Positions 1 through 64,000 of a stretch of 64,000 nucleotides of DNA are shown here, piece by piece. A model generated the notes under the pieces. That model ran no database searches, was not told the DNA's origin, and worked only from the letters and a program-made list of their open reading frames with translations. The stretch comes from an uncultured Oscillospiraceae bacterium (GTDB lineage: Bacteria; Bacillota; Clostridia; Christensenellales; CAG-138): positions 274 through 64,273 of the forward strand of contig CAZBVC010000007.1 in NCBI GenBank assembly GCA_964495255.1, given 5' to 3'. Within the stretch, counting starts at the first letter, position 1. Each line of letters begins with the position of its first letter. The position numbers and the translations under genes are program-made.

Positions 1-581
1 AGATTGCCGAAACCACGAGCGATTACGACAAGGAAAAGCTGCAAGAGCGTCTTGCAAAGCTCGCGGGCGGCGTTGCGGTGATCTCCGTCGGCGCGGCAAC
101 CGAGATCGAGATGAAGGAGTTCAAGCTCCGCATCGAGGACGCGCTCTCCGCGACCCGCGCGGCCGTGGAAGAGGGCATCGTGCCCGGCGGCGGCGTTGCG
201 CTGCTCAACGTCATTCCGCAGGTGAAGGCGCTGCATGAGAAGTCCGCAGGCGATTATAAGACGGGCGTTTCGATCATTCTGCGCGCGCTCGAGGAGCCGA
301 TTCGTCAGATCGCTCTCAACGCAGGCGTGGACGGCTCGGTCGTCATCGAGAACATCAAGCGCGAAAACAAGGTCGGCTTCGGCTACAACGTGGCGACCGA
401 CGCATACTGCATGCTTGAGGACGAGGGCATTATCGACCCGACGAAGGTCACGCGCAGCGCGCTGCAAAACGCGGCGAGCGTTGCGGCGATGGTTCTGACC
501 ACCGAGAGTCTCGTTACCGATATTCCGGCGCCTCCGGCGCCCGCTCCCGCTGCGGGCCCCGACATGGGCGGCATGTATTAA
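1..581 (+). CDS. groEL: Chaperonin GroEL, C-terminal part (5' end lies outside the window)
   Basis: The frame is open from position 3: [27 protein letters not shown]..., then IVPGGGVAL and [12 protein letters not shown]. It ends in a Pro/Ala/Gly/Met-rich tail, [15 protein letters not shown]. The ORF-track entry 78..581 is only the internal-Met remnant. Confidence 0.95.
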
Positions 582-595
582 ACCGATTCGAAAAG

Positions 596-620
596 GGCGT
601 CGCGCTGCGGCGCCTTTTTT
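596..620 (+). terminator. Rho-independent terminator after groEL
   Basis: Stem GGCGTCG / CGGCGCC (one G-U pair) with loop CGCTG, followed by TTTTTT at 615-620 and preceded by AAAA. Confidence 0.7.
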
Positions 621-746
621 GGACTCTTTTTGTTTCTCCGTTTGGTTGAACGCAAGCGTTTGCGTCAATTTTCGTCAAAAACTGTGCAAATTTGCGACAA
701 GCCGCGCAAAATCTCGCTTTTGGGGACGCTTTTTATGCGGAATTGC

Positions 747-775
747 TTGCTTATGCCCAAACGGACGGCTATAAT
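747..775 (+). promoter_or_regulatory. Candidate sigma-A promoter of ppdK
   Basis: TTGCTT (747-752), 17-nt spacer, TATAAT (770-775). Lies about 35 nt upstream of the GAAGGAGG RBS. Confidence 0.5.
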
Positions 776-808
776 AAACACGTTAAAAACGTGAAGGAGG
801 AAGAGGAT

Positions 809-3445
<2,637 letters not shown>

Positions 3446-3466
3446 ACCGAAAAACGGCAACATCAA

Positions 3467-3498
3467 AATGGAGTTAGGCTTTGCGGCTTAACTCCATT
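3467..3498 (+). terminator. Possible terminator hairpin after ppdK
   Basis: 10-bp stem AATGGAGTTA / TAACTCCATT with a 12-nt loop. The U-tract (TTGTGTT) is weak. Confidence 0.35.
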
Positions 3499-3552
3499 GT
3501 GTTCCTTCGGCGCTATGTCAAACGCCGTCATGCGAGGCGGCAAACGCTGATG

Positions 3553-3588
3553 CAAAACAGGAGCCATCCGCGAATAACGGGTGGCTCC
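3553..3588 (-). terminator. Terminator of the minus-strand kinase-gnd-SDR-LarA-like operon
   Basis: On the minus strand: GGAGCCA...TGGCTCC stem (3560-3588) followed by TGTTTTG. Confidence 0.5.
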
Positions 3589-3621
3589 AATCGTTGCGTC
3601 GGGTTTTATGACGGTATGCGC

Positions 3622-4905
3622 TTAGTCGGAAAAGCGCGTTCTGTCGATCCAGAGCCCCAGCGCGGGGTTCGGGATAAAGTAAACAACTTCGCCGTTCGGC
3701 ATCGTGTTGTAGCCGTAGGCGAGCTTCTTCGGGTCGTAAACGCGCATCATCTCGTCCACATCCGCCGCGCCGAAGTTCACGGATTCGATCTCCCCTTGCG
3801 AGATTTTCTTGACCGCGTAGGTGATATGGAAGCGATCGTCCGACGAGCCGTGAATCAGATGTGCTGCGGCGCTCATGTTTGCGCGAAGATCGTCGTTTTC
3901 GGGCGCGTTGAACAGTTCCAGCACGCGTTTTCTGCCGACGTATCCATACTTACGGATGAGCGCGTCAACCTGCGCGTCCTCGCCGAAGCGCTCTACGCCG
4001 GGCGCGAGGATGAGCAATTCGCCGCCGTCCGCAACCGCCATGCGCGTGCGGTATACCGCCTTATTGCCCAGCCAAGTGGAGCGGAACTCCGACGGATCAA
4101 GATACACGATGCATTTTTGGATGCCGCGCTCGACAAAGTCGATGTTCTTCCCCTGCGCGAGCGCGACGGCGCGTTCGAGCGATTTGCGCGTGTCGCCGAT
4201 GAACAGACCGTGCGTGCGGATGTTGCCCTGCGGCGCGGTGGTAACGGTCAAAACGAACAGGATCGGTAAATTGCCCAGGTATTTTTCCAGCGCATAGTCG
4301 AACATGCGGCGAACGGGCGTAAAATCGCGTCCCATCATGCGCTCCATGCCGTACAGCGCGCCGACCATATGGCTCTTGTTGATCATATCCGCGCCGCCCA
4401 CGCCGACGAACAGGTTTTTCGCGTGGTTGGACATTCCGATGACCTCGTGCGGCACGACCTGCCCGATGGAGAGGATCAGGTCGTAGGACGGGTCGAGCAG
4501 ACGGCGGTTGATCTCTACGGAGATCGGTTCGTTCCAAATGCCGCCGGTGATTTCGCTCAGAAACGACGCGGGAACCTCGCCGAGCTTTGTCACGTCCGTG
4601 CGCCAGTTGTGAACGAGGAAACGGTCAAACGGGATGTCGCCGAACATGATTTGCGCTTTCGTCTCGGTTACGGGCGCGTGCGTACCCAGCGCGGGCAGGA
4701 TATCAACCGTTGCGCCGAGCGAAGTGAGCATATGGTAATACAGGTTGGTAATCAGCCCCGCGTTGGAATGAAAACGCGTGAAATCGGGCGGAATCATCAA
4801 AACGCGCTTTGGCGCGCGCCCCGCAAGCGACGCGGAGAGCGCGGCTTCGATCTCGGCGCGGGACAAGCCCGCTTCCGTATTTGCGATGCGGCTCAGCTCC
4901 ATAGG
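3622..4905 (-). CDS. LarA-superfamily (lactate racemase N-terminal domain-like) protein, putative 2-hydroxyacid/sugar-acid epimerase
   Basis: 427 aa from MELSRIAN, with RBS GAAAGGAAGG upstream. By-eye counterparts of LarA motifs: PPDFTRF, ALGTHAP, VVPHEVIGMSNHAKNLFVG, INKSHM. The ORF-track start at 4986 overlaps the upstream SDR gene. Confidence 0.7.
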   Translation of the reverse strand, partial: PMELSRIANTEAGLSRAEIEAALSASLAGRAPKRVLMIPPDFTRFHSNAGLITNLYYHMLTSLGATVDILPALGTHAPVTETKAQIMFGDIPFDRFLVHNWRTDVTKLGEVPASFLSEITGGIWNEPISVEINRRLLDPSYDLILSIGQVVPHEVIGMSNHAKNLFVGVGGADMINKSHMVGALYGMERMMGRDFTPVRRMFDYALEKYLGNLPILFVLTVTTAPQGNIRTHGLFIGDTRKSLERAVALAQGKNIDFVERGIQKCIVYLDPSEFRSTWLGNKAVYRTRMAVADGGELLILAPGVERFGEDAQVDALIRKYGYVGRKRVLELFNAPENDDLRANMSAAAHLIHGSSDDRFHITYAVKKISQGEIESVNFGAADVDEMMRVYDPKKLAYGYNTMPNGEVVYFIPNPALGLWIDRTRFSD

Positions 4906-4927
4906 GAAAGCCTTCCTTTCTTTGCGG

Positions 4928-5779
4928 TCAAACGCCCGAATATGCCGAGAACCCGCCGTCGATGGGCAGCACGACGCCCGTGACAAACGCGGACGCGTTG
5001 TTGTCCAGCAGGAAGAACAGACCGCCGATCAACTCCTCCGCTTCGCCAAACCGACCCATGGGCGTGTTGCGCAGGATCTTGTTCGTGCGCGCGGTGGGCG
5101 TGCCGTCGTCGTTCCAAAGAAGCTTGGCGTTCTGCGTGGTAGAGAAAAAGCCCGGCGCAAGCGCGTTGACGCGGACGCCACACTGCGAAAAGTATACGGA
5201 AAGCCACTTGGTAAAGTTCGAAACCGCCGCTTTTGCCGCAGAGTAAGCGGGGATCTTGGTCAGCGGCGTAAATGCGTTCATGGAACTGACGTTCAGGATG
5301 TTGCCGCCGCGCCCGTCGAGGAAATCGCGCGCGAACTCCTGCGTGGGCAGGAGCGTGCCCTTGATGTTCAGCCCGAATACGAAATCGAAGCCGGCGGGAT
5401 CGAGATCGAAGAAGCTCTTTTTGCTCGTATCGAGCATCACGGCTTCGTCAAAGTATTCGTCGTCCGTCGTTGCGCGCGGGTTGTTGCCGCCTGCGCCGTT
5501 GACGAGCAGGTCGCATTTGCCAAACGCGCCGAGAACCGCCTCATGCGCCTCTTTGACGCTCGCCGGCTCCAACACGTTCGCCTTGACCGCGATTGCCGTG
5601 CCGCCGCTTGCGTTGATCTCGTCCGCCACGAGCTGCGCCTTGTCCACGGCAAGGTCGAGTACGGCGACCTTTGCGCCGCATGACGAGAGCGCCTTTGCGA
5701 ACATGGAGCAGAGAACGCCCGCTCCGCCTGTTACCACGGCGACTTTGCCGCTGAAATCCGGTTTGTAAGGTAGCTGCAT
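4928..5779 (-). CDS. SDR-family oxidoreductase (sugar-acid reductase-like)
   Basis: GKVAVVTGGAGVLC Rossmann motif, NGAGGN, about 283 aa. RBS AAAGGAG upstream. Confidence 0.85.
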   Translation of the reverse strand: MQLPYKPDFSGKVAVVTGGAGVLCSMFAKALSSCGAKVAVLDLAVDKAQLVADEINASGGTAIAVKANVLEPASVKEAHEAVLGAFGKCDLLVNGAGGNNPRATTDDEYFDEAVMLDTSKKSFFDLDPAGFDFVFGLNIKGTLLPTQEFARDFLDGRGGNILNVSSMNAFTPLTKIPAYSAAKAAVSNFTKWLSVYFSQCGVRVNALAPGFFSTTQNAKLLWNDDGTPTARTNKILRNTPMGRFGEAEELIGGLFFLLDNNASAFVTGVVLPIDGGFSAYSGV

Positions 5780-5959
5780 GATGAAACTCCTTTCGTTTAT
5801 GCCAAGGGCTTTGCTTGCGGGGATGCTGCCACGGCGCCCCTGCCAAAGGACAAGCCCTTTGGAAACCGATATTGTTTGAGGAAGACAGCAGGGATTCTTT
5901 CGGGGGATTCCCCCTCAAATGCGATTTCAAAGGGGAAACGTCCCTTTGCGCGATCTTCC

Positions 5960-7405
5960 CTACGCGTTGTATACGCCTGCCGCGGTGTCACCGCCCTCGC
6001 CCGTCCAGTTCGTATGGAAGAACTTGCCGCGCGGCTCGTCGATGCGCTCGTAGGTATGCGCGCCAAAGTAGTCCCGCTGTGCCTGCAACAGATTCGCGGG
6101 CAGACGCTTCGTCGTATAACCGTCGAAATAGGTCAGCGCGGCGGTCATGGCGGGCGCGGGCACGCCGTAAGCGATCGCGTTCATGCAAACGCTTCGCCAC
6201 GCGGGCACGAGCGAGCTTATCGTTTCGGCAAAGTAGGGGTCGAGCAGGAGGTTGGTCAGGGCGGGGTTTTGATCGTATGCGTCCTTGATCTTCCCCAAGA
6301 ACACGCTGCGGATGATGCAGCCGCCGCGCCACATCAGCGCGATGCCGCCATAGTTGAGGTTCCAGCCATAGGTTTTCGCCGCTGCGCGCATAAGCGTGTA
6401 GCCCTGCGCGTAGGAGATGATCTTGCTGGCAAACAGCGCTTGGCGAATCTGCTCGACAAACGCCTTTTTGTCGCCCGAAAACGGGATCTTTTCATGCGGG
6501 AACGCATCGCTTGCAAGCACGCGTTCGTCCTTCATGGCGGAGAGACAGCGCGAGAACACCGCCTCGCCGATCAGCGTCAGCGGAACGCCCTCGTCCAGCG
6601 CCGCGATACCCGTCCATTTACCCGTCCCCTTCTGACCCGCCGTATCGAGAATCTTTTCAACGATGGGGGAGCCGTCCGTATCCTTAAAGGCGAGGATGTC
6701 GCGCGTGATCTCGACAAGATAGCTGTCCAGCTCGCCCTTGTTCCATTCGGCAAACACCTCGTGCATCTCGTCGCAAGTCATATCCAGCACGTCGCGCATG
6801 AGATGATACGCCTCGCAGATGAGCTGCATATCGCCGTATTCGATGCCGTTGTGCACCATCTTGACAAAGTGTCCCGCGCCGTTCTCGCCGACCCAGTCGC
6901 AGCAGGGGGCGCCGTCCGCCTTGGCGCAGATCGCCTGAAAGATCGGCTTTACGAGCGGCCATGCCGCGGGCGAACCGCCGGGCATCATGGAAGGTCCCTT
7001 CAACGCGCCCTCCTCGCCGCCGGAAACGCCCGTGCCGATATAGAGCAAGCCCTTGCTTTCCACATACGCCGTTCTGCGGATCGTATCGGGAAAATGGCTG
7101 TTGCCGCCGTCGATGATGACGTCGCCCGGCTCGAGCACGGCGAGCAGCTTCTCGATGAAATCGTCAACGGGCTGCCCCGCCTTGACCATCATCATGACCT
7201 TGCGCGGTTTTTTCAGCGCGTCTTTGAGCGCCTCCAACGTATGGCAGCCGACAACGTTTTTCCCTTTCGCGCGACCCGTGACAAACCGATCGACCTTGTC
7301 GATGGTGCGGTTGTACACCGCGACCGCAAAGCCCTTGGATTCCATATTCATGACCAGGTTTTCGCCCATGACGGCGAGTCCGACCAAACCGATATCCGCC
7401 TGCAT
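5960..7405 (-). CDS. gnd: 6-phosphogluconate dehydrogenase, decarboxylating
   Basis: MQADIGLVGLAVMGENLVMNMESKGF..., GTGVSGGEEGALKGPSMMPGG, HNGIEYGDMQLI. 481 aa. RBS AAGGAGAG. Confidence 0.95.
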   Translation of the reverse strand: MQADIGLVGLAVMGENLVMNMESKGFAVAVYNRTIDKVDRFVTGRAKGKNVVGCHTLEALKDALKKPRKVMMMVKAGQPVDDFIEKLLAVLEPGDVIIDGGNSHFPDTIRRTAYVESKGLLYIGTGVSGGEEGALKGPSMMPGGSPAAWPLVKPIFQAICAKADGAPCCDWVGENGAGHFVKMVHNGIEYGDMQLICEAYHLMRDVLDMTCDEMHEVFAEWNKGELDSYLVEITRDILAFKDTDGSPIVEKILDTAGQKGTGKWTGIAALDEGVPLTLIGEAVFSRCLSAMKDERVLASDAFPHEKIPFSGDKKAFVEQIRQALFASKIISYAQGYTLMRAAAKTYGWNLNYGGIALMWRGGCIIRSVFLGKIKDAYDQNPALTNLLLDPYFAETISSLVPAWRSVCMNAIAYGVPAPAMTAALTYFDGYTTKRLPANLLQAQRDYFGAHTYERIDEPRGKFFHTNWTGEGGDTAAGVYNA

Positions 7406-7449
7406 AAATTCTCTCCTTCTTATTTAAGATGTGGCACGTTGCGATGAAG

Positions 7450-8517
7450 TCAACGCTTGACGCGCGCGTTGCCCTTGTATACCGCCCAAACCTGCTCCTC
7501 GTCGGCGGGGGTGGCGTAATCGTCGATCGAAGCCGCCGCAAGCGCGCCGCACGCCCAGCCAAACTGCATACATTGCTCGGGCGTCCAGCCCTTGTAAACG
7601 CCGTAGAGCAAGCCGCCCGTGAATCCGTCGCCGCCGCCGATGCGATCGAGAACGCTGATGCTGCGCGGAGGCTCGATAAAGGCTTTCTCGCCTGCGCAGA
7701 CAATCGCGCCCCAAAGATGCTCGTTTGCGCTGACCACCTGGCGAAGCGTGGTTGCAAACAGCTTGACCTGCGGGAAGCGCTTTTGCGCCGCATGGATCAT
7801 TTGGATGAAGCCGTCGGTTTTTTCGGAAAGCGACTTGCCGCCCGCCTCGGGCCCCTTAACGCCGAGCGCAAGCTGGAAATCCTCCTCGTTGCCGACGAGA
7901 ATATCGGCGGCGCCCGCGATCTCGGCAAATATCGCGGAAAGCTCCGCTTCACGTCCCTCCCAGAAGGACGCGCGATAGTTGAGGTCAAAACTGACCAGTG
8001 TGCCATGCGCCTTTGCCGCCTTGGCAAGCGCGAGGCAGCATTGGCTCGATTCGGGTGAAAGCGCGCCGATCAAGCCCGAGATATGCAGGATGGAAACGCC
8101 CTCCCGCCCGAATATGCGCTCTGTGTCGAATTCCGAAGCGTCCAGCGTTCTGCCGACTTCGCCCGCGCGATCGTTCCAAACGCGGGGCCCGCGCGGCCCA
8201 AACCCACTGTCCGCGATGTTGAACTGATGCCGATAGCCCCACGGCCCGCCCTGCGGCACGGTGGCGCCCTCGTAACGGATGTTGCGGCGGCGCAGCTCGC
8301 TTTGGATAAACGCGGCGATCGGGCTGCCCTCGACAAATTTGGTCAGCGCGAGGCACTCGTGCCCCAAGGAGGACGCGATGTTCAGCACGTTCGTTTCCGC
8401 GCTGGTGCATTGCAGACGGTAATCGTGGCTGGTTTGCACGCCCTGCCGATTGGCGGGGGTAATGCGCACGCCCATACTGGTCGGGCACGCGACGGCGTAA
8501 CGCGTATCGTTTTTCAT
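7450..8517 (-). CDS. PfkB-family sugar/sugar-acid kinase (KdgK/KguK-like)
   Basis: 355 aa. C-terminal DRIGGGDGFTGGLLYG motif of ribokinase/PfkB kinases. The substrate cannot be read from the sequence. Confidence 0.8.
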   Translation of the reverse strand: MKNDTRYAVACPTSMGVRITPANRQGVQTSHDYRLQCTSAETNVLNIASSLGHECLALTKFVEGSPIAAFIQSELRRRNIRYEGATVPQGGPWGYRHQFNIADSGFGPRGPRVWNDRAGEVGRTLDASEFDTERIFGREGVSILHISGLIGALSPESSQCCLALAKAAKAHGTLVSFDLNYRASFWEGREAELSAIFAEIAGAADILVGNEEDFQLALGVKGPEAGGKSLSEKTDGFIQMIHAAQKRFPQVKLFATTLRQVVSANEHLWGAIVCAGEKAFIEPPRSISVLDRIGGGDGFTGGLLYGVYKGWTPEQCMQFGWACGALAAASIDDYATPADEEQVWAVYKGNARVKR

Positions 8518-8661
8518 ATTCGGCGCTCCGTTTCATGTTGTGATAGATTTGTCTTGCTTTCAGTATATCGCACCTTCGCGGCAAATGAATATGCAAATAT
8601 GAACCAAAGCATTGCCAATGTTGCTCTAATTTGCTAGAATGAGCAAAAGGAGCGTGCCGAC

Positions 8662-9528
8662 ATGGGGTTCATTCGTCATGCGTTTCAGCAGCGGCAGCAT
8701 ATGCTGCTTGAAAACTATGAGCTTTATCATTACAAGGACGACAGCGAGCGCCTTGTTTCGCTGCATTTTCATGATTTTTACGAATGCTTTTTTTTGCTGG
8801 GCGGCGGGCTGGATTACCAGATCGACAACCAATCCTTTCGGCTTGACGCGGGCGACATTCTGCTGATCGGCCCGAACCAGCTCCATCGCCCCATCATTGC
8901 GGACGAAAATCGGGAGTATGAGCGCATCGTATTATGGCTTTCGCGCGCATATGTGAGCGCGCTTTCCACGGCGGAAACGGATCTTTCGCGCTGCTTTTCC
9001 GTTGAACAGCGAACGGCGTACCGCTTTCCGCGGGAAACGCAGGAGGGTCTGCGCGCTCAGTTTTTCCGTTTGTTTGAGGAGGACGGCGCGCAGCGCTTCG
9101 GTGGGGACGTGCTGAAAAACGCGTATATGACCGATCTGCTCGTCACGCTGAACCGCGTTTGCGACACGGCGCGCGCGCAGGGCGACGAGCCGGCGCGAAT
9201 GAATGAAACCTCGCTTGCCGCGCGCGTTTCGGACTATCTTGACGCGCATTTGGAAAGCGGCGTTACGCTAAACGACGTGGCGCAAAGCATGTATCTATCC
9301 AAGTTTTATCTCACGCGGGCGTTTCGCGCGCAAACGGGAACGACGATCTACGGCATGCTGCAAAAGAAGCGCATGATCAAAGCGCGCAACCTGCTCTATG
9401 CGGGCATAGAGCCGCAAAGCGCGGCGGAAAAATGCGGTTTTTCGGACTATTCGGGGTTTTATAAGGCGTTTCGCGCCGAATATGGCGTATCTCCGCGCGC
9501 CTACGCCCGCCTTGCGCCGCGGATATAG
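8662..9528 (+). CDS. AraC-family transcriptional regulator (cupin + HTH)
   Basis: N-terminal cupin-like HFHDFYECFFLLGG. C-terminal AraC HTH: LSKFYLTRAFRAQTGTTIYGML...GFSDYSGFYKAFRAEYGVSP. Divergent from the kinase operon. Confidence 0.9.
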   Translation: MGFIRHAFQQRQHMLLENYELYHYKDDSERLVSLHFHDFYECFFLLGGGLDYQIDNQSFRLDAGDILLIGPNQLHRPIIADENREYERIVLWLSRAYVSALSTAETDLSRCFSVEQRTAYRFPRETQEGLRAQFFRLFEEDGAQRFGGDVLKNAYMTDLLVTLNRVCDTARAQGDEPARMNETSLAARVSDYLDAHLESGVTLNDVAQSMYLSKFYLTRAFRAQTGTTIYGMLQKKRMIKARNLLYAGIEPQSAAEKCGFSDYSGFYKAFRAEYGVSPRAYARLAPRI

Positions 9529-9536
9529 AATCGGCG

Positions 9537-9794
9537 TTACGGCAGGAATCCCTCGCGCAGGATCAGATCGGTTTGCCCTTCGCCGTGCGGCTCCGTGCGC
9601 AATACGAGCGGATGACCCGCATACTCCGTTTGAACGAGCGCGCGCAGCGTTTCGCCGTTGTGATAACCATGGATCACGCGTATGCGATACGCCGCCTTCG
9701 CTTTTTTGAGCGCCGCGTCCAAGGAAATGCGCGCCTGATACGCGTTTTTGCCGTGGAGGTCGAGCGTAACAACGCCGTCTGTCAATTCGCTCAT
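9537..9794 (-). CDS. Smr-domain protein
   Basis: 85 aa. LDLHGKNAYQARISLDAAL...VIHGYHNG is typical of Smr/MutS2 C-terminal domains. Confidence 0.65.
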   Translation of the reverse strand: MSELTDGVVTLDLHGKNAYQARISLDAALKKAKAAYRIRVIHGYHNGETLRALVQTEYAGHPLVLRTEPHGEGQTDLILREGFLP

Positions 9795-9928
9795 GCGTCG
9801 CCCTTGCGTGCGCCGCGCGACTGCCGCTCTTTCTTATCCGCCGCGTCCGCCAATATGCAGATGCTCTTTTGTTTGCCCGTCATGACGGTATCCTCGATTC
9901 CGCGTTTGTTCTGTTTCGCCCATTATAA

Positions 9929-13066
<3,138 letters not shown>

Positions 13067-13144
13067 GCCGTCTATTACCATAAGAAAACGGCGACGCGCC
13101 GCAGACGCACCCCCGCTTTTTGATTTCTCGGCTCGTGCGCTTTC

Positions 13145-13780
13145 TCAGATGACGCCGAGCGGAACGAGCACGGCAAGCAGCACGACGTTGATCGCGATGA
13201 GCACGCCGACGGTCGTCCATTGTTTTTTCGGCTCGTAATCGTATACGAGATACGCGCCGACGAAGAACGGGATATAGGTCGTAAGAAACACGGGAATCGC
13301 GCCCCACCACGGATAAACCCAAATGAAAGCGGGCGTCCATGCGAGAAAGATCTCGAACACGGAGCAGAACAGCGCGAACAAAACGCCGAACACCCAGCGG
13401 TTGTTCAAGCCGAGGATCTTCTTTTTCGGATCGTCGGGCAGGAGCTTGCAGGTAAAGCCCGCGATGGAGAACATCAGCGAAAGCTCCACGCTCACGCCGA
13501 TCAGCAGGATAAAGCTCGTGCTTTCGGGCGAGACAGTCCAAAGCGCATAGCCCGTGATATGGCAGATCACGGCGTTTGCGATCTCATACAGCCAATGGAT
13601 GCTGTAAAGCGTCAGGGCGGCGGCCACGGCGCGGAAGTTCTTCGCCTTGATCTCGTTTGCGTAGATGATCATGACAATGGCAAAGAGCGTCAGCGTTGAC
13701 CAATGAAAGTTGGACGGGTCGCGCACGGCGGCGACGGCGGCGTCCGCGGCGTCCTTAAAGGACCAATCTCCGAACAGCAT
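13145..13780 (-). CDS. Hypothetical polytopic membrane protein
   Basis: 212 aa from MLFGDWSF, with RBS GGGAGGG 6 nt upstream. Several hydrophobic segments. No recognisable family. Confidence 0.6.
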   Translation of the reverse strand: MLFGDWSFKDAADAAVAAVRDPSNFHWSTLTLFAIVMIIYANEIKAKNFRAVAAALTLYSIHWLYEIANAVICHITGYALWTVSPESTSFILLIGVSVELSLMFSIAGFTCKLLPDDPKKKILGLNNRWVFGVLFALFCSVFEIFLAWTPAFIWVYPWWGAIPVFLTTYIPFFVGAYLVYDYEPKKQWTTVGVLIAINVVLLAVLVPLGVI

Positions 13781-13886
13781 GTTTTTCCCTCCCATATGTA
13801 GATTTACGATGCCGAATTCAGTATAACCGCGTTTGGGCGAATTTGTAAACAGCGCGTTTGAAACGAGACGGACGAGATTGCAGGTA

Positions 13887-13915
13887 TTGACGGAAGCGGA
13901 AAACCACGATACACT
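13887..13915 (+). promoter_or_regulatory. Candidate promoter of the Eda-like/VOC gene
   Basis: TTGACG (13887-13892), 17-nt spacer, TACACT (13910-13915). Confidence 0.35.
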
Positions 13916-13986
13916 AGATATGTTATCAAAATCATACAAAGATTTCATCAAAAGCGCGTCACAAGCGCAAATATGGGAGGAGCTTT

Positions 13987-15015
13987 ATGGAACAGAAGAA
14001 CGTTTTTCAAAGCATGACGGACGTCGGCGTGATCGCCGAAACGCGCGGCCTGTGCGGCGGCTGCGCACGGGAAAAAGCGGAGGGCGCAAAGAGCGGCGGC
14101 GTCAACGTCCTCACGGTCTCCATGCGATATGAGGAAGCTTTATCGGCGATCGAAACGGCGGGTCAAGCTGCGCTTATCGGCGCGGCGGATGTGCTTGACG
14201 GCGCCGAATGCGAGACGGCGCTCGGCGCAGGCGCAAAGTTTATCATTTCCGTCTCCTATGACGAGGCGATGGCGGCGCTTTGCCAAAAGAGCGGCGCGGC
14301 GTATATCCCGACCTGCGTGACGCCCGCCGAGATGGCAAAGGCGCGCAGCGCGGGCTTTTTGCTGCAATCCTTCTCGCCCGCCGCTTCCTACGGCGGCGCG
14401 GAAACGATCCAAGCGGTTTCCCGCCTGCTGCCCGACGTGAACTGGATCGTTATGGGCGGCGAAACGGATGAGGCGATGGACGATTACGCCGCGCTCGGGC
14501 ATGTGACCGCCGTTGGGTTAACGAACGTGTGCAGCCCGAAGATGAGCCGTGCGGACGTGGAGACGGCGTGCAAGCGCGCTGCGCTTCGGATGCTCGGCTT
14601 CGTCATGTTCCATCTCGGCGTCAACTGCGGCTGCGCGGAGGAAGCGCTCGCCACGGCGGAAAAGCTGAACGACGCGTTCGGGTTTGCCGTTGCCGAGGGG
14701 CCCGCCGCCTATTATGCGAGCGTGGGCTTACAGCGCATCGAAAACGAACTGATCGCGCCGGACGGCAACGTTGCGGGAACCACGCCGGGCGCATTCTACG
14801 TAACGACCGATTTTGAGATTATGAAGCATGGCACGCTCGGCAAAAACGGACACATCGCCATCCGTACCAACTCGATCGAACGCGCGATTGTATACCTCGC
14901 GAACAAGGGGTATACCTTTAATATGGGAACGGCGTATCATATGGGCGAGCGATTCTTCACCATATATTTGAACGACGAGTTCGGCGGGTTTGCCGTGCAT
15001 CTGTTCCAGAAATAA
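13987..15015 (+). CDS. KDPG/KHG-aldolase-like domain fused to a VOC (glyoxalase-like) domain
   Basis: The N-terminal ~200 aa are collinear with Eda (GGVNVLTVSMRY..., GAGAKFIIS, IPTCVTPAEM, LQSFSPA, VMGGE). The C-terminal ~140 aa are VOC-like (FHLGVNC..., GHIAIRTNSIERAIVYL). RBS GGGAGGAG. Confidence 0.7.
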   Translation: MEQKNVFQSMTDVGVIAETRGLCGGCAREKAEGAKSGGVNVLTVSMRYEEALSAIETAGQAALIGAADVLDGAECETALGAGAKFIISVSYDEAMAALCQKSGAAYIPTCVTPAEMAKARSAGFLLQSFSPAASYGGAETIQAVSRLLPDVNWIVMGGETDEAMDDYAALGHVTAVGLTNVCSPKMSRADVETACKRAALRMLGFVMFHLGVNCGCAEEALATAEKLNDAFGFAVAEGPAAYYASVGLQRIENELIAPDGNVAGTTPGAFYVTTDFEIMKHGTLGKNGHIAIRTNSIERAIVYLANKGYTFNMGTAYHMGERFFTIYLNDEFGGFAVHLFQK

Positions 15016-15037
15016 AGTCGGAAGCGACCGAAAACAA

Positions 15038-15071
15038 AACAGCAGGCGAGCCAAAACGCTTGCCTGCTGTT
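15038..15071. terminator. Bidirectional terminator between the convergent Eda-like and DeoR genes
   Basis: 10-bp stem AACAGCAGGC / GCCTGCTGTT, A-rich 5' flank, T-rich 3' flank. Confidence 0.55.
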
Positions 15072-15132
15072 GATTCTGTTTGGCGTTTCGCGCGTGCTGC
15101 GTCGCAAGTCGAATAAAAATGAAGGAGAGCTG

Positions 15133-15894
15133 CTATTTGTTCGCGCTTAGGATGCGAACGCCCTTTTGCCGACAATACTCGGTAAAGTGCGCGTCGGGCA
15201 TGCGGTCGGTCACGATCGCGGCCAGCTCGTCCACCTCGCAGAATTTCATCAGCGCCGCGCGCCCGAATTTCGAGCCGTCCGCCATCAGGATCTTCTGACC
15301 GCCGTTGTGCGCAACGTGCCGCTTGATTTCAACCTCCGCATAGGTGGAATTCGTTACGCCGTGTTCGACGGAGATGCCCGTCGTGGCGACAAGCACATAG
15401 TCGATACGCATTTGAGAAAGCATCTCGATGATGGATCCGCCGACGGTAGAGCCCGTAGAGTGGTTATACAGACCGCCGAGCAGGATAATGTTGAAATCGT
15501 CGAACTTGCGCGCCTCGATCAGCGCGTCCAGACTGGTCGTTACCAGCGTGATGCTCGTCTTGCCCGCCAAATGCGGAATGATCTGCATGGTTGTGGAACC
15601 TGTATCGATGTAAACCGTAGAATGATCGGGAATCAGCGATGCGGCAAGCGCGCCGATCGCCATCTTCTCGTTGATGGAGCGGTGCAGCCGGTCGTTGATG
15701 GAGGAAGGCGCGGCTTCGTCCAGCGTGGAGACGCCTCCGTAGACCTTTCGCACATTGCCGCGCAGCAAAAGCTCCGCAACGTCGCGCCGAACGGTATTCA
15801 TGGAGATGCCGTATTTCTCGGCAAGGTCTTCAAGCGATACCGCGCGATGCTGGATGATGTACTGTTCCATGTCGTTGATGCGGTTCAGTCTCAT
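15133..15894 (-). CDS. DeoR-family transcriptional regulator
   Basis: MRLNRINDMEQYIIQHRAVSLEDLAEKYGISMNTVRRDVAEL winged-helix N-terminus plus a DeoR C-terminal sugar-phosphate-binding domain. Confidence 0.9.
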   Translation of the reverse strand: MRLNRINDMEQYIIQHRAVSLEDLAEKYGISMNTVRRDVAELLLRGNVRKVYGGVSTLDEAAPSSINDRLHRSINEKMAIGALAASLIPDHSTVYIDTGSTTMQIIPHLAGKTSITLVTTSLDALIEARKFDDFNIILLGGLYNHSTGSTVGGSIIEMLSQMRIDYVLVATTGISVEHGVTNSTYAEVEIKRHVAHNGGQKILMADGSKFGRAALMKFCEVDELAAIVTDRMPDAHFTEYCRQKGVRILSANK

Positions 15895-16148
15895 AAAAAG
15901 GAAAGTCCTTTCCGACTCTTTCGCGGAAATGTGTTTGCGCGTATCCACGTTTCCTAGCGATTTGAGTATATCACAAGTTCATTAATTTGTGCAACAGTTC
16001 ATAACAACTTTTCCATTTTTGTTTTTGAAATTCCCGATAATTCCGCGATTTATGAGTTCTTTTTTCCCGCGCCGTTTCGGGAAACACAAGCTTTGAATCA
16101 ACAGTTGCTCAAAAAGTAACTTTTTGTAAGGAGGAACGGCAAAAAATA

Positions 16149-16202
16149 TTGACAAATTTTGAAATAGTTGTTGACGAAATGATTAAGTATTGATAATATA
16201 AT
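16149..16202 (+). promoter_or_regulatory. AT-rich promoter region upstream of the beta-hydroxyacid dehydrogenase gene
   Basis: TTGACA (16149-16154) and TTGACG (16171-16176), followed by TAATAT/TATAAT (16194-16202). The exact -35/-10 pairing is ambiguous. Confidence 0.35.
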
Positions 16203-16316
16203 GGGCAATCAATGAAAATATTTATCTTGGAATCTATGCGCCAAGGGAATTGCGGAAAACGCCGATCAAAGGAACCATATAAGAACCGCGCACGGCGCAA
16301 AAAAACGGAGGCATCC

Positions 16317-17201
16317 ATGAAAATAGGATTTATCGGTCTCGGGATCATGGGCAAGCCCATGGCAAAGAATCTTGTCAAAGCGGGTTATGAGCTGATGGTG
16401 TTCGACCTGGTGCCCGCGGCTGTGGACGAACTGGTTTCCTGCGGCGCGACGAAGGCGTCCTCCATAGCGGAGATCGCCTCGTCCTGCCAAACGATTATCA
16501 CCATGCTGCCCAACGGGCCGCAGGTCAAGTCCGTCGTGCTCGGCGAGGGCGGCGTCATTCATTACGCAAAACCCGGCACGCTGATCATCGACAACAGCTC
16601 GATTTCGCCCGTGGCGACCGAGGAGGTTCATGCGGCGCTTGCGGCGAAGGGCGTCCGCTTGCTGGACGCGCCCGTGTCCGGCGCAGAAGCGAAGGCGATC
16701 GACGGAACGCTTGCCATCATGGTCGGCGGCGACGAAAAAGACTTTGCCGAGGCAAAGCCGATATTGGACGTTATGGGCGGCAAGGTGACGCTGGTCGGGC
16801 CTTCCGGCAGCGGCAGCGCGTGCAAGCTCACCAATCAGATTATCATCGCGGTTTCCATGGCGGCGGTGAGCGAGGCGTTTATGCTGGCGAAAAAGTCGGG
16901 CTGCGACCTCGAGAAGGTGTTTGAGGCGATCAACACGGGGTTTGCGGGTTCGGCGGTTATGAATTCCACCGTGCCGCGCATTCTGGCGCGTAACTTTGCG
17001 CCCGGGTTCAAGATCGATCTGCATAAAAAAGACCTGACCAACGCCGTGGAGGCTGCGGATCGCTACGACGCGCCCGTACCGCTTGCGCGCGAGCTGCTCG
17101 CGGTGTTGCAGGAGCTGCATGACGACGGGAACGGCTGCTGCGATAACAGCGGAATCGCGCTTTATTACGAAAAGCTCGCGGGCGAGCAATATACCGATTA
17201 A
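16317..17201 (+). CDS. Beta-hydroxyacid dehydrogenase (GarR / tartronate semialdehyde reductase / L-threonate dehydrogenase-like)
   Basis: MKIGFIGLGIMGKPMAKNL Rossmann start 8 nt after GGAGG. DAPVSGAEAKAIDGTLAIMVGG and KLTNQ motifs of the 3-hydroxyisobutyrate dehydrogenase family. Confidence 0.85.
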   Translation: MKIGFIGLGIMGKPMAKNLVKAGYELMVFDLVPAAVDELVSCGATKASSIAEIASSCQTIITMLPNGPQVKSVVLGEGGVIHYAKPGTLIIDNSSISPVATEEVHAALAAKGVRLLDAPVSGAEAKAIDGTLAIMVGGDEKDFAEAKPILDVMGGKVTLVGPSGSGSACKLTNQIIIAVSMAAVSEAFMLAKKSGCDLEKVFEAINTGFAGSAVMNSTVPRILARNFAPGFKIDLHKKDLTNAVEAADRYDAPVPLARELLAVLQELHDDGNGCCDNSGIALYYEKLAGEQYTD

Positions 17202-17241
17202 CACACGTCGTCTCGACGCGATTTTGCAGGAGGATAAAACA

Positions 17242-18258
17242 ATGGAAACGAAAGCGATACCGGTTCTCTCGATTATTTTGGGCGATCACGCGGGCAGCAG
17301 CCCCGAGCTTGCCGCGAAGGTAATTCTTGCGAAAGACGATTCCTATACGGCGGTTTTCGTCGGCAACAAGGCGCGCTATGAAATATCCGCGAAGGCGGTT
17401 GCGGGCGCGGACATAATTCATTTGATCGATTGGGACGGCAAGACGCGTCCTGCGCAGACGGACAATATCTACGATGTGTATTTCTTCGACGTACCCGCAG
17501 GAAAGGACATCGAGTTTTCCAAGGTAACGGCGGACAGCGGCAAGCTGCAATACGACTCCATCGTCGCTTCGATCGAGCTGGAAAAGCGCGGCATGATCGA
17601 CGGCATGCTCATGGCGCCCATCACGAAGGCGGGCTTTCATGCGGCGGGGTTCGATTTTAACACCGAGTTTGATCTGTTCGGTCAGCTTTACGGCACGGGT
17701 GTCGCGGCGTCTGTCGTCAAAGCGGAAACGTATTTCCGTTCGACCGTCGTCGGTCATTGCCCGTTCCGCGAGATTGCCGACCGCATCACGAAGGACAGCG
17801 TCAAGAAAACGGTGAGGCGCCTCTATACGAACATGCAGTATTTCATGAAGCCCGAGGACTGTCATATCGCGGTCGCGGCGCTGAATCCGCACGCGGGCGA
17901 GGGCGGCATCTTCGGCGACGAGGAAATTACGATTCTGACGCCCGCCATCGAGGAATTGCGCGCGGAGGGGATCGATGTGTTCGGCCCGTGGCCGAGCGAC
18001 ACGGCGCTCAACCGCGTGAAGAAGGGGCTGGCGAACGGCATCGTCTACCTGTATCACGATCAGGGCAACATCGCCCAAAAAGCGGCGGAGTTCGGCGGTC
18101 TGGTGCTGATCTATATCAATATCGGCGGCGTGATCGTCTCCGTGGGACACGGCCCGGCATACGGCAAAGCGGGCAAGGGAACCGCGGACGCGGGCAACAT
18201 GATCGAGAGCATGAAGGTGCTTTGCGCGATCGCAAGCAAGCGCATCAACGCGAAATAA
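17242..18258 (+). CDS. PdxA-family NAD-dependent (decarboxylating) dehydrogenase
   Basis: 338 aa from METKAIPV (RBS AGGAGGA). ALNPHAGEGG and YLYHDQGNIA motifs typical of PdxA/PdxA2. Confidence 0.85.
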   Translation: METKAIPVLSIILGDHAGSSPELAAKVILAKDDSYTAVFVGNKARYEISAKAVAGADIIHLIDWDGKTRPAQTDNIYDVYFFDVPAGKDIEFSKVTADSGKLQYDSIVASIELEKRGMIDGMLMAPITKAGFHAAGFDFNTEFDLFGQLYGTGVAASVVKAETYFRSTVVGHCPFREIADRITKDSVKKTVRRLYTNMQYFMKPEDCHIAVAALNPHAGEGGIFGDEEITILTPAIEELRAEGIDVFGPWPSDTALNRVKKGLANGIVYLYHDQGNIAQKAAEFGGLVLIYINIGGVIVSVGHGPAYGKAGKGTADAGNMIESMKVLCAIASKRINAK

Positions 18259-18283
18259 AGCGCGAAGGCGGGGGAAAAGCGGC

Positions 18284-19171
18284 ATGCATGATGTGGTTAC
18301 GTTCGTAACGCCCTATCTGAACATCTACGTCAAGAGCTACCTGATCGAGACGGAGCAATACAACGTGTTCATCGATTCGGGGCTCGCAAGCAACGCGCAA
18401 AACCTCCTGCCGTACTTGAAGAACGGCAAACGGAACGTGCTGCTCATGACGCACGGGCATTGGGATCACATCGGCTGCAACCGGCTCTTGCACGATCATG
18501 GCGCGGAAATCTATGCGCATCCGGCGGATTATATCTTCTTTGAAGATTTCTTCTGGCATTGGGAGTACGGCTTCGGTCAGTTTGAAAACGACATGGTCGT
18601 GCCGCCCGCGCGCAGGGAGGTCTTTTGGCGGGAGATCGGCAAGCCCGCGCCCGTCGATCAATTCGTCAAGCATGGCGAAACCCTCGCGTTTGATGATTTG
18701 AGCTTGCAGGTGATCGACCTTGCGGGGCATTCCCGCGGGTGCATCGGGTTTTTCGATGCGGAAAGCGGCGCGCTGTTTACCGGGGACGCGCTGATGGGCA
18801 ACGGCTTTTTCGGCGGCATGGCGCAGTATTGCGACTTTGCCTCCTACGTCGCCTCCATGAACCGCATTGTCGAGTTGAACCCCGAAATCACCTATACCGA
18901 CCATACCGATCCGCTTTTTTCGGGCGGCGGCAAGGCGACGGCGACCGGTTCGATTGACTTTGCCGAACAGGCGAAGGAGAATGTCGAAACGTTTGTCCGC
19001 ACCGTGAGCGGCGAAATCAGGCTTTCCGACGCGGCGAATTTTATCGCGGCGCGCGCGGAACGGAAGATGGGCGGCGGGGCGTGCATAACCGCTTTGAACC
19101 ACTTGAACGACCTAAGGGCGTCCGACGAACGGATTGCCCGCTGCGCGGAGCGTTATATTTGCAGCATGTAA
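18284..19171 (+). CDS. MBL-fold metallo-hydrolase
   Basis: LLMTHGHWDHIGC (HxHxDH) motif. 295 aa. Confidence 0.85.
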   Translation: MHDVVTFVTPYLNIYVKSYLIETEQYNVFIDSGLASNAQNLLPYLKNGKRNVLLMTHGHWDHIGCNRLLHDHGAEIYAHPADYIFFEDFFWHWEYGFGQFENDMVVPPARREVFWREIGKPAPVDQFVKHGETLAFDDLSLQVIDLAGHSRGCIGFFDAESGALFTGDALMGNGFFGGMAQYCDFASYVASMNRIVELNPEITYTDHTDPLFSGGGKATATGSIDFAEQAKENVETFVRTVSGEIRLSDAANFIAARAERKMGGGACITALNHLNDLRASDERIARCAERYICSM

Positions 19172-19278
19172 AACCCTCTTTCTTTCTGTAAAGAAAGAAT
19201 CGGAGAAGCTGCGCGGAGCGCTATATTTGCAGCATGTAAAACCCTCTTTCTTTCTGTAAAGAAAGAATCGGAGAAGCT
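19140..19278. repeat. Tandem direct duplication, 68-bp unit, about 2 copies
   Basis: 19141-19208 and 19209-19276 differ at one base (T19153 versus C19221). Each unit carries the last 10 codons and stop of the MBL gene plus a 9-bp hairpin TCTTTCTTT-CTGT-AAAGAAAGA (19177-19198 and 19245-19266). Confidence 0.9.
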
Positions 19279-19356
19279 ACGCGAAAACCACGGTGATCAA
19301 TGTGTGCGAAATCAGGATCGCGCGCATTGCGCATAAAAAAAACGGAGGTAGAGTCA

Positions 19357-20460
19357 ATGAAAAAGTTCCTGTGTGTCCTTCTGACGCTGGCCATGGTACT
19401 GAGCCTTGTAGCATGCGCCAAGACCGAACCCGCCGCAACACCTGCGGCAGAGACTGCGACCGAAGAGCCGAAGGCGGAAGAACCCAAGGCGGAGGAGCCG
19501 AAGGCGGAAGAATCCGTTGCCGTCGAAGCAAAGGTCATGAAGATCGCCGGCACGATGTCTCAGGCGGAGACCGACGGCGAGTATAACGGAACGAAGAAGT
19601 TCGCAGAACTCGTCGAACAATACACCAACGGCTCCATCAAGGTCGAGATCTACCCGTCCAGCCAGCTCGGCGGTCAGACCGAGTTCTCCGAGGGCGTGCA
19701 GATGGGCTCCATCGAAGCCTGCGTGCTCGGTCCTTCCTATTTCGGCACGAGCGATCCGTTCATGTACTTCCTCGAAATGCCGTATCTGTTCAAAGACTTG
19801 CAGCATGCGCGCAACCTTTGGGAGACCGACAACGAAGCCAAGAAGCAGGTTGACGAGCATCTTGCCGCGCTGAACCTCATCTCCGTCGGCACGCTGTATC
19901 GCAGCCCCCGCGTATGGTGCAACAACAAGAACGCCGTCAAGTCAACCGCCGATAACGCGGGCATCAAGATGCGCACGCCCGAGAGCCCGATCAGCACCGC
20001 GCTGGTTACCGCCATGGGCGCCAACCCCGTTACCGTCGCTTGGGCGGAGGTTTACACCGCGCTGCAAAACGGCATGGTGGACGGCGTTGAGAACACCATC
20101 ACCGAGCTGTACAACAACAACATGCACGAAGTCGTCAAGTATTGCTCCGAGACGAACCACATGCTGAACGCGCAGGGCATCCTCGTTTCCAAGACCTGGT
20201 TCGAGGGCTTGACCGCGGACGAGCAGGACGCCATCAAGAAGGCGGGTCTCGAAGCGACCATTTGGCGCGCTGAGCAGCTCCAATCCGAAGTTGAGAAGTG
20301 CTGGCAGGGCTTTGTGGACAAGGGCGTTGAGATCACCTATCAGGCAGACCTCGACATGGACAGCTTCACCACCGCCGCCCAGTCCGTCCTTGACAAGTAC
20401 ATTGCGGAAGGCAACTTCACGCAGGAGTTCATCGACCTCGTCAAGGGTCTGGCTTCCTAA
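19357..20460 (+). CDS. dctP: TRAP transporter substrate-binding lipoprotein (DctP family)
   Basis: MKKFLCVLLTLAMVLSLVAC lipobox signal 7 nt after GGAGG. DctP-like body (YPSSQLGG, RSPRVW). Confidence 0.9.
   Translation: MKKFLCVLLTLAMVLSLVACAKTEPAATPAAETATEEPKAEEPKAEEPKAEESVAVEAKVMKIAGTMSQAETDGEYNGTKKFAELVEQYTNGSIKVEIYPSSQLGGQTEFSEGVQMGSIEACVLGPSYFGTSDPFMYFLEMPYLFKDLQHARNLWETDNEAKKQVDEHLAALNLISVGTLYRSPRVWCNNKNAVKSTADNAGIKMRTPESPISTALVTAMGANPVTVAWAEVYTALQNGMVDGVENTITELYNNNMHEVVKYCSETNHMLNAQGILVSKTWFEGLTADEQDAIKKAGLEATIWRAEQLQSEVEKCWQGFVDKGVEITYQADLDMDSFTTAAQSVLDKYIAEGNFTQEFIDLVKGLAS
19462..19506 (+). repeat. In-frame 3 x 15-bp repeat encoding (EEPKA)3 in the DctP lipoprotein linker
   Basis: GAAGAGCCGAAGGCG / GAAGAACCCAAGGCG / GAGGAGCCGAAGGCG, read directly. 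Confidence 0.9.
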
Positions 20461-20481
20461 GCGAACGAATCGTTACGTCTC

Positions 20482-20511
20482 ATCGGAGGTCGGTTTGCGC
20501 CGGCCTCCGAT
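20482..20511 (+). other. Intra-operon stem-loop downstream of dctP, no U-tract
   Basis: ATCGGAGGTCGG-TTTGCG-CCGGCCTCCGAT forms a 12-bp stem with one G-U pair. It is followed by ATCCAAAG. Confidence 0.6.
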
Positions 20512-20574
20512 ATCCAAAGAAAGCGCGAGCTCCAAAGAAACCCGGAATAAGGATGTATCGGAGGATGAACCATT

Positions 20575-21111
20575 ATGTTTGAACAGAAATTCAATCGCTT
20601 TTGCGATAAGGTGGTAACGGTGATCAAGGGCTTCACGGGCATCCTCTTACTTGCCATGCTGCTCGTCGTCGTGTTTCAGGTGTTTTGGCGCGGTCTGTTG
20701 AAGCTGCCGACGCCTTGGACGGAGGAAGCCTCCACCTATCTTGTAACTTATATTACGTTTATCGGCGGCATCGCCGTTATGATTCGCGGCGAACACCTTA
20801 CCATCGATCTGGTAACCGAGCATGTATCCGAAAAGATGCGCGCGTGGTTTCAGGTCATCTATTGCGCTGTGTTCCTGTTTGTATGCGGCTATCTGGCGTT
20901 TTACGGCGCGCAGCTTTGCCTGAGTCCCTTGATCTACAAATCCCGTTCCATCGCCATGCAGATTCCCAAGGTCATCGTCTATGCGGTGATGCCGTTCAGC
21001 ATGGGTCTGAGCGTGATCTACAACGTATTCCATCTTTATTTCCTCATCAAACATATCGTAACCGACGGCAAGAAGACGGATCAAGTCGCTGCGGAGAATG
21101 CGGCGGCGTAA
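20575..21111 (+). CDS. dctQ: TRAP transporter small permease (DctQ family)
   Basis: 178 aa, four hydrophobic segments. RBS GGAGGA. Sits between dctP and dctM. Confidence 0.85.
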   Translation: MFEQKFNRFCDKVVTVIKGFTGILLLAMLLVVVFQVFWRGLLKLPTPWTEEASTYLVTYITFIGGIAVMIRGEHLTIDLVTEHVSEKMRAWFQVIYCAVFLFVCGYLAFYGAQLCLSPLIYKSRSIAMQIPKVIVYAVMPFSMGLSVIYNVFHLYFLIKHIVTDGKKTDQVAAENAAA

Positions 21112-21198
21112 AACGCCTTCTGATGGTATGAAAAGCCGCGGCGCCTTCCGTAAATCGCGCCGTTGCAAAACTTAAATATTTTAAGAATGAGGATCATT

Positions 21199-22476
21199 AT
21201 GAGCGCAATCGTATGGAGCGGAATGGTTCTGTTGCTCGTCATCGGTTTGCCCATCGGCTTTGCCCTGACGGCGCTTTCCATCATCCTGCTTGCCACCAGC
21301 GGAACGTCTACGCCTTTTGCCATCGCACAAAAATCCGTTACCAGCTTGCAGTCGTTCACCATGCTCGCGATTCCCTTCTTCATGCTCGCCGGCAACGCTA
21401 TGTCGGAAACAAACGTATCAAAAAAGATCTTTAACTTCGCCGGCAGTCTCGTTCGTCATCTGCCGGGCGGCATGGCGCATGTCAACATCCTTTGCAGCAT
21501 GCTCCTTGCCGGAACGTCAGGCTCCGCCGTTGCGGACGTTACGGGCGTGGGCAAATTGGAGATTGACGCCATGGAGGACGCGGGCATGGATCGCGACTTT
21601 GCCGCGGCGACCACGGCGGCGTCCGCCTGCATCGCGCCCATCATCCCGCCTAGCATGAGCATGGTCATATACGCCTCCATTTCGGGCGTTTCCATCGGCA
21701 AGATGCTTTTCGGCGGGCTCGTACCCGGCGTCCTGCTGGGCGTGGCGATGATGATCTACGCTTATTTTTACAGCAAACGCAAAAACTTCCCGATCCAGCC
21801 GCGCGTTACGTTCGGTGAGTTCGGGAAAACGTTTGTGGACGCAATCCCCGCGCTGATGCTGCCCGTCATCATATTGGGCGGCATACTGGGCGGCATCTTT
21901 ACCGCGACGGAAGCGGCGGCGGTCGGCTCGTTTTACGCGATTTTGCTGGGACTGTTGTTCTATCGCAACCTCAGCTTGAAGAAGCTGTTCGTCATCCTCG
22001 GCAACACGGCATTCCTCTGCGCAACGACGATGTGTATCATGTATGGCTCGTCCGTGTTCGGTCTCGTGCTCACGCAGAATCAGATTCCGCAGAAGCTCTG
22101 TGCGTTCTTCGTGAATCTTTCCGAACAGCGCTGGATCATCGTGATTTGTGTGAACATCATGCTGCTCATTCTCGGCTGCCTGATGGACTGCACGCCGATT
22201 CTCATCATTTTGAGCGGCACGCTCGCCCTGCTTGCCCAACAGCTCGGCATGGATCCCGTCCAGTTCGGCGTCATGGTCGTTTTGAACGTGACCATCGGGC
22301 TTATCACGCCGCCGGTCGGCATGATCCTGTTCGTGACCCAAAAGGTGGCGGGCATCAGCACAAAGCGAATGTTTACCGTCGTTTGGCCCTATGTGGGCAT
22401 GATGCTCATCGTGCTCATGCTCGTAGCCTTCATTCCGCAAATCAGCGTTTGGGTGCCGAACCTGCTGATCAGATAG
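21199..22476 (+). CDS. dctM: TRAP transporter large permease (DctM family), copy 1
   Basis: 425 aa from MSAIVWSG. Typical DctM sequence (AIPFFMLAGNAM, GTSGSAVADV). Confidence 0.9.
   Translation: MSAIVWSGMVLLLVIGLPIGFALTALSIILLATSGTSTPFAIAQKSVTSLQSFTMLAIPFFMLAGNAMSETNVSKKIFNFAGSLVRHLPGGMAHVNILCSMLLAGTSGSAVADVTGVGKLEIDAMEDAGMDRDFAAATTAASACIAPIIPPSMSMVIYASISGVSIGKMLFGGLVPGVLLGVAMMIYAYFYSKRKNFPIQPRVTFGEFGKTFVDAIPALMLPVIILGGILGGIFTATEAAAVGSFYAILLGLLFYRNLSLKKLFVILGNTAFLCATTMCIMYGSSVFGLVLTQNQIPQKLCAFFVNLSEQRWIIVICVNIMLLILGCLMDCTPILIILSGTLALLAQQLGMDPVQFGVMVVLNVTIGLITPPVGMILFVTQKVAGISTKRMFTVVWPYVGMMLIVLMLVAFIPQISVWVPNLLIR
21346..22415. repeat. Identical core of the dctM tandem duplication (copy 1)
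   Basis: 1,070 nt in which I found no mismatch against 22661-23730 (offset 1,315 nt). All ORF-track translations in sense and antisense frames are identical. Confidence 0.85.
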
Positions 22477-22513
22477 CGGAGAAAGCGAAAATTCGGAAAG
22501 GAACTTTTCTCAA

Positions 22514-23791
22514 ATGAGCAGTATCGTATGGATAGCCATGATTCTGCTGCTGGTGATCGGGTTGCCCATCGGCTTTGCCCTGACGGCTCTTTCTATTGTC
22601 CTGCTTGCCACCAGCGGAACGTCTACGCCTTTTTCCATTGCGCAAAAATCAGTTACCAGTTTGCAGTCGTTCACCATGCTCGCGATTCCCTTCTTCATGC
22701 TCGCCGGCAACGCTATGTCGGAAACAAACGTATCAAAAAAGATCTTTAACTTCGCCGGCAGTCTCGTTCGTCATCTGCCGGGCGGCATGGCGCATGTCAA
22801 CATCCTTTGCAGCATGCTCCTTGCCGGAACGTCAGGCTCCGCCGTTGCGGACGTTACGGGCGTGGGCAAATTGGAGATTGACGCCATGGAGGACGCGGGC
22901 ATGGATCGCGACTTTGCCGCGGCGACCACGGCGGCGTCCGCCTGCATCGCGCCCATCATCCCGCCTAGCATGAGCATGGTCATATACGCCTCCATTTCGG
23001 GCGTTTCCATCGGCAAGATGCTTTTCGGCGGGCTCGTACCCGGCGTCCTGCTGGGCGTGGCGATGATGATCTACGCTTATTTTTACAGCAAACGCAAAAA
23101 CTTCCCGATCCAGCCGCGCGTTACGTTCGGTGAGTTCGGGAAAACGTTTGTGGACGCAATCCCCGCGCTGATGCTGCCCGTCATCATATTGGGCGGCATA
23201 CTGGGCGGCATCTTTACCGCGACGGAAGCGGCGGCGGTCGGCTCGTTTTACGCGATTTTGCTGGGACTGTTGTTCTATCGCAACCTCAGCTTGAAGAAGC
23301 TGTTCGTCATCCTCGGCAACACGGCATTCCTCTGCGCAACGACGATGTGTATCATGTATGGCTCGTCCGTGTTCGGTCTCGTGCTCACGCAGAATCAGAT
23401 TCCGCAGAAGCTCTGTGCGTTCTTCGTGAATCTTTCCGAACAGCGCTGGATCATCGTGATTTGTGTGAACATCATGCTGCTCATTCTCGGCTGCCTGATG
23501 GACTGCACGCCGATTCTCATCATTTTGAGCGGCACGCTCGCCCTGCTTGCCCAACAGCTCGGCATGGATCCCGTCCAGTTCGGCGTCATGGTCGTTTTGA
23601 ACGTGACCATCGGGCTTATCACGCCGCCGGTCGGCATGATCCTGTTCGTGACCCAAAAGGTGGCGGGCATCAGCACAAAGCGAATGTTTACCGTCGTTTG
23701 GCCCTATGTGGGCATGATGCTCATCGTGCTGCTGCTGACCTCGTTTATCCCGCAAATCAGCACATGGATCCCGAACCTGCTGATCCATTGA
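22514..23791 (+). CDS. dctM: TRAP transporter large permease (DctM family), copy 2
   Basis: 425 aa. Differs from copy 1 only in about the first 50 and last 20 residues. Confidence 0.9.
   Translation: MSSIVWIAMILLLVIGLPIGFALTALSIVLLATSGTSTPFSIAQKSVTSLQSFTMLAIPFFMLAGNAMSETNVSKKIFNFAGSLVRHLPGGMAHVNILCSMLLAGTSGSAVADVTGVGKLEIDAMEDAGMDRDFAAATTAASACIAPIIPPSMSMVIYASISGVSIGKMLFGGLVPGVLLGVAMMIYAYFYSKRKNFPIQPRVTFGEFGKTFVDAIPALMLPVIILGGILGGIFTATEAAAVGSFYAILLGLLFYRNLSLKKLFVILGNTAFLCATTMCIMYGSSVFGLVLTQNQIPQKLCAFFVNLSEQRWIIVICVNIMLLILGCLMDCTPILIILSGTLALLAQQLGMDPVQFGVMVVLNVTIGLITPPVGMILFVTQKVAGISTKRMFTVVWPYVGMMLIVLLLTSFIPQISTWIPNLLIH
22661..23730. repeat. Identical core of the dctM tandem duplication (copy 2)
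   Basis: Partner of 21346-22415. Confidence 0.85.
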
Positions 23792-23821
23792 TCAAGCAAA
23801 CAGAGCAAAGGAGAACCGACG

Positions 23822-24586
23822 ATGGAACGCTTCAAAGATCAAGTGGTCGTGGTGACGGGCGCGTCAAGCGGCATCGGCAAGGATATTGCGCAGCGCTTTT
23901 ATGAGGAAGGCGCGATTATGGCGCTTTGCAGCCGCAGCGCGGCGCGCGTGGAAAAGGCGGTATCCGAATATGCCGAGCTGCCGAGCAGCCGCGTAATGGT
24001 CATGTCTGCGGATATGCGCCTTGTGGCGGACGTCCGTGCGTTTGTGGACGCGGTAATCGCGCGCTTCGGGCGGATCGACGTGCTGGTCAACGACGCGGGG
24101 CTGAGCTTTCCCAAGCCGAGCCTCGAAGTGACCGAGGAGGATTGGGACACCACCGTGGACACCAATATGAAGGGCTATTTCTTTATGGCGCAGGCGGTGG
24201 CAAAGGCGATGATCGAGCGCGGCATTCGCGGCAGCATCGTCAACATCGGCTCGGTCAACTCGGTTACGGTGGTCGTGGGGCAAGCGTGCTACGCGGCGAC
24301 CAAGGCGGGTATTTCGCAGATGACGCGCAGCCTTGGGCGGGAATGGGGGCGCATGGGCATTCGCGTGAATTGCGTCGCGCCGGGCAGTATCCCCGCGGAA
24401 TGCAACCGCGTGATGTATTCCGACCCCGCCGTGTTGAAGGCGATGTGCGACAAGCTGCCCATGGGGCGGCGCGGCGTTCCGCACGAGATCTCCGATGCGG
24501 TTATGTATCTTTCCAGCGAGCAAGCGTCCTATATCACGGGGCAAACGCTGTTTGTGGACGGCGGATTGACGCTTGTGCAGGGCTGA
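23822..24586 (+). CDS. SDR-family oxidoreductase (FabG-like)
   Basis: VVVVTGASSGIGKDIA, NDAG, YAATKAG catalytic YxxxK. 254 aa. Confidence 0.9.
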   Translation: MERFKDQVVVVTGASSGIGKDIAQRFYEEGAIMALCSRSAARVEKAVSEYAELPSSRVMVMSADMRLVADVRAFVDAVIARFGRIDVLVNDAGLSFPKPSLEVTEEDWDTTVDTNMKGYFFMAQAVAKAMIERGIRGSIVNIGSVNSVTVVVGQACYAATKAGISQMTRSLGREWGRMGIRVNCVAPGSIPAECNRVMYSDPAVLKAMCDKLPMGRRGVPHEISDAVMYLSSEQASYITGQTLFVDGGLTLVQG

Positions 24587-24604
24587 GGAACGAATAAGAG
24601 CGAA

Positions 24605-25246
24605 ATGGACATTCTTTGCTACGGCGATTCCAACACTTGGGGCGCGATCCCCGGCGGCGGCAGATTTGCGCGCCTGCCGCGGGAAAAGCGCTGGACGGGT
24701 AGGCTTGAGACGGCGTTCGGCGGCAAATACCGTGTGATTGAAGAGGGCTGCAACGGCAGAACGACCGTGTTGGACGACCATGCGGCGGACGGGCGAAACG
24801 GCTTGAAAACGTCTGTGGTCATATTGGAAAGTCATCGTCCGCTGGGGCTTATCATCGTGATGCTTGGCACGAACGACCTGAAACGCCGCTATTGCATGTC
24901 CCCGACGGACGTCGCGGCGGGGTTAAAGCGGCTCGTCAAGGCGATGCAGGCGTATCCATGCGGAAACACGGAGAAGGCGCGCGTGCCGATGCTTTTGATC
25001 GCGCCCGCGCCGATCCTGCATGGGGTGTCGCAGTTTTGGGAGGGCATGTACGCCGAGGAATCCGTCGGCGATTCCGAACAGCTCGGCGCGCTGTATGCAG
25101 ACGTAGCCAAAGAATGCGGATGTGCGTTTTTAGACGCGGGAAGCGTGGTGCGCGCGAGCAAAAGCGACGCGCTGCATCTCGACGAAGCCGCGCATGAAAG
25201 GCTCGCCTTGGCGATCGAAAACAAGATACGGGAAATGGGAATCTGA
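24605..25246 (+). CDS. SGNH/GDSL-family hydrolase (esterase)
   Basis: ILCYGDSNTWG block I, GTND block III, DALHLD block V. Confidence 0.85.
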   Translation: MDILCYGDSNTWGAIPGGGRFARLPREKRWTGRLETAFGGKYRVIEEGCNGRTTVLDDHAADGRNGLKTSVVILESHRPLGLIIVMLGTNDLKRRYCMSPTDVAAGLKRLVKAMQAYPCGNTEKARVPMLLIAPAPILHGVSQFWEGMYAEESVGDSEQLGALYADVAKECGCAFLDAGSVVRASKSDALHLDEAAHERLALAIENKIREMGI

Positions 25247-25298
25247 AACCGCAAATGCGGCAATGAGCCATAAATCTAAACGGAGGAATAAGGAAAAA

Positions 25299-25970
25299 AT
25301 GGAAAAGATCAGAGTTGGCGTTGTGCATACGTTCCTGTATTCGGTGGAGGACTTGAAGGCGATGTTTCGCAAGTATCTGCCGGACGTTGAGATGATCAAC
25401 ATCATCGACGACAGCCTGCTTGAAGAGGCGCTCAAAAACAAGGGTGTGACGCCGGGCATCATCAGCCGTATGTGCGACTATTACACCAATATGCAGGAGC
25501 TGGGCTGCGCCTGCGTACTGAACCAGTGTTCCTCGGTCGGCGAGGTTGCGGATATTGCATCGAAGCTCGTCTCCATTCCCGTCGTCAAGATCGACGGCCC
25601 AATGGCGAAGAAGGCGGCCGAGCTTGGAAGCCGCGTCGCGGTTATCGCAACGGCGATTTCCACGGTGGAACCGTCCAGCCGTTTGGTCGAGCATTATGCG
25701 CGCCTTGCGGGCAAGGACGTCAAGGTGGATCGCTGCTATGTGGACGGCGCTTACGAATGTCTGCTCAAAACGGGCGATAAGCAAAAGCACAACGATATGG
25801 TCTGCGCAAAGGTGCGCGAGGCGGCGAAGGATCACGACGTGATCGTGCTTGCGCAGGGCAGTATGTATCATTTGATGCCGCTGCTTGCGGACGTCAAAAC
25901 GCCGGTTCTGACCAGCCTCGAAACGGGCGTGGCGCAGATTCGCGACGTGCTCGGGCTGGATGCGAAATAA
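25299..25970 (+). CDS. Asp/Glu/hydantoin racemase-family protein
   Basis: 223 aa from MEKIRVGV (RBS GGAGGA). Two-lobed racemase-like layout, with NQCSSVGE around residue 77 and VIVLAQGSMY around residue 185. Confidence 0.65.
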   Translation: MEKIRVGVVHTFLYSVEDLKAMFRKYLPDVEMINIIDDSLLEEALKNKGVTPGIISRMCDYYTNMQELGCACVLNQCSSVGEVADIASKLVSIPVVKIDGPMAKKAAELGSRVAVIATAISTVEPSSRLVEHYARLAGKDVKVDRCYVDGAYECLLKTGDKQKHNDMVCAKVREAAKDHDVIVLAQGSMYHLMPLLADVKTPVLTSLETGVAQIRDVLGLDAK

Positions 25971-26018
25971 GGAGAGCAGCCGCATATCAGTGCGGTGCGA
26001 TAACGGAGGATAATAACG

Positions 26019-27053
26019 ATGACAAAAATTAAAGTCGGTGTAGCGGGATATGGCACGATCGGTCAGCGGCTCGCGGATGGCGTGGCGTTGCAGGGCGATA
26101 TGGAACTCGTGGGCGTGGCGGATTTGGCGCCGACGCTGCCGATTCGTGCGCTGTATGAAAAGGGTATGCCCTATGACCTGTATCTGGTCGCGGGCGCGGA
26201 CAAATCCAAGTTCGACGCGCTTGGCATCCCCGTAAGGGGAACGTTTGACGACCTTTTGGGGCAGGTTGACGTCATGCTGGACAGCAGCCCGGGCGGCGTG
26301 GGCGCGCGCAACAAGGAGCTTTACGAGAAGGCGGGCGTCAAGGCGATTTTTCAGGGCGGCGAGGACAACAGCGTCGCGGACGTGTTCTTCCATGGCTATG
26401 CGAACTATGATAAGGGACTCGGGCAGAACTATTTGAAGCTGACGAGCTGCAACACGACGGGACTCATCCGCACCGTGGACGCGCTGGATCGCGCATACGG
26501 CATGGAACGCGTCGCGATTACGATCATCCGCCGCGTGGCGGATCCGGGCGACTATAATCGCGGTCTGACCAACGCGCTGAGAATCGACAAGGCGCCCTCG
26601 CATCAAGCGGTCGATCTCATGACCATCATGCCGCATGTCGCCGCGACGGGTATTTTGGTGCATACGCCCGTTACGCACGGGCATATCATTACGGTTGTCG
26701 CAACGGGCAAGCAGAAGATCACGCGCGAGATGGCGTTGAAGGCGTTCGAGGCGCATCCGCGCATCCGCGTCGTGCGCATCGACGACGGCTTCCTCGGCAA
26801 CGCGAGCCTGTTCAAATACGCGCGCGACCTCGGTCATACGCGCGGCGACATGTACGAGATCGCCGTTTGGGAGGATTCCATCGTGGAGAGCGGAAACGAC
26901 ATCATGTACGCCATCAACATTCCGCAGGAGAGCGTGACGATTCCCGAAACGATAGACGGTATTCGCGCGGCGATGCGGATGCAGCCCGATCGCGAAAGCG
27001 GCACGGCGGAAACGAACAAATACCTGAACATCGGCAGCTTCAAGCGGAAATAA
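26019..27053 (+). CDS. gap: Glyceraldehyde-3-phosphate dehydrogenase, type II (archaeal type) homologue
   Basis: Collinear with archaeal GAPDHs: GYGTIGQRLAD, IFQGGE, TSCNTTGLIRT (catalytic Cys), IRRVADP, APSHQAVD, DMYEIAVWEDSI, PQESVTIPETIDGIRA. It does not show the bacterial SCTTN class I pattern. Confidence 0.8.
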   Translation: MTKIKVGVAGYGTIGQRLADGVALQGDMELVGVADLAPTLPIRALYEKGMPYDLYLVAGADKSKFDALGIPVRGTFDDLLGQVDVMLDSSPGGVGARNKELYEKAGVKAIFQGGEDNSVADVFFHGYANYDKGLGQNYLKLTSCNTTGLIRTVDALDRAYGMERVAITIIRRVADPGDYNRGLTNALRIDKAPSHQAVDLMTIMPHVAATGILVHTPVTHGHIITVVATGKQKITREMALKAFEAHPRIRVVRIDDGFLGNASLFKYARDLGHTRGDMYEIAVWEDSIVESGNDIMYAINIPQESVTIPETIDGIRAAMRMQPDRESGTAETNKYLNIGSFKRK

Positions 27054-27102
27054 GCGCGGATCAGACTGCCGAAGGCATATGGCGAACCAAAACCGGTAAG
27101 TT

Positions 27103-27132
27103 GGCGGGTGGCGAAGAACCGCCCGCCTTTTT
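27103..27132 (+). terminator. Rho-independent terminator between the GAPDH-like and PGK-like genes
   Basis: GGCGGGTGG-CGAAGAA-CCGCCCGCC (9 bp, one G-U pair) followed by TTTTT at 27128-27132. The pgk RBS GAGAGGA begins 2 nt later. Confidence 0.7.
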
Positions 27133-27146
27133 GAGAGGATAAAGCT

Positions 27147-28394
27147 ATGCGATTCGGAATTCATACGCTGGACGAATTCGACGTTGCGGGCAAGCGCGTG
27201 CTTTGCCGCGTGGACATCAACCAACCCGTGGACAAGGAAAAAGGGACGCTCAAAAGCATTGCGCGCATCAAAGCGTGCGTAAAGACGCTGAGGGAGTTGA
27301 GCGACAAGGGCGCGAAGCTCGTTTTGCTCGCGCATCAGGGCTCGGATATCGAGTATAAAAATTTTTACACGACCGCGCCGCACGCAAAGGTGCTGACCGA
27401 GCTGCTCGGGCGCGAGGTTCGTTTTATCGACGATGTGACGGGGCCCGCCGCAAGGGAAGCGATTTGCTCGCTGAAAGACGGCGAGATCCTGCTTTTGGAT
27501 AACGTGCGTTTTTGCTCGGAGGAGCAGACGCTTTTTGAGACCAAGCTGAACCTGACGCATGAGCAACAGGCGAAAACGCAGGTCGTGACCAAGCTTTCGC
27601 CGCTGTTTGATTTGTATGTTTGCGACGCGTTTGCCGCCGCGCATCGCGACCAACCGTCGCTTTGCGGCTTTGAACAGGTGCTGCCGAGCGCGATGGGCAG
27701 GCTGTTTGAAACGGAATACTGCGTAATCTCCGAGCTGATGGCGGCTCCCGCGCGCCCCTGCACGTTTGTATTGGGCGGCGCGAAGGTTGCGGATGCGTTC
27801 CTTATGATGGAAACCGTGCTGAAAAGCGGCGCGGCGGATCGCGTGCTGACGGGCGGCTTGGTTGGAAACATCCTGCTTGCGGCGAAGGGCGAGGAGATCG
27901 GAAAGGGAAGTATGGACTTTATCGTCTCCTCGGGGTATGATGAATACATTGCGAAATCACGCGCCGTGCTGAACGCGTATCAAGACCGCATCGTTCTGCC
28001 GAGCGATCTTTCGGGCGTTGCGGAGGGGAAGCGCGTGACCTTTGCCGTCGGCAGCGTCCCAGCGGATTTTTCCGCGCTCGACGTGGGCGAGGAAACGGCA
28101 AAAGGCTATGCCGCGCATATCCGATCGAGCAAGACCGTGTTCGTCAACGGGCCCATGGGCGTGTTCGAGCAGGCGGAGACCGAGCTCGGTACAAAGACCG
28201 TTTGGGAAGCGCTCGGCGAAACGGAGGCGTATACGGTGATCGGCGGGGGAGACAGCATTACGGCGACGACCAAGTACGGCTTAACGGACAAGATCGGCTA
28301 TATCTGCACGGGCGGAGGCGCGCTGATCCGCTTTTTGACGGGCGAAGAGCTGCCCGTAGTCAAGGCGCTGCGGCATGCGGCGCAGACGTTCTGA
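27147..28394 (+). CDS. pgk: Phosphoglycerate kinase homologue, archaeal-like
   Basis: RVDINQPV, LLAHQGSD...HAKVL and LLLDNVRFCSEE resemble archaeal PGKs rather than bacterial SHLGRP / ENVRFxxGEE. YVCDAFAAAHRDQPS and TGGGAL are also present. Confidence 0.8.
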   Translation: MRFGIHTLDEFDVAGKRVLCRVDINQPVDKEKGTLKSIARIKACVKTLRELSDKGAKLVLLAHQGSDIEYKNFYTTAPHAKVLTELLGREVRFIDDVTGPAAREAICSLKDGEILLLDNVRFCSEEQTLFETKLNLTHEQQAKTQVVTKLSPLFDLYVCDAFAAAHRDQPSLCGFEQVLPSAMGRLFETEYCVISELMAAPARPCTFVLGGAKVADAFLMMETVLKSGAADRVLTGGLVGNILLAAKGEEIGKGSMDFIVSSGYDEYIAKSRAVLNAYQDRIVLPSDLSGVAEGKRVTFAVGSVPADFSALDVGEETAKGYAAHIRSSKTVFVNGPMGVFEQAETELGTKTVWEALGETEAYTVIGGGDSITATTKYGLTDKIGYICTGGGALIRFLTGEELPVVKALRHAAQTF

Positions 28395-28416
28395 GAAACG
28401 AGAGGGAGCGTGCATC

Positions 28417-29667
28417 ATGCGCTTTGAGCTGGGATTTAACACGGGCGTTCAGACGCTGAACGTGCCCGATGAAAACCTGATCGGCGTGCTTACGCCCAAT
28501 TCGGTCAAGCACGAATTGACGAACGAGGCGGAGGTATGCCGCGCGCTGGAAAACCCGATCGGTTCGCCGCGCCTTCGGGAAATCGTGCGCACAGGCGAAA
28601 AAATCGCCATCGTTACGAGCGATATCACGCGCCCGATGCCGACCTATCGCGTGATGCCCGCGCTGTTGGACGAGCTGTATGCCGCGGGCGTAAAGCGCGA
28701 GGATATTACGCTTGTGTTCGCGCTGGGCAGCCACAGGAAGCACACGCCGCAGGAGCAGAAAAAGCTCGCGGGCGAACGCGCGTTTGCCGAGATAACCTGC
28801 GTGGACGGGGATACGTCAAACTGTGTGTCATACGGAAAAACGTCGCGCGGAACGCCTGTTGACATTTGCCGCGTCGTGGCGGAGGCGGATGTTCGCATCT
28901 GCCTAGGCAACATTGAGTATCACTATTTCGCTGGCTATTCGGGCGGGGCGAAGGCGATTATGCCCGGCGTGAGCACGCGCGACGCGATTCAATCAAATCA
29001 CAGCCGCATGGTGGAGGACGCCGCGTGCGCGGGCAGGCTTTGCGGCAACCCCGTGCGCGAGGATATCGAGGAAGCGGCGGATATGGTCGGCGTGGACTTT
29101 ATCGTCAACGTCGTTTTGGACGAGCATAAGCAGATCATTCGCGCCGTGGCGGGCGACGTAACAAAGGCGCATCGCGCGGGCTGCGCGTTTCTGGACGCGC
29201 TGTATCAAACGCCGATTTCAAAAAGGGCGGATATCGTCGTGGTTTCGCAGGGGGGCGCGCCGAAGGATCTGAACCTGTATCAAACGCAAAAGGCGCTGGA
29301 CAACGCCAAACATGCCGTGAGGGACGGCGGAACGATCATTCTCGTAGGCTCGTGCAGGGAGGGCTTGGGCGAGCGCGTGTTTGAGGAATGGATGACGACC
29401 GCGCCGACGGCAAGCAGCCTGATCGAGCGCATCAAACGGGAGTTTCGTCTCGGCGGTCACAAGGCGGCGGCGATCGCCATGGTGCTGCAAAAAGCCCGCA
29501 TTTTTCTCGTTTCCGAGCTGGAGCCAGCGTTTGTCAAAAGCATTTTCTTGGAGCCGTATGCCGACGTTCAAAGCGCGTTTGACGCGGCGCTTTCCGCATA
29601 CGGAGCAAACGCAAGCGTTCTCGTCATGCCGTATGGCGGATCGACGCTTCCGCGCATGATAGATTGA
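28417..29667 (+). CDS. larA: Nickel-pincer-dependent 2-hydroxyacid racemase/epimerase, LarA family
   Basis: 416 aa from MRFELGFN (RBS GAGGGAG). LarA signature positions: VTSDITRPMP, ALGSHRKHT, EYHYFAGYSGGAKAIMPG (tethering Lys), QSNHS. Confidence 0.85.
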   Translation: MRFELGFNTGVQTLNVPDENLIGVLTPNSVKHELTNEAEVCRALENPIGSPRLREIVRTGEKIAIVTSDITRPMPTYRVMPALLDELYAAGVKREDITLVFALGSHRKHTPQEQKKLAGERAFAEITCVDGDTSNCVSYGKTSRGTPVDICRVVAEADVRICLGNIEYHYFAGYSGGAKAIMPGVSTRDAIQSNHSRMVEDAACAGRLCGNPVREDIEEAADMVGVDFIVNVVLDEHKQIIRAVAGDVTKAHRAGCAFLDALYQTPISKRADIVVVSQGGAPKDLNLYQTQKALDNAKHAVRDGGTIILVGSCREGLGERVFEEWMTTAPTASSLIERIKREFRLGGHKAAAIAMVLQKARIFLVSELEPAFVKSIFLEPYADVQSAFDAALSAYGANASVLVMPYGGSTLPRMID

Positions 29668-29708
29668 TTGAACACAGAACTATATTTGACGAAGGAGAGT
29701 ATCAACTG

Positions 29709-30884
29709 ATGGATTACGCAAAGGAATCCCTGCGCCTGCATGGGGAATGGAAGGGAAAAATCGAGGTGGTGGCGACGGTGCCCGTGGCGACGAAGGACGA
29801 TTTGTCGCTTGCATATACGCCGGGCGTGGCGCAGCCGTGTCTCGAAATTCAAAAGGATATCGACAAGAGCTATGAGCTGACGCGGCGCTGGAACCTGTGC
29901 GCGGTCGTAACGGACGGCACGGCGGTATTGGGACTTGGCGACATCGGGCCCGAAGCCGGTATGCCCGTGATGGAGGGGAAATGCGTTCTGTTCAAGGCGT
30001 TCGGGGACGTTGACGCGTTTCCGCTCTGCGTGAAAAGCAAGGACGTGGACGAGATCGTGAAAACGATCTATCTCATCAGCGGGAGCTTCGGCGGCGTCAA
30101 CCTCGAGGATATTGCGGCGCCGCGGTGCTTCGAGATCGAGCGGAAGCTGAAAGCGTGCTGCGACATACCGATCTTCCATGACGATCAGCACGGCACGGCG
30201 ATTATCACGCTGGCGGGCTTGACGAACGCCTTGAAGGTGGTCGGCAAAAAGAAAGAGGACGTAAAAATCGTAACAAGCGGCGCGGGCGCGGCGGCGATCT
30301 CGATCGTGAAGCTGCTGCTCTCGGCGGGCTATCAAAACGTAACGATGTGCGACCGCACGGGGATTATTTACAGCGGACGCGAGAAGGGCATGAACTGGAT
30401 CAAGACCGAGATGGCGGAGCTGACGAACAAAGAGGGCAAGCGCGGCACGCTGGCGGACGCGATGGTCGGCGCGGACGTGTTCATCGGCGTATCGGCGCCC
30501 GGCACGGTGACTTCCGAGATGGTCAAGACGATGGCGAAGGACGCGATCATATTTGCATGCGCGAACCCGACGCCCGAGATCTTCCCCGAGGAAGCGAAAA
30601 AGGGCGGCGCGGCGGTGATCGCGACGGGCAGAAGCGACTTCCCGAACCAGGTAAACAACGTGCTGGCGTTCCCGGGCGTGTTCCGCGGAACGTTCGACGT
30701 TCGCGCAAGCGACATCAACGAGGAGATGAAGATGGCGGCGGCGACGGCGCTGGCGGAGCTGATCTCTTACGAGGAGCTGACGGCGGACTATATCATACCG
30801 AAAGCGTTCGACCCGCGCGTTGGCAAGGCGGTCGCCAAGGCGGTTGCGGAAGCCGCGCGCAGAAGCGGCGTCGCGCGCATCTGA
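29709..30884 (+). CDS. NAD(P)-dependent malic enzyme (short form)
   Basis: [20 protein letters not shown]..., [45 protein letters not shown]. Confidence 0.9.
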
Positions 30885-30906
30885 AAACGGAAAGTAAACG
30901 GAGCTG

Positions 30907-31776
30907 ATGCAGATGTTTGAACCCGCCGATATTACGCTTCGATGCGGCGAATGGGAAGCGCACGTTGCGAGCCGATTCGGCATGAACGCGCTTTCTCTCA
31001 TGCATAACGGAAAGCCGATTTTGCGCACGCCCGAAAGCGAGGACGTCTTTCTTGCCGCGCCCGAGCAATACGGCACGCCGCCGCTCATGCCCGCGCTGCG
31101 AACGGCCTTTGCGCGCTTCACGTTCGAGGGCAAAACGTATACGCTTGTCGAGAACGACCCAACGCACCATGCGCATAAGCACGGGCTTTTGCACAGATCT
31201 CCGTTTCGCGTGATCGAGCAAACGGCACAAAAAGCAATCGGCGTATTGGAGAACACGGGCGAAATTTTCCCGTTTCCGTTCGTTTGCACCATTTCCGCGG
31301 AGCTGACGCATGCGGGCTTACGCCAGAGCTTTGCGTTTTTGAATACGGGCGGCGGAAATATGCCGCTCGTGTTCGCACTGCATACGGCGTTCGCGCTTCC
31401 CCAAACCATGCGCGTTCCGATCGGGCAGAAATGGGCGATGGATGAAAACATCGTGCCGACGGGCGAGCTGCTGCCGTTAACAGACGAAGAAAAGGCGCTT
31501 TTCGCCGGCTGCGACGCGCCCTCCTGCATGGCGGACGGTGCGTTTACCGCGCTGGGAAGCACGGCGGAGCTGGGGGACTATGCGTATCGGGTTTCGCCGA
31601 ATTTTACGCAATGGGTGCTATGGAACGGCGGAGGCGGAAAGGGCTTTACCTGCGTCGAACCCATGAGCGGGCCCGCGAACGCGCTGAACCGCGCGGATTG
31701 CCTGACGTTGACCGCGGGCGAGAGCATACGCTTCGACACCGAGATCGGCAAGGTTTCAGCAGACGTTCGCCGATAA
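30907..31776 (+). CDS. Aldose 1-epimerase (galactose mutarotase-like) family protein
   Basis: About 289 aa, beta-sandwich mutarotase-like sequence (HKHGLLH..., CVEPMSGP). The start may instead be the ATG at 30913. Confidence 0.65.
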   Translation: MQMFEPADITLRCGEWEAHVASRFGMNALSLMHNGKPILRTPESEDVFLAAPEQYGTPPLMPALRTAFARFTFEGKTYTLVENDPTHHAHKHGLLHRSPFRVIEQTAQKAIGVLENTGEIFPFPFVCTISAELTHAGLRQSFAFLNTGGGNMPLVFALHTAFALPQTMRVPIGQKWAMDENIVPTGELLPLTDEEKALFAGCDAPSCMADGAFTALGSTAELGDYAYRVSPNFTQWVLWNGGGGKGFTCVEPMSGPANALNRADCLTLTAGESIRFDTEIGKVSADVRR

Positions 31777-31794
31777 AACGGGAGGAATGGACAT

Positions 31795-32961
31795 ATGGAC
31801 GAAATTTTTCGGCAAATTGCGCCGCGCCTTCGGGAGATCGAGGAAACGCTGCATCAAAACCCCGAGCTGAGCTTTCGGGAATATGAAACGACGCGGCTCA
31901 TTCGAAGCGTGATCGAGCCGCTGGGGCTGGAAATCATCGACTTAGGCACGGAAACGGGCGTGGTCGCGCGCCTGCATGGCGGACACGGCGGCAAAACGAT
32001 CGGCTTGCGCGCGGATATTGACGCGCTGAAACAGCAAGAGGCGCGCGAACGCCCCGATCGCTCGCGAAACGACGGCGTGATGCACGCCTGCGGACACGAC
32101 ATTCATACGACGGGGCTTCTCGGCGCGGCAATGGCGCTTTCCGCAAAGCGCGAATCGCTTCATGGCGACGTCGTTTTCGTGTTTCAGCCCGCAGAGGAGA
32201 TCATTAAGGGCGCAAAAAAGCTGATCGAATGCGGCTTGTTCGAAAAAGCGCCGATGGACATGCTGTTCGGGCTGCACAATACGCCTACCTTGAACGTCGG
32301 AACGATCGGGGTTAAGCATGGCCCGCTCATGGCGGCAAAGGACGATTTTACGATTACGGTCTGCGGCAAAGGCGGTCACGGGGGCATTCCCGATCGCTGC
32401 ATCGACCCCGTGGTTGCGGCATGCGGCGTTGTGAACGCGCTGCAAACCGTCGTAAGCCGCAACGTCAGTCCCTTGGATGTGGCGGTGCTGTCGATTTGCT
32501 CGATCCACGGCGGAACGACGGACAACCTCATCGTGGACGAGGTGACGCTGACGGGAAGCCTGCGTACGATGCTGCCCGAGGTGCAGAAAAGGGCGTTTGA
32601 GCGCGTTTGCGAAATTGCGGACGCGGGCGCGCAGACCTACGGCTGCAAAGCAAAGATGAATCATTATGCCGAAACGCCGCCGTTGATCAACGGGGACGAG
32701 ATGGCGCGCCTTGCCGAGATTGCGGCGAAGGCGACCGTCGGGGAGGCGAATGTCGTCGACCCCACCGCATGCATGGCAAGCGATGATTTTGCCGAATACG
32801 GTATATTTGTGCCGTCGTTTTTCTACTTTGCGGGCAGCGGCGTCGAGGGCGAAGAAAACCCGTCCTGGCACAGCGCGCATTTTCGCGGCGCAAAAACCGC
32901 TTCCCTTTACGGCGCAAAGTTGCTGACAAACAGTGTACTTGCGGCGCAGGGGCTGTTATAA
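31795..32961 (+). CDS. M20-family amidohydrolase (N-acyl-amino-acid/hippurate hydrolase-like)
   Basis: LHQNPELSFREYET, RADIDAL, MHACGHD, FQPAEE motifs. Confidence 0.85.
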   Translation: MDEIFRQIAPRLREIEETLHQNPELSFREYETTRLIRSVIEPLGLEIIDLGTETGVVARLHGGHGGKTIGLRADIDALKQQEARERPDRSRNDGVMHACGHDIHTTGLLGAAMALSAKRESLHGDVVFVFQPAEEIIKGAKKLIECGLFEKAPMDMLFGLHNTPTLNVGTIGVKHGPLMAAKDDFTITVCGKGGHGGIPDRCIDPVVAACGVVNALQTVVSRNVSPLDVAVLSICSIHGGTTDNLIVDEVTLTGSLRTMLPEVQKRAFERVCEIADAGAQTYGCKAKMNHYAETPPLINGDEMARLAEIAAKATVGEANVVDPTACMASDDFAEYGIFVPSFFYFAGSGVEGEENPSWHSAHFRGAKTASLYGAKLLTNSVLAAQGLL

Positions 32962-32992
32962 TAGACTGAAATCGATCAAAAGAGGAGTTTAC

Positions 32993-33856
32993 ATGTATCA
33001 AATCGTACAGAAACGGGCGTTGCATGACACGGTAACGCTCATGGAGATCGAAGCGCCGCTGATCGCGCGAAAGGCGCTTCCCGGGCAGTTTATCATCCTG
33101 CGCATCGACGAGCAGGGCGAGCGCATCCCGCTGACCATCGCGGGAACGGACAAGGAAAAGGGGACGGTAACGATCATCTTCCAAAAGGTCGGCTACACGA
33201 CCAAGCGGCTCGACCTCATGAACGAGGGCGATTCGCTTTTGGACTTTGTCGGCCCGCTTGGCAAGGCGAGCGAGATGGAGGATATGCACAGGGTCGCGGT
33301 CATCGGCGGCGGGCTGGGCGTCGCCATCGCGTATCCGCAGGCGAAAGCGCTGCATGAGATGGGCGCGGAGGTGGACGTTATCGTCGGTTTCCGCAGCACC
33401 GAGCTTTATATTTTGACCGACGAGTTGCAGAATTCCTGCACCAACCTGTATATCATGACGGACGACGGCTCCAACGGGCATAAGGGCTTCGTTACGAGCT
33501 CGTTGCAGGAGCGGCTCGAAGCGGGCGTGAAATACGACCACGTGATCGCAATCGGGCCGCTGCCCATGATGCGGGCGGTGTGCGATTTAACAAAGCAATA
33601 TGACATTCCGACGATCGTTTCCATGAACCCGATCATGATCGACGGAACGGGCATGTGCGGCGGTTGCCGCGTGACGGTCGGCGGCGAAATGAAGTTTGCG
33701 TGCGTGGACGGGCCCGATTTCGACGGGCATCAGATCGACTGGGCAGAGGCGATTTCGCGCAGCCGCATCTATAAAAAAGAGGAAGCAGAGAGCATGGAAA
33801 AGCACGCCTGCAACCTGAAAAACATCCCGATGCAGCAAAAACGAGGGGAGGCGTGA
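32993..33856 (+). CDS. nfnA: Ferredoxin-NADP+ reductase-like FAD/[2Fe-2S] subunit (NfnA / sulfide dehydrogenase subunit-like)
   Basis: MYQIVQKRAL..., PGQFIILR, ERIPLTIAG, C-terminal GTGMCGGCRV...CVDGP cluster. Confidence 0.8.
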   Translation: MYQIVQKRALHDTVTLMEIEAPLIARKALPGQFIILRIDEQGERIPLTIAGTDKEKGTVTIIFQKVGYTTKRLDLMNEGDSLLDFVGPLGKASEMEDMHRVAVIGGGLGVAIAYPQAKALHEMGAEVDVIVGFRSTELYILTDELQNSCTNLYIMTDDGSNGHKGFVTSSLQERLEAGVKYDHVIAIGPLPMMRAVCDLTKQYDIPTIVSMNPIMIDGTGMCGGCRVTVGGEMKFACVDGPDFDGHQIDWAEAISRSRIYKKEEAESMEKHACNLKNIPMQQKRGEA

Positions 33857-35262
33857 AGACGATGCCTAATATGCGAATGACCAAACTGCCCGCGCGCGAG
33901 CAAGCGCCCGGCGTTCGAAACAAAAATTTTTCCGAGGTATCCCAAGGCTATGACGCGGCAATGGCGATGGACGAAGCCACGCGCTGCCTCGGCTGCAAAA
34001 CGCAGCCCTGCGTTTCGGGCTGCCCCGTCAACGTACAGATTCCGTCGTTCATCAAGCTCATTGCGGAGGGGAAATTCCTCGAGGCATACGGCGTGATTTG
34101 TTCGACAAACGCCTTGCCCGCCATCTGTGGACGCGTCTGCCCGCAGGAGACGCAATGCGAATCCAAGTGCGTGCGCGGAATCAAGGGCGAACCCGTGGGC
34201 ATCGGCAGGCTGGAACGCTTTGCGGCGGACTATGCCATGTCGGAGGGCGTGAAAGCGCAAGCGGTCGCCAAGGAAAACGGCAAGCGCGTCGCAATCGTCG
34301 GATCCGGCCCTGCGGGGCTGACCTGCGCGGGCGATCTCAAAAAGCGCGGCTATGACGTTACCGTGTTCGAGGCGCTGCATACGGCAGGCGGCGTGCTGGT
34401 TTACGGCATTCCCGAATTCCGTCTGCCGAAGCAGCTTGTGCGCGACGAGATTCAAACGCTGCGCGACATGGGCGTAAAAATCGACGTAGACACGGTGATC
34501 GGGCGCAGTCTTTCGCTGGACGAGTTGCTGAGCGAGGAGGGGTTCGACGCGGTGTTTGTCGGCAGCGGCGCGGGCCTGCCCCGATTCCAGGGCATCAAGG
34601 GCGAGAGCCTCAACGGGGTCTACTCGGCAAACGAGTTTTTGACGCGCATCAACCTCATGCGCGCGTATGATTTCCCCAACGTCGATACGCCCGTGCAGGT
34701 CGGCAAGCGCGTTGCGGTCATCGGCGGCGGCAACGTTGCGATGGACGCCGCAAGATGCGCGCTGCGTCTCGGCGCGGAGCAGGTTTCTATCGTTTATCGC
34801 CGCAGCGAGGCGGAAATGCCCGCCCGCAAGGAGGAGGTGCATCACGCCAAGGAGGAAGGCGTGGTTTTCGAGATGCTGACCAACCCGACCGAGATCATCG
34901 GCGACGAAAACGGACACGTTTCCGCCATGACGGTCGTCACCATGGAGCTTGGCGAACCGGATGCGTCGGGTCGCCGCCGTCCCGTCGTCAAGGCGGGCAG
35001 CGAGCGCAGCATTCCCGTGGATACGGTCGTCGTTGCGATCGGCAACAGCCCGAATCCGCTCATCAAGAATACGACGCCCGGTCTGGAAACGCAGAAGTGG
35101 GGCGGCATTGTCGCCGACGAGGAAACGGGCAAAACCAGCAAGGCGTACGTCTATGCGGGCGGCGACGCGGTTACGGGCGCGGCGACGGTCATACTCGCCA
35201 TGGGCGCGGGGAAAAAGGCGGCGAAGGCGATTGACGAGCTGCTTTGCGGCAAAGCCGAGTAA
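33853..35262 (+). CDS. nfnB: NADPH-dependent glutamate synthase small-chain-like subunit (NfnB)
   Basis: CLGCKTQPCVSGCPV and ICGRVCPQETQCE iron-sulfur motifs. VAIVGSGPAGLTCA and VIGGGNVAMD dinucleotide folds. GTG start overlaps the nfnA stop (GTGA). Confidence 0.85.
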   Translation: MKTMPNMRMTKLPAREQAPGVRNKNFSEVSQGYDAAMAMDEATRCLGCKTQPCVSGCPVNVQIPSFIKLIAEGKFLEAYGVICSTNALPAICGRVCPQETQCESKCVRGIKGEPVGIGRLERFAADYAMSEGVKAQAVAKENGKRVAIVGSGPAGLTCAGDLKKRGYDVTVFEALHTAGGVLVYGIPEFRLPKQLVRDEIQTLRDMGVKIDVDTVIGRSLSLDELLSEEGFDAVFVGSGAGLPRFQGIKGESLNGVYSANEFLTRINLMRAYDFPNVDTPVQVGKRVAVIGGGNVAMDAARCALRLGAEQVSIVYRRSEAEMPARKEEVHHAKEEGVVFEMLTNPTEIIGDENGHVSAMTVVTMELGEPDASGRRRPVVKAGSERSIPVDTVVVAIGNSPNPLIKNTTPGLETQKWGGIVADEETGKTSKAYVYAGGDAVTGAATVILAMGAGKKAAKAIDELLCGKAE

Positions 35263-35282
35263 GCGCACGATTTCTACAAAAA

Positions 35283-35310
35283 ACGGAGCGGCAGATAACC
35301 GCTCCGTTTT
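35283..35310. terminator. Bidirectional terminator hairpin (copy 1 of a duplicated hairpin)
   Basis: AAAAAA-ACGGAGCGG-CAGATAA-CCGCTCCGT-TTTT. Confidence 0.75.
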
Positions 35311-35316
35311 GTCTGT

Positions 35317-35476
35317 CGAAAAACGTTGTTTTTCGGCAGGGTAACCGCTTCCTGCCTAAAACCCTTCGGGTTTTCGGGCGGCAGGAACCACAGGGAAACC
35401 GCCCGTTCGCGGGCGATCCGTTCCGGCGTACATGCCGCCGAAGCCGGAATGGAACCTCCGGGGGTTTCGACCCCCG
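35317..35476. other. Hairpin-dense intergenic element (candidate small RNA or repeat element)
   Basis: Six consecutive stem-loops read directly: 35317-35335, 35336-35355, 35358-35374, 35375-35405, 35421-35449, 35459-35476. Confidence 0.3.
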
Positions 35477-35506
35477 AATCCCCCAAGAACTTTTTTGACA
35501 AGCTGT

Positions 35507-35535
35507 ACGGAGCGGCAGATTACCGCTCCGTTTTT
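35507..35535 (+). terminator. Terminator hairpin (copy 2), plus-strand orientation only
   Basis: ACGGAGCGG-CAGATTA-CCGCTCCGT-TTTTT. Identical to copy 1 except for one loop base. There is no A-tract on the 5' side. Confidence 0.6.
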
Positions 35536-35546
35536 GCTTGGATGTT

Positions 35547-37268
35547 TCAACCGCGCACGATGCGGTAATAGGTCTTTGCGGTGAGACGATATACGCCGAG
35601 ATACAGCAGCGAAAAGATCAAAAGTGATCCGCCGATGCAGGAAAGCACCATGCCCCAATCGTACAGCATGAAGCTTTTCAGCATACGCGCCATGATCTTC
35701 GAGGCGAAGGTCATATGCAGCGCGGTCGCCGCAAGCGGCAGGAAGAATACCCAAAGCACCTGCCGATTGATCGTTTGTTTAACCTGCGAATCATCCATGC
35801 CGACCTGTTGCAGGATGATAAAACGCTCACGATCCTCATACCCCTCGGAGATCTGCTTGAAATACAGAATGAGCACCGCGACGGCAAGGAACAAAAGCGC
35901 GAAAAACACGCCGAGGAACAATAGACCGCCGAACGTGCCGTAGCCCTCTTGCCGCGCCGTGAAAACGTCGGAAACGAGCAGGTTCGGTCGCTCAAAGTCA
36001 AACGAAGCCGCGTATTGGTCGCGGATGGCCTGCACGAACGCGAGACAGTCCTCCTCGGCGCCGCTTGCGTCAAAGCGGAATCCGCGGTCAAAGCAGATCA
36101 GCGTGGGCGTTTCAAAGAACACGCTGTCCTCAAAAACAAAGTTGTTGCGGCGATATTCCTCGCCCGGCGCAAGCTCGCGGATCAATTTGCTTTCCTCCGA
36201 CGAAAGAACGACGCTGTTTTCCGCGGCGAGCTTTTGAAGCGTCCCGTCGAACGCAATCGCGTCCGCCTCGGTCGCTTGATCGGGCAGCCAAACGGCAACG
36301 TCGAAGGGATACATGCCTCGGTTCATCTCCTCGCGCCCGAGATAGAGCGAGAGCGTGCCCGAAACCGTGACGACGAGCATGGTCGAGAGAACGCAGAGCG
36401 TGGCGAGCGCGCGCGAATTCTGCCGCATGCGGTGGAACAGACCCGAGATAGTCACAAAATGCGCGGGCTTGTAATATAGACGCTTGTTGGCTCGCAGCAG
36501 GCGAAGCAGCGCGATGCTGCCGCATTTGAACAGCAGGTAGGTCGCGATGATGACGAGCGTGGCAAGCGGGAAGAACACGCCGAGCGCAACGCCGGGCGTT
36601 TCGATAGTCCAGGCAAAGTAGTATGCGCCGACCAGGAGGACAAGCCCGACGATCGCGACGGGCACGAGCAGCTTGCCGTCCTTCTCGCCGCGCTTCTCGT
36701 CGGAAAGAAGCTGAACGGGATTCGCCGTGCGAACGTGTAAAAGGTTCGTGATCGTCGTGTAGAGGAAGATCAAAAGGAACAGACCGCCCGTGATGACGAA
36801 CGCCCAAGGCGAGAGCGAGAAGCGGCTGTTCGGCACGGCGACGCGAATGATTCGAAGCAGCACGAGGAACACGAGCTGACCGAATACGAGCGCGAATACA
36901 ACCCCGAGCAACACACCAAAGCCGAGAATCAAGAAGTTTTCCCAAACGAGGATGCGCGCGACGTTGCCGCGGCTGAGCCCGAGCACGCCGTATAGGCCAA
37001 ACTCCTTCTTTCTGCGCTTGATGAGGAAGCCGTTGATATACGCCATAAAGCAGAACGTGAACAGCGCAAAGACGACTTGCCCGAAGGCAAAAATCATTCT
37101 TGCGGAATCGCCCGACGGCAGACCGGAAAGCGTCTTCGTCATGGTCAGACCCGAGATCAGGAGGAACACGCCGCTCATCACCGCGGTTGCGATCAGGTGC
37201 GGCAGGGTTGTGATGCGGTTTTTGCGCACGTTCGTCAGCGCGAGACGCAGGAAAAAAAACTTATGCAA
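35547..37268 (-). CDS. FtsX-family ABC transporter permease (BceB-like)
   Basis: 573 aa from the TTG start at 37268, 8 nt after GGAGG; it overlaps the ATPase stop by 8 nt. (M)HKFFFLRLALTNVRKNR N-terminus, two FtsX-type TM bundles. Confidence 0.8.
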   Translation of the reverse strand: MHKFFFLRLALTNVRKNRITTLPHLIATAVMSGVFLLISGLTMTKTLSGLPSGDSARMIFAFGQVVFALFTFCFMAYINGFLIKRRKKEFGLYGVLGLSRGNVARILVWENFLILGFGVLLGVVFALVFGQLVFLVLLRIIRVAVPNSRFSLSPWAFVITGGLFLLIFLYTTITNLLHVRTANPVQLLSDEKRGEKDGKLLVPVAIVGLVLLVGAYYFAWTIETPGVALGVFFPLATLVIIATYLLFKCGSIALLRLLRANKRLYYKPAHFVTISGLFHRMRQNSRALATLCVLSTMLVVTVSGTLSLYLGREEMNRGMYPFDVAVWLPDQATEADAIAFDGTLQKLAAENSVVLSSEESKLIRELAPGEEYRRNNFVFEDSVFFETPTLICFDRGFRFDASGAEEDCLAFVQAIRDQYAASFDFERPNLLVSDVFTARQEGYGTFGGLLFLGVFFALLFLAVAVLILYFKQISEGYEDRERFIILQQVGMDDSQVKQTINRQVLWVFFLPLAATALHMTFASKIMARMLKSFMLYDWGMVLSCIGGSLLIFSLLYLGVYRLTAKTYYRIVRG

Positions 37269-38022
37269 TGTCCGCACCTCCCAGCACGGAGAGCGTGGAA
37301 ACGATGCGCTCGAAGAACGCGCGGTTCGTTTCGTCCCCCCGATAGAGCTGCGAGAAGAGCGCGCCGTCGGATATGAACAAAACGCGCGAGGCATAGCTTG
37401 CCGCCATGGCGCTGTGCGTGACCATCAATATGGTCTTGCCGTCCCGATTCAGCGCGGAGAATGTTCCGAGCAGGCTTGCGGACGCCTTGGAATCCAGCGC
37501 GCCGGTCGGCTCGTCGGCAAGTATGATGCGCGGGCTTGTGATGATCGCGCGGGCGATTGCTGCGCGCTGTTTTTCGCCGCCCGACACCTCGAACGGGAAT
37601 TTGCCCAGCAGGGGAGAAATGCCGAGCTGCTCCGCAATGGGCGATATGCGCGCCTCCATTTCGGGAACGGGCGTTTGCATGAGCACAAGCGGCAGAAGGA
37701 TGTTGTCTTTGAGCGAAAACGTATCCAGAAGGTTGAAATCCTGAAACACAAAGCCGAGGTGTTCGCGGCGGAACACGGACAGCTCGCGATCCCTGATCGC
37801 CGAAAAGCTGCGCCCGTCCAGCAGGACGTCGCCCGAGGTCGGTTTGTCAAGCGAGGCGAGGATGTTCAGAAGCGTGGTCTTGCCGCTGCCGCTCGGGCCC
37901 ATGATGGCGACGAATTCGCCCTCGTTGACGTCAAAGCTCACGTCTTTCAGCGCGACGCATTGCTGCATACCGAGCTTCGTGCGGTAGATCTTGCCCAAAT
38001 GGGAAACTTCCAATAATTCCAT
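37261..38022 (-). CDS. ABC transporter ATP-binding protein (BceA/MacB-like)
   Basis: GPSGSGKTTLLN Walker A, LSGGEKQRAAIARA signature, ILADEPTGALD Walker B. Confidence 0.9.
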   Translation of the reverse strand: MELLEVSHLGKIYRTKLGMQQCVALKDVSFDVNEGEFVAIMGPSGSGKTTLLNILASLDKPTSGDVLLDGRSFSAIRDRELSVFRREHLGFVFQDFNLLDTFSLKDNILLPLVLMQTPVPEMEARISPIAEQLGISPLLGKFPFEVSGGEKQRAAIARAIITSPRIILADEPTGALDSKASASLLGTFSALNRDGKTILMVTHSAMAASYASRVLFISDGALFSQLYRGDETNRAFFERIVSTLSVLGGADIA

Positions 38023-38159
38023 AACAGAAACCTCCGTCGTTCGTTTTGAACAAGGCTATTGTACGCCGACGGGCAAATCGGAAACAATCGCGTACGCGAA
38101 CAAAAGCGGCGCGGCGCCTTACAGTTTTGTCACCTTTCGGGGTCGATTGGTTGGAGAGA

Positions 38160-39161
38160 TCAGGAGCGCAGGGCGATTTCGTCCGTTTGGGGGAAGAAAA
38201 GCGTGATGCGCGTGCCGCTTCCGGGCGCGGAAACCACGTCAAGACGGATGGAAAGCGCGGTTGCCGCTCGCTTGACGAGATACAGCCCGACGCCGCTCGC
38301 GCGCGTGTCGAGCCGCCCGTTATAGCCCGTAAAGCCCTTCTCGAAGATGCGCGGCAGATCCTCCTTGCGGATGCCGATGCCCGTATCCTCGACGACGAGC
38401 GCGTTTTGCTCCGAATAGATCGAAACGCCGCCCGTTTTCGTATATTTTACCGCGTTGGAGAGGAGCTGACAAAGGATGAACGCGAGCCATTTTTCGTCCG
38501 TCGGCACGTTGAGATTCCCGACGTTGACGCGAACATACAGCTTGCCGTAAACGAATGGGAGCGCGTATTTGCGCACCGCCGCGCGCACGATCCGCTCCAC
38601 GTCGCATGTCTCAATCCGCAGGTCGGCAGAAATATCGCCGAGCTTGACATAGCTTAGCGCAAGGTCGGTATACTGCTCAACGGAAAACATCTCGCGTTTG
38701 AGCGGGACGGCAAGCGCGTCGTCCGCGTCGGAGAGCAAGAGGCGCATCGCCGCGATGGGGGTCTTGATTTGATGCACCCAAAGCGTGTAGTATTCGAGAC
38801 TTTCGGCAAAAGCACGGTCGTTTCTGTCGCATAAATCGGTCAGAGCGGCGGAAAGCGCGCGAACCAGCGCGTCGTAATCCGCGCAGAGCGCGTCGAGCGG
38901 CTCGGGCAGTCCGCTCGGCAAAAGCTCGACGCGTTCGTGAAGCGCGCGAAGCATGCGGCGTTTCCTTCGGTAACGAAGCGCGTCGTAAACGAACGAAACA
39001 AGCAACGAAAACGCAATCAGCACGGCGGTATAGCGCACATACAACGCGTTCTCGCCCGAAAGAAACCCGATGAGAAGCGGCATGAGAACGGCGAACGCGC
39101 CGCCGATCAAAAAAGCGGTGCGCGCGCGCAGATAGGCAAAAACGTCACGCATGGAAGGCAT
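38160..39161 (-). CDS. Intramembrane-sensing histidine kinase (BceS-like)
   Basis: Two N-terminal TM helices with almost no external loop. H-box WVHQIKTPIAA. N and G boxes (LLSNAVKYT, DTGIGI). Confidence 0.85.
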   Translation of the reverse strand: MPSMRDVFAYLRARTAFLIGGAFAVLMPLLIGFLSGENALYVRYTAVLIAFSLLVSFVYDALRYRRKRRMLRALHERVELLPSGLPEPLDALCADYDALVRALSAALTDLCDRNDRAFAESLEYYTLWVHQIKTPIAAMRLLLSDADDALAVPLKREMFSVEQYTDLALSYVKLGDISADLRIETCDVERIVRAAVRKYALPFVYGKLYVRVNVGNLNVPTDEKWLAFILCQLLSNAVKYTKTGGVSIYSEQNALVVEDTGIGIRKEDLPRIFEKGFTGYNGRLDTRASGVGLYLVKRAATALSIRLDVVSAPGSGTRITLFFPQTDEIALRS

Positions 39162-39816
39162 ACCCCCGACCCTTGTGCGTCGTGATGGATTCGGACAAGC
39201 CGGTCTGAGCGAGCGTTTTGCGCAGGCGGTTCATGTTAACGGTAAGCGTATTCTCGTCGACAAACTCGTCGCTGTTCCAAAGCCCCAGCATAAGCTCCTC
39301 GCGGCTTACGATCTCGCCGCGTCTGCATATCAAAAGCAACAGCAAACGCGATTCGTTTTTCGTGAGCGAAATGCTGTTATCCGTGCCGACCAAGCAGGAT
39401 TTTGCCGCGTCGAACGCGTATTCGCCCAATCGGGGCAGAGCGGTTTGCTCATAGTCGTAGCTGCGGCGCAAAACCGCCTGTACCTTCGCAATGAGCAGCT
39501 CGGGGTCGACGGGCTTTGTGATATAATCGTCCGCGCCCATTCCGATCGCCATCACGACGTCGCTCGTATCCGTGCGCGAGGAAAGGAACACAATCGGCGT
39601 TTTCGAGACGCGGCGGATGCGTTCGCACCAGTAATAGCCGTTGTAATACGGCAGGGAGACGTCCATCAGCACAAGGTGCGGCAGGCGGGCTTGAAACTCC
39701 GCGTCGATTGCGGAAAAATCCGCGGCGACGACCGCGTCGTAACCCCAACGGGCAAGCCGCTCGGCGATCGCTTTGGCAATGACGGCGTCGTCCTCGACGA
39801 TCAGGATACGATACAT
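39145..39816 (-). CDS. OmpR-family response regulator (BceR-like)
   Basis: MYRILIVEDD..., LVLMDVSLP receiver domain, winged-helix C-terminus. RBS GGGAGG. Confidence 0.9.
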   Translation of the reverse strand: MYRILIVEDDAVIAKAIAERLARWGYDAVVAADFSAIDAEFQARLPHLVLMDVSLPYYNGYYWCERIRRVSKTPIVFLSSRTDTSDVVMAIGMGADDYITKPVDPELLIAKVQAVLRRSYDYEQTALPRLGEYAFDAAKSCLVGTDNSISLTKNESRLLLLLICRRGEIVSREELMLGLWNSDEFVDENTLTVNMNRLRKTLAQTGLSESITTHKGRGYAFHA

Positions 39817-39901
39817 GAAAAAACCTCCCGCGTGCGATAACGTCATTATAGCATATCGCAGGAGGGAGGGGAAACGCGTCGCGCAAACAGAAACGGCGCG
39901 G

Positions 39902-41290
39902 CTATTTGAGCTTCTCTTTGTTGAACATACCGCCGAACGCGGTCATGAAGCAGATGCGTATGTCCAAAAAGATCGACCAATTCTCGATATACCAGATGTC
40001 GCAGCGGATCCGCTCCTCGATGGAGGTGTCTCCGCGATAGCCGTTGACCTGCGCCCATCCCGTGATGCCGGGGCGCACGCGATGCTTGACCATATAAAGC
40101 GGAATGGTCTCGCGAAACTCGTTTACATATTTGGGAATCTCGGGGCGCGGCCCGACAAGGCTCATGTCGCCTTTGAGCACGTTGAAAAACTGCGGCAGCT
40201 CGTCGATGCTTGTCTTACGGATGAAGCTGCCAAACTTCGTTTTGCGCGGGTCGTCGTTTTTCGTCCATGCGGAATCCTGCACGGCGTTCACGCGCATGGA
40301 GCGGAACTTGTACATCGTGAACAGCTTGCGGTTTCTGCCCACGCGCTGCTGCCGAAACAGAATGGGGCCGGGGCTTGAGAGCTTGACGCCGATCGCCGCA
40401 ACGAGCATGACGGGGGAGGTGAGCGTGATGAGCACGAGCGCGCAGAAAACGTCCATCGTGCGCTTGATGAGCGACGCTCCGAAGCGATCCAGCGGAATCT
40501 GCCGAACGTTGATGAGCTTGCTTTCGCCGATGACGTTCATCGTGGAACAGGCGGGGATATAGTCGTTGTAATAGGGGATGATGGAGAGCTTGACGCCGCT
40601 TTTCTCCGAAGCGAGGATGACGCTTTGCATATGGCGCTCCTCGTCCGATTCCAGCGCGGCGACGAGCTCGTCCGCAAACAAGTTATCCAGCGCAGCGTTC
40701 AAATCATCGATTTCGCCCATACATTTCAACGCGGGGAAGGCGTCCTTTTCACCAAAGTAGCCGTCTATGGCGTAGCCGAGGCTCGGACGCGCCTTGACGG
40801 AACGAAGGAACTGCGCCGCGTGCGGCCCACTTCCGATCAGCAGCAGATGCTTTTGGTTATAGCCGATCGCGCGGTAATGGTTCAGGATAAAGCGCATGGC
40901 CAAACGCTTTGCCAGAATCAGCAGGCAGGAAAAAACATAGAACAGCAGCAGAACGCCGCGCGAGAACTCTTGCAAACGAAAGAGGTAAAGCAGCGCCGCC
41001 GCACCCAAAATCGCAATGGCGTTGCCCCCCAACACGCGCGTGATTTCATGCGGGACAGAGCGCGCACGAAGGGAATCGTAAAGCCCCATTACGCGATAGA
41101 CAAACGTAACAAGCAAAGCGTAGGCGACGGATACCCATACGCTGCGTCCCAGCAGGAGCGCGATGTTGTTGCTCATATCGCGTATAACGTCCAGCCAGAT
41201 ATACAGGGCAAGATAGTAGGACGCGACGATTAAGCCCGCATCCAGTATGCGGTTGACCGCATTTAAGAATGCTTGATGCTTTCGTATCAT
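39902..41290 (-). CDS. Polyprenyl-phosphate hexose-1-phosphate transferase (WcaJ/EpsL-like priming sugar transferase)
   Basis: 462 aa, N-terminal TM bundle. C-terminal PGPILFRQQRVG..., DELPQFFNVLKGDMSLVGPRP bacterial sugar transferase motif. Confidence 0.9.
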   Translation of the reverse strand: MIRKHQAFLNAVNRILDAGLIVASYYLALYIWLDVIRDMSNNIALLLGRSVWVSVAYALLVTFVYRVMGLYDSLRARSVPHEITRVLGGNAIAILGAAALLYLFRLQEFSRGVLLLFYVFSCLLILAKRLAMRFILNHYRAIGYNQKHLLLIGSGPHAAQFLRSVKARPSLGYAIDGYFGEKDAFPALKCMGEIDDLNAALDNLFADELVAALESDEERHMQSVILASEKSGVKLSIIPYYNDYIPACSTMNVIGESKLINVRQIPLDRFGASLIKRTMDVFCALVLITLTSPVMLVAAIGVKLSSPGPILFRQQRVGRNRKLFTMYKFRSMRVNAVQDSAWTKNDDPRKTKFGSFIRKTSIDELPQFFNVLKGDMSLVGPRPEIPKYVNEFRETIPLYMVKHRVRPGITGWAQVNGYRGDTSIEERIRCDIWYIENWSIFLDIRICFMTAFGGMFNKEKLK

Positions 41291-42795
41291 TTCGATACAC
41301 TCCGTTCGTTTCGTTCATTTGGCGCGGATTTGCCGTATACGCGCGAAAGCACGACGACATAGCCGGCGAAAAGGTAGAAAAAGAGAGGAACAAAAATCGG
41401 CCAGCTTTCAATGAAAGTACTGTCCTCAAAGAGCGCCATGACGACAAACGGGATCAAAACGGCGGGCAGAAAACGCGCTTGCACGGGGATATTGTCGCGT
41501 TTACAAAAGAGCAGGCGCAAGGAGCGGGCGAACAGGAAAACGAGAAACGTGCAAAACAGCAGCAGTCCGGGCGCGCCGAACGAAAACAGAATTTCCAGAT
41601 AGGTGCTGTGAAACGCGGCGGGCGCGTTATCCGTTTTGAATCCGGGGATGAAGCGATAATACGAGCTGACGGGCAATGCGCCGAACAGGATGGAAAAACG
41701 ATCGGCGGAAAACTCTTTCAGCGTGTCTTTCCAAATCGTCGTTCGTCCGTTGAAGGAGAGCGCGTCGCCGAAGCCGCGGTCAACAATATCGGCGGGCGGA
41801 GTCTCCGTTTCCGGCGTATCCTCGCCGCTTCGGTCGGCGACCTGATCGGGCGAAGCGCTGAGGAAACGATACGACTCGGCCGTTTGCGCTGCCGCGGCAT
41901 TCGGCGCAGCAGCCTGCCGCGCATAATTGAACGCGGCAACCGCAGCGCCGAAGCCCAGATAAAGAATCGCGCAGGCAACGAGCGTTACGCCGCATTTGAG
42001 AAGAACGGCGAGCGCGGCGGAGCGGATCCGCTGAAAGCGAAGCGACAGAAACAGGAAGATCGCGAACGTCGGAAAAAAGGCGAGCTGCGCCGCGCGGGAA
42101 TCCGTCAGCGCAAGCGCGGCGTAGAGCGTCAGAAATCCGAAAAGCAAAGCGACGCGAGCCGCCTTCTTCTTCGCGCCAAGCCAAAGGAACAGGCAGGCGG
42201 AGAGCCCCGTAACGCATAAGGTTCCGGACGGATTGGGGTGAGCAAAGATGCAGAATCTTCCGAGCTTCTTCCAAATTCCGAGCGCGCCTTCGGCTTTTCC
42301 GGGCGCATTGACGGAGCGGTTCATAACGGTAAGAATCAGACCGTAAAGCACAAGAACCGACAGAAGCGCCACAAATGCGTATAAGATCACGCGCAAGGGC
42401 TTTACGCCGTATGTGCGCGGCATGACGTAAGCAAGCGGATAAACGAGGAAGAACAGCATGCATGTCAGGGAGAAGAACGAAGCGGAAAAGGGGTCGTCCA
42501 CGCGGTTAAAGTTCGCGATGCAGGCAATGTTGATCCAGAGAAACAGCGCAAGGAGCAGCGCCATGTCAAAGTTTCGCAGAATCCGATCCTGCCAAATCAA
42601 CAGCCCGAGGAACAGAAACGCGAGCGGCAGAAAGATCACGCGGGGGATCGAATAAACGAATGCGCTGTACAGCAGGCTGTAAAACGTAAACGCCAAACAG
42701 GCGCAAACCGTCAGGAAAAAGAGCGTTCTCCAATCGAACAGGCGCTTAACGCCGCGCTCCTTGCCCGAAACGGCGTCGGCAGGCAATGTCAACAC
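41287..42795 (-). CDS. O-antigen ligase/polymerase-like (Wzy_C-type) polytopic membrane protein
   Basis: About 500 aa, at least 10 hydrophobic segments with one large hydrophilic loop. ATGA overlap with the sugar transferase gene. The start codon is uncertain. Confidence 0.6.
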   Translation of the reverse strand: MLTLPADAVSGKERGVKRLFDWRTLFFLTVCACLAFTFYSLLYSAFVYSIPRVIFLPLAFLFLGLLIWQDRILRNFDMALLLALFLWINIACIANFNRVDDPFSASFFSLTCMLFFLVYPLAYVMPRTYGVKPLRVILYAFVALLSVLVLYGLILTVMNRSVNAPGKAEGALGIWKKLGRFCIFAHPNPSGTLCVTGLSACLFLWLGAKKKAARVALLFGFLTLYAALALTDSRAAQLAFFPTFAIFLFLSLRFQRIRSAALAVLLKCGVTLVACAILYLGFGAAVAAFNYARQAAAPNAAAAQTAESYRFLSASPDQVADRSGEDTPETETPPADIVDRGFGDALSFNGRTTIWKDTLKEFSADRFSILFGALPVSSYYRFIPGFKTDNAPAAFHSTYLEILFSFGAPGLLLFCTFLVFLFARSLRLLFCKRDNIPVQARFLPAVLIPFVVMALFEDSTFIESWPIFVPLFFYLFAGYVVVLSRVYGKSAPNERNERSVSK

Positions 42796-42877
42796 AGGAA
42801 GTCCCCCCCTTTATGAAAATGCTGATCCGTTCGTTCGCCGCGCGGCGGTTTGCTTCTTCACGCGCCGCTTTTGCATC

Positions 42878-42886
42878 ATTATAACA
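42878..42886 (-). promoter_or_regulatory. Possible extended -10 element (TGTTATAAT on the minus strand)
   Basis: Reverse complement of ATTATAACA, about 85 nt upstream of the ligase-like gene. No clear -35. Confidence 0.3.
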
Positions 42887-42944
42887 AGAAAGAATAAAAA
42901 AAGCTACAAGCTGTGACGCGATAAGGCGTTTACCGCCGATTGTG

Positions 42945-44096
42945 TTATGCCAAGACCTTTGCCAACGCCTCGATCGCCGCGTTTATCTCCGCTTCGGTTG
43001 TTGCGTAGCCGACGGAGAAGCGCACCGTGCCCTGCGGGAAGGTGCCCAGCGCTTGATGCGCACGCGGCGCGCAATGCAGCCCGCAGCGGGTTAATATGCC
43101 GTATTCGCGCGAAAGGCGATCGGCAACGAGCGCGTTGTCCGCTTTCTGTGTGCAATCGACGGAAACAACGCCCACGCGCGGCGCGTCGGCCCGCTCGGCG
43201 ACGATGCGCACGGGCAGCGCGGCGAACCCTTCGCACAGGCGTTCGGCAAGACGGTTTTCTTGCAGGCGCAAACGATCGGAATCAAGCCGTTCAACGAACC
43301 GAAGCGCCGCCTGGAAGCCGTAGATCGCGGGAAGATTGCGCGTGCCGGATTCAAACCGATCGGGCAGGTAGGCGGGCTGTATCTCGCTGTCGGACGCGCT
43401 CCCCGTGCCGCCGAACAGGAGCGGCGTAAGATTGTTTGCAAAGTCGGGCGCAAGCAAAAGCGCGCCGAGCCCCTCGGGCCCGAGCAGACCCTTATGCGCG
43501 GGCAGACAGAGTGCGGAAAGCCCGAGCACGTCAAAATCAATCGGCAGAATCCCCGCCGTTTGCGCCGCGTCAACGGCGAGCGGCAGATCGTGTTCCGAAC
43601 AGATTTTCGCGACCTCGGCAAGCGGGAAAACGACGCCGCTGACGTTCGAGGCGTGCGTCACAAACACGAGCTTCGTGTTCGGGCGGATGAGCGGAATGAG
43701 CGCGTTCGGGTCGGTGACTCCGTTTATATCGGCAGGGATGCAGGAAAACGTGACGTTTCGCTCGGACAGGGCGTTGAGCGGGCGCATCAGGGCGTTATGC
43801 GCGAAGCTGTCGATCACGACATGGTCGCCGCTTTGCAGGAAGCCGAACAAAACCTGATTGACGCTCTCCGTGCAGCCGCTTGTCAAAATCGCATATTTTT
43901 CGCCCGCGTTGCAGGAAAACAGCCGACAAAGCCGCGTGCGCACGTCCAGTATGACGCTTTCCACGTTCAGCGCCGCTTCATATGCGCCCCGATTGGCATT
44001 TGCGCCCACGTCGCGCAGATAGTGCGCCGCTGCTTCGGCGACCGAGGGCGCCTTTGGAAACGCGGTTGCGGCGTTGTCCAAATAGATGTTCTTCAT
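42945..44096 (-). CDS. Class V aminotransferase-fold PLP enzyme (cysteine desulfurase family)
   Basis: IYLDNAATAFPKAP, THASNVSG, LCLPAHKGLLGP (PLP Lys), RCGLHCAP C-terminal motif. Confidence 0.85.
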   Translation of the reverse strand: MKNIYLDNAATAFPKAPSVAEAAAHYLRDVGANANRGAYEAALNVESVILDVRTRLCRLFSCNAGEKYAILTSGCTESVNQVLFGFLQSGDHVVIDSFAHNALMRPLNALSERNVTFSCIPADINGVTDPNALIPLIRPNTKLVFVTHASNVSGVVFPLAEVAKICSEHDLPLAVDAAQTAGILPIDFDVLGLSALCLPAHKGLLGPEGLGALLLAPDFANNLTPLLFGGTGSASDSEIQPAYLPDRFESGTRNLPAIYGFQAALRFVERLDSDRLRLQENRLAERLCEGFAALPVRIVAERADAPRVGVVSVDCTQKADNALVADRLSREYGILTRCGLHCAPRAHQALGTFPQGTVRFSVGYATTEAEINAAIEALAKVLA

Positions 44097-44139
44097 AGGC
44101 TGACGTACTCCTTTTGTTTGTGCGGTTCGTTGCTATCCG

Positions 44140-47100
44140 TCAAAACAGGGAAAGCTGCTTTGATGCGGCAATGCGATAGGGCGCGGACCTGATCCCATCC
44201 CGAACGGCTTTTGGCAGCTCGGCAAGAAACGCGGAAGGCTCGCCCGAGGAAGAAAGGATCAGCGCTTCCTTTGCGCGCGTGATCCCGACGAAGAACAGCC
44301 GCCGTTCCTCGCACAAATCGTCGGCGTTTCCTTCGCGCTCCGACGGGAAGACGCCTTTGTTCAGCCCCGGCAGAAATACGACGGGAAATTCCAGCCCCTT
44401 TGCGCCGTGCAGCGTCATGAGCCGAACCGCGCCCGATACATAGCTTTTCCCATTTGCACGCAGAAGGTCGGCTTCCTCGCCCAGCAGAATCGCGTCCATA
44501 AATTGCTTCATGTCCGAATGAAACGCGGAGATCTCCGTCAGGCGCTTTCCCGCTTCATTTCGCCCATGGCGCGCGTACCATCTTTCGAGGATCAAACGCG
44601 GTTTCTCCTTCCCGAGCAGCGTCGAAAACGCGTCCTTGTCCGCGAGAAACGCTTCGGGCAGCGCGTTGGAATCGATCGGTTCGCCGTAAACGAGCCGCAG
44701 CGCCGCGTCGCGCGAAACCGTATCGCTCGGGTCGAGTAAATAGCGAAAGAACGCAAGCGCGCCGCGCACGCTTTCGTCAAGCAGCTCGTCCCCGCGTCCG
44801 ACGACGACGCAGGGAATGCCGTCGTGCATCAGACAGCTCTCGATCAGCTCTGACTGCCTGCGCGTGCGGCAAAGCACCGCGACGTCCGAAAACGGGCGAA
44901 CGGAGGCGCGCTCGGTCTCCATCGTGCGCGCGGAAAGCATATCCGTGCCGCCAGCCATGCGCGAAATCTCCTTCGCGATGAAGATACCCTCCGCATACGG
45001 GCTCTCCGCCGCATACAGACAAACGGGCTTTTCCGCGCCGTTCGCCGTTTCGCTTTGCAAAGCCGCGAGCAGGATGCGCTCCCTTTCGCCGTTATGGAAG
45101 ATAACGCTTGCGGCGCAGGAAAGAATCTCGGGCGCGCTGCGGTAATTTTCGGAAAGGGTGATCGTTTCCAAGGAAGGGAACGCTTTTTTTAGCTCGTCAA
45201 AGCAGCCCGCGCTCGAACCGCGAAAGCCGTATATGGACTGGTCGGGGTCGCCGATCACAAAAAGCGTTTCGTTTTCCGCCGCCCAATGCGCGATGAGCCT
45301 GCGCTGCACGGCGTTGACGTCCTGATACTCGTCCGCGAGCAAATGCGTAAACATCCGCCGTTTTTCCTGCGGCAAAGAGAGCGCGTCCAAAAGAAGATCG
45401 TCCAAATCGCGCACGCCGCGCGCCAAAAGACTGCTTTGATACGCGTATGCAAGCGCGGGATCGACGTTCGCCTCCTCGGGCGACATGCCGCATTTGAAAA
45501 GCGAGATGCGCCGAAGCGTCTCCTTCGCGCCGTGGTCGCTTTTATGCGTTTGCAGCAGCGCCGCGACCAGCGAAAGCGCGTCCGCCTCCCCGCAGATCGG
45601 CTTTTGCGGAAGCAGCTTGCGGCAAATCGCGTGAAACGTGCCGACGGTCATGCCCCTGATCGCATTTGCCCCGCCAAGCCGCGCGGCAAGTCGCGCGCGC
45701 ATCTCCGCGGCCGCCTGATTCGTAAACGTAACGGCGGTGATCTCGGACGGCTTGACCCCGCGCGTTTCGATGAGGTAAGCGATGCGCGCAACGAGCGTTT
45801 TTGTTTTTCCCGTTCCGGGCCCCGCGATGACGGCGAGCGCGCGCGCGTTCGAGGTAACGGCGCGGTGCTGCGCTTCGTTTAATTCTTCTTTTTCTGTGCC
45901 GCGCGGGGCGCTTGACGCGCGTTCGGTCTGCTGCGCGGATGCGTCGCCCTGCGGGAGGGCGGGGGCGGTTGCTTTTCCGATGCGCGGCTTATGTGCGCCG
46001 TCCTGCGAAAACAGGGCGAGCTGACCGTTGATCGATTCGCGTTCGTCCGCATCCAGGAGCGTGATTTTGCCGTATGCGCCGTCATAGCCCGCCTCGCGGC
46101 GCACCGCGCCCGCACGCAGCCTGCGCACGCTTTCGGATACGCATTTGCCCGCGACGCGCGCAATGTCGCATAAATCTGCCTCGCGCAGGATAAACAGCTC
46201 CGTTCCGAGCAGCGAAAGCAGCTCGTTTGCCGCTGCGCGCGCCTTATTCCCGTCCGCGGAAACGCCCAATGCGGACGCGATCACCGAGCATAGCGGCGTC
46301 AGGCTTTGAAACGGCCTTGCACGCGCGGGCAAAAAGCCCTCCTTTCGATCGGAAAGCTCCATGACGCGGTGCATGACCCCGACGGTGATTCGTTTGCCGC
46401 AAACGGGACACTTGCCGCCGAGCGCTTCCGTTTCCGAGGGCGTCAGGCATACGCCGCAGGTGCGATGCCCGTCCAGATGATACTTGCCCTCCTCGGGGAA
46501 AAACTCGATTGTGCCGCAAAAGCCGTCGCCCGTCGTGATCGCGCGGCGAATGGAATCGTAGTCGAGCGGCGCGTCGAACAAATTCGCTTCGCGCGCGAGC
46601 TTCGCGGGCGAATGCGCGTCGGAATTGGAAACGAGCGTGTAGGAATCCAGCATGGATACGCAATGGTTCATCGGCGGGTCGGAGGAAAGACCCGTCTCCA
46701 TGGCGTGAATTTCGCCCGAAAGGTCGCCAAAGCACTCCTCAACCGTGTCGAAGCCCGAAAAAGCGCCGAACAGAGAAAAGTGCGGCGTCCAAATGTGCGC
46801 AGGAATGAACACGGCGCTCGGGCAGGCGTCCAGCGTGATTTCAAGCAGGTCGCGGCAGTCGATCCCGAGGATGGGGCGACCGTCCGAACGGATGTTGCCG
46901 ATTTTTTCCAATCGAGCGGAAAGACGCTCCGCCGCGTCGAGGTCGGGCAGGAGAATCAGGCTGTGCACCTTGCGCGTTTTGCCGTTTTTCTTATAGATCG
47001 TGCTGATTTCGCCCGTGATTATGAAGCGAGGCGGCTCGCCCGCGTTCGGCACGACGGCGGGCAGACGAAGCGCGCCTTTGAGCGTATAGAAACCGCTTGC

Positions 47101-47274
47101 GTCGCGCACAAGCGATTCGCGCAGCTCGGCGCGCCATGCAGGATGCGTAAAGTCGCCCGTGCCGACGAGGGAAACGCCCTTTTCGCGCGCGGCGCGATCC
47201 AGATGCGCCACATCGCAGTCGCGAGCGGTCGCGCGGGAATATTTTGAATGGATATGCAAATCTGCGGCGTACAT
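44140..47274 (-). CDS. Fusion protein: N-terminal PHP/EndoQ-like nuclease domain + C-terminal UvrD/PcrA-type SF1 helicase
   Basis: 1,044 aa from MYAADLHIHSKYS (RBS GGGAGA). The N-terminal domain has DLHIHS, NSDAHS and a CGVC...CPVCGKRITVGVMHRV zinc finger. The C-terminal domain has GPGTGKT (encoded around 45805-45825), TFH, DEYQD, GDPDQSIYGFRG, ENYRS, LHGAKGLEF, VGITRAKE. Confidence 0.85.
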   Translation of the reverse strand: MYAADLHIHSKYSRATARDCDVAHLDRAAREKGVSLVGTGDFTHPAWRAELRESLVRDASGFYTLKGALRLPAVVPNAGEPPRFIITGEISTIYKKNGKTRKVHSLILLPDLDAAERLSARLEKIGNIRSDGRPILGIDCRDLLEITLDACPSAVFIPAHIWTPHFSLFGAFSGFDTVEECFGDLSGEIHAMETGLSSDPPMNHCVSMLDSYTLVSNSDAHSPAKLAREANLFDAPLDYDSIRRAITTGDGFCGTIEFFPEEGKYHLDGHRTCGVCLTPSETEALGGKCPVCGKRITVGVMHRVMELSDRKEGFLPARARPFQSLTPLCSVIASALGVSADGNKARAAANELLSLLGTELFILREADLCDIARVAGKCVSESVRRLRAGAVRREAGYDGAYGKITLLDADERESINGQLALFSQDGAHKPRIGKATAPALPQGDASAQQTERASSAPRGTEKEELNEAQHRAVTSNARALAVIAGPGTGKTKTLVARIAYLIETRGVKPSEITAVTFTNQAAAEMRARLAARLGGANAIRGMTVGTFHAICRKLLPQKPICGEADALSLVAALLQTHKSDHGAKETLRRISLFKCGMSPEEANVDPALAYAYQSSLLARGVRDLDDLLLDALSLPQEKRRMFTHLLADEYQDVNAVQRRLIAHWAAENETLFVIGDPDQSIYGFRGSSAGCFDELKKAFPSLETITLSENYRSAPEILSCAASVIFHNGERERILLAALQSETANGAEKPVCLYAAESPYAEGIFIAKEISRMAGGTDMLSARTMETERASVRPFSDVAVLCRTRRQSELIESCLMHDGIPCVVVGRGDELLDESVRGALAFFRYLLDPSDTVSRDAALRLVYGEPIDSNALPEAFLADKDAFSTLLGKEKPRLILERWYARHGRNEAGKRLTEISAFHSDMKQFMDAILLGEEADLLRANGKSYVSGAVRLMTLHGAKGLEFPVVFLPGLNKGVFPSEREGNADDLCEERRLFFVGITRAKEALILSSSGEPSAFLAELPKAVRDGIRSAPYRIAASKQLSLF

Positions 47275-47671
47275 GAGACGTTCTCCCGTTTGCGCTCCGC
47301 GTTTATGCGAAGCCGTGATTCGATTATAGCACAGATACCGCGCAAATGCGCCTGTATACGTCCGAACAAAACGGAATATACCATGAATAACATGCATAGT
47401 TATACATCATGCTTATACTTGTATACAGGTATCCCTGCGGACGAATACGCAAAAATGCTATATTTTATGCGGGATTGCGAAAATGACGTATGTTTTCGGC
47501 GTCGATAGAACTTTTTTATAATCATGCATATTTTTTGGAAAATCTATGGACATTTCCGAACGCGCGTCGCATAATGGTAAAGGAAATCGGATCGGTCGAA
47601 TCGCACGAATCGCATTTGATCCAAACAACATAACATCATAACAATATCGTTAAGGGAGGCTCAATCGGATT

Positions 47672-49915
47672 ATGGTGAAACTCGAAGAACGCGGCGTTCG
47701 CTTGGTTGGCGGCGTGCCGCAGTTGGCGGGCGAGGTCGCCGACAAGATCACGGCTCGCGCGGGGACGATGGCATACGGCATTCTGAACGCGCATAACACG
47801 TCCGACAGCAAGGAAAAGCTCCGCATTCGTTTCGATTCTCTTGTCTCGCATGATATCACCTATGTCGGCATCATTCAAACGGCGCGCGCAAGCGGCTTGA
47901 AAGAGTTTCCGATGCCTTACGCGATGACCAACTGCCACAACAGCCTTTGCGCCGTGGGCGGTACCATCAACGAGGACGACCATGTATTCGGCTTGACCGC
48001 GGCGAAGAAATACGGCGGCATCTACGTCCCCGCGAACCAAAGCGTCATCCATTCCTATGCGCGCGAGGCGCTTTCGGGCTGCGGCAAGATGATTCTCGGC
48101 TCCGACAGCCATACGCGCTACGGCGCGCTCGGCACGATGGGCGTGGGCGAGGGCGGGCCGGAGCTCGTCAAGCAGCTTCTCAAAAACACTTACGATATCA
48201 ACGCGCCGGAAGTGGTGCTCGTTTATCTGACGGGCGAGCCGCGTCACGGCGTGGGCCCGCACGACGTTGCGCTGGCTTTGGTGAAAGCGACGTTTGCGAG
48301 CGGTTTTGTCAAGAATAAGGTGCTGGAATTCGTCGGTCCCGGCGTCAAGGGCTTGTCTGCGGACTTCCGCAGCGGAATCGACGTTATGACGACGGAGACG
48401 ACCTGCCTGAGCTCCATTTGGGAAACGGACGACGTCATCAAGGAATATTACGAGGTTTACGGCCGTCCCGAGGAATATAAAGAGCTCAAACCGCAGGAGG
48501 GCGCGTATTACGATTCGATGATTACCATCGAGCTCGACAAGGTTGAGTGCATGATCGCGCTGCCGTTCCATCCGTCCAACGCCTATACGATTCACGAGTT
48601 CCTCGAAAACGCCGAAGCGATTCTGGAGAGCGTCGAGGCGGACGCGCAAAAGCGCTACCCCAAGGCGAAGGTGCGCCTTACCGACAAGGTCAACGGCAAA
48701 GCGGTTATGGCGGATCAGGGCGTCATCGCGGGCTGCTCGGGCGGCACGTTTGACAACATCGTCGAAGCGGCGGATATTCTCGCGGGCGGCTCAACGGGCT
48801 GCGGGGCGTTCTCGCTTTCCGTTTATCCGACCAGCGTACCGACAAGCCTCGAGCTCACGCGCGACGGCGTAACGGCGGCGCTGCTCGAAACGGGCGCGGT
48901 CATCAAGCCCTCCTTCTGCGGTCCCTGCTTCGGCGCGGGCGACGTGCCCGCCAACAACGGGCTTTCCCTCCGACATACGACGCGCAACTTCCCGAACCGC
49001 GAGGGCAGCAAGCCCGGCGAGGGTCAGTTTGCGGCGGTTGCGCTCATGGACGCGCGCAGCATTGCGGCGACGGCGGCAAACGGCGGCAGGATTACCGCCG
49101 CGAGCGACGTGCCCTACAAGACGGCGCATCGCCCCTATCATTTTGACAAGTCCGTGTACGAGCGCCGCTGCTACTATGGCTATGGCAAGGCGGATCCGTC
49201 CGTGGAGCTTGTGCTCGGGCCGAACATCACCGATTGGCCGAAGATCTACCCGCTGACGGAAAACCTGCTCGTCGAGCTTGTCGCGGTCATCCGCGACCCC
49301 GTCACGACGACGGACGAACTCATCCCGTCGGGCGAGACGAGCTCCTATCGCAGCAACCCGCTGCGCCTTGCGGAGTTTGCGCTTTCGCGCCGCGTGCCCG
49401 AATACGTCGATCGCTCGAAGGCGGTCGCCGCAATCGAGACGGAGCGCCGCGCGGGGAAGAAACCCGATAAGATCAAAAACATCCTTGCCAAGGTGGGCGA
49501 CGCCGACAAGCTGCTCGAAACGACGCAGTTCGGCTCCTGCGTGTTCGCCAACAAGCCGGGCGACGGCAGCGCGCGCGAGCAGGCGGCGTCCTGCCAAAAG
49601 GTGCTCGGCGGCTTTGCGAATATCTGCTACGAATACGCAACCAAGCGTTATCGCAGCAACTGCATCAACTGGGGCATCGTCCCCTTCACGCTGCCCGAGG
49701 GCGCGCCGTTTGCATACGAGGTCGGCAACTTTGTGTTCGTTCCCGATGTGCGCAATGCGATCGAGAGCGGCAAAGAGGATCTGCCCGCGAAGGTCGTCAA
49801 GGCGGACGGCACGGTTGAGGACGTTATGCTGCAAGTCAAGGGACTCACGGCGGATGAAAAAACGATCATCCTCGAGGGCTGCCTCATGAACTATTATGCC
49901 GCACAAAACCATTAA
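47672..49915 (+). CDS. Aconitate hydratase (aconitase family)
   Basis: GSDSHT and FCGPCFGAG cluster-ligand motifs, swivel-domain C-terminus. Lies next to icd. Start uncertain (47672, or the internal Met at 47768). Confidence 0.8.
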   Translation: MVKLEERGVRLVGGVPQLAGEVADKITARAGTMAYGILNAHNTSDSKEKLRIRFDSLVSHDITYVGIIQTARASGLKEFPMPYAMTNCHNSLCAVGGTINEDDHVFGLTAAKKYGGIYVPANQSVIHSYAREALSGCGKMILGSDSHTRYGALGTMGVGEGGPELVKQLLKNTYDINAPEVVLVYLTGEPRHGVGPHDVALALVKATFASGFVKNKVLEFVGPGVKGLSADFRSGIDVMTTETTCLSSIWETDDVIKEYYEVYGRPEEYKELKPQEGAYYDSMITIELDKVECMIALPFHPSNAYTIHEFLENAEAILESVEADAQKRYPKAKVRLTDKVNGKAVMADQGVIAGCSGGTFDNIVEAADILAGGSTGCGAFSLSVYPTSVPTSLELTRDGVTAALLETGAVIKPSFCGPCFGAGDVPANNGLSLRHTTRNFPNREGSKPGEGQFAAVALMDARSIAATAANGGRITAASDVPYKTAHRPYHFDKSVYERRCYYGYGKADPSVELVLGPNITDWPKIYPLTENLLVELVAVIRDPVTTTDELIPSGETSSYRSNPLRLAEFALSRRVPEYVDRSKAVAAIETERRAGKKPDKIKNILAKVGDADKLLETTQFGSCVFANKPGDGSAREQAASCQKVLGGFANICYEYATKRYRSNCINWGIVPFTLPEGAPFAYEVGNFVFVPDVRNAIESGKEDLPAKVVKADGTVEDVMLQVKGLTADEKTIILEGCLMNYYAAQNH

Positions 49916-49945
49916 TTCGGAAGAAAGCACGGAGGAAACGATCAA

Positions 49946-51166
49946 ATGACGCAACTGATTCAAATGAAGACGCCGCTCGTGGAGATGGACGGCGACGAAA
50001 TGACGCGCATCATCTGGAAGATGATCAAGGACGAGCTGCTGACCCCGTTCGTGGCGCTCAAAACCGAATACTATGACCTCGGGCTCACGAAGCGCGACGA
50101 AACGCGCGACCGTATCACGCATGAAGCGGGCGAGGCGAACAAGCGCCTGGGCGTCGGCGTAAAATGCGCAACCATTACCCCGAACGCGCAGCGCATGGAC
50201 GAATACCACCTCCATGAAATGTGGAAAAGCCCGAACGGCACCATCCGCAGCATTTTGGACGGCACGGTATTCCGCGCGCCCATCCTGATCGACTCCATCA
50301 AGCCCGTCGTCAAGAATTGGCATAAGCCGATCACCATCGCGCGCCACGCATACGGCGACGTATACAAGGGAACCGAATACCGCGTACCCGAAAAGGGCAA
50401 GGCGGAGCTGGTGTTCACGGGCGAAAACGGCGCGACCTTCCGCGAGACGGTTTATGATTTCGAATGCCCCGGCGTGTTGCAGGCGATGTACAACAAGGAC
50501 TCCTCCATTCGCTCGTTTGCGCACTCCTGCTTCCGTTACGCGATTGCGACCAAGCAGGATCTGTGGTTTTCCACGAAGGACACGATCTCCAAGAAGTATG
50601 ACCAAACCTTCAAGCTCATCTTCCAGGAGATCTTCGAGAGCGATTACAAAGCGAAATTTGACGAGCTTGGCATCACCTATTTCTACACCCTGATCGACGA
50701 CGCCGTGGCGCGCGTCATCCGCTCCGAGGGCGGTTTCATCTGGGCGTGCAAGAATTACGACGGCGACGTGATGAGCGATATGGTTTCCACGGCGTTCGGG
50801 TCGCTTGCCATGATGACCAGCGTTCTCGTCAGCCCGGACGGAAACTATGAATACGAAGCGGCGCACGGCACGGTTACGCGGCATTATTACCGCTATCTCA
50901 AAGGCGAGGAAACCAGCACGAACCCGATGGCGACGATCTTTGCATGGTCGGGCGCGCTGCGCAAACGCGCCGAGATGGACGAATTGCCCGAGCTGATCCG
51001 CTTTGCGAACCTGCTCGAGGAGAGCTGCATCGACACGCTGAACGACGGCGTTATGACAAAAGACCTCGTCGGGCTTGTCGAGGGCGGTCAAAAACCGACG
51101 GCCGTGACCACGATTGCGTTCATCAAATGCATTCGCGAACGGTTGGAAAAGAAATTGGAGGCGTAA
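49946..51166 (+). CDS. icd: NADP-dependent isocitrate dehydrogenase (eukaryote-like subfamily II)
   Basis: VEMDGDEMTRIIW, KCATITP, GTVFR, NYDGDVMSD, EAAHGTVTRHY. Confidence 0.9.
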   Translation: MTQLIQMKTPLVEMDGDEMTRIIWKMIKDELLTPFVALKTEYYDLGLTKRDETRDRITHEAGEANKRLGVGVKCATITPNAQRMDEYHLHEMWKSPNGTIRSILDGTVFRAPILIDSIKPVVKNWHKPITIARHAYGDVYKGTEYRVPEKGKAELVFTGENGATFRETVYDFECPGVLQAMYNKDSSIRSFAHSCFRYAIATKQDLWFSTKDTISKKYDQTFKLIFQEIFESDYKAKFDELGITYFYTLIDDAVARVIRSEGGFIWACKNYDGDVMSDMVSTAFGSLAMMTSVLVSPDGNYEYEAAHGTVTRHYYRYLKGEETSTNPMATIFAWSGALRKRAEMDELPELIRFANLLEESCIDTLNDGVMTKDLVGLVEGGQKPTAVTTIAFIKCIRERLEKKLEA

Positions 51167-51170
51167 CAGA

Positions 51171-51467
51171 ATGAACATCGTCAAGGCAGGCATGGCGGGC
51201 ACGATGGAATCCAGCGATATCATCGTGCGCGTCGAGCCGCGGGAAGAGGGCGGTCTGACGATCGAGCTTACCTCGAGCGTCAAGCAGCAGTTCGGCAAGC
51301 AGATCGAGCGCGTCATTCGCGAAACGCTTGAAGAGCTTGGCGTAAAGAACGCGTTCGTAGACGCGGTGGACAAGGGCGCGCTGGATTGCACCGTTCGCGC
51401 GCGCACGTCCGCGGCGGTTTACCGTGCGGCGGAATCTGCGGACTATGTTTGGAGGACAAAGGCATGA
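51171..51467 (+). CDS. citD: Citrate lyase acyl carrier protein (gamma subunit)
   Basis: 98 aa. AGTMESSDIIVRVEP carries the prosthetic-group Ser. Confidence 0.85.
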   Translation: MNIVKAGMAGTMESSDIIVRVEPREEGGLTIELTSSVKQQFGKQIERVIRETLEELGVKNAFVDAVDKGALDCTVRARTSAAVYRAAESADYVWRTKA

Positions 51468-52351
51468 ATCGACTCAGAAGAAGCATGCTCTTCGTGCCGG
51501 GCAACAACCCCGGCATGGTACGCGACGCGCATATTTACGGTTCGGACAGCATCATGTTCGATTTGGAGGACTCCGTCGCCATCACGGAAAAGGACACGGC
51601 GCGCTTTCTCGTTTACAACGCGCTCATGTCGCTGCGTTACGGCAAAAAGGAGCTCGTCGTGCGCATCAACGACCTGTCGAGCGGACTCGGCGTAGCGGAC
51701 TTGGAAGCGATTGTTCGCGCCAAGCCGGACGTCATTCGCCTTCCCAAAACCGAATGCGCCAAGGACGTAATCGACTGCGAACGCGAAATCGAGCGCATCG
51801 AGATCGAAGCGGGCATCCCCGTCGGCACAACGGGCATGATGGCGGCGATCGAGAGCGCGCGCGGCGTGCTGAACGCGTTGGAAATCGCCCTGAGCAGCAA
51901 ACGCCTGATCGGCATCGCGCTGGGCGCGGAGGACTATGTCACCGATCTGAAAACCACGAGAAGCGACGGCACGGAGCTGTTCTTCGCCCGCAACATGATT
52001 CTGAACGCGGCGCGCGCGGCGGGCATCGACGCCATCGACACCGTGTATTCGGACGTCAACAACGAGGAGGGCTTCCTCGCGGAGGCGACCCTCATCAAGA
52101 AGCTCGGTTTCAACGGTAAGAGCGTCATCAACCCGCGTCAGATTCCGCCGCTGCATAAGGTATTCATGCCCAGCGAGAAGGATCTGGCAAAGGCGCACGC
52201 GATCATGCAGGCGATCGAGGAGGCGCACGCGCGCGGCAGCGGCGTGATCTCGCTCAAAGGGAAGATGATCGACAAGCCCGTCGTTATGCGCGCGCAGTAT
52301 CTGCTCGAGCTTGCGGAAGCGGCGAGCGTTATGCCGATCGAGGAGGTTTGA
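51464..52351 (+). CDS. citE: Citrate lyase beta subunit (citryl-CoA lyase)
   Basis: RRSMLFVPGNNP, FDLEDSV, PKTE. ATGA overlap with citD. Confidence 0.9.
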   Translation: MNRLRRSMLFVPGNNPGMVRDAHIYGSDSIMFDLEDSVAITEKDTARFLVYNALMSLRYGKKELVVRINDLSSGLGVADLEAIVRAKPDVIRLPKTECAKDVIDCEREIERIEIEAGIPVGTTGMMAAIESARGVLNALEIALSSKRLIGIALGAEDYVTDLKTTRSDGTELFFARNMILNAARAAGIDAIDTVYSDVNNEEGFLAEATLIKKLGFNGKSVINPRQIPPLHKVFMPSEKDLAKAHAIMQAIEEAHARGSGVISLKGKMIDKPVVMRAQYLLELAEAASVMPIEEV

Positions 52352-52355
52352 CAGC

Positions 52356-53882
52356 ATGGATGCAATGAAAATCAAGCACATCGACCGCGTCGCGCAAAAC
52401 GGCGCATTCGCGGGCGTTCCCCAAAGGGACCCGTCAACGTTCTCCGCGCGCATGGGCGCGAGCAAAAAGATCGTTTCGTCCTTGGAGGAAGCGATTCGCC
52501 GCACAGGGCTCAAGGACGGCATGACGATCTCCTTCCATCACCACTTCCGCAACGGCGATTACATCATCAACATGGTGCTCGACGCCATTGCGGAGATGGG
52601 CATCAAGGATCTGACGGTCGCCGCAAGCTCGCTTTCAAGCTGCCATGCGCCGATGATCAAGCATATCCAAAACGGCGTGGTGACGCATATCGAAACGAGC
52701 GGTCTGCGCGGCGAGCTTGCCGAACAGATTTCGCGCGGCTTAATGGATATGCCGGTGATCTTCCGCTCGCATGGCGGACGCGCGGCCGCGATTGCGCGCG
52801 GTGAGCTGCATATCGACGTTGCGTTTCTCGGCGCGCCCTCGTGCGACCCGTACGGAAACGCGAACGGCTATAACCGAGATGCGGAGAACGCGACGATCTG
52901 CGGCTCTATGGGTTACGCCAAGGTGGACGCGCAGTATGCGGACAAGGTCGTCATTCTGACCGACCATATCGTTCGCTTTCCGAACACGCCGTTCGGAATT
53001 CCCGAATCGCAGGTGGACTACATCGTTGCGGTCGAGAGCATCGGCGACCCTTCCGGCATTATGAGCGGCGCGACGCGCTTTACGAAAAATCCGAAGGAGC
53101 TGTTGATTGCCAAGACCACGGCGGACATCATCGAGGCTTCGGGCTATTTCTACAACGGCTTTTCCATGCAGATGGGCAGCGGCGGCGCTTCCCTGGCGGT
53201 TGCCCGCTTCCTGCGCGAGAAGATGGAGACGCAGAAGATCCATGCGCGCTTCGCGCTCGGCGGCATCACGGGGCAGATCGTCGAAATGCACGAGGCGGGG
53301 CTGATCGACAAGATTTTGGACGTTCAGTCGTTCGATTTGATCGCGGCGCAATCGCTCAAAAACAACCGCTTTCATCAGCAGATCGACGGCGCGTTCTACG
53401 CGGCTTACGACAATGCGGGCGCGGCGGTCAATCAGCTCGACTTTGTCGTTTTGTCGGCGCTGGAAATCGACACGGGGTTCAACGTCAACGTTATGACGGG
53501 CTCGGACGGCGTGATTCGCGGCGCGATCGGCGGTCATCCCGATACGGCGGCGGGCGCTTCGCTCTCTATCGTCGTGGCGCCGCTGACGCGCGGCAGGATC
53601 CCGACGATCGTCGAACACGTCAACACGATCGTGACCCCCGGCGCGGCGGTCGATATCGTTGTAACCGATCAGGGCGTTGCGGTCAATCCCGCGCGGCCCG
53701 ACTTGATCGAGAAGCTCACGGCGGCGGGCGTCAGGCTCTTTACGATTGAGGAGCTGCGCGCGCGCGCGGAGCGTCTCGTCGGCAAGCCCGATCCGATCCG
53801 CTATAAGGACAACGTCGTCGGCGTGGTGCTGTATCGCGACAACAGCGTTCTCGACGTGATCCGCGAGATCGATGAGGACTGA
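52356..53882 (+). CDS. citF: Citrate lyase alpha subunit (citrate CoA-transferase)
   Basis: 508 aa. LKDGMTISFHHHFRNGD and collinear CitF body. Confidence 0.9.
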   Translation: MDAMKIKHIDRVAQNGAFAGVPQRDPSTFSARMGASKKIVSSLEEAIRRTGLKDGMTISFHHHFRNGDYIINMVLDAIAEMGIKDLTVAASSLSSCHAPMIKHIQNGVVTHIETSGLRGELAEQISRGLMDMPVIFRSHGGRAAAIARGELHIDVAFLGAPSCDPYGNANGYNRDAENATICGSMGYAKVDAQYADKVVILTDHIVRFPNTPFGIPESQVDYIVAVESIGDPSGIMSGATRFTKNPKELLIAKTTADIIEASGYFYNGFSMQMGSGGASLAVARFLREKMETQKIHARFALGGITGQIVEMHEAGLIDKILDVQSFDLIAAQSLKNNRFHQQIDGAFYAAYDNAGAAVNQLDFVVLSALEIDTGFNVNVMTGSDGVIRGAIGGHPDTAAGASLSIVVAPLTRGRIPTIVEHVNTIVTPGAAVDIVVTDQGVAVNPARPDLIEKLTAAGVRLFTIEELRARAERLVGKPDPIRYKDNVVGVVLYRDNSVLDVIREIDED

Positions 53883-53901
53883 CGGAGGCAAATCAAATCA
53901 A

Positions 53902-53935
53902 ACGGGGTCGTGCGTATGAATGCGACCCCGTTTTT
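53902..53935 (+). terminator. Rho-independent terminator after citF
   Basis: ACGGGGTCG-(12-nt loop)-CGACCCCGT followed by TTTTT. Confidence 0.75.
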
Positions 53936-54003
53936 GGTATGCTGCGCTCGGTTTGCATTTCTGCTTGTCGGATAACGGCTCTGTCGGGAACGGAGGGAAT
54001 CGG

Positions 54004-54981
54004 ATGGAAATCGCAATCAAATACGGTTTGCCGCGCGGAGCGGAGCGCGAAGCTTGGGAGCGCTTCCTCGTTTTGCGGGGGCTCAGACCCGACGCGGACG
54101 TCGAGCGCGTGGCGCTTGCCTATGAGGGCGACCGCCTGGTCGCGTGCGGCGCGCTTTATGGGCGCGTGCTCAAACAGATTGCCGTCGATCCCGCGTTCGA
54201 GGGCGGCGGCGCGTGCGCGTCCGTCGTTTCGGCGCTGGTCGGCGAGGCGTACCTGCTGAACAGAACGCATCTGTTCCTGTTTACGAAGCCCGAAAACGAA
54301 AGGATGTTTGCTTCGCTGGGTTTTTATCCGCTCGCACATACGAGCGACATGCTTATGACGGAGAATCGGCGCCTCGGGCTTTCGTCGTTCCTCGATTCTA
54401 TGGAGCGCTTTGACGGCGTTTGCGGCGCCATCGTCATGAACGCCAATCCGTTTACGAACGGGCATCGCTGCCTTGTCGAATACGCGTCGCGAAATTGCGA
54501 TGCGCTCTATGTGTTCGTTTTGAGCGAGGAGAGCGGTTTCATGCGCGCGGAGGAGCGCGTTTCGCTCGTTCGCGCGGGCACGGCGGATATCGCCAACTGT
54601 CATGTGTACGAAAGCGCGGACTATCTCGTCAGCCGCGCGACGTTTCCGACCTATTTCATCAAGGATGCGGCGCGGCTCGAGGACGCGCGCGCGGAGCTGG
54701 ATCTCGCGCTGTTCGGGCAGAGAATTGCGCCCGCGTTGCATATTCAAAAGCGTTTCGTCGGAACGGAGCCGTTTTGCCGGGTCACGCGCGCATATAACGC
54801 GCAAATGAAGCGGATTCTTCCGCAATACGGCGTTAAGGTCATCGAGATCGAACGAAAGGATAAGATCAGCGCGAGCCGCGTCAGGAAGCTGATGGCGGAG
54901 GGCGATTTGGACGGCGTTCGCGCGCTCGTTCCGAACGCGACATACGAATGGGCGAAGACGCGCCTTACGGGAGCGAAATGA
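54004..54981 (+). CDS. citC: [Citrate (pro-3S)-lyase] ligase
   Basis: GNAT-like N-terminus plus a cytidylyltransferase-like domain, IVMNANPFTNGHRCLVE. RBS GGAGGGA. Confidence 0.85.
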   Translation: MEIAIKYGLPRGAEREAWERFLVLRGLRPDADVERVALAYEGDRLVACGALYGRVLKQIAVDPAFEGGGACASVVSALVGEAYLLNRTHLFLFTKPENERMFASLGFYPLAHTSDMLMTENRRLGLSSFLDSMERFDGVCGAIVMNANPFTNGHRCLVEYASRNCDALYVFVLSEESGFMRAEERVSLVRAGTADIANCHVYESADYLVSRATFPTYFIKDAARLEDARAELDLALFGQRIAPALHIQKRFVGTEPFCRVTRAYNAQMKRILPQYGVKVIEIERKDKISASRVRKLMAEGDLDGVRALVPNATYEWAKTRLTGAK

Positions 54982-55829
54982 GCACGATCGGAATGGACGC
55001 GAAGAATCGAATCGCAACCATGGCATACGACGCGCTTCTATCGGAGGTTTACGCAACGCCGAAGCCGGGGCTCGTCGATCGGAACAACAACGGCGCGCAT
55101 ACGGATATGAACGTTGCGCTCTTCGAGAAAAGCGCCGCGGCGCTGCGACCGTACTTCTTTGAAGCGGTTGGGCTCGGCACGGCGAAAGCGGGGATGCAAA
55201 CGCTGCGAAAGGCGGGCGTTGCGGCGGAACGTGAAATGTTTGCCGCGACGAATGGCGTGAATACGCATAAGGGCGCGATCTACGGCATGGGGCTTTTGCT
55301 CTGCGGCATGGGGCAAACGCTCGCGATGGGCGGCAGCGCGATTGCACACGCGCAAGCCCTTGTTCGCTCCGATCTCGAAAGCGAGCTGTTGCGCGCGAAA
55401 CGGGCGGGGGATACGCATGGCGCGGCGCTGTTGTCCGAATACGGCGTGCGCGGCGCGCGCGGCGAAGCGGCAAACGGGTTTCCAAATGCCGTTCTTTGCA
55501 TGCGCCGCCTGCTGCATTATCGGCAAACGGGCGCGGACAACGCGGAGGCGCTTGCGCTTTGCGATGTGATGGCGTCGCTCGAGGATACGAACCTTTTGCA
55601 TCGCGGCGGAACGGAGGGGCTTTTGTTCGTGCAGGGCGAGGCAAGGCGCATTTCCCGTTTGCCGGAAAGCGAACGCGTTTTCGCGCTTCTGGCGCTGGAT
55701 GCGGAGCTGATTCGCCGTAACCTTTCGCCCGGCGGAAGCGCGGATATGCTCGCGCTGGGTTTGCTGCTTGCGCGCTTTGACGCGTGGGGCGGGTGCTGCG
55801 TTGAAACCGCGGGGAAAACCGACGCATAA
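54978..55829 (+). CDS. citG: Triphosphoribosyl-dephospho-CoA synthase
   Basis: EVYATPKPGLVDRNNNGAHTDM, NTHKGAIY, TNLLHRGG. ATGA overlap with citC. Confidence 0.85.
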   Translation: MSTIGMDAKNRIATMAYDALLSEVYATPKPGLVDRNNNGAHTDMNVALFEKSAAALRPYFFEAVGLGTAKAGMQTLRKAGVAAEREMFAATNGVNTHKGAIYGMGLLLCGMGQTLAMGGSAIAHAQALVRSDLESELLRAKRAGDTHGAALLSEYGVRGARGEAANGFPNAVLCMRRLLHYRQTGADNAEALALCDVMASLEDTNLLHRGGTEGLLFVQGEARRISRLPESERVFALLALDAELIRRNLSPGGSADMLALGLLLARFDAWGGCCVETAGKTDA

Positions 55830-56005
55830 CGTCGCTTTCGGCTGTCGGAAACACTGTTTTGGGCAATTCTGGACGACGTATCACGTCGCTTTTCCCATCG
55901 TGCGCGGCGTTGACGCTCGTTTTGGGCGTAACGATACTGCGCGCGCTTGGGTTGATTCGAAAAGAACGCGGAGCGCTTTGTTCCGCGCAAGGGGGGATTC
56001 TCTAA

Positions 56006-56968
56006 ATGGAAACAACAAAGACGGCTAAAAGCGGAAAAGCATATGTGCTTTTGTTCCTCACGTTCTTTTTCTGGGGAAGCGTGTATGTGGTCAGCAAATA
56101 CGCGATGAATACGCTCACCCCCGCGACGGTTGGCTGCTTGCGCTATGCGCTCGCGCTGATTCCGCTGTCGATCCTGTATTTTCGCTCGGAACGCAAAAAA
56201 ATCGAACGGGCGGATTGGAAATATTTCCTCATCATCGGCGGGCTCGGATACTATCTGACGGTGTTGCTCAACATGATCGGCATCGGCTTGGCGGGCGCGT
56301 CCATGACGTCGCTGCTCAACTCGCTGATGCCCGTATCGATTACCATTTTGGCGGCGCTTCTGTTGAAGGAGCGCATCACGCCGATCAAGATTGTCTGCCT
56401 CGTGCTTGCGATCGTCGGCGCGATCATTATTACGAGCGGAGCGGCGGACAAGGGCAGCGTCGTCGGCATTCTGCTCGTGCTGTTCGCGGTGCTGACATGG
56501 AGCTTCGCGTCCGTCACCATGCGCCGCGTCTCGATGAAGTACGGCGCGATCACAACCGCAACCGTCGGCGTCGCCGTCAGCATGGCGCTGCATATTCCGA
56601 CTGCGGTCGTCAGCACGGTGCGCGCGGGCGGGCTTCATTTGACATGGGGCGCGGTTCTCTCGCTCGTATACATGGCGTTTGCCTGCACGGCGCTGGCGCA
56701 GCTTACATGGAACATGAGTCTGACGATGCTGGACGCGAGCACCTGTTCTCTGTTTTACCCGTTACAGCCGCTCTTTTCGGTTCTGCTCGGGTCGATCTTT
56801 TTGAAGGAACGCTTTACGACGAGTTTCTTTATCGGCGCGGCGCTCATCATGGCCGACGTGGTGGTCAACTGTCTGTATCAGGCGAGGAAAGAGAAGCGCG
56901 TGCAAAACTGCGAGGCGAAAGCGGATGCGGAAAAGCCGTCTGCCGAACAGGAAAAATCCGCGTCGTAA
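56006..56968 (+). CDS. DMT-superfamily (EamA) transporter
   Basis: Ten hydrophobic segments forming two EamA-like halves. Charged C-terminal tail. Confidence 0.8.
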   Translation: METTKTAKSGKAYVLLFLTFFFWGSVYVVSKYAMNTLTPATVGCLRYALALIPLSILYFRSERKKIERADWKYFLIIGGLGYYLTVLLNMIGIGLAGASMTSLLNSLMPVSITILAALLLKERITPIKIVCLVLAIVGAIIITSGAADKGSVVGILLVLFAVLTWSFASVTMRRVSMKYGAITTATVGVAVSMALHIPTAVVSTVRAGGLHLTWGAVLSLVYMAFACTALAQLTWNMSLTMLDASTCSLFYPLQPLFSVLLGSIFLKERFTTSFFIGAALIMADVVVNCLYQARKEKRVQNCEAKADAEKPSAEQEKSAS

Positions 56969-57007
56969 CGCGGGTCGGTCGGCTCAAAACTTCGTTTGAC
57001 AAACGCG

Positions 57008-57892
57008 TTACAGCTCCTTGGAGCGCATCACGGCATATTCCCAAAAACGTTCCACGGGCGGCGTCATATAGCGCCCCTTGTGCTTCAAGATGCCGATGTC
57101 GCGCGTCATCTTCGGCTCGGAGAACGGGATGAGCTTGACGTTATAGCTGTCCAAAACGGGGATATGCGGCAGAATCGCAAGCCCGATATCCGCCGCGACG
57201 AACGCCGCGATGGAGCTGCATTCGTCCACCTCGAACACGATGCTCGGGGCGACGTTTGCCTCGCGGAAGCGCGCTTCGAGCTGGCGATACATGGCGGTGT
57301 TGTGATTGATGGAAACGAGCTTTTCATGCGCGATGTCCGAAAGCGAAACGACGTCGCGCTCAAACAGCGGGTGCTTTTCCGACACGGCGAGAAACAGCTC
57401 CTGCCGCATGATCGGCACATAGTCGATGTCGTCGATATCGGGCTGGGCGGAGAAAACGACGTCAAGCGAGCCTTCGAGCAGCCGCTCGATGAGCAGCCCC
57501 GTCATGCTTTGCTGAAAGCGAAACTGGATCTGGCGATTTCCCTGATGCAGATAGAAGCGCTCCACGAACTTTGGCATGACCTTGAAGCCGACGCTGTAAA
57601 TATAGCCGAGGTTGATCGTTCCGCCCGTCGGGTCTACCATTTCAAGCAGCTTGGCCTCGCCGCGGGACAGCTCCGCGAGCGCATTTTTTGCATAGGGCAG
57701 AAAAGCGGCGCCGTAAACGGAAAGCCGCGTCTGTTTGCCGACGCGTTCAAACAGCGGGACGCCAAGCTCCTTTTCCAGCTCGCTCAATGAATAGCTGAGA
57801 CTTGGCTGCGAAATATAAAGCATGCTGGCCGCCTTCGTATAATGAAGGACTTCGGTCATCACGCAAAAGTAGCGAAGCTGCTGCAACGTCAT
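57008..57892 (-). CDS. LysR-family transcriptional regulator
   Basis: MTLQQLRYFCVMTEVLHYTKAASMLYISQPSLSYSLSELEKELG HTH. GGAGG 8 nt upstream of this ATG. Confidence 0.9.
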   Translation of the reverse strand: MTLQQLRYFCVMTEVLHYTKAASMLYISQPSLSYSLSELEKELGVPLFERVGKQTRLSVYGAAFLPYAKNALAELSRGEAKLLEMVDPTGGTINLGYIYSVGFKVMPKFVERFYLHQGNRQIQFRFQQSMTGLLIERLLEGSLDVVFSAQPDIDDIDYVPIMRQELFLAVSEKHPLFERDVVSLSDIAHEKLVSINHNTAMYRQLEARFREANVAPSIVFEVDECSSIAAFVAADIGLAILPHIPVLDSYNVKLIPFSEPKMTRDIGILKHKGRYMTPPVERFWEYAVMRSKEL

Positions 57893-58074
57893 AGGACAGA
57901 CCTCCATTTGGCAAAACAGGGCGAATCATTCTCTTTTTTTCACCATATCACATTCCGACAAAAAGGTCAACGAAGGGGAACGACGAAAAAAAGAATCCAT
58001 GCGTTTTTGGACGATTCCGAACGAATCGCGTCGGCTTGATAAAGCGCTTCTATGAATTCAATCAAAAAACTGTA

Positions 58075-58105
58075 TTGGACAACGCAAATTTACGATGCGT
58101 ATAAT
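58075..58105 (+). promoter_or_regulatory. Candidate promoter of the HMGL-like/ThDP/TIM/AroE-like operon
   Basis: TTGGAC (58075-58080), 19-nt spacer, TATAAT (58100-58105). The spacer is longer than optimal. Confidence 0.3.
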
Positions 58106-58202
58106 CAATTATAACCTGTTCACATATTGATTGCAATTTCCCAAGTAATTTCGCAAATACGGCGCTGTTTTGCTCGAATCGGATACAAAAGAGGTGTTTA
58201 TC

Positions 58203-59150
58203 ATGCAACTTCCAAGCTCCGTGACTTTGTGCGAGGTCGGTCTGCGCGACGGCATTCAAAACGAAAAGGAGATTTGGCGTACCGAGGATAAGATCGAGCT
58301 TGCAAAGGCGGCGATCGACGCAGGCTTTCGCGTTATCGAGCTCGGTTCGTTCGTCAGCCCGAAGGCGGTTCCGCAGACGGCGGATACGGACGCGCTGTTT
58401 GCCGCGCTGGGCGACGTTTCCGGCGTTGAAAAACGCGCTCTGATCGCGAATCCGCGCGGCGTGGAGCGCGCGATTTCATGCGGCTGCAAGAAGGTCAAGC
58501 TGAACGTTTCCGCAAGCCGCGCGCATAACCTCGCAAACCTCAACATGACGCCCGAAGAAAGCGTAGCCAAGTTCGCCGCCTGCACGCAGCTTGCCGCGGA
58601 AAACGGAATTGAGGTTTCCGGCTCGATTTCCATGCCGTTCGGCTCGCCTTGGGAGCGCGACATTCCCTTTTCGGACGTCTGCTCGATCATCGAGGCGTAT
58701 CTTGCCGTAGGCGTAACCGAAATTTCCCTTTCGGACGCGTCCGGCATGGCGACGCCTTCCCGCGCATACGACATGTATACGCTCGTCGCCAAACGGTATC
58801 CCGATGTGAAATGGTGGCTGCATTTTCACAATACACGCGGTATGGCGATGGCGAACATCGTTGCCGCGATGACGGCGGGCGCAACGCGCTTCGATTCGTC
58901 GTTTGCGGGTCTTGGCGGCTGCCCGTTCGTTCCGGGCGCGGCGGGCAACGTCGCGACGGAGGACGTTCTTCATATGCTGGACGAAATGGGCGTTGCAACC
59001 GGCGTCGATCTGCGCAAGTGCATACAAATCGCCAAGCGCGCCGTGGACGTCGTCGGGCATAGCACCGACAGCTATATTTTGCGCGCGGGCCCGTCCTGCG
59101 ACCTGATCCGCGAATTACCCACCAAACAGACGCTTCCCGCCAAAAACTGA
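58203..59150 (+). CDS. HMG-CoA-lyase-like (HMGL-like family) C-C lyase
   Basis: LCEVGLRDGIQNEK N-terminal motif, HFHNTRGMAMAN metal site, GLGGCPF. Confidence 0.85.
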   Translation: MQLPSSVTLCEVGLRDGIQNEKEIWRTEDKIELAKAAIDAGFRVIELGSFVSPKAVPQTADTDALFAALGDVSGVEKRALIANPRGVERAISCGCKKVKLNVSASRAHNLANLNMTPEESVAKFAACTQLAAENGIEVSGSISMPFGSPWERDIPFSDVCSIIEAYLAVGVTEISLSDASGMATPSRAYDMYTLVAKRYPDVKWWLHFHNTRGMAMANIVAAMTAGATRFDSSFAGLGGCPFVPGAAGNVATEDVLHMLDEMGVATGVDLRKCIQIAKRAVDVVGHSTDSYILRAGPSCDLIRELPTKQTLPAKN

Positions 59151-59269
59151 TTCCTTCCCTATAACAAACCTTTGCGCGCGAAACTCGCGCAAGCGAAAAA
59201 CCGAACACCGCTGTCCACACGGCTGAAAACGAATTTTCCACGAATTTACGGAACACAGAGGTAAATGCA

Positions 59270-61087
59270 ATGAAGAAGCTAGTTTCCGAACTGATGGTGA
59301 ACTATCTCGAACGGCGCGACGTCAAGTATGTCTTCGGTCTTTGCGGACATACCGTCATCGGCTTTCTCGACGCGCTCGCGCGAAGCGAAAAGGTCAAGTA
59401 TATCTCCGTGCGGCATGAGCAGATCGCCGCGACTGCGGCGGACGGGTACGCCCGCCTGACCAAGAAAGCGTCCGTCGTGCTTTGCCACTTGGGGCCGGGG
59501 ATTACGAACACGGTAACGGGCGTGGCGAACGCTGCGTTCGACTCGATTCCCATGGTCGTCATCGCGGGCGACGTGCCCAGCTACTATTACGGCAAGCATC
59601 CGCATCAGGAAGTCAATATGCATTGCGACGGCTCGCAGTATGACATCTTGAAGCCCGTCGTCAAGCGCGCGTGGCGCATCGACGATCCCGAAGCGCTGCC
59701 CGATATTCTGGACAAGGCGTTCCGTCTTGCCGAAAGCGGCAGACCGGGCCCTGTGCTCATCGACGTGCCGATGGATATGTTCTCGCGCATGATCGACGAG
59801 GAGCTGTTTGCCCGCACCTATCGCGACAGCGGCGAGACGATTAAGCCCGCGCTTGCGCCGAACGCGGCGAAGGCGATCGCCAAGCGGCTTTGCGAGGCGA
59901 AAAACCCGCTGATTCATGCGGGCGGCGGCGTGCTGATTGCGTCTGCGAGCGAGGAGCTTGCCGCGCTCGCCGAGTTTTTGGATATTCCCGTTTCCCGCAC
60001 GCTGATGGGGCAGGGCTGCATCAGCGACGCGCATCCGCTCATGGTCGGGCAGACGGGCTTTTGGGGACTGGAATTTACGCATCGGCTCACCACGGGCGCG
60101 GACGTTATTCTTGCGCTCGGTACGCGCTTTGCCGAGGCGGACAGTTCAAGCTGGTATCCCGGCGTAACGTTCGACCCCGCAAAGACGACCTTCCTGCAAA
60201 TCGATATTGATCCCGCGGAGCTCGGGCGCAACTATCCCGTCGAGATCGGCGCGGTTGCGGATCTGAAATTCGCGCTTGCGCAAATTTTGGAAGAGGCAAA
60301 AAAGCTCTGCCCGAACGGCATGAACCGCCCCGCGCTGAGAAAGCTGATTGCGGAAAATAAGGCCGCGTTCAAGGCGTCCAACGTCGATATTTCCAACGAC
60401 GGCAGGTTCCCGATGACGCCGCAGCGCATCCTGCGCGACGTAAAGGAAACGATTCCCGCAGACGCGATTATTTTTACCGACGTCGGTTGGAACAAGAACG
60501 GCGTTGCGCAGCAGTATGACATTACCGTTCCCGGTACGATTCATCATCCGTCGGGGCTCGCCACGATGGGCTTTGGCGCGTCCGCCATATTGGGCGGCAA
60601 GCTCGCAAAACCCGACAAGGTCGTTTTGACGCTCGTCGGGGACGGCGGGTTCGGGCAAAATCCGTCCTCGCTCGCCACGGCTGTGGAGCAGGGCATCAAC
60701 GTGATCTGGGTCGTGATGAACAACTCTGCGTTCGGCACGATTGCGGGGCTCGAATCCGCCAACTATGGAACCAAGTTCGGAACCTTGTTCCAAACGCCCG
60801 ACGGCGAGAGCTATTCGCCGAACTGGGCGGAGGTCGCGAAAGCATACGGCGTCGAGTCGGTTCGCATTACGTCCGCAGACGAGTTCAAGCCGGCTTTGGA
60901 GCGCGCAATCGCCGCTAACGCACCGTTTTTGATCGACGTTCCGATGGAGAACATCGTGGTGCCGACGCCGGGCTGCTGGAACATCAACGACATCTATTCG
61001 CCAAAGGCAAACATTTCGGAGGGCAAGGTGGTGCCCAATGCGGACGGAACCTATACGCCGCCGACGCACGCCAAATCGCATCAATAA
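59270..61087 (+). CDS. Thiamine-diphosphate-dependent enzyme (acetolactate synthase-like superfamily)
   Basis: VRHEQ cofactor-activating Glu, and the ThDP motif GDGGFGQ...VVMNNSAFG. 605 aa, with a C-terminal extension. Confidence 0.85.
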   Translation: MKKLVSELMVNYLERRDVKYVFGLCGHTVIGFLDALARSEKVKYISVRHEQIAATAADGYARLTKKASVVLCHLGPGITNTVTGVANAAFDSIPMVVIAGDVPSYYYGKHPHQEVNMHCDGSQYDILKPVVKRAWRIDDPEALPDILDKAFRLAESGRPGPVLIDVPMDMFSRMIDEELFARTYRDSGETIKPALAPNAAKAIAKRLCEAKNPLIHAGGGVLIASASEELAALAEFLDIPVSRTLMGQGCISDAHPLMVGQTGFWGLEFTHRLTTGADVILALGTRFAEADSSSWYPGVTFDPAKTTFLQIDIDPAELGRNYPVEIGAVADLKFALAQILEEAKKLCPNGMNRPALRKLIAENKAAFKASNVDISNDGRFPMTPQRILRDVKETIPADAIIFTDVGWNKNGVAQQYDITVPGTIHHPSGLATMGFGASAILGGKLAKPDKVVLTLVGDGGFGQNPSSLATAVEQGINVIWVVMNNSAFGTIAGLESANYGTKFGTLFQTPDGESYSPNWAEVAKAYGVESVRITSADEFKPALERAIAANAPFLIDVPMENIVVPTPGCWNINDIYSPKANISEGKVVPNADGTYTPPTHAKSHQ

Positions 61088-61105
61088 AAAAGGGGGTACT
61101 GTTTC

Positions 61106-61927
61106 ATGGCGCGAACCTATTCGCTGGCTTATTTGACGATACCGGGCACGACGCCCGTCGATCAGATCCGCATCGCGGCGGAGGCGGGGTACGATTGCGT
61201 GAGTCTGCGCACGATTCCCATGCATCTGCCGGGCGAGCCGCTGTTCCTCTTTGAAAAGGACAAAGCGCTTTTTGCCGACGTGAAGCGGGCGCTTTCGGAC
61301 TACGGCGTCAAGTATAACGACATGGAGCTTGCGCGCGTGCGCGAGGATCTGAACGTTCGCGATTACGAACCTGCGTTTGCCGCCGCGGCGGAGCTTGGCA
61401 CGCGCAACATTCTTTCCTCCGTTTGGACGGAGGATAAGCCCTATCGCGAGGAGCAGTTCGGGATGATCTGCGACATGGCAAAGCGGTACGGCATGACCGT
61501 GAATCTCGAATTCATGTCGCTTTCGGGCGTTCGTGATCTTGCCGCCGCGCTGGAACTCAGAAACGCGGTTCGACGCGACAACGTGAAGCTCGTTGTGGAT
61601 TTGCTGTATGTGCTGCGTTCGCAGATCCCGATTGCGGAGCTGAGCAGCCTTACGGCAAACGACGTGGGCTTTATTCATCTTTGCGACGGCCCCGCCAATA
61701 TGCCTCGGCTTTCCGTGGAGGACGCTTTTACCATCGTGCGCGAAGCGCGGCTGTATATCGGCGAGGGGGATATCGACGTCAAGGGCATTCTGAACGCGCT
61801 TCCCAAGGCGCCGTTCTCCATCGAACTGCCAAACGCGAAGGAAGTCGCTTCACGAGGCGCTGCGGGTCATGCCGCTCGCTGCCTCGAAACGGCCAAGGCA
61901 TATATGCTGAAAAACGGAATCGATTGA
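61106..61927 (+). CDS. Xylose-isomerase-like TIM-barrel protein (sugar phosphate isomerase/epimerase/dehydratase family)
   Basis: 273 aa with the alternating beta/alpha pattern typical of this fold, NLEF and HLCD metal-site-like motifs. Confidence 0.7.
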   Translation: MARTYSLAYLTIPGTTPVDQIRIAAEAGYDCVSLRTIPMHLPGEPLFLFEKDKALFADVKRALSDYGVKYNDMELARVREDLNVRDYEPAFAAAAELGTRNILSSVWTEDKPYREEQFGMICDMAKRYGMTVNLEFMSLSGVRDLAAALELRNAVRRDNVKLVVDLLYVLRSQIPIAELSSLTANDVGFIHLCDGPANMPRLSVEDAFTIVREARLYIGEGDIDVKGILNALPKAPFSIELPNAKEVASRGAAGHAARCLETAKAYMLKNGID

Positions 61928-61959
61928 CGACACAGAATCAGGATAGGAGGAACGAGACA

Positions 61960-62829
61960 ATGCCCGTGGATATCAACACCAAGATGATCGCCCTTTTGGG
62001 CAAGCCGCTCTCGCAGTCGTTCGCGGCGCGCATGCAAAACGCCGCCTACCAAGCCAGCGGGCTGAACATGCTGTACTTTTATACCGAGGTGGAAAACGAT
62101 CGCCTTGGCGACGTGATCAACGGCATTCGCTATATGCCGTTTGCCGGCTTTGCGGTTACGAAACCCAACAAGGTCGAGGTGCTTCGCTATTTGGACGAGC
62201 TTGACCCGCTTTGCGAAAAGATGGGCGCGAGCAACACGGTCGTCATCCGCGACGGCAAGCTGATCGGCTATAACACCGACGGCGTCGGTTTTCTGATCTC
62301 GCTCGGGGAAGAGACGGACGTTCGGATTCCCGAAACAACGTTCTTCTGCACGGGCGCAGGCGGCGCGGGACGCGCCATTTGCAGCGTGATCGCTTATCAC
62401 GGCGCGAAGAAGATCTATATCTGCGATTTGTACGAAGCCGCGGCTCGCGAACTGGTTGACGACATCAACAAGAATTTCGCGCCCGTTGCGGAATTTGTGC
62501 CGTTTGCCGACACGACCTTGAAAACCGAAAAGATTCAGGCGTCGGACTTTATCATCAACGCAACCGGGCTCGGCATGGCGAGCACGGCGGATCAAACGCC
62601 GTATCCCAAGGAGATTCTCTCGCCGAAACAGATCTGCTTCGACGCGACGTATAACCCCCAAAAGACGCGTTTCTTAATCGAGGCGGAGGAGGTCGGCTGC
62701 AAGATCATGAACGGGCTGGGTATGTCGCTGCATCAGGGCGCCGCGCAGATCAAGCTGTGGAGCGGAAAAGACGCGCCCGTTGACGTCATGCGGGAAGAAT
62801 TGTTCGCGATCCTTGCCGAAAAGAACTAA
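61960..62829 (+). CDS. Shikimate/quinate dehydrogenase family protein (AroE/YdiB-like)
   Basis: 289 aa from MPVDINTK (RBS AGGAGG). GFAVTKPNK, YNTDGVGF, GAGGAGRAI motifs. Confidence 0.85.
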   Translation: MPVDINTKMIALLGKPLSQSFAARMQNAAYQASGLNMLYFYTEVENDRLGDVINGIRYMPFAGFAVTKPNKVEVLRYLDELDPLCEKMGASNTVVIRDGKLIGYNTDGVGFLISLGEETDVRIPETTFFCTGAGGAGRAICSVIAYHGAKKIYICDLYEAAARELVDDINKNFAPVAEFVPFADTTLKTEKIQASDFIINATGLGMASTADQTPYPKEILSPKQICFDATYNPQKTRFLIEAEEVGCKIMNGLGMSLHQGAAQIKLWSGKDAPVDVMREELFAILAEKN

Positions 62830-62889
62830 ATCGACGTGCGGTTTGCGCCGTATGTACCGATATCTCAGAATAAGGGAGGAGAGAAACGA

Positions 62890-63471
62890 ATGAAAGTCAT
62901 CAGATGGCTGGATGACCATTTCGAAGAGGTTTTATTGGTCGTCTTCCTCGTAGCGATCACCATCGTCAGCTTTTTGCAGGTGGTCATACGAAAACTGCCT
63001 TGGATTCCCGCCCTGACGTGGGCGGAGGAGTTTTGCCGATTCGCGTGGATATGGAGCGTGTTCCTTTCGCTGCCATATACCATCAAGCGCGGCAATATGC
63101 TTCGCGTCACCGTGCTGCTTGACGCAATGCCGACGACGATTCGCAAATGCCTGAATATCTTTGTGGATTTGGTCAATCTTGCGGTCATGACGCTGCTGTT
63201 CTACTATGCCATCCCGCTCGTGCGCGACCGCTTTATCAGCGCGGAAACCTCGCCCGCCATGCTTTGGCCGATGTGGGCGATCTACGCTTCCATGCTGCTC
63301 GGCTTTGGGCTCGCGACCTTCCGCGCCATACAAGCGCTGGTCGTACACATCAAGCAATTCGGCGAGAAGCCGCTGACCACGATCGAGCAGACCATGCAGG
63401 CAGCGGAGGAAGAGCTCGCCGCGGCGCAGGCTGCGGAAGGCGTCGAACCGACAAAGGAGGGTGAGAACTAA
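62890..63471 (+). CDS. dctQ: TRAP transporter small permease (DctQ family)
   Basis: 193 aa from MKVIRWLDDHFEE (RBS GGGAGGAG). Four hydrophobic segments. Confidence 0.8.
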   Translation: MKVIRWLDDHFEEVLLVVFLVAITIVSFLQVVIRKLPWIPALTWAEEFCRFAWIWSVFLSLPYTIKRGNMLRVTVLLDAMPTTIRKCLNIFVDLVNLAVMTLLFYYAIPLVRDRFISAETSPAMLWPMWAIYASMLLGFGLATFRAIQALVVHIKQFGEKPLTTIEQTMQAAEEELAAAQAAEGVEPTKEGEN

Positions 63472-64000
63472 TGGCTGCATTACTTGTTTTCCTTGTGTTC
63501 CTGGTTGCCATCGTTATCACCATTCCGATCGGCGTCGCTATGGTGCTCGGCTCCGCCGCGCCGATTCTGCTTCTCGAAAAGGGCGGATCGATCATTCAGG
63601 TGCTCAACAACACCTTTTCGGGCGCAAACTCCACGCCGATTCTCGCCGTTCCGCTGTTCATTCTCGGCGGCGTCATCATGGCGGAGGGCGGAATCTCGCG
63701 CAGGCTGTTCAATTTCTTCGCGTACTTTGTCGGCAAGGTCAAGGGCGGTTTACCCTGCGCCTGCATCCTGACCTGCCTGTTCTACGGCGCGATTTCCGGC
63801 TCCGGCCCCGCGACGACCGCCGCCGTCGGCTCGATGTGCATCCCGTTCCTTGTGGAGCTGGGCTATGATCGCCAATGGAGCGCGGGTCTGGTTTCCGTTG
63901 CGGGCGGGCTCGGCGTCATCATTCCGCCGTCGATACCCTTCGTGCTGTATTCGCTCGCCACCGGCGTTTCAACGGGCGACCTGTTCCTTGGCGGCGTGCT
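63471..64000 (+). CDS. dctM: TRAP transporter large permease (DctM family), 5' part; runs off the window
   Basis: Absent from the ORF track because the frame has no stop inside the window. My translation from ATG 63471 (TAATG overlap with dctQ) reads MAALLVFLVFLVAIVITIPIGVAMVLG...AVPLFILGGVIMAEGGIS...GAISGSGPATTAAVGS. Confidence 0.85.
   Translation, partial: MAALLVFLVFLVAIVITIPIGVAMVLGSAAPILLLEKGGSIIQVLNNTFSGANSTPILAVPLFILGGVIMAEGGISRRLFNFFAYFVGKVKGGLPCACILTCLFYGAISGSGPATTAAVGSMCIPFLVELGYDRQWSAGLVSVAGGLGVIIPPSIPFVLYSLATGVSTGDLFLGGV

Follow-up and report, generated by a model that had tools for sequence, protein, structure and literature searches.

The window, that is, the whole 64-kb stretch of DNA analysed here, carries a long array of forward-strand genes within which a type II (archaeal-type) glyceraldehyde-3-phosphate dehydrogenase (GAPDH) homologue of 344 residues (GAP2, 26019-27053) is followed by an archaeal-like phosphoglycerate kinase (PGK) homologue of 415 residues (27147-28394). 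The array opens with a HIBADH-family, GarR- and YihU-like dehydrogenase (16317-17201), upstream of which lie a promoter-like site (16171-16199) and, on the reverse strand and divergent from the cluster, a DeoR-family regulator (15133-15948; Pfam DeoRC and HTH_DeoR). It continues with a divergent PdxA-family β-hydroxyacid dehydrogenase (17242-18258; Pfam PdxA, 215 bits), a metallo-β-lactamase-fold (MBL) hydrolase (18284-19171; Pfam Lactamase_B), a TRAP transporter (19300-23791; Pfam DctP, DctQ and DctM) made up of DctP (19300-20460), DctQ (20575-21111) and two DctM genes (21163-22476 and 22514-23791), a short-chain dehydrogenase (SDR, 23822-24586; Pfam adh_short_C2), a GDSL-family esterase (24605-25246; Pfam Lipase_GDSL_2) and, directly 5' of GAP2, an Asp/Glu/hydantoin-racemase-family protein (25299-25970; Pfam Asp_Glu_race, 51.6 bits), which has no match in the PDB or NCBIfam. 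Downstream of the pair lie a nickel-pincer-dependent malate racemase of the LarAH6/Mar2 type (28417-29667) and a malic enzyme of the short NAD(P) type (29664-30884; Pfam malic and Malic_M), which shares 4 nt with the end of the racemase gene, and the same-strand array then goes on with an aldose-1-epimerase-family gene (30907-31776) and an M20 peptidase/amidohydrolase (31795-32961), both assigned with Pfam. No tpi, gpm or eno was found within the 64 kb, nor were a transketolase, iol genes or the larB, larC and larE genes of nickel-pincer cofactor synthesis. With a TRAP transporter, an MBL hydrolase, a racemase-family protein and an SDR around it, the pair indeed sits in an accessory catabolic and not a glycolytic cluster, as an earlier note on this DNA had proposed.

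The same note had named the two proteins an archaeal-type GAPDH and PGK, and this assignment holds. Both open reading frames and all motifs quoted are present, in GAP2 (GYGTIGQR, IFQGGE, SCNTTGL, RRVADP, PSHQ, EIAVWEDSI and QESVTIPE) as well as in its neighbour (LAHQGSD, DNVRFCSEE and AAAHRDQPS, besides GGGD and TGGGA). GAP2 scores above both NCBIfam equivalog models for type II GAPDH (NF003251, 404.2 bits with a cut-off of 185; TIGR01546, 304.5 bits with a cut-off of 232.9), and its PDB matches at E≤1e-5 are exclusively archaeal GAPDHs (2czc, 1cf2, 2yyy and 1b7g; 222-264 bits), with none to a class I enzyme. The PGK-like protein has the full-length, two-domain PGK architecture (Pfam PF00162, 376 bits over residues 8-400 of 415) and best matches the Pyrococcus (P. 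horikoshii) PGK 2cun at 294 bits, bacterial PGKs reaching at most 228 bits. Family-match E-values of 1e-112 to 1e-121 rule out chance as an explanation for the identity of the pair. The 93-nt spacer between the two genes contains a GC-rich hairpin and, after it, a T-run on the forward strand (27103-27127; 9-bp stem, 8 GC pairs), which is the best-scoring terminator-like site between 15.6 and 35.5 kb and possibly acts as a partial terminator or mRNA-stabilising element; in total, terminator-like sites are no more numerous than expected from shuffled sequence.

In composition the pair resembles its flanking genes (GC 0.58-0.60; GC3 0.78 and 0.74), so the comparison that the earlier note had suggested as a check on horizontal acquisition gives no sign of recent import. 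The mobility itself is apparent from the distribution of the family. We collected 80 bacterial loci with a GAPDH-II at least 79% identical to GAP2, from Clostridia, Treponema, Chloroflexi and Planctomycetes; a more distant member comes from Thermotogae. Members from Clostridia, Spirochaetes, Chloroflexi and Planctomycetes are 79-86% identical, and single genomes may carry two copies (L027/L033 and L030/L045), both of which mark the pair as accessory and horizontally mobile.

The surroundings of GAP2 in these loci are conserved. Among the 44 full loci, defined by at least 6 kb on both sides of GAP2, 40 contain the PGK-like gene, 32 the malate racemase, 30 a split transketolase, 22 two or more of the inositol genes iolG, iolE, iolD and iolB, and 18 a malic enzyme or a subunit of oxaloacetate decarboxylase (OAD); PGK is missing from four, and in five GAP2 and PGK occur without any of these partners. 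The usual order is IolE, IolB, IolD, IolG, GAP2, PGK, malate racemase, in some cases malic enzyme, and the two transketolase subunits TKn and TKc (L007, L015, L011, L028 and L062), and the succession GAP2-PGK-LarA-TKn-TKc is found even in a 42%-identical member, from a cluster including Kosmotoga. IolG, IolE and IolD of the related loci exceed their NCBIfam equivalog cut-offs; the IolB-like protein falls far below its own (85 bits versus 205). A DeoR gene adjoins the module in 25 of the 80 loci by a stricter count and in 32 by a looser, tblastn-based one. In 55 non-redundant unlabelled ORFs from 24 iol-type loci, we found neither IolC, IolJ nor IolA (PfkB, FBP-aldolase and ALDH) among the families listed (25 of 59), and no sugar kinase able to supply a phospho-aldose.

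The informative neighbours in the window are the LarA-type gene and the malic enzyme directly downstream of the pair, which the earlier note overlooked. The former exceeds the NCBIfam malate racemase model NF052593 (591 bits, cut-off 500) and its closest PDB structure is Mar2 (6d6z, 415 bits), other LarA proteins scoring 229 bits or less. Copies of the malic enzyme, about 79% identical, are found in 28 of the 80 loci, and OAD_beta takes its place in three more (L006, L011 and L012). A Mar2-type racemase followed by either malic enzyme or OAD-beta indicates malate as the product pool, even if racemase and malic enzyme could, in principle, form an independent unit for D/L-malate utilisation.

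At the residue level, the two proteins keep the catalytic residues and most substrate ligands and show clade-wide changes near them. GAP2 retains the catalytic Cys140 together with His219, Asp171 and the Arg167/168 pair (M. fervidus numbering), and SCNTTGL and [IV]RRxxDP are each found in all 80 sequences of its clade. Of the 108 archaeal-invariant columns, 73 are kept in the clade, and the flanks of the catalytic Cys and His are remodelled: fixed changes at archaeal-invariant sites comprise His194→Gln, R136K/V137L/V138T, P214H/T216P/L217V/M218T and H299P, so that at none of these near-active-site positions is the archaeal residue found. A further substitution, Lys33→Asp, is present in all 80 members, the four archaeal structures all having Lys, and members 62-67% identical likewise show it (motif GVAD). 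In the M. fervidus enzyme, Lys33 reportedly contacts the 2'-phosphate of NADP, and its replacement predicts a use of NAD in GAP2 and not the archaeal preference for NADP. In the PGK-like protein, six of the seven ligands of the 3-phosphoglycerate (3-PG) site are kept (Asp23, Asn25, Arg38, His62, Arg122 and Arg170, human numbering), and the exception is the 3-phosphate-binding Arg65, which is Ser in the window protein (motif HQGSD..Y) and Ser in 57, Asp in nine and Gly in one of the 68 homologues from the related loci, one of which lacks the HQG motif. Ser, Asp or Gly is likewise found in the roughly 11 nearest representatives of the PGK-like protein, and Arg or Lys in nearly all of about 100 archaeal- and bacterial-type PGK representatives; among 1.84 billion representatives, the nearest Arg-bearing relatives are archaeal (Helarchaeota, Methanomassiliicoccaceae and an uncultured archaeon). 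Compared with 96 archaeal-type PGK representatives, the clade is set apart solely by changes in the His62-Arg65 phosphate-binding loop (R→S/D/G, G→I, D→N and L→T) and by S387C. A substitution at this site is structurally tolerated in yeast PGK, whose R65Q variant was stable enough for crystallisation (1qpg, with HLGQP). With most of the basic patch of the PGK-like protein (Arg38, Arg122, Arg170 and His62) and the Arg-Arg pair of GAP2 retained, a phosphate-bearing substrate may still be accepted, and the loss of Arg65 would suit a longer phospho-substrate as well.

These changes bear on a rival explanation, namely that the pair are plain xenologous glycolytic enzymes that take D-glyceraldehyde 3-phosphate (D-G3P) to 3-PG and whose co-expression with catabolic operons serves only to add lower-glycolysis capacity, for example for pentose-phosphate G3P after transketolase. 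That both proteins pass the family-level GAPDH-II and PGK models, keep the catalytic residues and most substrate ligands, and are linked to a transketolase, in whose chemistry G3P takes part, would all agree with it. We nevertheless regard it as improbable, since the phosphate-binding Arg65 is lost throughout the clade through changes confined to its loop, the surroundings of the GAP2 active site are remodelled, and the conserved gene set offers no other enzyme for the conversion of a C4 aldehyde to malate implied by racemase and malic enzyme. Moreover, transketolase would consume G3P as its acceptor, so an enzyme that drains G3P from within the same operon would be counter-productive. A bacterial precedent also exists in P. 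thermosuccinogenes, whose type II GAPDH, a protein that may lie outside the GAP2 clade, showed no G3P activity with NAD+ or NADP+ in crude extracts, and whose genome encodes two active type I GAPDHs (PMC6543838). A substrate other than G3P and 3-PG, as the earlier note had envisaged, is plausible.

The gene identities, their conserved linkage and the clade-specific residue changes lead us to propose, with a probability of about 0.55, that the pair is no glycolytic gap/pgk set but the core of a bacterial module, spread horizontally and built from neofunctionalised archaeal-type GAPDH and PGK paralogues, that would convert D-malate semialdehyde to D-malate with formation of ATP. D-malate semialdehyde (3-hydroxy-4-oxobutanoate, OHC-CHOH-CH2-COO-) may be viewed as D-G3P with a carboxylate for the phosphate ester. 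GAP2 is proposed to act as its NAD-dependent phosphorylating dehydrogenase, yielding D-malyl-1-phosphate from the aldehyde, NAD+ and phosphate, and the PGK-like protein to pass the phosphate on to ADP (a D-malate kinase in reverse), yielding D-malate and ATP; the Mar2-type racemase would then provide L-malate, and malic enzyme pyruvate and CO2. In most genomes, the aldehyde would derive from myo-inositol, which IolG, IolE, IolD and IolB would convert to 2-deoxy-5-keto-D-gluconate. This ketose has the D-threo configuration required by transketolase, and its cleavage to D-malate semialdehyde by the split transketolase would take the place of the IolC/IolJ/IolA branch, which consumes ATP. When the Fischer projections are followed through, the stereocentre left after cleavage should be that of the D (R) aldehyde, giving D-malate, which is why a racemase would be needed. 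Substrates, direction and ATP yield are here predicted from gene context and active-site changes. Two of the steps have precedents: the passage from D-malic semialdehyde via D-malate to pyruvate is proven in A. baumannii, where it uses a non-phosphorylating aldehyde dehydrogenase (PMC11353897), and in grape, transketolase has been suggested to split 5-keto-D-gluconate so as to yield a C4 aldehyde-acid (PMC7970118).

The window itself would combine the core of GAP2, PGK, racemase and malic enzyme with a different feeder route, for which the TRAP transporter, importing the substrate, and the HIBADH-like, PdxA-like, MBL and SDR proteins are candidates. Related arrangements occur in three window-type loci. 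An SDR 5' of a racemase-family gene and GAPDH-II is common to all of them (L037, L044 and L074), the HIBADH-family gene and MBL hydrolase recur in L037 and L044, the TRAP transporter in L037 and L074, and an M20 gene in L044; the Asp/Glu-racemase-family protein has about 75%-identical copies in the same position in four loci, and the GDSL-family esterase is specific to the window (1 of 80). The HIBADH-family enzyme, with 361 bits to TIGR01505 (cut-off 340.75) and 395.9 to NF008592, just below the cut-off of 397, seems the likeliest source of the aldehyde, which it would produce from a primary alcohol such as 3,4-dihydroxybutyrate.

For the window, the earlier note had instead linked the pair, via a tetrose phosphate and 4-phosphoerythronate, to the PdxA-family gene. 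In such a model, erythrose 4-phosphate would give 4-phosphoerythronate and ATP, LarA would epimerise C2, and the PdxA-family enzyme would decarboxylate the product to DHAP. The loss of Arg65 could fit a phosphate one carbon further out, and LarA enzymes epimerise 2-hydroxy acids at C2 (PMC11770544). The related loci do not support the link: only 3 of 80 include the PdxA-like gene together with the pair, all of them window-type (L037, with two copies, L044 and L074), and the conserved partners are those described above, the Mar2-type racemase (32/44), the split transketolase (30/44), iol genes (22/44) and malic enzyme or OAD (18/44). The PdxA-like protein, whose best PDB match is 2hi1 (132 bits), falls below every NCBIfam PdxA/PdxA2 cut-off (e.g., 202.6 versus 290.35 and 144.4 versus 583), both model score and PDB similarity identify the LarA homologue as a Mar2 orthologue, malic enzyme or OAD follows it, no DUF1537 or other kinase was found in the window cluster, and the iol-type operons likewise showed no kinase among the families listed (25 of 59). 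We thus consider this model, or a close variant of it, very unlikely.

Two further readings keep a non-phosphorylated substrate. At least in the window, the same phosphorylating logic could serve another aldehyde-acid, the candidates being tartrate semialdehyde (from 5-keto-gluconate or tetronates), tartronate semialdehyde and 3-sulfolactaldehyde, with the racemase acting on tartrate or sulfolactate. TRAP systems often transport acids of the tartrate or sulfolactate type, and the HIBADH-family protein of the window scores as a tartronate-semialdehyde reductase and, more weakly, as a sulfolactaldehyde reductase and L-threonate dehydrogenase. Tartrate is among the substrates that Mar2-type enzymes epimerise (PMC11770544), and a transketolase route from 5-keto-gluconate to tartrate semialdehyde has already been proposed (PMC7970118). 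This is improbable, as a malic enzyme in the same array (with its 4-nt overlap) and in 28 loci indicates malate, the iol genes lead one to expect the 2-deoxy (malate) series, and no sulfo-lyase, sulfite exporter or tartrate dehydratase was found in the window cluster. The module might also run reductively, from D-malate through the semialdehyde to 3,4-dihydroxybutyrate via the PGK-like protein, GAP2 and the HIBADH-family enzyme, as an electron sink or in biosynthesis; both reactions are reversible in glycolysis/gluconeogenesis, and window-type clusters do carry a HIBADH reductase. As Lys33→Asp predicts NAD over NADPH, which is typical of the oxidative direction, the linkage to import systems, iolGEDB and transketolase is catabolic, and fermenters are unlikely to spend ATP, we judge this direction highly improbable.

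Returning to oxidation of D-malate semialdehyde, a literature search found no paper describing a module of GAP2, PGK, racemase and transketolase. At roughly even odds, we suggest that GAP2 and the PGK-like protein would be the first natural phosphorylating D-malate-semialdehyde dehydrogenase and D-malyl-phosphate:ADP phosphotransferase, and that they and a split transketolase that takes 2-deoxy-5-keto-D-gluconate would constitute an undescribed, ATP-yielding myo-inositol fermentation, in a module that would also serve other acids, such as the TRAP-imported one of the window. The module would have spread by horizontal transfer among gut and rumen Clostridia, termite-gut Treponema, Anaerolineae and Thermotogae. 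If true, the module would gain ATP from myo-inositol where the known route spends it, and it would supply the missing physiological role of the nickel-pincer malate racemases.

Archaeal class II GAPDHs (M. fervidus 1cf2, P. horikoshii 2czc and S. solfataricus 1b7g) and the PGK 2cun share folds and families with the module, as well as Cys140, His219, Asp171, Arg167/168, most PGK substrate and nucleotide ligands and, as predicted here, the logic of passing from an aldehyde through an acyl phosphate to an acid and ATP. The module differs in being bacterial and horizontally spread, in Lys33→Asp, His194→Gln, the remodelled Cys and His flanks and the lost Arg65, and in lying always within catabolic operons, amid genes for malate racemase, malic enzyme, transketolase and inositol use, where tpi/gpm/eno are never found. 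With the canonical, B. subtilis-type myo-inositol pathway it shares the upper half, about half of the related loci having IolG, IolE, IolD and IolB-like genes in co-linear order; the IolC kinase, IolJ aldolase and IolA dehydrogenase were not found among the families listed (25 of 59), and split transketolase, GAP2, the PGK-like protein, malate racemase and ME/OAD replace the lower half, with a C2 ketol unit, pyruvate and CO2 plus a net gain of ATP as the predicted products, in contrast to DHAP and acetyl-CoA. The L-carnitine pathway of A. baumannii has the same proposed intermediates, D-malic semialdehyde, D-malate, and pyruvate plus CO2, but employs a non-phosphorylating ALDH without ATP gain and a D-specific decarboxylating D-malate dehydrogenase (PMC11353897), where the module is predicted to use an energy-conserving phosphorylating GAPDH/PGK and a nickel-pincer racemase with an L-malic enzyme. 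Mar2/LarAH6 of Thermoanaerobacterium thermosaccharolyticum, a close homologue of the window gene at 28417-29667, is biochemically characterised and associated with malic enzyme in 15% of cases, its physiological role having been left open by its discoverers, whose paper says nothing of the association with GAPDH-II, PGK, transketolase and inositol genes seen here (PMC7583248). Finally, a synthetic malyl-phosphate pathway to 2,4-dihydroxybutyrate follows the same malate, malyl-phosphate and malate-semialdehyde chemistry, though reductively, at the C4 carboxylate of L-malate and on engineered aspartate-kinase and ASA-dehydrogenase scaffolds (as malate kinase and malate semialdehyde dehydrogenase) (PMC12104201), whereas the module would work oxidatively, at C1 of D-malate (the carboxyl beside the hydroxyl) and on GAPDH and PGK scaffolds.

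Both open reading frames described in the earlier note are present on the + strand, at 26019-27053 (344 aa) and 27147-28394 (415 aa), and all motifs quoted for them are found in their translations. The 344-aa protein is an archaeal-type (type II) GAPDH homologue, hereafter GAPDH-II, which scores 404 bits with NF003251 (cut-off 185) and 304.5 bits with TIGR01546 (cut-off 232.9) and whose PDB matches consist of four archaeal GAPDHs only. The 415-aa protein is a full-length PGK, and its description as archaeal-like is borne out by its best PDB relative, the Pyrococcus PGK, at 294 bits, with no bacterial enzyme scoring above 228 bits. The pair is indeed not grouped with tpi, gpm or eno, none of which was found within the 64 kb, and a comparison of composition that had been suggested finds its GC content and GC3 equal to those of the flanking genes.

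The PGK-like protein has counterparts of human Asp23, Asn25, Arg38, His62, Arg122 and Arg170, but a serine in place of Arg65, which together with two other arginines binds the 3-phosphate of 3-phosphoglycerate. The homologues from 68 related loci have Ser (57), Asp (9) or Gly (1) at this position, with one member devoid of the HQG motif; among 119 full-length PGK representatives, loss of the arginine is restricted to the ∼11 nearest, with ∼100 archaeal-type (HQ[GS]R[PK]G) and bacterial-type (HLGRP) sequences carrying Arg, a few Lys or Gln, and single ones other residues. The closest Arg-bearing relatives among the 1.84 billion representatives searched are archaeal (Helarchaeota, Methanomassiliicoccaceae and an uncultured archaeon). 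When the clade is compared with 96 archaeal-type PGK representatives, all discriminating sites fall within the Arg65 loop (R66S, G68I, D72N and L76T in the numbering of the window protein), the one exception being a Ser to Cys replacement. The change is thus aimed at how the distal end of the substrate is recognised and leaves the catalytic machinery intact.

A residue comparison of 80 GAPDH-II clade members with four archaeal structures shows that the clade keeps both catalytic residues (Cys140 and His219) as well as Asp171 and the pair Arg167/168, that His194 is replaced by Gln and His299 by Pro, and that the three residues preceding the catalytic Ser-Cys and the four preceding the catalytic His carry clade-fixed replacements; these signatures are still present in members with 62-67% identity. 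Lys33, which reportedly touches the 2'-phosphate of NADP in the GAPDH of M. fervidus, is Asp in 80 of 80 members, so that NAD use is predicted, as would fit an oxidative catabolic enzyme. Operation of the pair in the reverse direction is, in our estimate, highly improbable.

The pair is embedded in an array of + strand genes that spans 16317 to at least 32961; its members are closely spaced or overlap, and the gene of a DeoR regulator (15133-15948) diverges from it. The array opens with a HIBADH/GarR-like dehydrogenase (16317-17201), a PdxA-like protein (17242-18258) and an MBL hydrolase, continues with a TRAP transporter (DctP, DctQ and two DctM genes), an SDR, a GDSL esterase and an Asp/Glu-racemase-family protein (25299-25970), for which no match was found in PDB or NCBIfam, and leads through GAPDH-II and the PGK-like protein to a LarA homologue (28417-29667), a malic enzyme (29664-30884), an aldose-epimerase-like protein and an M20 hydrolase. 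The key neighbour, of which the earlier note made no use, is the LarA homologue: with the NCBIfam model of LarAH6-type malate racemases it scores 591 bits (cut-off 500), it matches the structure of the characterised Mar2 (6d6z) with 415 bits and any other LarA with at most 229 bits, and the malic enzyme gene starts in overlap with its stop codon. Racemisation of L-3-phosphoglycerate by this protein was considered and rejected, given its orthology to Mar2 and the malic enzyme or oxaloacetate decarboxylase (OAD) that comes after it. A reading of the two genes as plain glycolytic xenologues, which we regard as unlikely, is disfavoured by the targeted loss of Arg65, by the malate implied by the racemase and the malic enzyme, which no other enzyme of the conserved set could make, and by a published assay: in the clostridium P. 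thermosuccinogenes, whose genome also has two active type I GAPDHs, the type II enzyme gave no activity on glyceraldehyde-3-phosphate with either cofactor, and the authors describe class II GAPDHs in bacteria as being without functional evidence (PMC6543838).

A scan for promoters and terminators returned site totals not above those of shuffled sequence. GAPDH-II and the PGK-like gene are separated by 93 nt, within which lies a strong GC-rich hairpin (27103-27127, +; 9-bp stem, 8 GC pairs) followed by TTTTT, which could act as a partial terminator or stabiliser setting unequal expression of the two proteins. Within the TRAP system, two tandem full-length DctM genes (437 and 425 aa; 21163-23791, +) follow a single DctP and DctQ, an unusual arrangement, and identical 15-nt hairpin-like strings at 22088 and 23403 point to a recent tandem duplication.

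Proteins resembling GAPDH-II number in the thousands; identity is 81-99% for the top 120, and those with a named source are clostridial. When each species is represented by a single genome, relatives are encoded in at least 532 stretches, of which the top 80 (79-86% identical) belong to Lachnospiraceae, Oscillospiraceae, Christensenellaceae, Anaerovoracaceae, Peptococcaceae, Treponema and other Spirochaetes, Anaerolineae/Chloroflexi and one Planctomycete. Isolates with an orthologue include Dorea sp. D27, Lachnospiraceae bacterium FE2018, Treponema primitia ZAS-10 and Kosmotoga pacifica, and complete genomes that carry the module include NZ_CP144459.1, OY762278.1 and that of K. pacifica. Two copies each occur in two MAGs (loci L027 and L033, both on CAXXUL010000003.1, and loci L030 and L045, both UBA6114). 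Such high identity across phyla, together with duplicates within one genome, argues for a mobile accessory module and not for a housekeeping one. The duplicate copies occupy different contexts; in L027 and L045, a split transketolase directly follows GAPDH-II, without PGK or racemase, which may represent a further functional variant of the family.

To survey the context, the ORFs of the 80 loci were clustered and mapped, and neighbours were counted where both flanks extend for at least 6 kb, in 44 loci. A PGK-like gene adjoins GAPDH-II in 40 of these (with a median spacer of ∼62 nt, taken over all 69 of the 80 loci in which it occurs), and they also include a malate racemase (32/44), a split transketolase with N and C subunits (30/44), at least two of iolG/E/D/B (22/44), and malic enzyme or the β subunit of OAD (18/44). 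The usual operon order is IolE IolB IolD IolG GAP2 PGK MAR (ME) TKn TKc, where GAP2 is GAPDH-II, MAR the racemase, ME malic enzyme and TKn/TKc the transketolase subunits (loci L007, L015, L011, L028 and L062); IolG, IolE and IolD pass NCBIfam equivalog cut-offs, and the IolB-like protein is divergent. The IolC kinase, IolJ aldolase and IolA dehydrogenase were not found in the 24 iol-type loci, among the 25 families listed of 59. The order GAP2-PGK-LarA-TKn-TKc is retained in a member 42% identical at the PGK level, in a cluster that includes Kosmotoga. In loci without malic enzyme, the Na+-oxaloacetate decarboxylase β subunit directly follows the transketolase (L006, 16043-17173; L011; L012). 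These three loci belong to Clostridiaceae and Christensenellaceae, and in L011 and L012 a membrane H+-pyrophosphatase comes next, which hints that malate is possibly routed via oxaloacetate with ion-gradient conservation.

The accessory genes of the window are rare partners, with PdxA-like, MBL and TRAP genes in 3 of the 80 loci each, and they recur together in window-type loci (L037 from Rectinemataceae, L044 from Oscillospiraceae, and L074), where HIBADH, PdxA-like, MBL, TRAP, SDR and racemase-family genes lie upstream of GAP2-PGK-MAR. The iol-type and window-type contexts therefore indicate one conserved core served by at least two feeder routes. The earlier note had suggested that the pair may be a non-glycolytic module, acting for example on a tetrose phosphate and 4-phosphoerythronate/threonate and linked to the PdxA-family gene; what it observed is confirmed and its interpretation holds in part, but the erythrose-4-phosphate/PdxA model fits neither the pattern of conservation nor the identity of the LarA homologue and is very unlikely, although it is less strictly countered in the window-type subfamily.

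In a further locus (L082, 8001-10336), a distant PGK-like protein without Arg65 (motif HQGDPSI) adjoins a divergently transcribed gene for a GAPDH-II-like protein 62% identical to that of the window. Its surroundings contain two aldehyde:ferredoxin oxidoreductases, cupins, cyclases and a zinc-type alcohol dehydrogenase, with no racemase or transketolase found among them, and pairs of this type may serve other aldehyde-handling pathways.

In the window, no transketolase or iol gene was found near the pair, so that the aldehyde would have to arise by another route. The nearest thiamine-diphosphate enzyme (59270-61087) belongs to an unrelated cluster. Model scores place the HIBADH enzyme with tartronate-semialdehyde reductases and, less strongly, with sulfolactaldehyde reductases, both of which interconvert a primary alcohol and an α-hydroxy aldehyde; by analogy, we suggest that it could oxidise 3,4-dihydroxybutyrate to 3-hydroxy-4-oxobutanoate. 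Other aldehyde-acids (tartrate semialdehyde, tartronate semialdehyde or sulfolactaldehyde) are doubtful as substrates of the pair, if most conceivable in the window, and sulfolactaldehyde/sulfolactate is a minor rival only, because sulfur-handling genes are absent. Schemes for a window route through a glucarate-like aldolase and GarR, a tetronate, or 2,3-dihydroxyglutarate via the PdxA-like protein were considered, none of them constrained enough to claim.

Elsewhere in the window, an accessory cluster behind a LysR regulator (58170-63471, +) encodes an HMG-CoA-lyase-like enzyme, a shikimate-dehydrogenase-like protein and a 605-aa ThDP enzyme belonging to the acetolactate-synthase/IolD superfamily; with DctQ, another TRAP system begins there. 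With a further LarA-like gene (3622-4986, -), which is divergent and matches only Lar_N (43.8 bits), the genome has at least two nickel-pincer enzymes. This gene stands in a row (3622-8517, -) with those of an SDR (4928-5779), a 6-phosphogluconate dehydrogenase (5960-7405) and a PfkB kinase (7450-8517), which is the COG context (SDR, 6PGDH and sugar kinase) listed by Desguin et al. for the uncharacterised LarAH group 18, named putative hexonate epimerase by NCBI. The aconitase, isocitrate dehydrogenase and citrate lyase set (CitE-like, CitF, CitC ligase and CitG) at 47672-55829 (+) and the pyruvate phosphate dikinase at 692-3445 belong to ordinary central metabolism and citrate fermentation and have no relation to the pair.

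We propose, with a probability of roughly 55%, that a neofunctionalised GAPDH/PGK pair serves a malate-forming, ATP-yielding catabolic branch. IolG, IolE, IolD and IolB would convert myo-inositol to 2-deoxy-5-keto-D-gluconate (HOCH2-CO-CHOH-CHOH-CH2-COO-), which, viewed from its keto end, would be a 2-ketose with the D-threo (fructose-like) configuration needed by transketolase. Removal of the C2 ketol would leave 3-hydroxy-4-oxobutanoate (OHC-CHOH-CH2-COO-), with its hydroxyl configured as in D-glyceraldehyde-3-phosphate and equivalent to that substrate with a carboxylate in place of the phosphate ester; we infer this stereochemistry from Fischer projections. The GAPDH-type enzyme would then yield the acyl phosphate, and the PGK-type enzyme D-malate and ATP. 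To our knowledge, ordinary malic enzyme does not take D-malate as a substrate, which would explain the associated malate racemase and the malic enzyme or OAD downstream.

If this is true, two highly conserved glycolytic enzymes were recruited as a pair to the carboxylate analogue of their own substrate, a clean example of pathway duplication through substrate mimicry. Inositol and phytate are abundant in the gut, rumen and termite hindgut, whose anaerobes would possess an energy-conserving inositol branch. Metabolic engineers would gain natural malate-kinase and malate-semialdehyde-dehydrogenase activities, which we know so far only from engineered enzymes, and thousands of database entries annotated as glycolytic GAPDH or PGK would need correcting. 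The wide spread of malate racemases would also be accounted for, a question left open by the discoverers of Mar2, who left its physiological role open and found a link to malic enzyme in 15% only (PMC7583248).

Among known systems, the carnitine pathway of Acinetobacter has been proven to lead from D-malic semialdehyde through D-malate to pyruvate, with a non-phosphorylating aldehyde dehydrogenase (PMC11353897), and for tartrate synthesis in grape a transketolase cleavage of 5-keto-D-gluconate to C4 and C2 units has been proposed (PMC7970118). Full-text literature searches yielded no paper in which type II GAPDH, PGK, malate racemase, transketolase and inositol are brought together. The canonical inositol route spends one ATP at the IolC step; in contrast, the proposed branch would gain one, an advantage for fermenters.

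Follow-up and report, generated by a model that had tools for sequence, protein, structure and literature searches.

Which compound is consumed by the products of the gene cluster that closes the window, the whole 64,000-nt stretch of DNA analyzed here? A sequence-only reading had proposed an oxygen-independent ring-cleavage route for a quinate/shikimate-type acid, and the genes, coordinates, gaps and ThDP motifs on which it was built were all correct on re-examination. The divergent LysR-type regulator (57008-57907, minus strand; Pfam HTH_1 and LysR_substrate) is followed on the plus strand by an HMG-CoA-lyase-like enzyme (58203-59150; Pfam HMGL-like, 2e-48), a ThDP-dependent enzyme of 605 amino acids with all three TPP domains (59270-61087), a xylose-isomerase-like TIM barrel matching only AP_endonuc_2 in Pfam (61106-61927), a shikimate-dehydrogenase-family protein, SDH (61960-62829; Shikimate_dh_N and SDH_C), and the TRAP small and large membrane subunits DctQ (62890-63471; Pfam DctQ, 2e-29) and DctM (63471-64000, cut by the window end; Pfam DctM, 5e-39). 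The successive gaps from the lyase-like gene to dctM are 119, 18, 32 and 60 nt, followed by a 1-nt overlap. The divergent intergenic region of 295 nt contains a promoter-like site, TGGACA-18-TATAAT (58076-58105, plus strand), which, as a consensus match only (11 of 12 positions), may serve the catabolic operon; it lies approximately 100 nt 5' of the ATG at 58203. This ATG is preceded by a AAAGAGGTG ribosome-binding site, and the mechanical ORF begins at a TTG at 58170.

The contig L001, with 100% identity to window positions 62000-64000 (2001 nt), extended the cluster beyond the window. In this contig, the full DctM is 428 amino acids long and is directly followed by DctP, a lipoprotein with a lipobox signal peptide (L001:5043-6161). 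After one opposite-strand gene, an aldehyde dehydrogenase, ALDH, is encoded 1.3 kb past dctP (L001:7454-8920). This CoA-acylating ALDH has the catalytic Cys (NCBIfam SauS, 441 bits; AdhE N-terminal half, 330 bits; EutE, 286 bits) and shares 81% identity with the ALDH encoded in the Lutispora operon; its gene lies less than 300 nt from the ThDP gene in 30 of 55 cases, and it belongs to the cluster, where it would supply CoA activation. The earlier suggestion that dctP and a CoA ligase or transferase, both missing from the window, might lie past position 64000 thus held for dctP, with the CoA step assigned to the ALDH instead. On the other side of the regulator, the gene for an EamA/DMT-family membrane transporter (56006-56968, plus strand; Pfam EamA, 7e-43) is also part of the cluster: at 22 of 82 related loci, an orthologue is located between dctP and LysR.

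Relatives of the ThDP enzyme were found in 262 genome stretches, and 80 loci were kept from the genome collection. Clostridia, Negativicutes, Fusobacterium and Synergistota all have orthologues of 74-82% identity. Cultured carriers include Oscillibacter valericigenes Sjm18-20, Acidaminococcus intestini DSM 21505, Clostridium symbiosum ATCC 14940 and Lutispora thermophila DSM 19022. In the 80 loci, from at least four phyla, these orthologues are accompanied by the same set of genes, which is more than chance would give, and its order differs among Clostridia, Acidaminococcus, Fusobacterium and Synergistota (in Synergistes, LysR|ALDH-HMGL-ThDP). The operon is real and is widely conserved among anaerobes of guts and digesters. 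In the 32 loci flanked by 8 kb or more on each side, the TIM barrel was present in 28, LysR in 28, ALDH in 26, SDH in 26, the lyase-like gene in 25, TRAP genes in 19 and the type I dehydroquinase AroD in 11. Several loci count against the route proposed below. Two full-flank loci (L004 and L015) carry AroD-ALDH-HMGL-ThDP with no TIM barrel within 10 kb, and their SDH-family gene adjoins EPSP synthase; L007 adjoins trpE/trpG, and the Fretibacterium loci have the ThDP-ALDH pair only. In addition, a Gfo/Idh/MocA oxidoreductase in 13 loci and a PEP-mutase/isocitrate-lyase-family protein in 10 loci are not accounted for by this route, and weigh against it.

Four independent lines of evidence, namely SDH, AroD, LysR and the TIM barrel, supported the original assignment of the substrate to the quinate/shikimate class. 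First, SDH scored 213.7 against TIGR00507 (cutoff 200.2), matched 1nvt (1e-53), Listeria 3tnl (1e-51) and YdiB (1e-45) in the PDB, and retained readable K/N/D catalytic motifs. Asp156, the residue typical of NAD-type enzymes, sits where Rossmann strand beta-2 ends and is present in 34 of 50 orthologues. SDH is thus predicted to be an NAD-type quinate/shikimate dehydrogenase. Second, AroD (247 bits against TIGR01093, cutoff 139) is encoded within the operon at 14 of 82 loci, for example in the order ALDH-AroD-HMGL-ThDP-TIM (L035, L038). Third, the best solved relative of the LysR protein was the effector domain of Listeria QuiR, Lmo0488 (5TED; E 2.5e-30; BenM, 2e-22), and QuiR has been identified as a shikimate-dependent activator (bioRxiv 10.1101/2025.04.08.647683). 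The regulator is accordingly a candidate QuiR-type protein with shikimate or quinate as its likely effector. Fourth, the nearest relatives of the TIM barrel are Lmo2234, IolI and QuiC1, as detailed below. Aromatic amino acid biosynthesis genes alongside the cluster, together with an SDH gene that is the genome's only aroE, had been named as an argument against such a substrate; no aromatic-biosynthesis genes flank it within the window.

Most likely, the operon imports quinate or shikimate and opens the ring without oxygen or aromatization, probably yielding acetyl-CoA and 2-oxoglutarate. We infer the substrates, order and products of the steps as follows. Uptake of the acid would fall to the TRAP transporter (DctPQM), perhaps assisted by EamA. 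Quinate would be oxidized by SDH to 3-dehydroquinate; shikimate would be oxidized to 3-dehydroshikimate and rehydrated to 3-dehydroquinate by the type I dehydroquinase found in the operons of many relatives. The metal-dependent TIM barrel would then strip a proton from C4 and the hydroxyl from C5 to give 1-hydroxy-3,4-dioxocyclohexane-1-carboxylate, and the ThDP enzyme would attack C3 and hydrolyze the C3-C4 bond, releasing homocitrate semialdehyde, OHC-CH2-C(OH)(COO-)-CH2-CH2-COO-. Finally, the ALDH would convert this aldehyde to homocitryl-CoA, which the lyase-like enzyme would split at the former C1 tertiary carbinol. The net reaction would be quinate + CoA + 2 NAD+ → acetyl-CoA + 2-oxoglutarate + 2 NADH. 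The carbon count agrees (7 = 2 + 5), and homocitrate semialdehyde is an isomer of 3-dehydroquinate (C7H10O6). We infer that the route uses all encoded enzymes and lacks none. Oxidation, dehydration, ThDP-dependent ring opening and cleavage at C1, as first proposed, remain the most parsimonious scheme, with one change: the most likely substrate of the lyase is a CoA thioester produced by the ALDH. In keeping with this role, the lyase-like protein scored 301 bits against PRK05692 (cutoff 246), matched HMG-CoA lyases in the PDB (1e-64 to 1e-58) and retains all their catalytic residues, the equivalents of human R41, D42, E72, H233, H235, C266 and N275 being invariant in 51 orthologues. It is proposed to be a 3-hydroxy-3-carboxyacyl-CoA ("homocitryl-CoA") lyase.

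One variant of the route concerns the TIM barrel, which is proposed to be a 3-dehydroquinate 4,5-dehydratase or an IolI-type keto-isomerase. As an isomerase, it would move the carbonyl to C4, and the ThDP enzyme would then cleave in the manner of phosphoketolase or Xsc, eliminating the C5 hydroxyl and giving the same ring-opened product. The protein had no NCBIfam match. With its AF2 model (pLDDT 93.4), Foldseek returned Lmo2234 (TM 0.83), IolI (0.80) and the dehydroshikimate dehydratase QuiC1 (0.77), with IolE at rank 45; profile searches against the PDB gave Lmo2234 (7e-16), IolI (2e-14), QuiC1 (2e-6) and AsbF (4e-4). The Lmo2234 gene adjoins Listeria QuiR2. By structure, the barrel is nearer to IolI and the dehydroshikimate dehydratases, the latter one of the placements first considered, than to IolE. 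E135, D165 and H191 do not vary, and E240 is kept in 90% or more of the sequences; together they make up a putative metal site. Two points count against the proposed route: the fold alone cannot separate the barrel from an isomerase or epimerase, and the diketone could, on chemical grounds, aromatize spontaneously to protocatechuate.

For the proposed ring-opening C3-C4 hydrolase or lyase, RHEQ (residues 48-51) and GDG-X24-NN are present, and the enzyme reached none of the acetolactate-synthase equivalog cutoffs (for instance, 393 vs 538 for TIGR00118). No acetolactate-synthase small subunit, the partner expected on a biosynthetic reading, is present with the cluster. The nearest solved relatives of the ThDP enzyme are carboligases, which argues against a ring hydrolase, and among 50%-identity representatives the ThDP identity falls from 54-59% to 42% or less; by these comparisons it forms its own acetolactate-synthase-like clade. 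Orthology to IolD or cyclohexane-1,2-dione hydrolase (CDH), the iol-style expectation, was ruled out, since CDH (3e-46) ranked behind acetolactate synthase (7e-77) and BbmA (2e-87), and the IolD model was absent from the top 25 NCBIfam matches; of the two placements first considered, the enzyme thus takes the acetolactate-synthase one.

On balance, we hold it slightly better than an even chance that this QuiR-type LysR-controlled operon allows strict anaerobes to ferment quinate, plus shikimate where dehydroquinase is available, with the ring not aromatized. If true, these plant acids would be fermented by anaerobes without passing through an aromatic ring. Ecology speaks in favor: Acidaminococcus, Clostridium symbiosum and Fusobacterium are classical fermenters of the 2-hydroxyglutarate pathway and consume 2-oxoglutarate; in the window, aconitase and isocitrate dehydrogenase are encoded just upstream of the cluster. 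Literature searches turned up no pathway built from these genes, and the sequence-only reading had been aware of none. The individual reactions have known counterparts. The dehydration would be the same chemistry as that of dehydroshikimate dehydratase and IolE, the proposed ThDP-dependent hydrolysis would resemble that of IolD or cyclohexane-1,2-dione hydrolase, and the C-C bond split in the last step is the one made by homocitrate synthase, a member of the HMGL-like superfamily.

The gene list and coordinates of the sequence-only reading were borne out by the ORF map and the domain scans, and the operon spacing of 119, 18, 32 and 60 nt, followed by a 1-nt overlap, was as claimed. The window carries a divergent LysR regulator gene (57008-57907, minus strand) and, on the plus strand, genes for an HMGL-like protein (58203-59150), a 605-aa ThDP enzyme (59270-61087), a xylose-isomerase-like TIM barrel (61106-61927), a shikimate-dehydrogenase-family protein (SDH, 61960-62829), DctQ (62890-63471) and the start of DctM (63471 onwards); the LysR regulator, TIM barrel, DctQ and DctM were assigned with Pfam, and the others with both Pfam and NCBIfam. 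The intergenic region between the divergent genes contains a strong promoter-like consensus match, TGGACA-18-TATAAT (58076-58105). An exact-protein look-up retrieved the contig L001, which is 100 % identical to the window over 62000-64000 and thus comes from the same organism. On L001 the TRAP set is completed by the full-length DctM (428 aa) and by dctP, which had been suspected beyond 64000 and encodes a lipoprotein with its signal peptide. No solved TRAP binding protein was near enough to DctP to suggest a ligand (best approximately 1e-35, SiaP-type, with partial coverage). A CoA-acylating aldehyde dehydrogenase (ALDH) gene, recognized by its NCBIfam scores and catalytic-Cys motif, lies further downstream (L001:7454-8920). 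Moreover, the EamA gene (56006-56968) that immediately precedes LysR is orthologous to the EamA gene found between dctP and LysR in 22 other loci, and therefore belongs to the cluster, which is to be extended by EamA upstream and by dctP and ALDH downstream.

The surroundings of the cluster contain several further features. Directly upstream is a citrate-utilisation block (47672-55829) consisting of aconitase (47672-49915), isocitrate dehydrogenase (49946-51166) and the citrate lyase genes citE (51386-52351), citF (52311-53882), citC (53920-54981) and citG (54948-55829); this block is also able to deliver 2-oxoglutarate, which the cluster beside it is itself predicted to deliver. Elsewhere in the window, a LarA-type lactate racemase homologue adjoins malic enzyme (28375-30884), and ORF sizes and N-termini suggest another TRAP-type transporter block at 19300-23791. 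In this organism the displaced ALDH gene lies between a flavodoxin-like/4Fe-4S gene on the opposite, minus strand (L001:6384-7172) and a DUF362/4Fe-4S gene on the plus strand (L001:9056-10201), and one of their products is a possible redox partner. One Fretibacterium locus also has a DUF362 gene (L042:5282-6283), at a distance of approximately 4 kb from its ThDP gene; most loci do not conserve these genes.

When the genome collection was scanned with the ThDP protein, 262 relatives were confirmed, and the analysis was continued with 80 loci of 74-82 % identity. The window proteins were mapped onto these loci, all ORFs were clustered, and counts were taken in those 32 loci whose flanks reach 8 kb or more on each side. 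The TIM barrel and LysR were each present in 28 of the 32 loci, ALDH and SDH each in 26, the HMGL-like lyase in 25, the TRAP genes in 19, a type I dehydroquinase (AroD) in 11 and EamA in 8. The carriers included uncultured Clostridia and Oscillospiraceae, Oscillibacter valericigenes (two copies), Pseudoflavonifractor, Faecalispora, Lutispora, Anoxynatronum, Clostridium symbiosum, Acidaminococcus, a Fusobacterium MAG and Synergistota (Fretibacterium, Synergistaceae). The neighbourhood conservation that had been sought was thus found, with a gene order shuffled between lineages: HMGL-ALDH-ThDP-TIM-SDH-QMP, TIM-SDH-QMP-EamA|LysR-ThDP-x-HMGL and ALDH-AroD-HMGL-ThDP-TIM all occur, a Synergistes contig has LysR|ALDH-HMGL-ThDP, and many loci are divided into two transcription units, TIM-SDH-TRAP and ThDP(-HMGL). 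Shuffled order together with retained content indicates functional coupling rather than the shared ancestry of one contig.

Several loci deviate from this content. In the Christensenella-type loci L004 and L015 the arrangement is LysR|ALDH-AroD-HMGL-ThDP, with no TIM barrel within 10 kb, and their SDH-family gene is followed by EPSP synthase and is therefore probably a housekeeping aroE; in L004, from a Christensenella MAG, this aroE-aroA pair (13196-15368) adjoins the ALDH-AroD-HMGL-ThDP module. In L007, from another MAG, trpE/trpG adjoin TIM|LysR-ThDP-AroD, the ThDP-AroD pair lying beside them (5613-7710), with no ALDH or lyase nearby. These neighbours in L004 and L007 may connect the salvage of quinate/shikimate with its catabolism. 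The Fretibacterium loci hold a ThDP-ALDH pair alone among housekeeping genes. A Gfo/Idh/MocA oxidoreductase with weak similarity to IolG and levoglucosan dehydrogenase was found in 13 loci (L066:4999-6183 and 12 others), including the short Faecousia/Oscillospiraceae contigs L032, L053 and L059, on which no SDH gene is seen, and this protein may be an alternative, iol-like dehydrogenase. A PEP-mutase/isocitrate-lyase-family protein occurs in 10 loci and lies between the ThDP and HMGL genes in Acidaminococcus (L054, L055, L056), where its best model is methylisocitrate lyase at 176 bits against a cutoff of 354. In the same three Acidaminococcus loci the SDH-DctQMP set occurs twice in succession, one set perhaps serving quinate and the other shikimate. 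In the complete genome of O. valericigenes (AP012044.1), two ThDP orthologues (L041 and L044, each 77 % identical) stand in separate places, one with HMGL/TIM/SDH/EamA and the other with LysR genes alone and a TIM-barrel gene 4 kb off. The position of the TRAP genes is taken elsewhere by a 488-aa multi-pass membrane protein (L020:6607-8073), an AEC/Mem_trans-family protein (L084:15891-16829) or a family-5 binding-protein ABC system (L004:15835-21520). Uptake appears to be modular, with peptide-type ABC and AEC-family proteins as alternative transporters. The MoxR/VWA genes were rejected as cluster members, as they look like unrelated neighbours within Oscillibacter-type genomes.

Four independent lines, namely the SDH, the dehydroquinase, the regulator and the TIM barrel, point to quinate or shikimate as the predicted substrate. 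The SDH contains the Shikimate_dh_N and SDH_C domains, passes TIGR00507 (213.7; cutoff 200.2) and keeps the shikimate-site motifs, and the solved structures nearest to it are dehydrogenases of shikimate or of quinate/shikimate, Listeria 3tnl and YdiB (1e-45) among them. An acidic residue ending the Rossmann strand beta-2 signifies preference for NAD+, the cofactor of the catabolic members of this family; by this standard rule the SDH is predicted to be of the NAD type, since the window protein has Asp156 there, as have 34 of 50 orthologues. Furthermore, a 255-aa protein in 14 loci, often within the operon, is a type I 3-dehydroquinase (TIGR01093, 247 bits; cutoff 139). Among solved structures the LysR protein is closest to 5TED (E 2.5e-30), which scores well ahead of full-length BenM/CatM and is the effector-binding domain of Listeria Lmo0488. 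This protein is QuiR, a shikimate-dependent activator of qui operons (10.1101/2025.04.08.647683), and the cluster regulator is predicted to be QuiR-like, with its effector suggested by that likeness. Co-occurrence with aromatic amino-acid biosynthesis, which the sequence-only reading had named as a point against itself, was not seen: there is no hint of such genes in the window, and those upstream belong to the citrate block.

The ThDP enzyme contains the Pfam domains TPP_enzyme_N, M and C that define the POX/acetolactate-synthase superfamily, and its motifs were intact as described, RHEQ being read from the translation at residues 48-51 and the second motif as GDG-X24-NN. Acetolactate-synthase models headed its NCBIfam matches, but it scored 392.7 against TIGR00118 (cutoff 538.35) and 398.8 against PRK06276 (cutoff 866), and the other models among the best 25 of 54 matches were likewise under their cutoffs. 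No gene for an ACT-domain small regulatory subunit lies beside it, the intervals of 119 nt upstream and 18 nt downstream leading to the HMGL-like and TIM-barrel genes, and the window ORF map holds no ilv genes. A true acetolactate synthase, an identity that had been weighed earlier, is ruled out by the scores under the cutoffs and the missing small subunit. The kinship to IolD or cyclohexane-1,2-dione hydrolase (CDH) that had been hoped for did not materialize either, and orthology to them was ruled out on scores. The closest solved structures were BbmA (2e-87) and acetolactate synthases (7e-77 and weaker), CDH (2pgn, 3e-46) ranked 46 among the 60 listed, the IolD model was absent among the best 25 of 54 NCBIfam matches, and no specific sequence kinship to either enzyme was found in the PDB and NCBIfam scores. 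Among 1.84 billion representatives, two full-length proteins were 54-59 % identical, the next tier reached at most 42 %, and the bulk of the superfamily lay at 32-36 %. This drop, together with the scores, indicates a tight, separate acetolactate-synthase-like clade. Across Bacillota, Fusobacteriota and Synergistota (loci L003-L082) the ThDP enzyme is unusually conserved at 74-82 % identity; in the same loci the TIM barrel shows 36-59 %, the SDH 45-73 % and the lyase 48-72 %. Such conservation suggests strong constraint, recent horizontal transfer of the ThDP gene, or both.

The HMGL-like lyase passes the HMG-CoA-lyase subfamily model PRK05692 (301.3; cutoff 246). Equivalents of R41, D42, E72, H233, H235, C266 and N275 (human numbering), which we take to be the catalytic residues of human HMG-CoA lyase, are invariant in 51 of 51 orthologues. 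Both observations argue for a CoA-thioester substrate. A leucine or ketogenesis context was not found, as no liu, mcc or HMG-CoA synthase genes neighbour the lyase in the window or the 80 loci. The ALDH scored 441 bits against SauS (under its cutoff of 600), 330 against the N-terminal half of AdhE and 286 against EutE, and its catalytic-Cys motif, GSGCSADGN, is intact; by these scores it is of the CoA-acylating type (EutE/PduP/SauS) and no equivalog of any named member. In 30 of 55 cases no more than 300 nt separate its gene from the ThDP gene, and the ALDH of this organism is 81 % identical to the in-operon ALDH of Lutispora. The expectation of a CoA-activating gene beyond 64000 held in that CoA chemistry is encoded there, on L001, by the acylating ALDH, but no conserved CoA ligase or transferase was found on that contig or in the 80 loci. 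Entry of CoA is therefore predicted to be supplied by the ALDH.

The AF2 model of the TIM barrel (pLDDT 93.4) has a xylose-isomerase-like fold with conserved putative E-D-H-E metal ligands (E135, D165, H191 and E240). Its structural neighbours, at TM 0.76-0.83 and 16-22 % identity, are led by Lmo2234 (0.83), with the inosose isomerase IolI (0.80) third behind two Lmo2234 chains, the dehydroshikimate dehydratase QuiC1 at 0.77 and IolE at rank 45. A profile search of the PDB gave the same order (IolI 2e-14, QuiC1 2e-6, AsbF 4e-4), with IolE undetected by sequence, and there was no NCBIfam match. In Listeria, lmo2233 (QuiR2) is divergent to the qui2 operon (10.1101/2025.04.08.647683), of which lmo2234 would thus be the first gene. 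The TIM barrel was ruled out as a dehydroquinase substitute, because it co-occurs with AroD in at least 10 loci.

The order of the enzymes constrains the possible routes. An aldehyde arises only once the ring is opened, so the ALDH would act after ring opening; a CoA-ester lyase must follow the ALDH, and the ring opener would thus be the ThDP enzyme, possibly prepared for by the TIM barrel. We favour, with some reserve, a route from quinate to acetyl-CoA and 2-oxoglutarate, whose chemistry we infer throughout. The SDH would oxidize quinate with NAD+ to 3-dehydroquinate, and the TIM barrel would eliminate the C4 proton and the C5 hydroxyl to give the 3,4-diketone 1-hydroxy-3,4-dioxocyclohexanecarboxylate, in the manner of the first chemical step of dehydroshikimate dehydratases and IolE. 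The ThDP enzyme would then hydrolyse C3-C4 to homocitrate semialdehyde, a reaction of the CDH/IolD type; the ALDH would convert this aldehyde with NAD+ and CoA to homocitryl-CoA, and the HMGL-like lyase would split the thioester into acetyl-CoA and 2-oxoglutarate. Homocitrate synthase, a member of the same superfamily as the lyase, condenses acetyl-CoA with 2-oxoglutarate, and the last step would be the reverse. Shikimate would enter through 3-dehydroshikimate and dehydroquinase, which explains both the AroD gene in the operon and the need to keep the tertiary C1 alcohol of dehydroquinate. In place of the dehydration and hydrolysis, an IolI-type isomerase and an Xsc/phosphoketolase-type ThDP cleavage could lead to the identical ring-opened product. 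3-Dehydroquinate and homocitrate semialdehyde are isomeric (C7H10O6), and the seven carbons divide into 2 + 5, with C2-C3 of quinate predicted to pass into acetyl-CoA and C1, C4-C6 and the carboxyl carbon C7 into 2-oxoglutarate. This would be the most economical scheme, in which every conserved enzyme is used and none is missing. As regards the sequence-only reading as a whole, it is supported in part: its substrate class and logic were considerably strengthened by comparative genomics, the ThDP enzyme belongs to another family than had been hoped, and one key enzyme, the ALDH, was absent from its scheme.

Five alternatives were weighed against the homocitryl-CoA route. The first, which we regard as unlikely, dispenses with dehydration: the ThDP enzyme would cleave C3(=O)-C4(OH) of 3-dehydroquinate to a dialdehyde by retro-carboligation, the TIM barrel would be an aldose-ketose isomerase acting on the open chain, and the ALDH and lyase would yield acetyl-CoA and a C5 hydroxy-dioxo acid (e.g. 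5-hydroxy-2,4-dioxopentanoate, leading to pyruvate and glycolate) rather than 2-oxoglutarate. Acyloin cleavage is what carboligases catalyse in reverse, and the ThDP enzyme has carboligases as its closest solved relatives; isomerisation is canonical for the TIM family, and IolI ranked third in the structural comparison; and L004 and L015 keep AroD-ALDH-HMGL-ThDP without a TIM barrel. Misfit loci of this kind keep direct acyloin cleavage of 3-dehydroquinate, or another role for the TIM barrel, alive. However, an extra hydrolase or aldolase would be required, of which none is conserved in the loci, the end products fall outside central metabolism, and the enrichment in 2-oxoglutarate-using fermenters is left unexplained.

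It is more doubtful still that the HMGL-like enzyme, as a retro-aldolase, opens free 3-dehydroquinate to 3,7-dideoxy-hepto-2,6-diulosonate, in reversal of the last step of dehydroquinate synthase, with the ThDP enzyme decarboxylating this product and the ALDH forming a C6 acyl-CoA. Formally, the beta-hydroxy-ketone that 3-dehydroquinate presents at its tertiary carbinol is the motif of HMGL-type cleavage; aldolases that act without CoA belong to the superfamily (DmpG-type NCBIfam models match the lyase at 1e-18 to 1e-19); and acetolactate-synthase-like enzymes begin by decarboxylating 2-oxo acids. Against this, the lyase exceeds the HMG-CoA-lyase cutoff, and every catalytic residue of CoA-ester lyases, with the equivalent of Cys266 among them, is retained. 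Further conversion of the 3,4-dihydroxy-5-oxohexanoyl-CoA so formed would depend on thiolase or aldolase steps, which the loci lack, and no role is left for the TIM barrel.

We consider improbable a Listeria-type qui system, in which the SDH, dehydroquinase and TIM barrel, the last as a dehydroshikimate dehydratase, would form protocatechuate from quinate/shikimate for export, e.g. by EamA, beside an unrelated adjacent module of ThDP enzyme, ALDH and lyase. Qui-region proteins are among the best solved relatives of the LysR protein (QuiR, 5TED), the TIM barrel (Lmo2234) and the SDH (3tnl), Listeria makes but does not use protocatechuate (10.1101/2025.04.08.647683), and the many loci split into TIM-SDH-TRAP and ThDP(-HMGL) units would suit such a division. 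Yet the genes are interleaved in one operon, as HMGL-ThDP-TIM-SDH-TRAP with gaps of 18-119 nt in the window and likewise in many relatives, e.g. as ALDH-AroD-HMGL-ThDP-TIM, and they co-occur across phyla in 25-28 of the 32 loci. The TIM barrel is only 21-22 % identical to Lmo2234, and the extra module itself argues against a protocatechuate endpoint. Neither 'thiamine' nor 'acetolactate' appears in the text of 10.1101/2025.04.08.647683, so no ThDP enzyme is mentioned there for the Listeria system.

Slightly more improbable is a different cyclitol carboxylate or keto-sugar acid as the real substrate, with the SDH acting like 5-ketofructose reductase. That enzyme belongs to the SDH family (7cok, 6e-39), IolG-like Gfo/Idh/MocA genes occur in 13 loci, some of them short contigs on which no SDH gene is seen, and the solved TRAP binding proteins give no ligand; the type I dehydroquinase within the operon in 14 loci, the QuiR-like regulator and an SDH that passes the aroE domain model with its shikimate-site motifs kept all speak against it. 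A biosynthetic role, with the ThDP enzyme as acetolactate synthase and the SDH as housekeeping AroE, or with the module running in reverse as a non-canonical route to 3-dehydroquinate, could draw on the acetolactate-synthase models at the top of the NCBIfam list and on aroE-aroA and trpE/trpG beside the modules of L004 and L007, but is scarcely credible given scores under all listed acetolactate-synthase equivalog cutoffs, no small regulatory subunit, no ilv or aro genes in the window, an operon with TRAP uptake genes and a divergent LysR, an SDH predicted to be of the NAD type, and the thermodynamic implausibility of reversed diketone hydrolysis.

The homocitryl-CoA route would also fit the physiology of the carriers. 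Acidaminococcus, C. symbiosum and Fusobacterium are textbook fermenters of the 2-hydroxyglutarate pathway, in which 2-oxoglutarate is converted to acetate and butyrate. Fermenting bacteria reportedly degrade quinate and shikimate to acetate and butyrate without aromatic intermediates, a report attributed to Brune and Schink (Arch Microbiol, 1992), and the products of the proposed route match this account. To our knowledge, no genes or enzymes have been assigned to this non-aromatic fermentation, and we know of no described homocitryl-CoA lyase. Full-text searches on quinate/shikimate with anaerobic, ThDP, HMG-CoA lyase, 2-oxoglutarate and the carrier genera, with subscription-only literature outside their scope, found no published pathway with this gene set, and a full-text search for 'homocitryl-CoA' found no paper. 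We therefore tentatively propose an undescribed, complete, O2-independent and non-aromatising pathway from quinate/shikimate to acetyl-CoA and 2-oxoglutarate, which may comprise four new activities (a 3-dehydroquinate 4,5-dehydratase, a ThDP ring-cleaving hydrolase of a new clade, a CoA-acylating homocitrate-semialdehyde dehydrogenase and a homocitryl-CoA lyase), may have spread horizontally among gut and digester Clostridia, Negativicutes, Fusobacteria and Synergistota, and may feed butyrate/acetate fermentation of the 2-hydroxyglutarate type. Few alicyclic acids reach guts and anoxic sediments in larger amounts than shikimate and quinate, the latter derived from the chlorogenic acids of coffee, fruit and forage. 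The cluster offers a concrete, testable gene set for a chemically complete route into central metabolism, predicted also in cultured gut species of Oscillibacter, Acidaminococcus and Faecalispora and in Clostridium symbiosum. If the route is true, the cluster would be a marker for the production of short-chain fatty acids from dietary polyphenols and would represent a fate of quinate that competes with conversion to benzoate and hippurate. Moreover, the ThDP, HMGL-like and xylose-isomerase-like superfamilies would gain new reactions, and a reversible homocitryl-CoA lyase might find use in pathway engineering.

The cluster was compared with known systems. With the aerobic pathway (QuiA/QuiB/QuiC or QsuD/QsuC/QsuB, then beta-ketoadipate) it shares the first steps, quinate/shikimate dehydrogenase and dehydroquinase, and a TIM barrel of the dehydroshikimate-dehydratase fold. 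However, the aerobic pathway aromatises to protocatechuate and needs ring-cleaving dioxygenases, whereas the hosts of the cluster are strict anaerobes; no dioxygenase, decarboxylase or benzoyl-CoA-type genes were found in the cluster. The Listeria monocytogenes qui1/qui2 system (QuiR, QuiR2, YdiB/SdhD, AroD, QuiC2) provides the best solved relatives of the LysR protein (5TED) and of the TIM barrel (Lmo2234, encoded next to QuiR2), as well as the second-ranked solved relative of the SDH (3tnl), and has the quinate/shikimate input and LysR regulator proposed here. It stops at protocatechuate, which Listeria cannot use, whereas the cluster adds the ThDP enzyme, the CoA-acylating ALDH, the HMG-CoA-lyase-like enzyme and a TRAP importer, and these additions indicate ring cleavage rather than aromatisation. 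The front end (regulator, SDH and TIM barrel) thus resembles Listeria qui, and the back end (ThDP enzyme, acylating ALDH and HMG-CoA-lyase-like enzyme) is without a described counterpart in quinate metabolism. The lyase retains the full catalytic residues of HMG-CoA lyase and passes its subfamily model, but the cluster has no leucine, ketone-body or isoprenoid context, and HMG-CoA has a methyl group where the proposed substrate has a carboxylate; the proposed reaction would reverse the C-C bond formation of homocitrate synthase. The CDH of Azoarcus shares the ThDP superfamily and three-domain architecture with the cluster enzyme and, by analogy, would share its reaction type, in which an alicyclic 1,2-diketone is cleaved by hydrolysis to give an oxo-acid, although at E 3e-46 it is only a distant relative. 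The three-step logic of myo-inositol catabolism by IolG, IolE and IolD, namely NAD-dependent oxidation, metal-dependent TIM-barrel dehydration to a 1,2-diketone and ThDP-dependent hydrolytic C-C cleavage to an aldehyde-acid, all without oxygen, is common to the proposed route, as are the TIM-barrel fold and the E-D-H-E metal site. Nevertheless, none of the three cluster enzymes is orthologous to its iol counterpart: the dehydrogenase belongs to the SDH rather than the Gfo/Idh/MocA family, the TIM barrel is closer to IolI and dehydroshikimate dehydratases than to IolE, the ThDP enzyme is acetolactate-synthase-like rather than IolD-like, and a CoA-acylating ALDH and an HMG-CoA-lyase-like cleavage stand downstream in place of a kinase and an aldolase. 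The proposed pathway would be an iol-style anaerobic carbocycle opening with an enzyme content of its own.
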